A DNA stretch of 30,934 nt from positions 1-30,934 of IMG/VR virus record IMGVR_UViG_3300025270_000050; one strand, written 5' to 3'. Both the position numbers and the translations under genes were made by a program. This DNA is from a virus (taxonomy: Duplodnaviria; Caudoviricetes). The notes under the pieces were generated by a model. The model did not search any database. It was not told the DNA's origin and was given only the letters and a program-made list of their open reading frames with translations. Positions 1 through 30,934 of the stretch are shown in pieces; position 1 is the stretch's first letter; each line of letters starts with the position of its first letter.

Positions 1-1203
1 CAAGAGTACGAATCAGAGGAGGAGGAACTCGCCGACATGGTGGCCGACAACGACATTGCGGAACTCGCCGAGATGGATCTCGACATCCGGAGCTCAATTC
101 TTGCGGAGCTCGAAGCGATGGACTATCCGATGGAGCTCGTCGACTTCTCCGAGGCGGAAGAGGAGGAGCCCTTCGCGGGACTGACCGACGAAGACCGCCT
201 GCCCGATGAGGTTGAGAAGAAGACGAAGCCAGGAGAGTTGTGGCAGCTTGGCGAGCACCGGCTCTTGTGCGGGGACTGTCGAGAAGCCGATTCTGTGGCG
301 AGGCTCATGGACGGCCGGCAAATCAACGTCGCGATCACCTCGCCGCCGTATGCGAGCCAGCGAAAGTATGACGAGGAGAGCGGGTTCAAGCCGATCCCTC
401 CCGACGCTTTCGTCGAGTGGTTCGACGGGGTGCAGAAGCAGGTCGCGGCACATCTCGCCAGCGATGGCTCTTGGTTCGTCAATATCAAGGAGCACTGTGA
501 AGACGGTCAGCGGGTTCTCTATGTGAAGGAGTTGACCCTCGCCCATGTTCGTGAGTGGGGATGGCGCTTCGTCGACGAGTACATCTGGACGCATGGCGGA
601 ACTCCGAAGAGAGCGAGGCAACGCTTCAAGAACGGGTGGGAACCGATCTTCTGGTTCACGAAGGACACGCACAAATTCAGGGCGGAATCTGTGATGCACT
701 CGACCGACAACGTGCCGGACTGGACCGAAGAGGCTGCTCGTCACGGGGGGCAGTATCACCCGAGCATGAGATCGGGTCAGGTTGAGGGCACCTCGCATCA
801 GCGTTTGACGCAAGGGAAGCAGACGAGGACGACGAGATCGAGAGACGGCCGGGCTTCCGGCAACGTCGCAAAGGCTCAAGGCAAAAAGAATCAGGTGGGA
901 GGATATACCTCCTCCGATCTCCTTGCCTACCCGTCGAACGTCCTATCGTTCGGCAAGAACCGGGAGGCGCTTGGCCATGCCGCGGCCTACCCTGTGCGGC
1001 TTCCCGAGTTCTTTATCCGAGCGTGCTCCGACGAAGGGGACGCAATCTACGACCCGTTCATGGGGAGCGGGACAACGATCATCGCCGCCGAGCGGCTTGG
1101 TCGGAAGTGCTATGGAATGGAGATCTCTCCGGGCTACTGCGACATCATCATCCAGCGATGGGAAGACCACACCGGCAAGACCGCCGTGTTGATTGCAGGA
1201 TGA
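1..1203 (+). CDS. ParB-like N-domain/DNA N4-C or N6-A methyltransferase fusion (beta class), 5'-truncated
   Basis: Frame is open from base 1 (QEYESEEEELADMVADNDIAELAEMD, resembling the ADN-x-IAE tail of ParB-like domains); GELWQLGEHRLLCGD, catalytic TSPPY preceding SAM-binding DPFMGSGTT. Confidence 0.9.
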   Translation, partial: QEYESEEEELADMVADNDIAELAEMDLDIRSSILAELEAMDYPMELVDFSEAEEEEPFAGLTDEDRLPDEVEKKTKPGELWQLGEHRLLCGDCREADSVARLMDGRQINVAITSPPYASQRKYDEESGFKPIPPDAFVEWFDGVQKQVAAHLASDGSWFVNIKEHCEDGQRVLYVKELTLAHVREWGWRFVDEYIWTHGGTPKRARQRFKNGWEPIFWFTKDTHKFRAESVMHSTDNVPDWTEEAARHGGQYHPSMRSGQVEGTSHQRLTQGKQTRTTRSRDGRASGNVAKAQGKKNQVGGYTSSDLLAYPSNVLSFGKNREALGHAAAYPVRLPEFFIRACSDEGDAIYDPFMGSGTTIIAAERLGRKCYGMEISPGYCDIIIQRWEDHTGKTAVLIAG

Positions 1204-1223
1204 GATTGCGCTAGAGTGGGACA

Positions 1224-1676
1224 ATGAAAGACACCGACGCACTCGGAAGGAGAAGGCACCCCAACCAGAATGCCGGAGCCAATGGACTCCCGGGAGCCGG
1301 GGACGGGGGAGAGGATCTCACCTGTCCTGCGTGGCTCGGCAAGGTGGGCAAGGAGGAGTGGGCGCGTGCCGTGAGGGATCTCCGGGCGGCGGGGATTCTC
1401 TCCGCCAAGGACGCTCCCTCACTCGAGCTCTACGCCGGAGCCTTCGAGGAGTATCGGTGGGCGCGGGCCGAGGTCGTGAAGAACGGAATAACGACGATGA
1501 CTAAAACCGAACGGGGCCATGACATCGAGAGGAAGAATCCAGCCTGCACCGTTATGAATAGCGCGTGGGCAAGATGCCGCACCCTCCTCCACGAACTCGG
1601 GCTCACGCCTAGGAGCGGGATGGGATCGGAGGGAGCAGGGGGAGATGACTTCGAGAAGCTCATGGGGTTGTGTTGA
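1224..1676 (+). CDS. terS: Terminase small subunit, P27 family
   Basis: CPAWL..EW, KNPA, ELGLTPRS motifs; directly upstream of TerL. Confidence 0.9.
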   Translation: MKDTDALGRRRHPNQNAGANGLPGAGDGGEDLTCPAWLGKVGKEEWARAVRDLRAAGILSAKDAPSLELYAGAFEEYRWARAEVVKNGITTMTKTERGHDIERKNPACTVMNSAWARCRTLLHELGLTPRSGMGSEGAGGDDFEKLMGLC

Positions 1677-3382
1677 GCGACGGAAAAAGGGCGACGGAAT
1701 ATGCGGAAGCGATCATCGCCGGGGAGATCCTTGCGGGGGGGAAAGTCATCCGGGCCTGCGAACGGCACCTTGCGGATCTCAAGAGAGCCGAAGAAGAGAG
1801 CTTCCCGTACTACTTTGACACGGCTGCAGTCGACAGGGTCCTCAAGTTCGCCGGGCTCTGCTACCACTACAAGGGTCCGCTGGCCGGGAAGCCGTTCGAG
1901 CCCGATCCCTTTCAAGCCTTCATCCTCGGATCGATCATGGGGTGGAAGAGCAAGGCCACCGGGCTCCGACGCTTTCGGATTGCCTACGTCGAGATGGGAA
2001 GGAAGAACGCCAAGACATTCCTGGCCGCGGTGCTCGCCTTGTATCTCCTGGCACTGGACGGCGAGTCGGGTGCCGAGATCTACTCCGCCGCCACGAAGAT
2101 GAAGCAAGCCAAGATCGTTTGGGACATGGCCGAGAAGATCAGCCGCCGCTCGCCTTGTCTCAAAAACAAATTCCGCACCCGCTACTCGAAGCTCGAATTC
2201 GAACGCACCGACAGCTTCTTTGAACCTCTCCCGGCTGACAGCGACAAGCTCGACGGGCTCAACCCGCACGTCGGGATAGCGGACGAGTTCCACGCTTGGC
2301 CGCACCGCGGGCTCTGGGATCAACTTGAAGACGGGATGGGAGCCAGGGACCAACCGCTCATCTTCACGATCACGACAGCCGGGCATGACAAGGACGGGAT
2401 TTGCTATCAGGTCCGGACCCATTGTTGCAACGTGTTGGAGCTCGACGGCTACGACGACGAGGAGACCTTCGTCTTCATCGCGTCTCCGGATCAGGAGGAC
2501 ATTGACTCCCCGGACGGCTGGAAGAAACGGTCGACATGGGACAAGGCCAACCCGGCACTCGGGACCGCGAAGAACCTCGACTTCATGGAGGCGCAGATCG
2601 ACCGGGCAATCCAGATGCCCAGCAAGGAGAACGCAGTCAAGACCAAGCAACTCAACATTTGGACGAGCGGACAAATCAAGTGGCTTGACGTCGCGAGGTT
2701 CGAAGACTGCAGCAGGACAAAACTTTCCTACCCCGACGCATGGGAATCGATGGTCGGCCGGGAGTGCTTCACCGGGCTCGACCTCTCCGCGAAGATTGAC
2801 TTCACCGCCGCCGCTCATCTCTTCCCTCCGACCGAGAAGGATGAGCGGTGGGCGATCCTTCTTCGGCTCTGGGTTCCGGAGGCGACCGCTGAACTCAGAG
2901 AGCGAAGGGATCGGATCCCTCTCAGGAAGTGGGTCAAGGAGGGGTTCGTGCAGCTAACCGATGGAGAGGTGGTGGACTATGATCAAGTCGAAGCTGATCT
3001 CAAAAGCGATGGAGACTTGTTCCGGATCAAGGAGATCGGGTTCGACCCTTGGAACGCCGGAGCGACCGCGACGCACTTGGAGCTCGAAGGGTTCGAGATG
3101 GTGCAGATGCGCCAAGGGTTCGCGACGATGGCGCACCCGACCAAGGAGTTTGAGGTCATGGTCCTGCGACGGCAGTTCGAACACTTCGGGAACCCAGCTC
3201 TGCGTTGGATGGCCAAGAACGCTCAGGTCGTCAGGGACAGCAACGACAACCTGCGCCCGGGGAAGAACCGGAGCGCCGACCGAATCGATGGAATCGTGGC
3301 GACCATCATGGCTCTCGGGAGAGCGCTGGTCAGTGCCGACGCGGAGAGCGTCTACGAACGGCGGGGGCCATTGGTGTTGTGA
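1670..3382 (+). CDS. terL: Terminase large subunit (HK97-like, Terminase_1 type)
   Basis: Walker A GRKNAKT, Walker B GIADEFH, ITTAG, nuclease GLDLS, FDPWNA and RIDGIVA motifs. Confidence 0.97.
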   Translation: MLSDGKRATEYAEAIIAGEILAGGKVIRACERHLADLKRAEEESFPYYFDTAAVDRVLKFAGLCYHYKGPLAGKPFEPDPFQAFILGSIMGWKSKATGLRRFRIAYVEMGRKNAKTFLAAVLALYLLALDGESGAEIYSAATKMKQAKIVWDMAEKISRRSPCLKNKFRTRYSKLEFERTDSFFEPLPADSDKLDGLNPHVGIADEFHAWPHRGLWDQLEDGMGARDQPLIFTITTAGHDKDGICYQVRTHCCNVLELDGYDDEETFVFIASPDQEDIDSPDGWKKRSTWDKANPALGTAKNLDFMEAQIDRAIQMPSKENAVKTKQLNIWTSGQIKWLDVARFEDCSRTKLSYPDAWESMVGRECFTGLDLSAKIDFTAAAHLFPPTEKDERWAILLRLWVPEATAELRERRDRIPLRKWVKEGFVQLTDGEVVDYDQVEADLKSDGDLFRIKEIGFDPWNAGATATHLELEGFEMVQMRQGFATMAHPTKEFEVMVLRRQFEHFGNPALRWMAKNAQVVRDSNDNLRPGKNRSADRIDGIVATIMALGRALVSADAESVYERRGPLVL

Positions 3383-3624
3383 CTCCGAACCGACCACCGC
3401 GATCGATGACCGGCCCCGAATACCGGGAGCGCTGCGACGCTCTCGGCTTGTCGGTCACCGTCCTGGCCGAGGTCCTCGGAGTCAATCGGCGGGGATTGCA
3501 TAAACGATTCGTGCCGGAATCGGTGGTGAGAACCGAAGCGGTCCTCGCGCTCGAGATGATTGAACACCGGGTTCTTGCTTTGCGATACGATCGCCTGCTG
3601 ACCCGGAGCCGCGAGGACAAGTGA
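3379..3624 (+). CDS. Small HTH (XRE/Cro-like) DNA-binding protein
   Basis: GTGA overlap with the terL stop (alternative ATG at 3406); MTGPEYRERCDALGLSVTVLAEVLGVNRRGL has an HTH pattern. Confidence 0.65.
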   Translation: MTPNRPPRSMTGPEYRERCDALGLSVTVLAEVLGVNRRGLHKRFVPESVVRTEAVLALEMIEHRVLALRYDRLLTRSREDK

Positions 3625-3683
3625 ACAAAGTTCTCTTCTCGGCGCATGGCGGCGGTGGGCAAGGACGGGCAAAATGAACGCGA

Positions 3684-4895
3684 GTGAATTGGCCATTCGT
3701 AAAGAGGCGCAAGGCTGATGTGCAGGCGAGCACGGTGTCCGACCCGGCCTCGTGGCTCATCGATGCCTTGAGCAGACAGAGCTCAAGCGGGCTCTCGGTG
3801 ACACCCGGGAAGATCCTCGGGATCGCGGTCGTGTATGCTTGCGTCAATGTGATCTCGAAGTGCTTCGCCACTCTCCCGATCCGGCTTTACCAAGGGGGAC
3901 CGGATGGGAGCAAACAGATTTTGCGACTCGACCCGATGCACCAGTTGCTAGCGGTCAAGCCTAACCCGGAGATGACCTCGGTCGATTTCCGCCGCGTGAT
4001 GCAGGCGCACCTCTCGCTTCATAACAATGCCTACGCCGAGGTCGTGCGCGATGGCGCAGGCCGTCCCGCCGAACTCTGGCCGATTCATCCCGCGAACATC
4101 ACCCCGGACCGAGGCGACGACGGGATTCTTTTTTACAGGTTCCGCCATCAACTCGACGGCCGCGATCCGCTCCCGATGTCGGACGTCCTGCAACTTCGAG
4201 GGCTCACCTTTGACGGGGTCTATGGCTTTGACCCGGTCGGCGGTCTTCGAGATGTTTTCGGGCTGGCAATGGCGCTCGACACGAACGCGGCCAAGTTCTT
4301 CGCCAATGATTCGAAGCCCGGCACAATTCTCTCCACCGAGCAAGCTCTCAGTGACCGCGCCTATAACCGACTCAAGGAGTCAATGGAGAAGAGCCGCGGA
4401 GTGGAGAAGGCGCACCAGTACAAGATCTTCGAGGAGGGACTCAAGATCCTCACCGCCCGGCAAGCGAACCGCGAGAGCCAGATGGATGAGAGCCGGGCGC
4501 GACAGTCCCTTGAGATCTGCCGAATCTACAACGTCCCTCCCCACAAAGTTCAGATCCTCGACAACGCAACCTTCTCCAATATCGAGGAGCAACAGATCGA
4601 TTGGGTCGCCGATTGCATTCTGCCGCTGGCGGTGACCTGGGAGGCCGCACTCGGTCGCCTTCTTCTAAGTGATCGCGACCGGGTCACCGGCAAGTTTTTC
4701 AAGATAGATCTCCGCGGGCTCATGCGTGGAAAGATGATCGAGCGGGCCGACTATTACTCGAAGCTGATCACGGCCGGAGTTCTGTCACGCAACGAAGCCC
4801 GCGTCTTCGAGGACCTCGACCCGGTCGACGGGCTCGACGAGATGCTTGAGCCGATGAACATGCAACCGGCGGGAGCCAGATCAGAACAAGACTAA
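3684..4895 (+). CDS. Portal protein, HK97 family
   Basis: AVVYACVNVIS..ATLP, PNPEMT, NAYAE, EICRIYNVPPHK, ATFSNIEEQ, NEARVFEDL motifs. Confidence 0.97.
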   Translation: MNWPFVKRRKADVQASTVSDPASWLIDALSRQSSSGLSVTPGKILGIAVVYACVNVISKCFATLPIRLYQGGPDGSKQILRLDPMHQLLAVKPNPEMTSVDFRRVMQAHLSLHNNAYAEVVRDGAGRPAELWPIHPANITPDRGDDGILFYRFRHQLDGRDPLPMSDVLQLRGLTFDGVYGFDPVGGLRDVFGLAMALDTNAAKFFANDSKPGTILSTEQALSDRAYNRLKESMEKSRGVEKAHQYKIFEEGLKILTARQANRESQMDESRARQSLEICRIYNVPPHKVQILDNATFSNIEEQQIDWVADCILPLAVTWEAALGRLLLSDRDRVTGKFFKIDLRGLMRGKMIERADYYSKLITAGVLSRNEARVFEDLDPVDGLDEMLEPMNMQPAGARSEQD

Positions 4896-5728
4896 TGGAA
4901 AAGATTCTCATGAAAGCACTTGGCCCCGACCGCCAGGACAGCCGCTATTGGTTTGCGGAAGCAGCCAAGCGGGCGAAGAGGAAGTTCGGCACCGACGAAG
5001 TATTCGGGGAGAAGCCGGAGTGGCTTAATATTTCGATGCTTGAGGATCGGGTCGCCGAGCTCCGAATCTATGGACAGATAACCGAGTTCCCGTGGATGGA
5101 CGGAGAGGTCAGCGCCACCCAGATCTATGAGGAACTCTCCGGGCTAGAGGCGGATGAGATACACGTCCGGATCAACTCACCGGGCGGGAGCGTCTTCGAA
5201 GGGCTGGCGATCTACTCCCTGCTCAGAGAACAGAAGGCGAAAGTGATCGGTCACATCGACGGCATTGTGGCGAGTGCGGCAACCTTCCCGGCTCTGGGAT
5301 GCGACGAACTCCAGATGTGCGAGGGAGGTCAGTTCATGATCCATAAGCCTTACACCCTCGAGGTCGGCAACTCCGACGAGATGAGGAGGACCGCCGACAT
5401 CCTCGACAAGATCGAGAGCGGGATGGTCGCGCTCTACCAGCGGAAGACCAAAGCAACGAAGGCGGAGATCCGCTCGATGGTAACTGACGAGACATGGATG
5501 ACCGCCGCGGAAGCGCTGGAGATGGGGTTCGTCGATTCGATTGCCGAAGCGCAGGAAGCGGAAGAGGAGCCAGCCAGGACGACCGAGACAGTCGCACAAA
5601 AGATTTCCGAGCCCGTCGAGGCTCAAAAAGATTTCCATGTTGGTGAGGAGCCAGCCCGGGAAAAGATTGCTCATGGAGCGAAGGCACGTCGCCTTGATCT
5701 CTTCGAGCGACAACTCACAACAAACTAG
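4895..5728 (+). CDS. ClpP-like (S14) prohead maturation protease
   Basis: VRINSPGGSVFEG, GIVASAAT (catalytic Ser), FMIH, ETWMTAAEALEMGFVD; TAATG overlap with portal. Confidence 0.93.
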   Translation: MEKILMKALGPDRQDSRYWFAEAAKRAKRKFGTDEVFGEKPEWLNISMLEDRVAELRIYGQITEFPWMDGEVSATQIYEELSGLEADEIHVRINSPGGSVFEGLAIYSLLREQKAKVIGHIDGIVASAATFPALGCDELQMCEGGQFMIHKPYTLEVGNSDEMRRTADILDKIESGMVALYQRKTKATKAEIRSMVTDETWMTAAEALEMGFVDSIAEAQEAEEEPARTTETVAQKISEPVEAQKDFHVGEEPAREKIAHGAKARRLDLFERQLTTN

Positions 5729-5732
5729 GGAT

Positions 5733-6938
5733 ATGAACCTAAACGAAACAAAAGGACGGCGCGGTGCTCTCGTAGCAGAAATGCGCTCGGTGCTCGACGA
5801 GGCGAAGGGCCGGGAGCTCGACGCCGAAGAGGAAACCAAGTACGCATCGATGGAGAAGGAGTTCGACAAGCTCTCCAAAGAGGTGGAACTGGAAGAGGCT
5901 CTCGCGAAGCGGGAGTCAAACATGGCGCTCATCAGTGACCGACCGGTCGCGGTGGTGCCGGGAGCCAATCCGGATGATCCGGCTCCGAGTGGGAAGAAGC
6001 GCCCGACAGCGCGTGCCGAGTATGGTGCGGCCTTCATGAATTACGTTCGCGGCCAGAGGACGCAGGACGTGAGGAACCAGATGGAGGAAGGCACTGACTC
6101 AGAAGGCGGCTACCTCGTCCCCGAGTCGTGGTCCGATGCGATCACGGTGGGAGCGGCAGACGCCAACGTCATCCGGCGCTACGCGACAGTCATCCAAACT
6201 GCAAGCGATCGGAACTTCCCGATCCAGACGGTGCGGGCCTCGTTCGATTGGATCGATGAGGAGGCTGCCTACAGCACCCCCATCCCGACCCTCGGTCAGC
6301 AGACCCTCAAGGCTTACAAGCTGGGCGGAGTGATCAAGGTTTCGGAGGAGCTCTTGGAAGACGAGATCTTCGATCTCCCGAGCTTCCTTCAACGGGAAGC
6401 GATCATCGAGTTTGCGCTCAATGAGGAAGCTGCCTTCATCACCGGAAACGGTACCGGCAAGCCCGAAGGGATCGAGGACGTCACCACTGTCGGCGGCGTC
6501 TCTACCAGCGGCGTCTCCCTTGCGGGGACCGCGGTCATCACCTCCGACGAGGTGCTCGATGTCTACCACAACCTCGCAGTCGGCTACCGGTCAAACTCGA
6601 CCTGGGTCACCTCCGACGCGATGTGCCTGCTGATCCGCAAGCTGAAGGACTCCGACAACCAGTACCTCTGGCAACCGGGGCTCTTCGCGGAGCAACCGGA
6701 CCGTCTGCTCGGTCGTCCCTTCGAAGTGAGCGACAGCTTCACCGCTCCGGCCACCGGAGTCCGCTCGATCTGCTTCGGCGATCTGAGCTACTACGTCATC
6801 GCAGACCGACTCGGCGTGAGCGTCAAGCGGCTCGATGAGCTCTACGCCGCGAACGGCCTTGTCGGCTTCCGCTTCACCAAGCGGGTTGACGGTCGCCTGA
6901 CGAAGAGCGACGCGCTCACCTACGGCACCCAAGCCTAA
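5733..6938 (+). CDS. Major capsid protein, HK97 fold, with N-terminal coiled-coil scaffold (delta) domain
   Basis: GTDSEGGYLVP, KVSEELLED, FITGNGTGKPEGI, KLKDSDNQYLWQP, FGDLSYY; start placed at ATG 5733 just after the protease stop. Confidence 0.97.
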   Translation: MNLNETKGRRGALVAEMRSVLDEAKGRELDAEEETKYASMEKEFDKLSKEVELEEALAKRESNMALISDRPVAVVPGANPDDPAPSGKKRPTARAEYGAAFMNYVRGQRTQDVRNQMEEGTDSEGGYLVPESWSDAITVGAADANVIRRYATVIQTASDRNFPIQTVRASFDWIDEEAAYSTPIPTLGQQTLKAYKLGGVIKVSEELLEDEIFDLPSFLQREAIIEFALNEEAAFITGNGTGKPEGIEDVTTVGGVSTSGVSLAGTAVITSDEVLDVYHNLAVGYRSNSTWVTSDAMCLLIRKLKDSDNQYLWQPGLFAEQPDRLLGRPFEVSDSFTAPATGVRSICFGDLSYYVIADRLGVSVKRLDELYAANGLVGFRFTKRVDGRLTKSDALTYGTQA

Positions 6939-6956
6939 GCAGCCATTGTGGTGTTA

Positions 6957-6988
6957 GTTCCGGGGGCGGTTTCGACTGCCCCCGGAAC
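6957..6988 (+). promoter_or_regulatory. Stable hairpin (14-bp stem, UUCG loop) after the capsid gene
   Basis: GTTCCGGGGGCGGT-TTCG-ACTGCCCCCGGAAC; one G-U pair; no following U tract. Confidence 0.75.
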
Positions 6989-7003
6989 CCTCCACTTGAA
7001 CCG

Positions 7004-7198
7004 ATGGAAACACGATTGACTGCGCTCAAGAATTTCGTCCTCGGAAAGGACAGGATCGAAGAGGGGGAATCCTTCGACACCGATCCGGCGACCGCCGCTC
7101 GGCTTGTCCAAAAGGGAATCGCCCGGGCCGGGGAACCGGCAACAGAACCGAAGAAGAAGGCCGCGAAGAAGAAGGCCGCAAAAAAGCAGGGGAAATGA
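7004..7198 (+). CDS. Small head-region protein with Lys/Ala-rich tail
   Basis: 64 aa between capsid and connector; ends PKKKAAKKKAAKKQGK. Confidence 0.75.
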   Translation: METRLTALKNFVLGKDRIEEGESFDTDPATAARLVQKGIARAGEPATEPKKKAAKKKAAKKQGK

Positions 7199-7199
7199 A

Positions 7200-7364
7200 A
7201 TGACTGTAACACTCACCAAGGACATCCGGATCGCCGGGGTGTCCCACAAGAAGGGGGACGAGCTCGAAGTCTCCGAATCAACTGCGAACCTCCTGGCCGA
7301 TTGCAGCGGAGGCAAGGCCAAGAAGAAGGCCGGCAAAAAAGAAGCGTCTACCTCAGAGGGTTAG
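7200..7364 (+). CDS. Small head-region protein with Lys-rich tail
   Basis: ATG 7200; MTVTLTKDIRIAGVSHKKGDELEVSESTANLL...KAKKKAGKK; abuts both neighbours. Confidence 0.7.
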   Translation: MTVTLTKDIRIAGVSHKKGDELEVSESTANLLADCSGGKAKKKAGKKEASTSEG

Positions 7365-8165
7365 ATGTTCAAAAGCCTCAAGAGAATCTCTGCTCCCTCC
7401 GTTCGGTTGGTATCGACTGCCGACGCGAAGGAGCATCTCCGCGTCACAGACAGCGACGAGGACTCGCTGATTGATGCTCTCGTCGCCGCCGCGACCGAGA
7501 AGCTCGAAGACCATCTTCGGCAATCATTCATGCAGCAGACGTGGCAGGTCCGATTGGACAGCCTGCCGGTCGCCGGGGTTGAGCTCCCCCGCTCTCCCTT
7601 CATCGTGGTCGATCGGGTTTCCTATTGGCCGACCGCCGCCACCACCGAGCTCCGGGGAAGGGGCGCGAAATTGGTGATCTCGACCACGGCGGTCCTCGAT
7701 CAGGTCATGTCCAGCGGAGCATCAACCTGCCGGGTCACCGATCAGAACGGGACCTTCGAGAACAAGAATCTTGCGGGGAGCGTTTCGCCCGGCTCAACAT
7801 CTACTTCCTTCTCGACCGTCGACAGCATTGCGGACGGGACCTACGCCGTCGACTACTGGGAGAACGAGTCAAGTGTCTGGACCCGCTTCCTCGACTTCGA
7901 TGTGGAGCCTTCTATCCCCGCCGTCCTCCGCCCGAAGGATGACGACGTGCCGGATGTCGAGAGCGATCAAGGTCCGCCCTGGCTGATCAATTATGTTGCA
8001 GGCTACGGTCCCGCAACGACCGACGTCCCCGACGCAATCATCGCGGCGGTGAAGGGACTGATGACCCACCTCTTCGAGCACCGCGGCGAAGATCCGCGGC
8101 AAGTTCCCATTCCGGATTTCATAAAATACATGGTCGCCGGATACGTCGTCCCGCACCGACTGTGA
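7365..8165 (+). CDS. Head-tail connector (gp6-like) with central insertion
   Basis: VSTADAKEHLRV...EDSLIDALVAAA, QQTW, YVAGYG..DVPDAIIAAV...HLFEHRG. Confidence 0.9.
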   Translation: MFKSLKRISAPSVRLVSTADAKEHLRVTDSDEDSLIDALVAAATEKLEDHLRQSFMQQTWQVRLDSLPVAGVELPRSPFIVVDRVSYWPTAATTELRGRGAKLVISTTAVLDQVMSSGASTCRVTDQNGTFENKNLAGSVSPGSTSTSFSTVDSIADGTYAVDYWENESSVWTRFLDFDVEPSIPAVLRPKDDDVPDVESDQGPPWLINYVAGYGPATTDVPDAIIAAVKGLMTHLFEHRGEDPRQVPIPDFIKYMVAGYVVPHRL

Positions 8166-8497
8166 GAGCGCTCTCCAAACAGACGAAGAAGATCACGATC
8201 TCGACGCTGACCACCAGTGTCAACGATCTCGGCGGCTTGGACGATACATGGGACACCGGAATCTTGGTATGGGCCGAGCGGGACAACGTCAAGGGCGGCT
8301 CCGGAATTGAGGCCGAGCAGGAAGTTGCGGACGCCGATGTGAAGTTCACGATCCGCTACTCGACCACCGTGGCCGGGTACAACCCCATGCAGCAACGGGT
8401 GACGGTTGGCTCCGAAACTTTCGACATTGTCGCCATTGTTCCCGAACCGGCGAACCGGCCCCAGGTCATGCACCTCTACGGGAAGCGGGCGTTATGA
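8162..8497 (+). CDS. Head-tail adaptor / head closure protein
   Basis: NDLGG...TW..VWA, KFTIRY, ETFDIVAI; position after the connector; GTGA overlap. Confidence 0.85.
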   Translation: MRALSKQTKKITISTLTTSVNDLGGLDDTWDTGILVWAERDNVKGGSGIEAEQEVADADVKFTIRYSTTVAGYNPMQQRVTVGSETFDIVAIVPEPANRPQVMHLYGKRAL

Positions 8498-9750
8498 GTC
8501 ACACTCTCACAATGCCGACCGGCGGAATCCGTGAGATCCTGTGGATACCGCAGACCGCGGTCGCGATAACAGAGAGCCCGTTCTCGTTTGCTCAACAAGT
8601 TCAAAAGCACCCGGGGCAACGGCGACAGGTGAAAGTGAAACTCGCCGCGATGGACGCCACCACCGCTCGGGATTGGATTGGCTTCTTCCTCAATCTCAAC
8701 GGCCCGGAGGGAACCTTCTTCCTGAGTGATACCGTCGGACAGAATCCCACTCTGTGGCGCGGGACGCCGCAGGTCGATGGCGCTGGCCAAACTGGGAAGA
8801 GCCTCAACTATTCTGACGGAGCGACTTCGTCGCTGATGATCTCGGCGGGTGAGTGGGTATCGATAGGTAACCGCCTCCACCAAGCGACCGAGGACGCAAC
8901 CTCGGACGGGAGCGGCGACGGGACCCTCAAGCTCTGGCCCGAGTTGGCCAGCGCTCCGAACGATGACTCTCCGATTGAGGTCACTGAGCCGAAGGGAACT
9001 TTCCGCCTCACCGAGATCCCGTCCTATTCGTGGTCGGTCAACCGATTGATGCAGGGAGTGAGCTTCACCGCGATCGAGGTTGTCAGCCAGGAGGTCCTCG
9101 ACTATCTCGCGATCGAAGCGGTCATGGCGCACTCGACAACGCGCAACCTCTACGGAGTGTTCTCGGGTCCCCGCTACGACGGGACCTCGAAGATCTACGA
9201 CCAGAGCGGGAACGATCTTTACGCTTTCCCGAACGCGGCGGGCTCCGCGGTCACCCTCGAAGCGGATCTCTCATGGAGCTTCCCGACGACAGGCACGAAG
9301 GCGATGCTGAACTTCGGCAGCCCGGCCAAGCTCGCACAAGACATTCCCGACGATCACTCTGTCTTCTGCGTCATCGACACCTCGCTCACCAGTCAAACCA
9401 TCTTCAGCCGGGGAAGCACCGGGAATGACTGGTTCGCATCGATGGTGAGCGGGAGCGGGAGCGATCCACAATCAGGGGTGACCGTCGGGGACTATCGGGT
9501 CGACGGGACGGTGGTCAGTCCGAAGACGAAGGACGGAATCTATGACGCGGTCAATCCGGCTGGGAAGTGCGTCCTGAGTTGCGAGAGCGTCGCCTTCACC
9601 GAGATGGCCGGGACCTTCGCCTTCGGGGTGCAGGACGGGACTTTCGGATTTAAGGGAAAACTTTATGAGCTCATCATCTGTCCGGACCTCAGCGCCGACC
9701 TCCGCGACTCTCTCATCGCCGACATGATCGCGGCTCACTCCATCACCTGA
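8494..9750 (+). CDS. Distal-tail (Dit)-like protein with C-terminal ConA/LamG-like domain
   Basis: N-terminal ~195 aa (ESPFSFAQQVQKHPGQR, FFLNLNGPEGTF, PKGTFRL) resembles the gene normally following tape measure; C-terminal DQSGND...FKGKLYELII lectin-like pattern. Confidence 0.65.
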   Translation: MSHTLTMPTGGIREILWIPQTAVAITESPFSFAQQVQKHPGQRRQVKVKLAAMDATTARDWIGFFLNLNGPEGTFFLSDTVGQNPTLWRGTPQVDGAGQTGKSLNYSDGATSSLMISAGEWVSIGNRLHQATEDATSDGSGDGTLKLWPELASAPNDDSPIEVTEPKGTFRLTEIPSYSWSVNRLMQGVSFTAIEVVSQEVLDYLAIEAVMAHSTTRNLYGVFSGPRYDGTSKIYDQSGNDLYAFPNAAGSAVTLEADLSWSFPTTGTKAMLNFGSPAKLAQDIPDDHSVFCVIDTSLTSQTIFSRGSTGNDWFASMVSGSGSDPQSGVTVGDYRVDGTVVSPKTKDGIYDAVNPAGKCVLSCESVAFTEMAGTFAFGVQDGTFGFKGKLYELIICPDLSADLRDSLIADMIAAHSIT

Positions 9751-10211
9751 TGATTAAAGCGAAGTTAGATCTGAAGAGTTTCAAGGCCGTCGAAAAGAGC
9801 ACCGAGCTCATGCTCGACCAGATCGAGCGCCGGGGGATGAAAGACGCTCTCTTGAAAGCGGCGACTCCGATGGTGAAAAAAACAAAGCAACTTGCGCCGA
9901 CCAGAACGGGAGCGCTCAAGAAATCGATCGGGAAGAAGGGATCGACCAACCGGGCGAAGCAGAGCGCCGAAGTTAAGATCGGCCCGAGGAAGGGGTTCAA
10001 GTTCAAGAACCAAGTCCCGAGTTGGTATGCCCACCTTGTCGAGTTCGGTCACATCGCCACCACGCCCGGCGGCAAGCCCGCGGGATTTGTCTCGGCCAAG
10101 CCTTTCATGCGTCCAGCCTTCGAGGCGGAGAAGGTCGCGTCACAAAAGAAATACGCCGAGGAAGTCTCGGCTGCAATCCATCGCCACTTCCGCAGGAGGT
10201 TCAAGAAATAG
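9750..10211 (+). CDS. HK97 gp10-like neck/tail component
   Basis: APTRTGALKKSI, YAHLVEFG, AKPFMRPAFE. Confidence 0.92.
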   Translation: MIKAKLDLKSFKAVEKSTELMLDQIERRGMKDALLKAATPMVKKTKQLAPTRTGALKKSIGKKGSTNRAKQSAEVKIGPRKGFKFKNQVPSWYAHLVEFGHIATTPGGKPAGFVSAKPFMRPAFEAEKVASQKKYAEEVSAAIHRHFRRRFKK

Positions 10212-10213
10212 TC

Positions 10214-10639
10214 ATGGCCAGCGCAGTCAAAGAAGATTTCCGTAACTACATCCTGGCCGACTCGGCGGTCTCGACGAAGCTCGGGACCCGGCTCTTCCCG
10301 GCGATGGCGCGGAAGTCCTACGGGACGGTCGACCCGTACGGGGTCTACACGATGGTCTCGAATGACGCAAGCTACACCCAGGACGGGACGAGCTCGACCG
10401 TCTGGCGGGTCATCGTCTTCCAGTTCGACATCTTTTCCAAAAGCGCTGTTACCGCCGAAGCCACCGGGGATGCGATCCTCGCCCGAGTCGAGGGCACAAA
10501 GTTCTCTCAGGGGACTACTGAATTTGGAGCAGTTTTCTTGGATACTGAATTCGACAACTTCGAGGACGCAACGCGGGCGGATGGCTCAAGCGGGCTGTTC
10601 CGCAAGACGATCCAACTCAGAACCTTGATCAACTCATGA
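10214..10639 (+). CDS. Tail completion/terminator protein (DUF3168-like)
   Basis: ATG 10214; ILADSAVSTKLGTRLFP...PYGVY...FQFDIF; sits before the tail tube gene. Confidence 0.8.
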   Translation: MASAVKEDFRNYILADSAVSTKLGTRLFPAMARKSYGTVDPYGVYTMVSNDASYTQDGTSSTVWRVIVFQFDIFSKSAVTAEATGDAILARVEGTKFSQGTTEFGAVFLDTEFDNFEDATRADGSSGLFRKTIQLRTLINS

Positions 10640-11073
10640 GCACCTATGCAGCCTTCGGCGCAACTCTAGTTTACGACCCGGCGTCCACCGACCTCACGGT
10701 CGCACAAATCACGAACATCTCCGGCCCCGGTATCTCAACCGACGCCATCGATGTCACCACGCACGCATCCGCAAGCGCTACCCGGGAATTTCTCGGCGGT
10801 CTAGTTGATGGCGGAGAAGTCACTTTTGAGATGATATTCGATGCCGAGGCGAGTGCTTCGGGGGGAGCCGCCTCCGGACTGAACATCGTGGAATCGAAAG
10901 CGCAGGACCGCAGCCTCAACACTTGGGAGGTCGTCGCCAATACCGCAACCGATTATTACAGGAGGTTCTCCGCGATCGTGACCGCCTTCTCGATGGACAA
11001 CCCAGTCGACGGCGCGATCACGGCGAGCGCGACTCTGAAGGTCAGCGGAGTTATCACGACCGGCACCGCGTAA
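10636..11073 (+). CDS. Major tail tube protein
   Basis: ITNISGPGISTDAIDVT, REFLGGLVDGGEVTF, ATLKVSG. Confidence 0.9.
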   Translation: MSTYAAFGATLVYDPASTDLTVAQITNISGPGISTDAIDVTTHASASATREFLGGLVDGGEVTFEMIFDAEASASGGAASGLNIVESKAQDRSLNTWEVVANTATDYYRRFSAIVTAFSMDNPVDGAITASATLKVSGVITTGTA

Positions 11074-11089
11074 TCAACGGGAGGCTCGC

Positions 11090-11419
11090 ATGGCGAAACT
11101 CTCAGGCTACACGGGCTCAACCTTTGCGGTCAGCTTCACCTGCCAGGACGCTGACGGCGACCCGGTTGATCTCACCGGCTATAGTGCCAGGAGCGAGCTC
11201 CGGCCGAGCGTGAACAGCGCAACGCTGACGCGGGACATGGCCCCGACGATTGACAACCCGACCGACGGGGTGATCGACATAACTGTCACCGATGAGGTGA
11301 CCGCCACCTTCGCGGCGGGGACCTACTACTTCGACGTCATGCTGGATCTCCCCAGTGGCGCGGCGATCAATTTGTGCAGCGGCACAATAGTATTTCGGCA
11401 ACAAGTGACCCGAGTCTGA
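11090..11419 (+). CDS. BppU-N-like fibre adaptor / small beta-sandwich virion protein
   Basis: GSTF...DGDPVDLTGYSAR...GVIDI...GTYYFDV pattern; GGAGG RBS; directly upstream of the fibre gene. Confidence 0.65.
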   Translation: MAKLSGYTGSTFAVSFTCQDADGDPVDLTGYSARSELRPSVNSATLTRDMAPTIDNPTDGVIDITVTDEVTATFAAGTYYFDVMLDLPSGAAINLCSGTIVFRQQVTRV

Positions 11420-13701
11420 TGAGTATTAAAGAAGTTGTGATCGACGCAGGCGGGGAGACTTCGTCGGTCGTGATCAATGCCGGAGCGGGGCCGGAGATCG
11501 TGGAGATCAATCAGGGGCCGGTAGGGCCGCAGGGACCGCCCGGGATCGACGAGTGGGGGGAGATCGACGGAACCCTTGCCGACCAAACCGACCTCCAAGC
11601 TGCGCTCGACGCGAAGCTCAATCTCTCCGGTGGAGTCATGACCGGGGTGCTGACCGTCGGCTCAAACACCTACGGAAACGATGTCCAATTCTGGGGTGCG
11701 ACTGCCAGCAAGTACACGCTCTGGGACGCCAGCCAGGACAAGCTGATCATAACAGGAGACCTCCAGGTCGACGGGACAACGACGACGATCAAGTCGACGG
11801 TCGTCACGATTGAAGATCCCGTCTTTACCCTGGGCGGCGCAACCGCTCCGACGACGAGTGACAGCAAGGATCGCGGGATTGAGTTTCATTACTATGACAC
11901 CGACGCCAGTGCCGGAAAGAAAGGCTTTTTCGGATGGGGCAACTCGGATAATGCGATCAAGTTTCTCCTGAACTGCGCCGACCCAAGTGGGAGCGAGATC
12001 TTCACGGGTGATCCGGCTGACATTCACGTCGGGAACATCGTCCTGCCAGATGACGGCATAATAAGGAATTCGCACACAGACCGCGCCTTTATCAAGATGA
12101 AGACGTGGAGCTTGGACTTCTTTTATGATGCGAAGTCGATGTTGCATTTGCAGTATGCGAACGCCATCTTCAACAGTCATAGTGCCGATCGGGATTTCAT
12201 CGTTCATACAACGTCAGCCAATAGCCTTTTCGTAGAGGGCTCATCCGGCAACGTCGGCATCGGAACGGCGACTCCTGCATACACTCTGCATTTAAACGAT
12301 GCCGATAGTCCTACTCTGGCTCTCCAGTGCGGGGGTGTAGGCACTCGCTCTTCAACCATTAGATTGATCGAGGGGAGCGCCAATTTCCAAGGCGCTTACA
12401 TGAACTATGATGGCATCACGAACCATCTCCACCTCGGCGTCCATGACAACAACAACACTACCCTAGGGGATGACTTTGACGCAATCACCATTGATCGGGC
12501 TACGGGTTACGTAGGGATAAATGACACGACCCCCACTCAGCGGCTTGAGGTGAATGGGCAGATTCAGGTGCAGGGTGGCGGCGCGGTCTACTTCCGCAAT
12601 TCAGGATCGCAGATCTATTCGGCAGACACCAATCAGCTCGCATTCGCAACTGGCGGTTCGGAGTCCATGCGGATCAACTCCTACGGTCAGGTAGGCATCG
12701 GAACGGCGAGTCCTGAGGCAAAATTAGAGATTCAAGCCACAAGTGGGGCAAGTATATTTCTACGTTCTTCAGCCACAAATGAATCCGAATCTAGTAGAAT
12801 AAGGTTCGCGGAAACGACTACTACATTTCAAGGGGGCTTTATCCATTACGACGGAAGCTCTAACCTCTTAAACATAGGAGTCCACCCCACTGGCGACGAG
12901 ACGATTGCTAATGACATCAATGCCATTAGCATTGCGAGGGCAGACGGCAACGTCGGGATCGGCACGGATAGTCCTGACTACTTGTTAGATGTTGAACAAG
13001 ATTCAGAAACGTATGCGGCAAGAATCTTTAATGATGGCAACGATCAGAACAGGGACGTGTTGTTGCTCCAAGGAGGGAGCGATCTCCGATTAGGGAACAC
13101 TAAATTCATCACGTTCGCAGATGGGAACGGCACAGAAACCGCTTGGATTCAAGGCGCAGTCCCTGATGCGAATGGGGGACTGGCGATCAACACAACCGCC
13201 CATGATGGCAACGATTTTGTTGTGGACGAGTCCGGCAACGTCGGGATCGGAACGGAGAGCCCTGTTTCCACTCTGACAATCGATGGTGCGGACGATAAGG
13301 ACACCGGGCCAAATATACTCCTCCAAGGCGATGCGGCAAACCAAGTGGAGTCCGGCCGGGTTCGATTCTGCGAGGCCGCCGCATACGGCTACAGCGGAGG
13401 CTACATCCACTACGACGGTTCTTCCGGGGAAAATAAGCTACACATTGGCGTTCATGAAGCCAGCGACTCGCTGATAAGTAGCGACCGGAACATCCTAACA
13501 ATCGACAGGACCACCGGGACCGTTGAAATGGATCGGGGCACCACTGAGCTTCCGTTTTTCGACTACAAGGCCACCACAGCCGGTGACGCGGACAGCTCAA
13601 TCTCGACCCTCACCACAAGCGGAGCCACGACCCACCATATCCAAGTGGACATCAACGGCACGAAAGCCTGGATAGCAGTTTCCACCAACGACCCATCATG
13701 A
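11419..13701 (+). CDS. Tail fibre / receptor-binding protein with GNVGIGT repeats
   Basis: TGATG overlap start at 11419; short GPVGPQGPPG collagen-like segment, WGEIDGTLADQTDLQAALDAK, five G[NYQ]VGI repeats. Confidence 0.85.
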   Translation: MSIKEVVIDAGGETSSVVINAGAGPEIVEINQGPVGPQGPPGIDEWGEIDGTLADQTDLQAALDAKLNLSGGVMTGVLTVGSNTYGNDVQFWGATASKYTLWDASQDKLIITGDLQVDGTTTTIKSTVVTIEDPVFTLGGATAPTTSDSKDRGIEFHYYDTDASAGKKGFFGWGNSDNAIKFLLNCADPSGSEIFTGDPADIHVGNIVLPDDGIIRNSHTDRAFIKMKTWSLDFFYDAKSMLHLQYANAIFNSHSADRDFIVHTTSANSLFVEGSSGNVGIGTATPAYTLHLNDADSPTLALQCGGVGTRSSTIRLIEGSANFQGAYMNYDGITNHLHLGVHDNNNTTLGDDFDAITIDRATGYVGINDTTPTQRLEVNGQIQVQGGGAVYFRNSGSQIYSADTNQLAFATGGSESMRINSYGQVGIGTASPEAKLEIQATSGASIFLRSSATNESESSRIRFAETTTTFQGGFIHYDGSSNLLNIGVHPTGDETIANDINAISIARADGNVGIGTDSPDYLLDVEQDSETYAARIFNDGNDQNRDVLLLQGGSDLRLGNTKFITFADGNGTETAWIQGAVPDANGGLAINTTAHDGNDFVVDESGNVGIGTESPVSTLTIDGADDKDTGPNILLQGDAANQVESGRVRFCEAAAYGYSGGYIHYDGSSGENKLHIGVHEASDSLISSDRNILTIDRTTGTVEMDRGTTELPFFDYKATTAGDADSSISTLTTSGATTHHIQVDINGTKAWIAVSTNDPS

Positions 13702-13877
13702 ACATCGAGCTAGCAGAAAAAGAAAGAACAGCACTCATTCAATTGATCGACATCGCCGTCAAGGCGGGCGGTTTGAACGTCGCCCAGGCAGGGGCAACAC
13801 TGGCGGCGAAGCTCGCTGAGCACCAGGATCAGGAGATAGAAGCAGAGCCCACAGAGACAACACTCTCTCAGCCATGA
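13698..13877 (+). CDS. Small fibre-associated protein (59 aa; below the ORF-track cutoff)
   Basis: ATGA overlap with the fibre stop; MNIELAEKERTALIQLIDIAVKAGGLNVAQAGATLAAKL... Confidence 0.75.
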   Translation: MNIELAEKERTALIQLIDIAVKAGGLNVAQAGATLAAKLAEHQDQEIEAEPTETTLSQP

Positions 13878-13919
13878 AATACTAGCTCGCCACCCTTTCG
13901 CTGTGAACAGGCAGTGCGT

Positions 13920-13962
13920 CCGCCATCGCTCTGGCTCTCGTTGGGTGCCGGGGCGGTGGCGG
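13920..13962 (+). promoter_or_regulatory. Intergenic RNA hairpin, 16-bp stem with three G-U pairs
   Basis: CCGCCATCGCTCTGGC (13920-13935) pairs with GCCGGGGCGGTGGCGG (13947-13962). Confidence 0.65.
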
Positions 13963-13978
13963 CAAAATACCCAACGAC

Positions 13979-14314
13979 ATGACAAAGACAAACAAACTGA
14001 AGATCGGCGGCGTGGAGCTTCATCTACGCTGGAGCAAACGGGCCGAGTTCCGGCTTTCGGAAGCGGGCTTCCTTGGCGGCTATGACCCGAGGCGAGGAGT
14101 GGCGCAACTTTTTTGCATCCTCGCCTGCTGCAACGAGAACCCGGGCTCGAAGCATATGACCGGGGAGGATCTCTACGAGCTCTCTCCCGAGTTCGAGGAC
14201 GAAGGCGAAGCGGGGGAGTGGTTTGAGAAACTGACCGCAGCGGTGGAGAAGCTCCGAGCCACGCCGGGAAAGCCGAAGCGGACGCGCTCGAGGAGTACGC
14301 GTTCGCCCGGATAG
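13979..14314 (+). CDS. Tail assembly chaperone (gpG-like)
   Basis: Upstream of tape measure; in-frame slippery G GGA AAG at 14266-14272. Confidence 0.85.
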   Translation: MTKTNKLKIGGVELHLRWSKRAEFRLSEAGFLGGYDPRRGVAQLFCILACCNENPGSKHMTGEDLYELSPEFEDEGEAGEWFEKLTAAVEKLRATPGKPKRTRSRSTRSPG

Positions 14315-14646
14315 CACTGAGACTCTCACGCGATGACTACCTCGACTCAACCGATCAGGAGCTCCGCTCAATGGCGGAGGCTTTCGCCCGGATCGAGGAA
14401 AGGACTGACCGCCGCCTTGCGAACTTCATGGCCCTCTTTGCCAATGCTAACTCAGGGAAGGGAAGGAGCTTCAAGGCCGAAGACTTCATGCCAGCCAGGG
14501 CGAGGCCGAAGCAGGTTCTCAACGAGAAGGAGATCTTCGAACGGTTCGACGCAATCTTCGCGAACTCGGAAACAGTAACAGAAGAAAGGAACAAAGATGG
14601 CGGCAACGACAATGGGCAAGTTAGTGATGGTTCTGTCCTCCAATGA
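14266..14646 (+). CDS. gpT-like extension of the chaperone reached by -1 frameshift
   Basis: The -1 frame is open from the slippery site: GKAEADALEEYAFARIALRLSRDDYLDSTDQELRSMAEAF...FKAEDFMP. Confidence 0.85.
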   Translation, partial: GKAEADALEEYAFARIALRLSRDDYLDSTDQELRSMAEAFARIEERTDRRLANFMALFANANSGKGRSFKAEDFMPARARPKQVLNEKEIFERFDAIFANSETVTEERNKDGGNDNGQVSDGSVLQ

Positions 14647-16816
14647 CTCGCAGTTTCGGAAGGGTATGAAGTCGACCCTCGCTCATGCGGAACGGTCGAT
14701 GAAGCGGGCCAGCGCACGCTTCGGACGGATGGGTCGCCAGATGTCGATGTCCCTGACCGCGCCTCTCGTCCTGATGGGAGTGGCTTCGGTGAAGGCGTTC
14801 GCTGTGCAGGAGAAGGCCGAGAAGAAACTCCACGCCGCACTGAAGGCATCCGGCCAGGAAGCCGAAAAGAATCTCGCCCTGTTCAAGAAGCAAGCCTCCG
14901 CGATCCAGAACGTCACGACAGTCGGCGATGAGATGTCACTCTCCCTCGCCGCCACCGCGACCGCGATGGGAATCCAAGCGCACCAACTCGACGCCGTCAT
15001 CAAGGGAGCGATCGGACTGTCGAAGGCATTCGAGATGGATCTTAACACATCGATCAAAGCCGCGGCGGCGTCATTGCAAGGAAAGACCGAACTGCTGACC
15101 CGCTACATTCCGACGCTCTCGCAAGTCGAGGGGGAGGCAAACAAGGTCGCGTTCGTGATGGACAAGATGGCCCAAGGGTTCGCAGTCGCGAAGGCGGAGG
15201 CGAAGACGACCGAAGGCCGATTGATACAGATGAAGAACAGCATGGGAGATCTTATGGAGATGGTCGGCTCGCGACTCGCTCCCGCGATCACCCGGTTCGC
15301 CGAGAAGCTCCAAAGGATTTTTACTGTCCTCAACGCGGTCAATCCGGCGCTGATAGATATGGCCCTTCAGATGGCAATCATCCTCGCGCTTGCCGGTCCT
15401 TTGACCCTCGCGCTCAGTGGAATCTTCAAGGTCCTGTCCATGATTGCGGGAATGAGTTTGGTCAGTCTCGCGACATCAATTGCCGCGATCGCGATCGTTG
15501 TCGGGGGACTCACCGCCGCGTTCAAGGATACGAACTTGGAGATCTCGAAGACCGGGACGGCGGCGTCAAAATCGGCGAGTGTCCTGGGAACCGTCCTCGG
15601 GGTTGTCCTCGACGTTGTCCACGCGGTCCGGATCGGGTTCAACATCATGACCGCCGGAATTCTGGAAGGGATCAAGTTCATCGCGAAGGCGTGGACCGGG
15701 ATGGGCAACGCCATGCGAGATATGTGGTGGCAAGTCACAACGACGATCCGCTTCTTCATGACGAAACTGGTCAACTTTATGCGGACGAAAGTCTTCCCGA
15801 TGATCAACGAGGCGATCAAGCAGGCTTCGAAGATGGCGGCCTTCTTCAATCTATCCTCTCCGGGGGCAGGGTTCGCTCCGCTCCCCACCTCTCCCGTCAA
15901 GTTCGAGGGGACAACCCGACCAGAACCGCGGACCAATAATTTCGCCGAGGGTCTGCAAGCGGAAGCGGATCTTCGAGGAGAGCGCATTGGTGATCTGATG
16001 GCGTCCTGGCCGAGCGAGAAGATCAAGGCGCAACTGGATGAGCTAGGGACGAGCCTCGACGAGAACCTCGACCCCGACAAAGTGCAGCCCGCGGTCGATG
16101 CCGCCGATGGACTTGGCGACGTTCTCGGCGACGTCAAGACAGCCACCGACGCAGTCGGGAAAGCATCGGGGAAGATGGGTGACGACATTGAAGAGAATGC
16201 CGGCCGAGCGGTGAGAGCCTACCAAGGAGTCGCCGCCGCAATGGAGGACATCAAACTAGGCATCGGCGATGCGGCGAAGTCTCAGGAAACTCTTCGCGAG
16301 GCGTCGGAAAAATACGCCAACACCTTCTCCGATCGGATGGCGGATTTCCTGACCGGCGCATCGGATCAATTCAAGAGCTTCGGCGATGTCGCGAAGAGCG
16401 TGCTGCAAGACATCGCGAACGACATGGTGAGATCTGGCATCCGATCCCTGCTCGGCGCTCTGGTCGGCGGGCCGGGCGGAGGCGGTGGGGTTCTCGCTGC
16501 GATTGGCTCGGCGATCTTCGGAGGGGGGAGAGCGACGGGTGGCCGAGTCGCGGGACGGACCGCCTTCATGGTGGGAGAGCGTGGTCCCGAGCTCTTCGTT
16601 CCAGACGCCGCCGGATCGATCGTCCCGAACAGTCGACTCAACGCAACCGGGGAAGGCGGGCAAGCGACCTCGATCACGATCAATCAGAACTTCGAGAGCG
16701 GAATTGATGAGAGCCGGTTGGCGCAGGTCGCCCGCCAGATCAAGGAAGACACGACTGACGGCATCCTGGCCGCGATCCAAAGAGGAGGCGGCTTCCGAGC
16801 CGCAGTCCAAGCATGA
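14597..16816 (+). CDS. Tail tape measure protein
   Basis: 739 aa, Ala-rich helical; SMSLTAPLV, central hydrophobic segment, C-terminal GGRATGGRV...VGERGPELFVP. Confidence 0.95.
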   Translation: MAATTMGKLVMVLSSNDSQFRKGMKSTLAHAERSMKRASARFGRMGRQMSMSLTAPLVLMGVASVKAFAVQEKAEKKLHAALKASGQEAEKNLALFKKQASAIQNVTTVGDEMSLSLAATATAMGIQAHQLDAVIKGAIGLSKAFEMDLNTSIKAAAASLQGKTELLTRYIPTLSQVEGEANKVAFVMDKMAQGFAVAKAEAKTTEGRLIQMKNSMGDLMEMVGSRLAPAITRFAEKLQRIFTVLNAVNPALIDMALQMAIILALAGPLTLALSGIFKVLSMIAGMSLVSLATSIAAIAIVVGGLTAAFKDTNLEISKTGTAASKSASVLGTVLGVVLDVVHAVRIGFNIMTAGILEGIKFIAKAWTGMGNAMRDMWWQVTTTIRFFMTKLVNFMRTKVFPMINEAIKQASKMAAFFNLSSPGAGFAPLPTSPVKFEGTTRPEPRTNNFAEGLQAEADLRGERIGDLMASWPSEKIKAQLDELGTSLDENLDPDKVQPAVDAADGLGDVLGDVKTATDAVGKASGKMGDDIEENAGRAVRAYQGVAAAMEDIKLGIGDAAKSQETLREASEKYANTFSDRMADFLTGASDQFKSFGDVAKSVLQDIANDMVRSGIRSLLGALVGGPGGGGGVLAAIGSAIFGGGRATGGRVAGRTAFMVGERGPELFVPDAAGSIVPNSRLNATGEGGQATSITINQNFESGIDESRLAQVARQIKEDTTDGILAAIQRGGGFRAAVQA

Positions 16817-17382
16817 GCGAACGCAGTCTCACGACCGCGGTCAAGGATGCTGCGTCCTCGCAAGTGGTCGCCCCGTTCTTTGCGGTCAGTGCCGACTTCC
16901 CTTCCGGCATGGTCCGGATCTGGGCAGGAGTGGGAGAGCTAACTTTTGATTCGAATACCTACGAGGGAGTCGGGGAGTTCCTCGGAATCGAAGCAATCAC
17001 CGAGACGGTCGACGGGAGCGCGAATGGACTGGCTCTGAGCCTCTCCGGAATTCCCTCGGACATTCGCAATCCGATCATCGATGACAAGTACTCGGGACGG
17101 GAGGCGGAGGTCTTCATGGGATGCTTCGATCCGAACACGGGCGAGATCCTCGACGACCCGATCACGATCTTCAAGGGACATATGGACACCGACTTCCTGC
17201 GGGAGGACGGGAAGACTTCGACGATCACCCTCCGGGTCGAGAGCCGGATCGTTGACCTCCTGCGATCACGGGAACACCGCTACACCCTCGAAGGCCAGCA
17301 CACCCTCAAGGGAACCACGACCGACGACGGGCTGGAGTTCATGCCGACAATGCAGGAGACGCAGGTCAAGTGGGGACAATGA
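16813..17382 (+). CDS. Baseplate hub / minor tail protein (lambda gpL-like position)
   Basis: VRIWAGVGELTFDSNTYEGVGEFL, LSLSGIP, IFKGHMD, DDGLEF...VKWG. Confidence 0.75.
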   Translation: MSERSLTTAVKDAASSQVVAPFFAVSADFPSGMVRIWAGVGELTFDSNTYEGVGEFLGIEAITETVDGSANGLALSLSGIPSDIRNPIIDDKYSGREAEVFMGCFDPNTGEILDDPITIFKGHMDTDFLREDGKTSTITLRVESRIVDLLRSREHRYTLEGQHTLKGTTTDDGLEFMPTMQETQVKWGQ

Positions 17383-17828
17383 TAGCGCGGACCGACAACT
17401 GGGACAGCGACCTCTCGGCCTTCGTGGCCGAGCGTGCCAGGAGGCCGTTTGAGTGGGGAGTGAATGACTGCCTGACCTTTGCCTTCAAGGCAGTCGAAGC
17501 GATGACCGGGCAGGTGGTCTTGGAGGATCTCTTCAACCCACAATGCCCTGACGCGAAGAGAGCCGAGCGCTTCCTCCGAGCTCAAGGTGGACTCGAATCT
17601 CTCATGGAACGGATCGCAGGGATTGCCGGGTGGCGCGAAGCGGAGAACCCTCAACGCCAATGCAGCCGGGGGGACCTCGCTCTCTTTGACAATGACCGCC
17701 GTCTCTGCGTTGGGGTTGTCGGGATCGGTCGCGTGCTTTGTCCCGGCTCCTCCGGACTTGAGGCGGAGAGAATGGATTCAATCAAACGGGGGTGGCACTT
17801 GCCCTTCAACCGGGAGGAGCAAGCCTGA
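17379..17828 (+). CDS. NlpC/P60-like tail assembly protein (DUF6950-like)
   Basis: RPFEWGVNDC and RGDLAL motifs; lies between hub and tail tip; ATGA overlap. Confidence 0.75.
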   Translation: MIARTDNWDSDLSAFVAERARRPFEWGVNDCLTFAFKAVEAMTGQVVLEDLFNPQCPDAKRAERFLRAQGGLESLMERIAGIAGWREAENPQRQCSRGDLALFDNDRRLCVGVVGIGRVLCPGSSGLEAERMDSIKRGWHLPFNREEQA

Positions 17829-20374
17829 TGCCGCAGATCGTGGCCATCGTTGTTGGGATCGTGAAGGGTGTCGCCGCGGTGGTGGGCGCGATCTCCGCCG
17901 GGGTGGCCGCACTCGGCCCGATCGGAGCCGCTCTCTTCAAGCTCGGCGTCGGTCTGGTGATCAGTTCACTTCTTGCCCCGAAGCCGCCACGGGGAGCGCT
18001 TGCCCGGCGCAACTCAACTTTCGCAATTCGCCAGCCATCACCCTCCCGGCGCATTCCCTACGGTGTCACCCGGCTCGGCGGAATCTACTTCTATGCGGAG
18101 ACCACCGCTCCGGCTGGCTCGGATGACCTCACGCTTCTGACCCTCGTCTTCGGCATCGGCGACGGCCCGATCGAAGCGGTCGACAAGATGTACTTCGACT
18201 CCGAGGAAGTCTCCCTTGTCAGCACCGGGACAGATTCGAATGGGCGGGCGCTTTACGGGGCGACCTCCGGCACGACTTGGTTTCCTACCGGCGGAGCCCG
18301 GCTCGTGACCTGCAGTTTCTACACCGGCTCGGCAGGCCAACCAGCAGACGCGACTCTGGTGGCGGCGAGTGATTCGAAGTGGACCGCCACCCACACCCTC
18401 GACGGCATTGCCTATGCGCGAGTCACCCTCGCCTATGATGCGGAGGTCTTCAAACTCGGGGTGCCAAACATTTCCTTCGAGATCCGGGGCCGCAACGACA
18501 TCTACGATCCGCGGACCGCAAGCTCGGGATACTCTGCGAACACCGCCTTGTGCCTCTCCCACTATCTGACCACCGCGAAGACCGGCCCCAACGCAACCTA
18601 CGCCACCGAGATCGACGCCACAGCCTTGACCGCCGCGGCCAATGTCTGCGACGAGAGTGTCTCCCTCGATGCCGGGGGATCGGAGAGCCGCTACACTTCC
18701 AACGGCTTTGTTGATCTTGCCGAGAAGCCGGAGGGAATCATCAATGACTTCAAAACCGCAATGGCGGGATGGATGGTGTACTCGGGCGGGCGGTTCAAGG
18801 TCTACGCGGGAGCCTTCGAGACTCCCACCTTCACGATCGATGCGGATATGCTGGCGGGAGCGGTCACCATCCAGAACCGGACACCGAAGCGGGAGCGATT
18901 CAATCTTGTCAAGGGAGTGTATCAAGCGCCGGAGAACGTCTACCAGCCGACCGACTTTCCCTCGGTCACAAATGCCACCTATCAGACCGAGGACGGCGAG
19001 GAGATCGACCGCGACATGGAGCTCGTCTTCACCACCTCCCCGGCCACCGCTCAACGGATTGCCAAGATCGAGCTAGAGCGAAGCCGCCAGGAACTAGTTG
19101 TCTCACTAATTTGCAACCTTCGCTCCCTCCCGGCGGAAGCGGGAATGACGGTCTACGTCACACTCTCCCGCTATGAGTGGGACGCGAAAGCGTTCTTCGT
19201 TCAATCGAGTTCGATCGGGCTGCTCGACGACGGGACGGTCGGAGTCAGCCTCTCGCTTCGCGAGATCGCTTCCTCAGTCTATTCGTGGACACCCGCCACC
19301 GACGAGAAGGCCGTTGCAACCGCTCCGAGTTTGTCGGTGGGAGCGCCGAAGGTTGACACCATCACCGCCTCCCCGGATGGATCCTCGGCCTTTGGCGACG
19401 AAGACTTCCCCGTGCGCGTCGCGCTGGCGACCGACACCGCCGACGCCGCGATCCGGTGGAGCAAGTCCTTCAGCCCGACGAACAGTAGCGAGGGGAACCC
19501 CTACGACGACTCTCCCGCCGAGCGCCCGCTGCTTTCCGAGGGGGAGACGCTCTACGCCCGGGCCTTCAAGGAAGGCTACCAGGACAGCGACGCGCTGGAA
19601 GAAACCTACACCTCGACCAACAGCGCGAACAGCATCTCGGGAATGCACGGGCGCTTTCGATCCGACGTTGCCTCCACCTTGAATCTCTGGACCACCGGCG
19701 GCGTCGGGTCCTGGTATAATCAGGGCAATCAATACGACGCTGGATCCGGCACCGGCGGGCTCGACATCACGAACTCCAGCCTCTTCACCTATTCACCGCT
19801 CTTCAATCCCTCTAAGCTCGGGATCGACTTTGACGGGAGCAACGATCGGCTCTGGTCGAGAGACGGGACGAGAGGGGCGACGACTTATTTCTTCGGCTAC
19901 CGGATGCCGCCGGTCCCCTGCACCGTCGTGGTCGCCCTGACCAACACCGCGACCGTCACCTACGGGACCCTCTTCTCCTCGGTGCCGAACCCGGTCACCT
20001 CTGACTCGGTTGGGATCTACCGCTATTACGGGAACTGGCTGGCGTGGATGAAGGACGGCTCCTACAAGTACAGCAGCGGAGGCACGCCAGCCACCGCGAG
20101 CACCTTCGAGGTGGTGGCGGGAACCTTCTCGAACACCTCAAGGGGAGTGCGGGTCAACAAGACGAGCGACACTCCGGACACCAACTCGCTCGACGTCGAC
20201 ATCAGCGGACCGATCGGAATCGGGGCCGACGTTCAGAGCGTGACCGACACCTCGCTCGCCTCGGACTTTTGGGCCGGGACCGTGAACGAGGTCATGATCT
20301 TCGATAGCGTGCTATCTGACAGCGACATTGACGATCTGACCGACTACCTGACCGGGAAGTACAATCCCTCATGA
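17828..20374 (+). CDS. Tail tip / host-specificity protein (gpJ-like) with C-terminal Fn3-associated and LamG-like domains
   Basis: RRIPYG..RLGG, IYDPRT..YSANTALCL, AANVCDE, TAQRIAKIELERSR; C-terminal TLYARAFKEGY..SD and DFDGSND...GTVNEVMIFDSVLS. Confidence 0.88.
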   Translation: MPQIVAIVVGIVKGVAAVVGAISAGVAALGPIGAALFKLGVGLVISSLLAPKPPRGALARRNSTFAIRQPSPSRRIPYGVTRLGGIYFYAETTAPAGSDDLTLLTLVFGIGDGPIEAVDKMYFDSEEVSLVSTGTDSNGRALYGATSGTTWFPTGGARLVTCSFYTGSAGQPADATLVAASDSKWTATHTLDGIAYARVTLAYDAEVFKLGVPNISFEIRGRNDIYDPRTASSGYSANTALCLSHYLTTAKTGPNATYATEIDATALTAAANVCDESVSLDAGGSESRYTSNGFVDLAEKPEGIINDFKTAMAGWMVYSGGRFKVYAGAFETPTFTIDADMLAGAVTIQNRTPKRERFNLVKGVYQAPENVYQPTDFPSVTNATYQTEDGEEIDRDMELVFTTSPATAQRIAKIELERSRQELVVSLICNLRSLPAEAGMTVYVTLSRYEWDAKAFFVQSSSIGLLDDGTVGVSLSLREIASSVYSWTPATDEKAVATAPSLSVGAPKVDTITASPDGSSAFGDEDFPVRVALATDTADAAIRWSKSFSPTNSSEGNPYDDSPAERPLLSEGETLYARAFKEGYQDSDALEETYTSTNSANSISGMHGRFRSDVASTLNLWTTGGVGSWYNQGNQYDAGSGTGGLDITNSSLFTYSPLFNPSKLGIDFDGSNDRLWSRDGTRGATTYFFGYRMPPVPCTVVVALTNTATVTYGTLFSSVPNPVTSDSVGIYRYYGNWLAWMKDGSYKYSSGGTPATASTFEVVAGTFSNTSRGVRVNKTSDTPDTNSLDVDISGPIGIGADVQSVTDTSLASDFWAGTVNEVMIFDSVLSDSDIDDLTDYLTGKYNPS

Positions 20375-20529
20375 AGACACTACTGACAACCATAACGGCG
20401 CTCACCCTGGCCGGGTGCGCGAACCTTGAAACAATGACCCCGGAGGAGGCCACCCGCGGAGCCGAAGCGGCTCGGGCATGGCTGGAGGTGGTCGCGGAGG
20501 CGCGGACCATTATCACCGCCGACAAGTGA
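20371..20529 (+). CDS. Small lipoprotein (52 aa; not in ORF track)
   Basis: MKTLLTTITALTLAGC: signal peptide with LAGC lipobox; ATGA overlap with the tail-tip stop. Confidence 0.8.
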   Translation: MKTLLTTITALTLAGCANLETMTPEEATRGAEAARAWLEVVAEARTIITADK

Positions 20530-20531
20530 GC

Positions 20532-20621
20532 ATGAGTAAGGGAGAGAGAATCCTCTGGCTCCTCGTCGCGATCGGCTGGCTGGTTTGTCTCGCCGCCGCC
20601 TTCTGGCAATCGAATCTCTAA
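20532..20621 (+). CDS. 29-aa single-TM peptide (not in ORF track)
   Basis: MSKGERILWLLVAIGWLVCLAAAFWQSNL; fills the gap between the lipoprotein and the holin-like gene. Confidence 0.55.
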   Translation: MSKGERILWLLVAIGWLVCLAAAFWQSNL

Positions 20622-20631
20622 AAACAAAAAT

Positions 20632-20835
20632 ATGAAAACTAGTTGGAAAACCACCGTCGGCGGAATCTTGTGCGCCATCGGGACCGCCATCGTCGGCGCG
20701 AACGTGGCCCTCGATCTCGTCACCCCACCGCTCGTCCTCTGGGTCGGGTATCTCATGTCGGCTCTCGGCCCGGTCCTTCTCGGAGCGAGCGCGAGGGACG
20801 GAGACAAGAGCTCCCAGGACCACGGAATCCGTTGA
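20632..20835 (+). CDS. Holin-like two-TM protein
   Basis: MKTSWKTTVGG, two hydrophobic segments, charged C-terminus; end of the late operon. Confidence 0.6.
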   Translation: MKTSWKTTVGGILCAIGTAIVGANVALDLVTPPLVLWVGYLMSALGPVLLGASARDGDKSSQDHGIR

Positions 20836-20838
20836 GCG

Positions 20839-21090
20839 ATGCCAAGCGAAAGCAACGGCACAATGCCCGGCTGGATTATCAAGCACTGGCCGATCATCGC
20901 ACTCGCGGCGACGGGGCTGGCATGGGGAGCCCGGTTGGAGGAGCGGACGAGCACGCACCTCGCCCGACCGTATCACGACGGGATGCAGTCAAGCCGGGAT
21001 GACCTCATCCAGATCAAGGCCGAGCTCCGGTTTCTTCGCGAGGACATCCTCGAATTGAAGCAAAGCCTCGCGCCCGGCGGCGGCACTTAG
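20839..21090 (+). CDS. Membrane-anchored coiled-coil protein (lysis-associated candidate)
   Basis: N-terminal hydrophobic helix then heptad-like LIQIKAELRFLREDILELKQ; stop overlaps the convergent integrase stop. Confidence 0.6.
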   Translation: MPSESNGTMPGWIIKHWPIIALAATGLAWGARLEERTSTHLARPYHDGMQSSRDDLIQIKAELRFLREDILELKQSLAPGGGT

Positions 21091-22139
21091 AAGGCCACCT
21101 TCGCGGCCTGAGAATCGGAGTGGTGCTCGACGACGTGCGAGTAGACCTTCGAGAGAAGAGCTCCGCCGTCGCGGTGTCCCAGCCAGTTCGCCACGGTCGG
21201 CAAGTCGACCTTGGCTTGAATGCAACGGGTGGCGAAGAGGTGCCGGAGATCGTGGTTCCGGAGATGAGGAAAGCCGAGGCGTTTGCAGGCGTTGCGTAAT
21301 CCAATCGTCGGGCGCTGGATCAGCATGACGGGATCGTTCGGTCCCTTCCCGCCCGGAGAATTCCGAAGCCTCTCAAGGAGCTCGGCCAAGGCCGGGTTGA
21401 TCGGGATCGATCTCGGGGTGTTGTTCTTGGTCGTGAAGTCTTCAGTGATGCGGACCTCGAGATGGCTCTCGGTAACCGCTCCCCACTTGAGATTGCGGGC
21501 TTCTGCTATGCGGAGCCCGCTATAGGCCAGGAGCTCAACCGCGTCGGCGGTGGCGTCATTGAAACGCCAATTCGAGTTTCCTCTGATCTCGGCAACGAGC
21601 TTGGCGAACTCCTCGGGAGCCGGGAGCCACTTGTGAGAGTTGACGATCTTCAGCCTCTTGATCTTGGCGACCGGGGTGGACCGCATGAGTCCCGCCTCGA
21701 CGGCCCGGTCGAAGACTTTATTGAGAAGGGCGATGGTCGTATTGTTGCTGGAGGCGCTGTAGGATTTTGCCGCCGCCACCTGCCAGAGCCGGAGGTCCGC
21801 GGGACTGACTTGGTGCAACGGCTTGCGGAGAACTGCCGGAGGACAGAGCGCCGCGAACTGGCGGGAGCTCACGCCGTAGGAAAGGCGGGTTGATTTTGCG
21901 AGGGTCGGGTCCTCCTCCCCGGCGATCCGCTCGACCGCAGCGGAGAGCGTCTCTGCTGGCCCGGAGGTGGCCGGAGCGTCGCGGAGCTCTTCGAGTGTTA
22001 GCGGGAGGAGGGCGGCGGCTTCGGAGTAGCTCTTGGTATTGAGCGAGCGGGATTTGCGTCTAGACTCCACCCTGACGATTGCGTAATAAATCCCCGTGCG
22101 CTCATCGATGAACAGGTTGGGGAGTTTGGATCTCTTCAT
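21087..22139 (-). CDS. int: Tyrosine integrase
   Basis: Catalytic R (SGLRIAE), K (TKN), HDLRH, LGH, Y (KVYSH); start placed at ATG 22139 behind AAGGAG (the track uses 22193). Confidence 0.96.
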   Translation of the reverse strand: MKRSKLPNLFIDERTGIYYAIVRVESRRKSRSLNTKSYSEAAALLPLTLEELRDAPATSGPAETLSAAVERIAGEEDPTLAKSTRLSYGVSSRQFAALCPPAVLRKPLHQVSPADLRLWQVAAAKSYSASSNNTTIALLNKVFDRAVEAGLMRSTPVAKIKRLKIVNSHKWLPAPEEFAKLVAEIRGNSNWRFNDATADAVELLAYSGLRIAEARNLKWGAVTESHLEVRITEDFTTKNNTPRSIPINPALAELLERLRNSPGGKGPNDPVMLIQRPTIGLRNACKRLGFPHLRNHDLRHLFATRCIQAKVDLPTVANWLGHRDGGALLSKVYSHVVEHHSDSQAAKVAF

Positions 22140-22216
22140 GGCCGAACTCCTTTTCGGCTTTGTCTTCTCTCTGGTCGGGTTGGTTTGTTTCATAGCATTT
22201 CAGATTCGATCGGGGA

Positions 22217-22480
22217 GGAGGCTAGCGCAGGAGGCTAGCACAGCAAAGCAAAAAGGATGGAGGGACGTGCAAACCCTATTAAAATAGGGATCTCGGCAGG
22301 GTAGCTCAGGGGTAGAGCAAAGGACTCATAATTGTTTGGAGCCAAATTGCCGATCCTTTCGAAACGCTTCAAACCCTTGCAGCGAAAGAACAAGAACGCT
22401 TTCGCGTCGTCCTGGCCGTTCAAAAATAAGGGCTGAAAAACGGGGCCTTTGGGGGATAGGAGGCTAGCATGGAGGCTAGC
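22217..22480 (+). repeat. Four GGAGGCTAGC direct repeats in two pairs flanking the att core (candidate integrase arm-type sites)
   Basis: Exact copies at 22217-22226, 22230-22239, 22459-22468 and 22471-22480. Confidence 0.8.
22295..22332 (+). tRNA. 5' half of a CAT-anticodon tRNA (Met elongator or Ile2); fragment, probable attP identity block
   Basis: GGCAGGG TA GCTC AGGGGTA GAGC A AAGGA CT CAT AA T = acceptor 5' strand, D arm, anticodon 5' strand and loop; no T arm (GGTTC) follows; adjacent to the integrase. Confidence 0.88.
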
Positions 22481-22567
22481 GCACGCCCAAGCATACGCTC
22501 AAGCATACGCTCTAGCATACGCTCTAGCATACGCTCTAGCATACGCTCTAGCATACGCTAGCACACG
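22479..22567 (+). repeat. 12-bp tandem repeat (GCATACGCTCTA)n
   Basis: Four perfect units at 22503-22550, degenerate units at 22479, 22491 and 22551, and a partial unit at 22561. Confidence 0.95.
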
Positions 22568-22657
22568 AAGATCCCCACGACCTACGTGGGGACCCTCTCG
22601 ACACGTCCGGGGAACAGGTCGATCAAAGCCGATCAATTCGACACGACCGACCCGGCC

Positions 22658-22918
22658 CTAATCGCACCGCTGCTTTCCCTTCAAGGCCCCTTCCGCTTGC
22701 TCTTGCACTGGTCCGGTCTTCCCGGGCCCAAGCTCAGCGGACCACTGCGCTCCGTGCTCATCGCGGCGCAACGTGATGCAGAATTTCTGCGCGGCGTCGA
22801 TTCTTGCCAAGGTCTCGATGTATTCAGAGAACGTGCGGAACCCGAGTTGAGCCACCCTCTCCAACGCTCGCTTGTGGACCGCGTGGTCGATGCGGATGGT
22901 GGTGGTTCTCTTCTGCAA
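22658..22918 (-). CDS. Ribbon-helix-helix (Arc/CopG-like) regulator, candidate repressor
   Basis: KRTTTIRID strand followed by two helices (..FRTFSEYIETLAR); TTG start with GGAGGAGG RBS; divergent from the early operon. Confidence 0.7.
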   Translation of the reverse strand: MQKRTTTIRIDHAVHKRALERVAQLGFRTFSEYIETLARIDAAQKFCITLRRDEHGAQWSAELGPGKTGPVQEQAEGALKGKQRCD

Positions 22919-22959
22919 AAGTAGTCCCTCCTCCCGCGAGGTTGCGCCGGTGGTAGCCC

Positions 22960-23120
22960 CAAGCTCTCCGGGCTGTAAAGCAGTATTCTGTAAACATATT
23001 TAAGGCATCAATAGTGAATAGGCTGGGAGTAAGAATCTGCACTATTTAATCATTTCCGATTGCGTAACGGCGACATTCTGAATACGCCTGCGGAGCTATG
23101 CGCAAGGTGTGGAATTGGAG
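22960..23120. promoter_or_regulatory. AT-rich divergent promoter/operator region (genetic switch)
   Basis: Clear AT enrichment between the divergent RHH and xis-like genes; ATTCTGWAWAC at 22985 and 23075. Confidence 0.6.
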
Positions 23121-23125
23121 AAGCA

Positions 23126-23359
23126 ATGCCGAGGAGGAAGGTGGCTGTGGACGTTAGCTTTCAAACCCTCTCAGAGCTCAAGGGAGAACCCGCGACGGTC
23201 TCCCTGAGGCGCTTCGCGGAACTCTTCGGCAAGAACTACATCTGGGCCTACCGCCTCGCCAAGAGCGGCAAGCTCAAGATCATCACGGGATACGGTCCGG
23301 TGATGGTGCCGAAGACCGAGGTCCTCAGGATCATCAACGAGGCGAAGTTGAACCGATGA
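23126..23359 (+). CDS. Excisionase-like winged-HTH protein
   Basis: ATG 23126 after GGAG; VSLRRFAELFGKNYIWAYRLAKSGKLK...VMVPKTEVLR. Confidence 0.72.
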   Translation: MPRRKVAVDVSFQTLSELKGEPATVSLRRFAELFGKNYIWAYRLAKSGKLKIITGYGPVMVPKTEVLRIINEAKLNR

Positions 23360-23778
23360 TCGTGCGGACCAAAGTCATTGGCTGGGTCGTCCTGGCGGTC
23401 GCGTTCGCGCTCTGGCCACCGCTCATCGCAAGCTCCTTCGCGTACATGCCGCAACCGCTGGCCTGGCTGTCGGCGATGGCGCATGGCGCAACCTTCATAT
23501 TCGTCGGGCTTCTCGGGGTCTACCTTCTCATGCCCGAGCGGCGACCTTTTGATTCTCCTCTTCCTCCACTACCGGACTGGACGGAGGATGACCTCTTCCG
23601 GCACGCAAGACAGTCGGGGGAGGAAGGGGGGATTGTTTTTTCTCGGAACGAGAGAGGGAATGAAACGAAAGAGACGGGAGGCTCCGAGGGTACAGGGCGG
23701 AGCCTCCCGTCCACCACCTACACGACCGGGGGGACGGAGGAACTGACGGAGGGGAAGAGCGGTGAGCGAGGAGGCTAG
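23356..23778 (+). CDS. Hypothetical two-TM membrane protein
   Basis: ATGA overlap; two hydrophobic helices and a low-complexity tail. Confidence 0.6.
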   Translation: MIVRTKVIGWVVLAVAFALWPPLIASSFAYMPQPLAWLSAMAHGATFIFVGLLGVYLLMPERRPFDSPLPPLPDWTEDDLFRHARQSGEEGGIVFSRNERGNETKETGGSEGTGRSLPSTTYTTGGTEELTEGKSGERGG

Positions 23779-24142
23779 GAGGTTCAGTTTCGCGAAGGCG
23801 TATCCTTCCGACAAGTTGAGCGAGCCCGATCTCCTCGGGGACGACTGGACGGTGACGATCAAGGGGTGGCGCTACGCCGACAAGAACGACATCGGGAGGG
23901 ACGGCAAACCGATGGGGCCGGGAACCGTGCTCGCCTTCGAGGAGACTGAGAAAGAGCTCAAACTTCCCAAGCTCTCGCACGTCGTGATCACCCGGATCCA
24001 TGGGCCGGACCCGAACAAGTGGGTCGGGAAGCAAGTGATCCTTTTTCCCACCACCTGCCCCGCCTTCGGAGATCCGCGGACGCCGTGCATCCGGGTCCGC
24101 AAGATCGACCCCGCAACCGGGAAGCCGCCTGACCTCTTCTGA
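23762..24142 (+). CDS. Phage recombination-module protein (putative ssDNA-binding)
   Basis: WTVTIK..VLAF..L.L...HGPDPNKWVGKQVILF...IRVR pattern; precedes the exonuclease. Confidence 0.55.
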   Translation: MSEEARRFSFAKAYPSDKLSEPDLLGDDWTVTIKGWRYADKNDIGRDGKPMGPGTVLAFEETEKELKLPKLSHVVITRIHGPDPNKWVGKQVILFPTTCPAFGDPRTPCIRVRKIDPATGKPPDLF

Positions 24143-24144
24143 TC

Positions 24145-25029
24145 ATGATCAAAGACGGAATACACAACAAGATCTCGCCGCGTGAATATCACGCATGGGA
24201 ATTCGACCGAACGAAGGGACCGATCTCAACCTCGACGCTGAAGCGATACGTCGAGCAAGGGCCGGAGCGCTTCATCAACGGCGAGAAGAAGAAGGTCAAC
24301 GCAAGCATGGCGTGGGGTTCGCTCGTCGACCTCTTGCTTTTCACGCCGGAGCACTTCGATGGGGAGTTCGTCCTGAGCACTGACTGCGACGATCTCTCCT
24401 CCGACGGATCATTCAGAACCGCCGCGGCCAGGGAGTGGCGGGACGGCGTCCTGGGGGAAGGCCGGCGAATCGTCAAACCGGATGATCTGAGCCGCGGGCT
24501 CGAAGCGGTCAAGAAGCTCTCCGCCACCCCAGCCTCGGCCCGGCTCCTCGAAGGCTCGCAGTATCAGGTCGGGCTTGTCTTCACCAGTGAGCACGGCATC
24601 CCGGCGAAGGGCTTGGTCGACTGCCTCCCGGTCGGCGAAGATTGCATCGTCGATCTGAAGACCACCGGGGCGAACCTGCACGATGACTCCGAGCTTGAAA
24701 GGACGGTCGGGAAATTCCGCTACCATGTTCAAGCCGCCTTTTATCTCTACCTGTGGTCGAAGCTCAGTGACGAGCGGCGGCGGGAGTGGAAGATCATATG
24801 GCAATCCTCGGTCCCTCCCTTCGAGGTCCGAGTGGACAAGCTCGACAACCTGATGCTCGACGCCGGGCAGGAGTTCGTCCGCTACCATGTCCCGCGGATC
24901 GTCCGCGACATCAAGACCGACAGCTGGCGGAGCCCGTTCTCGGAAGGGGAAACAATTCTACGGATGCACAACCCGACCGTCTTCGCGGAGGAGGCTCTCA
25001 TGGAACGATTGACCGAGATGGAACTCTGA
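24145..25029 (+). CDS. PD-(D/E)XK exonuclease (RecE/DUF3799-like)
   Basis: EYHA, ISTSTLK, KGLVD, IVDLKTT, YHVQAAFY. Confidence 0.88.
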   Translation: MIKDGIHNKISPREYHAWEFDRTKGPISTSTLKRYVEQGPERFINGEKKKVNASMAWGSLVDLLLFTPEHFDGEFVLSTDCDDLSSDGSFRTAAAREWRDGVLGEGRRIVKPDDLSRGLEAVKKLSATPASARLLEGSQYQVGLVFTSEHGIPAKGLVDCLPVGEDCIVDLKTTGANLHDDSELERTVGKFRYHVQAAFYLYLWSKLSDERRREWKIIWQSSVPPFEVRVDKLDNLMLDAGQEFVRYHVPRIVRDIKTDSWRSPFSEGETILRMHNPTVFAEEALMERLTEMEL

Positions 25030-25343
25030 TGACCTACGCGAAAAGGACCGACGGCAACCAGAGCGAGATCATTGCAGAGCTCCGGGCCGTGCTCCCCGAG
25101 GCGAGCGTTCACCCGGCCTCCGCCGCGGGCGACGGCTTCCCTGATCTCGCCATCGGGCTCTGGGACGACAACTACTTGGTCGAGCTCAAGGGGCCGGGGG
25201 GAAAGCTCACCAAGGCACAAGAGAGGTGGCACGCTCGGTGGAAGGGCAACCGGGCGGTCTGCAAAACCACGGCGGAGGTCCTTGTGAGCATCCTTCGCCA
25301 ATCCCGAAAGAAATCTGCAGAACCAACGCGGAGGTCCTTGTGA
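25029..25343 (+). CDS. VRR-NUC-like nuclease / Holliday junction resolvase
   Basis: TGATG overlap; YAKRTDGNQSEI, GFPDL, LVELK, KLTKAQERW. Confidence 0.85.
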   Translation: MTYAKRTDGNQSEIIAELRAVLPEASVHPASAAGDGFPDLAIGLWDDNYLVELKGPGGKLTKAQERWHARWKGNRAVCKTTAEVLVSILRQSRKKSAEPTRRSL

Positions 25344-25370
25344 GCATCCTTCGCCAATCCCGAAAGAAAT
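25258..25370 (+). repeat. 56-bp tandem duplication (43-bp perfect core)
   Basis: 25272-25314 is identical to 25328-25370; three mismatches in the first 14 bp of the unit. Confidence 0.95.
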
Positions 25371-25611
25371 GAACGCCAGCCACGGAGAACTGCTCGGATG
25401 GATTCTGAGTCTCAGCGTGCTCACCGCCGTTCTTGCGGTGTTGCTCTTCCAGATCCGGCGGCGACCGTCGGCCGGGGACGCGATCCCGTGGCGGGAGATC
25501 GTGGCGGTCACCATCGCTCTCTCGATTCTGTTTCTGGTCGCCTTCCTCTTCCCCTTCGCGGCTCGGGTCCTCCTTCCCGATCCCGGCAATCCCTCCCTCC
25601 TCAACAGATGA
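25369..25611 (+). CDS. Hypothetical two-TM membrane protein
   Basis: Two long hydrophobic helices; part of a chain of overlapping ORFs. Confidence 0.65.
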   Translation: MNASHGELLGWILSLSVLTAVLAVLLFQIRRRPSAGDAIPWREIVAVTIALSILFLVAFLFPFAARVLLPDPGNPSLLNR

Positions 25612-25835
25612 TCACTCCCGCACAACAATTGAAGAGACTAGAAGTCGCAAAGGTGCTTTGCCTCTTGGATGGGGAAGACCTCATCCTCCTCTCGGAAGCA
25701 CTCCGCCACTACTACGAACACAACGACGGGAAGGTCCGCGAAGAAGAACAGCGCCTGCTCTGCGAGATGAGCGCCGGAGTTCAGCTAGCGCAGGTCCGCC
25801 AATGGAGGGACCGCCTCACCGGGGAGAACGGATGA
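25608..25835 (+). CDS. Hypothetical protein
   Basis: ATGA overlaps at both ends; MITPAQQLKRLEVAKVLC... Confidence 0.6.
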   Translation: MITPAQQLKRLEVAKVLCLLDGEDLILLSEALRHYYEHNDGKVREEEQRLLCEMSAGVQLAQVRQWRDRLTGENG

Positions 25836-26176
25836 CAGCCGAAGAAGACAGCACCCTCTTCGACTATGCGAGGCGGCGTCGCGAGCAAGGCTCGGCCCAT
25901 GCCCGAAACTCCGACCCCGGAACTTCACATCAGGCTGCGGCTCATGTCACCAAGACGACGCTCAAACCAAGCCAACGGGACGTCCTCGAAGTCCTGCAAG
26001 CGGGTCCCAGGACACAATATTCTCTAGAGAGAGGACGGCTTCAAAGCCTCTACTCACCGTCCAGAATTCGAACCGCTGTCGCCGAGCTAACCGGGCTGAA
26101 TAAGGTGAGGGACACAGGGGAGAAGAAGAGGCTCCCGTCTGGACGCAATGCCATCATCTGGGAGGTGATCCGATGA
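25832..26176 (+). CDS. Phage winged-HTH-like protein
   Basis: ATG 25832; ARNSDPGTSHQAA...SRIRTAVAEL...DTGEKKRLPSGRNAIIW. Confidence 0.7.
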   Translation: MTAEEDSTLFDYARRRREQGSAHARNSDPGTSHQAAAHVTKTTLKPSQRDVLEVLQAGPRTQYSLERGRLQSLYSPSRIRTAVAELTGLNKVRDTGEKKRLPSGRNAIIWEVIR

Positions 26177-26880
26177 AGAAGCGCTTCACAGATTGCGACA
26201 AATGGCGCGACCCTTGGTTTCGTCGGCTCTCGCCACGGGCAAAGCTCGTTTGGCTTTGGCTGGTCGACAATTGCGACACCGCGGGAGTGATCGACGTGGA
26301 CTTTGAGCTCGCCGCTTTCCAGATCGGAAGCGACCTCGAACCCGACTACCTCTGCGAGCTCCAAGACAGAGTCGAGAAGCTGCCCAACGGTAAATACTGG
26401 ATCGGAAAGTTCATTTATTTCCAGTACTCAGTCGGCAACAATAAACACTTTTCGCCCAACTGTAAGCCGCACGCCCTTGTCTTGGAATTGCTCGAAAAAA
26501 ACGGCTTGACCGAAAGGGTAGCCGATACCCTTCCAAAAGGGTTAGGAAAGGGTCCAAGAAAAAGAAAAGGAAAAGGACAGGACAAAGCCTTTGCGGAGGG
26601 TATGCGCTCAAGGCCACCGACCCTCGAAGAGCTCAAGGCGTATGCCAAGGAAGTCCCCTGCAGCGAGGATTGCGCTGAGGGCTACCAGAATGACCGTCAG
26701 GCGCTTAACTGGACGAAAGTGAAGGGAGGGCTCCAAGTCACCATCGAGGACTGGAGGAGCGATCTGAGGACCTTTGCGATGCACTGGCGGGCGAACGAGG
26801 CGAAGAGGAAGGCCGAGGGACGCTCCGCACCGGTGGCCCGGGGAGTGGACACACGACCAGAGAAAAGACTGAAGTTATGA
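26173..26880 (+). CDS. Replication initiator-like protein
   Basis: KRFTDCDKWRDPWFRRLSPRAKLVWLWLVDNCDTAG N-terminal domain, basic linker, PPTLEEL C-terminal domain. Confidence 0.72.
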   Translation: MKKRFTDCDKWRDPWFRRLSPRAKLVWLWLVDNCDTAGVIDVDFELAAFQIGSDLEPDYLCELQDRVEKLPNGKYWIGKFIYFQYSVGNNKHFSPNCKPHALVLELLEKNGLTERVADTLPKGLGKGPRKRKGKGQDKAFAEGMRSRPPTLEELKAYAKEVPCSEDCAEGYQNDRQALNWTKVKGGLQVTIEDWRSDLRTFAMHWRANEAKRKAEGRSAPVARGVDTRPEKRLKL

Positions 26881-27284
26881 GTAGATTGACTGACGAGGAG
26901 GTAGCCAGCATGGTCACGACCAAGATCACAAGCGCGATGGCGTGCTTCGATGAAGGCCGGAGGAGCCCGGACAAGGCTGCGCTATTGCTCGAGGAGTTGA
27001 GACGGCGAGGATCGTTCTCGGAGAGTTGTGATTGGCTGAAGAATGCCGACACCCAGATCCACCGGGCGGTCATGATGGTCTTCGAGCATCACGCCGGGAA
27101 CCAAGACGCCTGCGCCCGGACATGGAGACTGGTTCTCGGGAACCTCCACAGCTTCGCCGAGCAGAAGGGAGAGTGGCGGCTTCTGGATCGCGAGAAGTCA
27201 GCCGCCTTTTTGGGAGAGGTCAGGAGCTCCATGCGAGCGAAGGAAAAACAGAGCCGATGCAACCAGCAGTCAGAAGCGCCCTGA
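26877..27284 (+). CDS. Hypothetical protein (position of a replication partner)
   Basis: ATGA overlap with the initiator gene. Confidence 0.6.
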   Translation: MSRLTDEEVASMVTTKITSAMACFDEGRRSPDKAALLLEELRRRGSFSESCDWLKNADTQIHRAVMMVFEHHAGNQDACARTWRLVLGNLHSFAEQKGEWRLLDREKSAAFLGEVRSSMRAKEKQSRCNQQSEAP

Positions 27285-27481
27285 GCGCGTCGGTCAGTGC
27301 GGGCTGTGCCGAGTTCTGGAGAGAGCGAGGGGAGGACCCCGGGATCACTTTCGGAGACATCGTCCGCGCCGGGGCAGCTGAAGGGAAGCGAAAGAAAAGA
27401 ACTTCCCGCGCCGTCCTCCTGGCCGACCGAATAGCGCGGGAGCTTGAGCAGGGGTGGAAGGACGAAAAGGGTGATTTTTGA
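27257..27481 (+). CDS. Hypothetical protein
   Basis: ATG 27257; fills the gap up to the next gene. Confidence 0.45.
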   Translation: MQPAVRSALSASVSAGCAEFWRERGEDPGITFGDIVRAGAAEGKRKKRTSRAVLLADRIARELEQGWKDEKGDF

Positions 27482-27484
27482 ATC

Positions 27485-28489
27485 ATGGACAAAATAGAAA
27501 TACCGACAAGGGAAGAAGCGGCGGGGATCGTTGCGACAGCATCGAGCCAACTCGAATGGCTCCTCGGGACCGAGCCGAACAGTGAGGCGATCGACTGGGT
27601 CGCAGTCTTTGAGCGAGCGCAGGCGACGCTCAACCTCTCGGGCTCCGGGCAAAGGGGTGGCACCATTGTCCTGCGGGACTGGTACCCTGTAGACCGGACC
27701 CTGCTGCTTGATTCCCATGTTGAATTGGCTGGCGATTTCAGGGCCAAGCATCACCTCGGGTCGAGTCCCGGGTTCCGGGCCGAGGAAGACTTCGCGGGTG
27801 AGTTCGTGCTCGTCTGGAAGTCGCCTAACACGCGGTCCCTCTATTCGAATTTCGGTGCCGGGTGCCGGGGGATTCATGTCCAGACCCGCCCTGGCCGCGG
27901 TGGAGTGTCCTTCCGCGGAGCGCAGCAAAGCGCCGGGATCGACAACCTAGTGATTCGTGGCTTTGGAGAGAACGGGACCGGGTTGAAGCTCGGCGGCGAC
28001 ACCTACTCGGTGCGCGATGTCTTCATCGATGCCACCATCGGGGGAGAGGGCTCCGCCGCCAGGAAGGGAGCGGTCGGGCTCCTGACCAGTGAGAGAACTC
28101 AGGGCTTGTTGGTCGAGAACCTCACGACCCACAACTGCGAGCTCGGGCTGAAGTTGACCGATCCCGTCGAGCTCATGATCCAGAGTCTCGAAACAGAACT
28201 GACCACTCTCCCGATCACCCTCGTCTACAACGCGATGGGAGTGACCTTTCGCAATGTGCAAGTCAGACATACCGGGAACATTTTGCACATCGAAGGAGCG
28301 CGGTGGCCGGACGACTTTCTGGTAAAAGTGGACGGGATGATGGTAGGAGACGAGCGAAGCGGAACAGTTCTATTGCCGGGCGGCATCATCTGGCCGACAC
28401 CCGACAAGACATTCGATCTTGCGATCCAAGGTACCCGGAGCGGAGTCGGGGTCATCGACCTGAAGGCGGACCGCTCCGAGCTCGAGTGA
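27485..28489 (+). CDS. Right-handed beta-helix (pectate lyase-like) protein
   Basis: FERAQ...GGTIVL..WYPVDRTLLLDSHVELAG, then repeating beta rungs (IDNLVIRGF, VRDVFID, VENLTTHNC, FRNVQV). Confidence 0.65.
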   Translation: MDKIEIPTREEAAGIVATASSQLEWLLGTEPNSEAIDWVAVFERAQATLNLSGSGQRGGTIVLRDWYPVDRTLLLDSHVELAGDFRAKHHLGSSPGFRAEEDFAGEFVLVWKSPNTRSLYSNFGAGCRGIHVQTRPGRGGVSFRGAQQSAGIDNLVIRGFGENGTGLKLGGDTYSVRDVFIDATIGGEGSAARKGAVGLLTSERTQGLLVENLTTHNCELGLKLTDPVELMIQSLETELTTLPITLVYNAMGVTFRNVQVRHTGNILHIEGARWPDDFLVKVDGMMVGDERSGTVLLPGGIIWPTPDKTFDLAIQGTRSGVGVIDLKADRSELE

Positions 28490-28794
28490 TGTTCTTTCCG
28501 AAAGCGGTCACTGTCGCGGGTGTCAAGATCAGGGTGGTCCGGCTCAGTCTCTCCGAGGATGATTGCTTCGGGTCCTGGTCCCACGACACGAAGACGATCA
28601 CGATCGACTCATCAATCACGGGCGATCTCCTCGTGGGCACCCTTCGCCATGAGATGCTCGAAGCGGCGTTCTCCCTCAGTGGGATCGCTTGGTGCGAGGG
28701 GAGTGTTTCCGAGACAACGGAGGGAATCATTCGTTGCCTTGATGAGATATTTTTTCCGGTCTGGGATCCGCTCTTCGAGCGCCTGAAATCCTGA
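28489..28794 (+). CDS. Small zincin-like protein with variant HExxE motif
   Basis: TGATG overlap; CFGSW...TITID...TLRHEMLEA. Confidence 0.6.
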   Translation: MFFPKAVTVAGVKIRVVRLSLSEDDCFGSWSHDTKTITIDSSITGDLLVGTLRHEMLEAAFSLSGIAWCEGSVSETTEGIIRCLDEIFFPVWDPLFERLKS

Positions 28795-28829
28795 CGCGGT
28801 GCCTGTTCTTCGGCGGCTACACGCTGGAG

Positions 28830-29750
28830 ATGAATCCGAAATTTACCCTTACCAAACGCCACAACGTGCCGGTGATTGAGTTCACCGAGCGCGTGAAGGT
28901 TGGAGACACCGTGACGATCTTGGCGCAAGCCGATGAGCACTGGGACAACGTCCACACCAATCAGGAGTTGATTGCAATCCACATGCAGGAGGCGGTCGAT
29001 CTCGGCTGGCCAATCATAAAGCTTGGAGATCAGTTGTGTCTCATGCAGGGCAAGACAGACGGTCGTGCATCGAAGGCCGACCTCCGCCCGGAGCATAAAA
29101 CCGGAAACTACATCGACGCGGTCGTCAACGGTTACGCGAAGTTTTGCGAGTTCGCCGCTCCCAACATCGCCTTGATCGCGGAGGGGAATCATGAGGCCGC
29201 GGTCCGGTCGAGGATGGAGACCAACGTCGTCGAGAGAGTTGCGGAGCGTTGGCGGGTGGCCGGGTCCTCAGTTCACGCCGGGGGAATTGGTGGCTGGCTC
29301 CTCGTCCGGCTCAAGATCACCAGCACTCAGAGGATACTCGTTCCGATCTTCTATCATCATGGCCACGGCGGCGGCGGGCTCTCCCGGGGAATCCAGCACG
29401 TCAACAAGCGAGCGCTCTACCTTCCCGACGCTCAGGTCATCATCAGTGGACACGTCCATGAGGAGTACACGATGACGCTCTGCCGCGACCGGATCAATCT
29501 CCATACCGGGCGGACCTTCGCCGATGAGCAAATCGCAGTCTGCACCGCTACCTACAAGGACGAATATGATCCGGAGGGGAGCAGTTGGCACAGTTTACAG
29601 GGAAGGCCACCGAAGCCCATCGGCGCGTCCTGGCTGGAGCTCAGCCTCCGGCGCGAGTTCGATGACCGTCTCGCTCCTCCTAGGAAGGGAAAAGAAAAAC
29701 AGAAGCTCCCGCGGTTCTATGTTACCGTCAACGTCAGGAGGGCAAAGTGA
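28830..29750 (+). CDS. Calcineurin-like metallophosphoesterase
   Basis: DEH, LGD, GNHE, HHGHGG and SGHVH metal-binding motifs. Confidence 0.88.
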   Translation: MNPKFTLTKRHNVPVIEFTERVKVGDTVTILAQADEHWDNVHTNQELIAIHMQEAVDLGWPIIKLGDQLCLMQGKTDGRASKADLRPEHKTGNYIDAVVNGYAKFCEFAAPNIALIAEGNHEAAVRSRMETNVVERVAERWRVAGSSVHAGGIGGWLLVRLKITSTQRILVPIFYHHGHGGGGLSRGIQHVNKRALYLPDAQVIISGHVHEEYTMTLCRDRINLHTGRTFADEQIAVCTATYKDEYDPEGSSWHSLQGRPPKPIGASWLELSLRREFDDRLAPPRKGKEKQKLPRFYVTVNVRRAK

Positions 29751-29756
29751 GGGCAG

Positions 29757-30014
29757 ATGATCACGGCGGAATTGGAGCACAGGCTCGTTAGGGGAGCGCA
29801 GATTCTCGAAGGGCTGGACGAAGCGATCGAAGGCACTTCGGATTGCGGTCGGCTCATCGACGGCTACGACAAGATGGTCGAAAGACTGAAGCAGAGAGAC
29901 GGGATGTCATACGCCGACGCGGTGGAATGGATTGACTACAACATCCTCGGCGGCAAGGTGGGCAACGGGTTCATCGTCATGCAAGCGATTACCGAGGAAG
30001 AAGGGACGGGATGA
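29757..30014 (+). CDS. Conserved-looking phage hypothetical protein
   Basis: LEGLDEAIEG...YDKMVE...DGMSYADAVEWIDYNILG. Confidence 0.7.
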   Translation: MITAELEHRLVRGAQILEGLDEAIEGTSDCGRLIDGYDKMVERLKQRDGMSYADAVEWIDYNILGGKVGNGFIVMQAITEEEGTG

Positions 30015-30430
30015 CCTACGGGGAATTCATCACCGGGCTTCGGCTGCGGCACTTCAACGCGGACGAGCTCACGGACTATGCCAACCGGACAAGGGGCGGG
30101 GTCCAGAACTCTCTTCCTCCTGCGGCCTTGTGGCCAAACATCGTGGTGCCTCTCTGGATTCTCGACTGTCTGCGGGAGAGCATCAAGCGCCCGATCACCA
30201 TCGTCAGTGCCTACCGAAGCCCACGCTACAACGCCCAATTGAATGGGGCCGCGTCCAACAGCCAGCACCGCCTCAACTGTGCGATCGACTTCAAGGTGGC
30301 AGGGATGAAGCCCGAGACAGCCTTCAATCGACTGCGGACGATGCGAGACGCCAAGGTGTTCGCGGGCGGTCTGGGACTCTACCCGACCTTCGTCCATATC
30401 GACAACCGCGGAAGGTGCGCGACTTGGTAG
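30011..30430 (+). CDS. Peptidase M15A (Zn D-Ala-D-Ala peptidase fold), probable endolysin
   Basis: SAYRS..YN, SQH....AID, GGLGLY.TFVHIDNRG. Confidence 0.88.
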   Translation: MTYGEFITGLRLRHFNADELTDYANRTRGGVQNSLPPAALWPNIVVPLWILDCLRESIKRPITIVSAYRSPRYNAQLNGAASNSQHRLNCAIDFKVAGMKPETAFNRLRTMRDAKVFAGGLGLYPTFVHIDNRGRCATW

Positions 30431-30432
30431 TG

Positions 30433-30934
30433 ATGCCCCGGAGAATCCCAACGCACAAACCCAAGACCTGCCGCGTCGGGACCGCAGCCAGGACGAAGCA
30501 GGATCTGGTGAGGGCGATGAGATCACGCTGGCGATGGATCAAGTGCTCGCAAGCGGGTCGCAAGATCGAGCCGCTCTGCTGCGACCCGTTCGGGGATCAC
30601 GGCAAGCGAGTGATGCAAGCGGAGCACCGTCACCATATCAAGCCGCTGACCGAGCGACCCGACCTCCTGCTGGACTGGAGCAATCACGCCAGTCTCTGCA
30701 GCCGGTGCCACCACCGGGTCGAGTCACTGGTCCGAGCCGGGGAACCCACCGAGCATCTCTTCGAGGGAGAGAAGAGAGCTCACCCTCTAAGCGAAGCCAC
30801 AGGAGCCGCTGTGAGCCCGCGGGCGGAAATGTCGGACTCAGAGCCCCGTCCTTGCTCCAGAGCGCCCGTAGGGCCGGGGAGGAGCCAAAGACGCCAACCT
30901 CAGAGCCTTCCGGGGCCGGGAAAAGGGGGAAGGG
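30433..30934 (+). CDS. HNH endonuclease (HK97 gp74-like terminase cofactor), open to the window end; not in ORF track
   Basis: Manual translation from ATG 30433: MPRRIPTHKP...EPLCCDP...HHIKPLTERPDLLLDWSNHASLCSRCHHRVE; no stop before 30934. Confidence 0.9.
   Translation, partial: MPRRIPTHKPKTCRVGTAARTKQDLVRAMRSRWRWIKCSQAGRKIEPLCCDPFGDHGKRVMQAEHRHHIKPLTERPDLLLDWSNHASLCSRCHHRVESLVRAGEPTEHLFEGEKRAHPLSEATGAAVSPRAEMSDSEPRPCSRAPVGPGRSQRRQPQSLPGPGKGGR

Follow-up and report, generated by a model that had tools for sequence, protein, structure and literature searches.

A marine siphophage attP carrying the 5' half of a Roseibacillus-type tRNA-Met would rebuild the gene beside int, probably under a weak phage promoter

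Integration of an element that carries the 5' part of a tRNA gene is already known in principle and is uncommon. The available text of PMC8092301 describes this 5'-type arrangement at a tRNA-Met gene for the MabA1 prophages of M. abscessus at attB-5. In the Islander survey, 159 of 3919 islands (4%) from a 2012 genome set have 5' fragments (PMC4383910, sections available). Conventional 3'-half attP sites, as outlined in the accessible part of PMC10865867, have a core of 30 to 45 bp, and the intact tRNA gene adjoins int after integration. The same part of that paper describes tRNA-dependent lysogeny by phage Fionnbharth and its relatives, in which integration through a core of ~10 bp destroys the host gene, for which a complete phage tRNA substitutes. 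More 5'-type cases may be present in the supplements of PMC8092301 or in the Islander or TIGER databases.

The window analyzed here is an entire 30.9-kb viral contig (30,934 nucleotides) from an uncultured marine siphophage that we assign to a Roseibacillus-type host. The phage is HK97-like, with terminase, portal, capsid, and tail genes in the left part of the contig and recombination and lysis genes in the right part. Its intact tyrosine integrase gene (int, positions 21,087 to 22,193, minus strand; 368 amino acids; PF00589, E = 6e-17; phrog_1) points away from the attP site, and the catalytic R-K-H-R-H-Y residues (R228, K256, H314, R317, H340, and Y351) are invariant among 20 homologues. 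The attP gap upstream of int has phage genes on either side, as expected for a free attP. A small helix-turn-helix protein encoded at positions 23,060 to 23,359 (plus strand; PF12728, E = 7e-4, which is under the curated cutoff) has a 44%-identical homologue in the same place in locus L164 and is a candidate excisionase. A single-protein search among viral contigs found no relative, and no terminal repeat was found in the 30.9-kb contig, which is therefore possibly incomplete.

The core of the attP is a 37-nt block (22,295 to 22,331, plus strand) that exactly matches the 5' half of a host tRNA-Met(CAT) gene in 19 of the 20 genomes of the genus around G001, a Roseibacillus metagenome-assembled genome (MAG). 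A reversed control gave 0 matches, and the exact match in 19 of 20 genomes therefore excludes a chance origin of the tRNA half. The initial annotation had proposed an attP with the 5' half of a host CAT tRNA, running from G1 through the anticodon loop. This is borne out, as are the start at 22,295 and the stop at the loop, but the block is 37 nt long and ends at 22,331, rather than 38 nt and 22,332. Host identity stops at the last base of the loop CTCATAA (22,325 to 22,331, plus strand), which is the predicted 7-bp crossover region, and the distal fragments in relatives stop at tRNA nucleotides 37 to 40 at 13 of 15 loci. At empty host sites, the 37-mer opens an intact tRNA gene with a conserved host promoter with a C-rich tail in front of it, and the gene continues with GCCTT, not with the TCCTT that had been predicted. 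ARAGORN found no whole tRNA in the window, a contig that may be incomplete, and Rfam RF00005 scores 19.4 bits on it, below the threshold. A tRNA-like fold at 22,295 to 22,382, suggested by cmscan, was rejected; its fold z score is 0.16 relative to shuffles, and its acceptor-like complement is absent from two junctions of a related element (L243 and L245; see below).

The 37-mer is present once in 17 of the 19 matching genomes, twice in G012, and three times in G001. A relaxed pattern matches 142 of 151 order-level genomes and does so once in 140 of these; among the order-level matches listed, the exact 37-mer of the window is found in G001 only. The target is thus single copy, as the initial annotation had supposed, in 17 of 19 genomes of the genus and in 140 of the 142 order-level matches. 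Each genome has three CAT tRNA genes: the target (C3-G70), a separate G3-C70 gene, and fMet. The criteria in the available text of PMC1635315 assign C3-G70 to Met and G3 or C70 with C4-G69 and C5-G68 to Ile2. Judged by these identity elements, the target is the elongator tRNA-Met and the G3-C70 gene is tRNA-Ile2, which settles an earlier Met/Ile2 assignment in favor of Met and removes Ile2. A single-copy tRNA-Met gene is generally expected to be essential, and given its copy number, we regard the target as probably essential. The host tRNA-Met (L244 and L246 to L264) has an A31-G39 mismatch closing the anticodon stem and an acceptor stem that closes with G1-U72. In some Roseibacillus genomes (L246 to L264), the gene and its promoter are inverted relative to the same two flanking genes.

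Lambda-type attP sites have an IHF layout and pairs of arm-type repeats to the left and right of the core, and the window shares the paired repeats. Four exact copies of GGAGGCTAGC flank the core, two on the left (22,217 to 22,226 and 22,230 to 22,239, plus strand) and two on the right (22,459 to 22,468 and 22,471 to 22,480, plus strand), with no further exact copy in the window. These repeats, a feature absent from the initial annotation, are putative Int binding sites. One left copy is retained in the attR of L003 and L165, and repeats related to the right pair are present in L245, where arm-like repeats have undergone a separate expansion. The spacing of the right repeats is continued by an array of six 12-bp units (22,488 to 22,559, plus strand) whose copy number differs among strains; the region is 60 bp shorter in contigs of runs X15 and X24. 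The right attP arm (22,332 to 22,446, plus strand) is 77 to 78% identical to the DNA that follows the 5' half at the L243 and L245 junctions and, judging from this match, would come after the bare 5' half at the far junction. Within it, a consensus scan alone places a terminator-like hairpin (22,395 to 22,408, minus strand) that faces transcripts from the right. The right arms of the window, L245, and L164 share a TTGC motif with CAAACY 17 nt farther on (22,346 to 22,374 in the window), a possible weak rightward promoter or protein site. The tRNA half is flanked by CAAAGGA and TTGTTTG, which had been taken as the inverted repeats of an integrase core site. These letters are present, but the right heptamer is not kept in the related attL junctions (TCGGATC and AAAATTC), which makes weak evidence of the 5/7 inverted repeat.

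Contigs of marine runs X1, X3, X6, X15, and X19 span the site without a break in the attP form, although the window itself may stem from runs X1 and X3. Runs X15 and X19 contain variant strains with 14 differences each from the window, none listed inside the tRNA half. In the 8 of 24 listed runs that were examined, no contig joins the tRNA half to host DNA as an attL or attR. Loose contig ends at 22,300 and 22,337 were rejected as junctions, as they belong to another tRNA-like contig with 3 differences.

Both types of junction are found in G001, which carries a 76%-identical integrase (L003, the best genome match of the integrase alignment). At its attR (L244, the same locus as L003), an intact tRNA gene adjoins int in divergent orientation and lies behind DNA that is 77% identical to window positions 22,003 to 22,331. 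At its attL-type junctions (L243 and L245), the host promoter and a bare 5' half run into DNA that is 77 to 78% identical to window positions 22,295 to 22,446. Upstream of the half, both attL-type junctions match the empty site L255 at 96% identity, and a gene that follows the intact tRNA in G001 is also downstream at the empty sites L253, L256, and L262. These junctions lie on separate MAG contigs and represent the element of a relative, not the window's own phage. Based on the attL and attR junctions, we conclude that the window consists here of a left arm, the 5' half, and a right arm and that integration would give the predicted layout. Two expectations of the initial annotation, an intact tRNA at the int-proximal junction of a related prophage and a host promoter separated from the rebuilt gene, are both observed in G001, where the promoter stays with the bare 5' half (L243 and L245).

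The two attL variants suggest that G001 contains mixed strains. The int region of G001 is joined directly to a piece 81% like window positions 3,325 to 3,692 (L003 11,519 to 11,887), so the element looks reduced and may be a deleted prophage or a satellite. Outside the int-att block, neither G001 nor G017 nor G020 yielded a prophage that closely matches window positions 14,000 to 30,934. A repeat of the final 19 nt of the tRNA lies ~180 bp downstream of the gene (L003 9,641 to 9,659), and similar 3' repeats are present in L005, L009, and L029.

The layout in G001, with the intact tRNA behind element DNA and a bare 5' fragment behind the host promoter, is that of MabA1. Because the MabA1 arrangement is stated in the available text of PMC8092301, the layout is less novel than the initial annotation implied. 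As far as that text goes, the MabA1 host is actinobacterial and the arrangement is an exception among tRNA sites, whereas in the Verrucomicrobiota group of the window it is the majority layout (among the best 240 integrase loci; see below). The A-site islands in the available text of PMC4383910 resemble the window in that the tRNA is split in the anticodon loop, an island-borne 5' fragment restores it, and int is on board. As in Fionnbharth, at least in the part of PMC10865867 available, an essential tRNA function would rely on phage DNA, and likely on a phage promoter, after integration, but here the core is 37 nt long, the host gene would be rebuilt (as is the intact tRNA at the G001 attR), and there is no whole tRNA in the window. 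The size of the core and the intact tRNA adjoining int are shared with conventional 3'-half sites as the same text presents them. Unlike in those sites, the core of the window reads the opposite way relative to int, and the host promoter would be lost, not kept.

The group-level comparison drew on 240 integrase loci, the best 80 in each of three collections with 567, 332, and 544 confirmed loci; the 240 are not independent of each other. An intact tRNA lies just upstream of int in 115 of these best 240 loci and is divergent in 102 and conventional in 13. The divergent share by source (best 80 each) is 60/65 for genomes, 39/47 for metagenomes, and 3/3 for viral contigs. The 102/115 int-proximal tRNAs among the best 240 loci compare with the 159/3919 islands in the available text of Islander, a comparison between different methods and samples. 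Eighteen anticodon classes are represented among the divergent loci of the best 240, with Ser(CGA) at 26 loci, Ile2 at 22, and Arg(TCT) at 12, while elongator Met accounts for only 3. Among the best 240, 57 divergent loci have at least 3 kb of sequence beyond int; 15 of these have a same-strand 5' fragment on the element side, and a 3' fragment or opposite-strand match on that side was found in none of the 57. A further subset of 31 loci (also among the best 240) has a good integrase match and room upstream but no intact proximal tRNA. Eleven of these have a divergent 5' half like that of the window, 7 have a 3' half in the conventional orientation, 8 have a 3' half alone, int-proximal on the divergent strand, 1 has a near-whole tRNA, and 4 have nothing.

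An Arg(CCT)-like tRNA 3' half alone, int-proximal and behind a conserved element motif, is seen in L040, L054, L071, L192, L199, L202, L210, and L211, ~90 to 110 nt upstream of int. The distal end of these elements was not found in the 8 loci, and the gene may be rebuilt at that end or nowhere. In L025 (17,630 to 17,740), L050 (7,471 to 7,580), and L046, the distal 5' fragment is preceded by arm-like DNA of another element or there are two fragments, suggesting tandem arrays of 5'-type elements.

On a midpoint-rooted FastTree phylogeny of 115 sequences with no outgroup, the conventional loci fall in several separate places, which indicates that orientation has switched more than once. The nearest relatives of the window keep the upstream arm and palindrome block and change the target, which is Met in the window and L003, Arg(TCT) in L163 and L165 (with the same layout), and Phe in L164, which has the corresponding 5' half in a free attP and shares the early genes; this is a clear case of target switching. 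The literature searched contains no report of a 5'-type layout dominating a Verrucomicrobiota integrase group. The available portions of PMC3861242, PMC5478533, PMC13626063, PMC9897764, and PMC9934374 do not describe 5'-type integration in Verrucomicrobiota.

Since integration would leave the host promoter more than 30 kb away, a sequence in element DNA would have to drive transcription of the rebuilt tRNA. The palindrome CCCTAT-TAAA-ATAGGG (22,274 to 22,289), similar to palindromes in L003, L163, L165, and L164, holds TAAAAT on the plus strand (22,280 to 22,285) and TATTTT on the minus strand (22,286 to 22,281), and from its sequence it is a candidate -10 element for the rebuilt tRNA or a candidate att-arm protein site. 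The initial annotation had pointed to TAAAAT as -10-like. Its position 9 nt before G1 is correct, but as a promoter it is doubtful; TGGAGG-16-TAAAAT has no usable -35 element, L163 and L165 have no T at the first position of the hexamer, and the group as a whole shows no promoter signal toward the tRNA. We give TAAAAT at 22,280 somewhat less than an even chance of being a working -10 element. A promoter scan found no consensus site in 21,900 to 23,200. A terminator-like hairpin at 22,140 to 22,159 (plus strand), from a consensus scan alone that found 2 hairpins versus 1.4 expected, would limit read-through from inside int and confine a local promoter to ~130 bp.

Promoter strength was scored against an approximate sigma-70 matrix, with base shuffles as the reference. 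Toward the tRNA, element DNA has a mean z of 0.0 (102 loci among the best 240; 14% above 1.5), versus 2.0 for native tRNA upstream regions (n = 39; 64% above 1.5), a nonindependent set of which one Met locus makes up about half. The site in the window (z of 2.1) and that in L003 (z of 1.6) are among the better element scores, while those in L163 and L165 are not. Toward int, the mean z is 1.9 (n = 101, among the best 240 loci), and the best site often overlaps the arm repeats. In the window, the best site in the int direction is the candidate int promoter TTGCTG-16-TAGCCT (22,219 to 22,246, minus strand), which overlaps the left arm repeats; the overlap of int promoters with arm-type repeats at about 100 loci suggests autorepression by Int. 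TAnnnT occurs 4 to 12 nt before G1 at 32 of 102 loci among the best 240, versus 26 ± 4 in shuffled sequence, with a peak at 8 to 10 nt; neither extended -10 motifs nor two-strand -10 motifs show enrichment at these loci. IHF-like sites with at most 1 mismatch from the IHF consensus are present at 31 of 102 loci among the best 240, versus 7% of shuffled sequences and 0 of 39 native regions, and occupy the same place before G1 as the -10-like hexamer. The left arm of the window is 3 mismatches from that consensus. The interval from the estimated int start to G1 has a median of 66 nt (among the best 240 loci), and the GC content of the last 25 nt before the tRNA is 0.55 in the host and 0.32 in the att arm. 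No mapped promoter for any 5'-type case was found in the literature searched.

We consider it probable that this locus is the attP of a Roseibacillus-type phage that rebuilds tRNA-Met beside int, where the gene is likely read from a weak phage promoter, and leaves the host promoter at the far end. The identity block, the target, its copy number, and both junction types in a relative are the observations that carry this explanation. Most likely, Int on the arm repeats recombines attP with attB through the 7-bp anticodon loop of each, although we infer both the point of crossover and the binding of Int to the repeats. The anticodon arm is nearly symmetric, so an attP could evolve to read in either direction, and the window most likely owes its orientation to descent within an integrase group where the 5' type is the norm. 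In this orientation, the element would have to bring a promoter as well as the 5' half. The rebuilt tRNA would be identical in sequence to that of the host while its regulation would change, as the C-rich promoter region of the host would be lost and A/T-rich att-arm DNA gained. We infer that a weak promoter somewhere in roughly 100 bp of att-arm DNA likely transcribes the gene, and the orphaned host promoter would transcribe the bare 5' half and continue into the phage's right arm. The phage promoter most likely serves just to keep the lysogen alive; phage control of translation is possible but improbable.

The promoter assignment has an alternative that we regard as unlikely, in which the rebuilt tRNA is transcribed from afar (from the host promoter across a small element, from int, or from the late region) and TAAAAT is part of a protein site. 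This would be consistent with the lack of a group-wide promoter signal near G1 and with elements of just 2.8 to 11 kb where both ends are in view, sizes that are biased by the 10-kb flank. In a phage of more than 30 kb, however, read-through would have to cross a repressed genome and run antisense through int, and the hairpin at 22,140 to 22,159 stands in its way.

Improbable, too, is the proposal that att-arm-bound Int, an excisionase, or an IHF-like factor, or else a -10 element shared with int, adjusts the output of tRNA-Met and thereby lets the prophage influence translation. The interval between int and G1 is short and is packed with arm repeats and IHF-like sites, and TAAAAT and TATTTT lie on opposite strands in the 18-bp start-site geometry given in the available text of PMC10268837. 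However, the reciprocal 18-bp geometry comes with any TAnnnT, the two-strand motif is found at 11 of 102 loci (among the best 240) versus 7.8 ± 2.4 expected, and the window's distance from the IHF consensus also argues against such tuning. Free switching among 18 target classes argues against selection for Met in particular. We hold the broader version of this idea to be equally improbable, namely, that the whole group puts essential single-copy tRNAs under a noncanonical promoter lying within an att arm bound by Int and IHF and that the recombination state sets tRNA supply, throttling translation on induction, possibly through a bidirectional -10 element shared with int and a nearly leaderless pre-tRNA.

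We likewise give little credence to the view that the layout serves to hold the prophage in place, as an essential tRNA would fall silent if the int-proximal end were lost. The single-copy target and the retention of the int-proximal end by the seemingly reduced G001 element would fit this view, but precise excision restores the host promoter and gene, so that only imprecise deletions are selected against, and conventional 3'-type elements are similarly protected at their tRNA end.

An origin of the half as a captured fragment or a degenerate phage tRNA gene, with no role in integration, is extremely improbable, since, even though marine phages carry CAT tRNAs with a similar D arm and anticodon arm (L001 and L002), exact host identity here ends at the loop, arm repeats flank the half, the matching attL and attR junctions in G001 contradict such an origin, and the attP RNA folds no better than shuffles (z of 0.16). 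A 21-nt pattern search of viral contigs returned just those 2 loci (L001 and L002), which are whole phage tRNAs in tRNA clusters and are unrelated to att sites.

The preferred reading, a tRNA-Met gene rebuilt beside int and served by a weak phage promoter, raises the question of how an essential tRNA is transcribed from ~70 to 100 bp of att-arm DNA without the usual -35 and -10 elements of the host. Integration vectors in this phylum would need a promoter along with the attP, and island finders would also be affected. A layout that has been treated as a rare exception is the default in a large integrase group.
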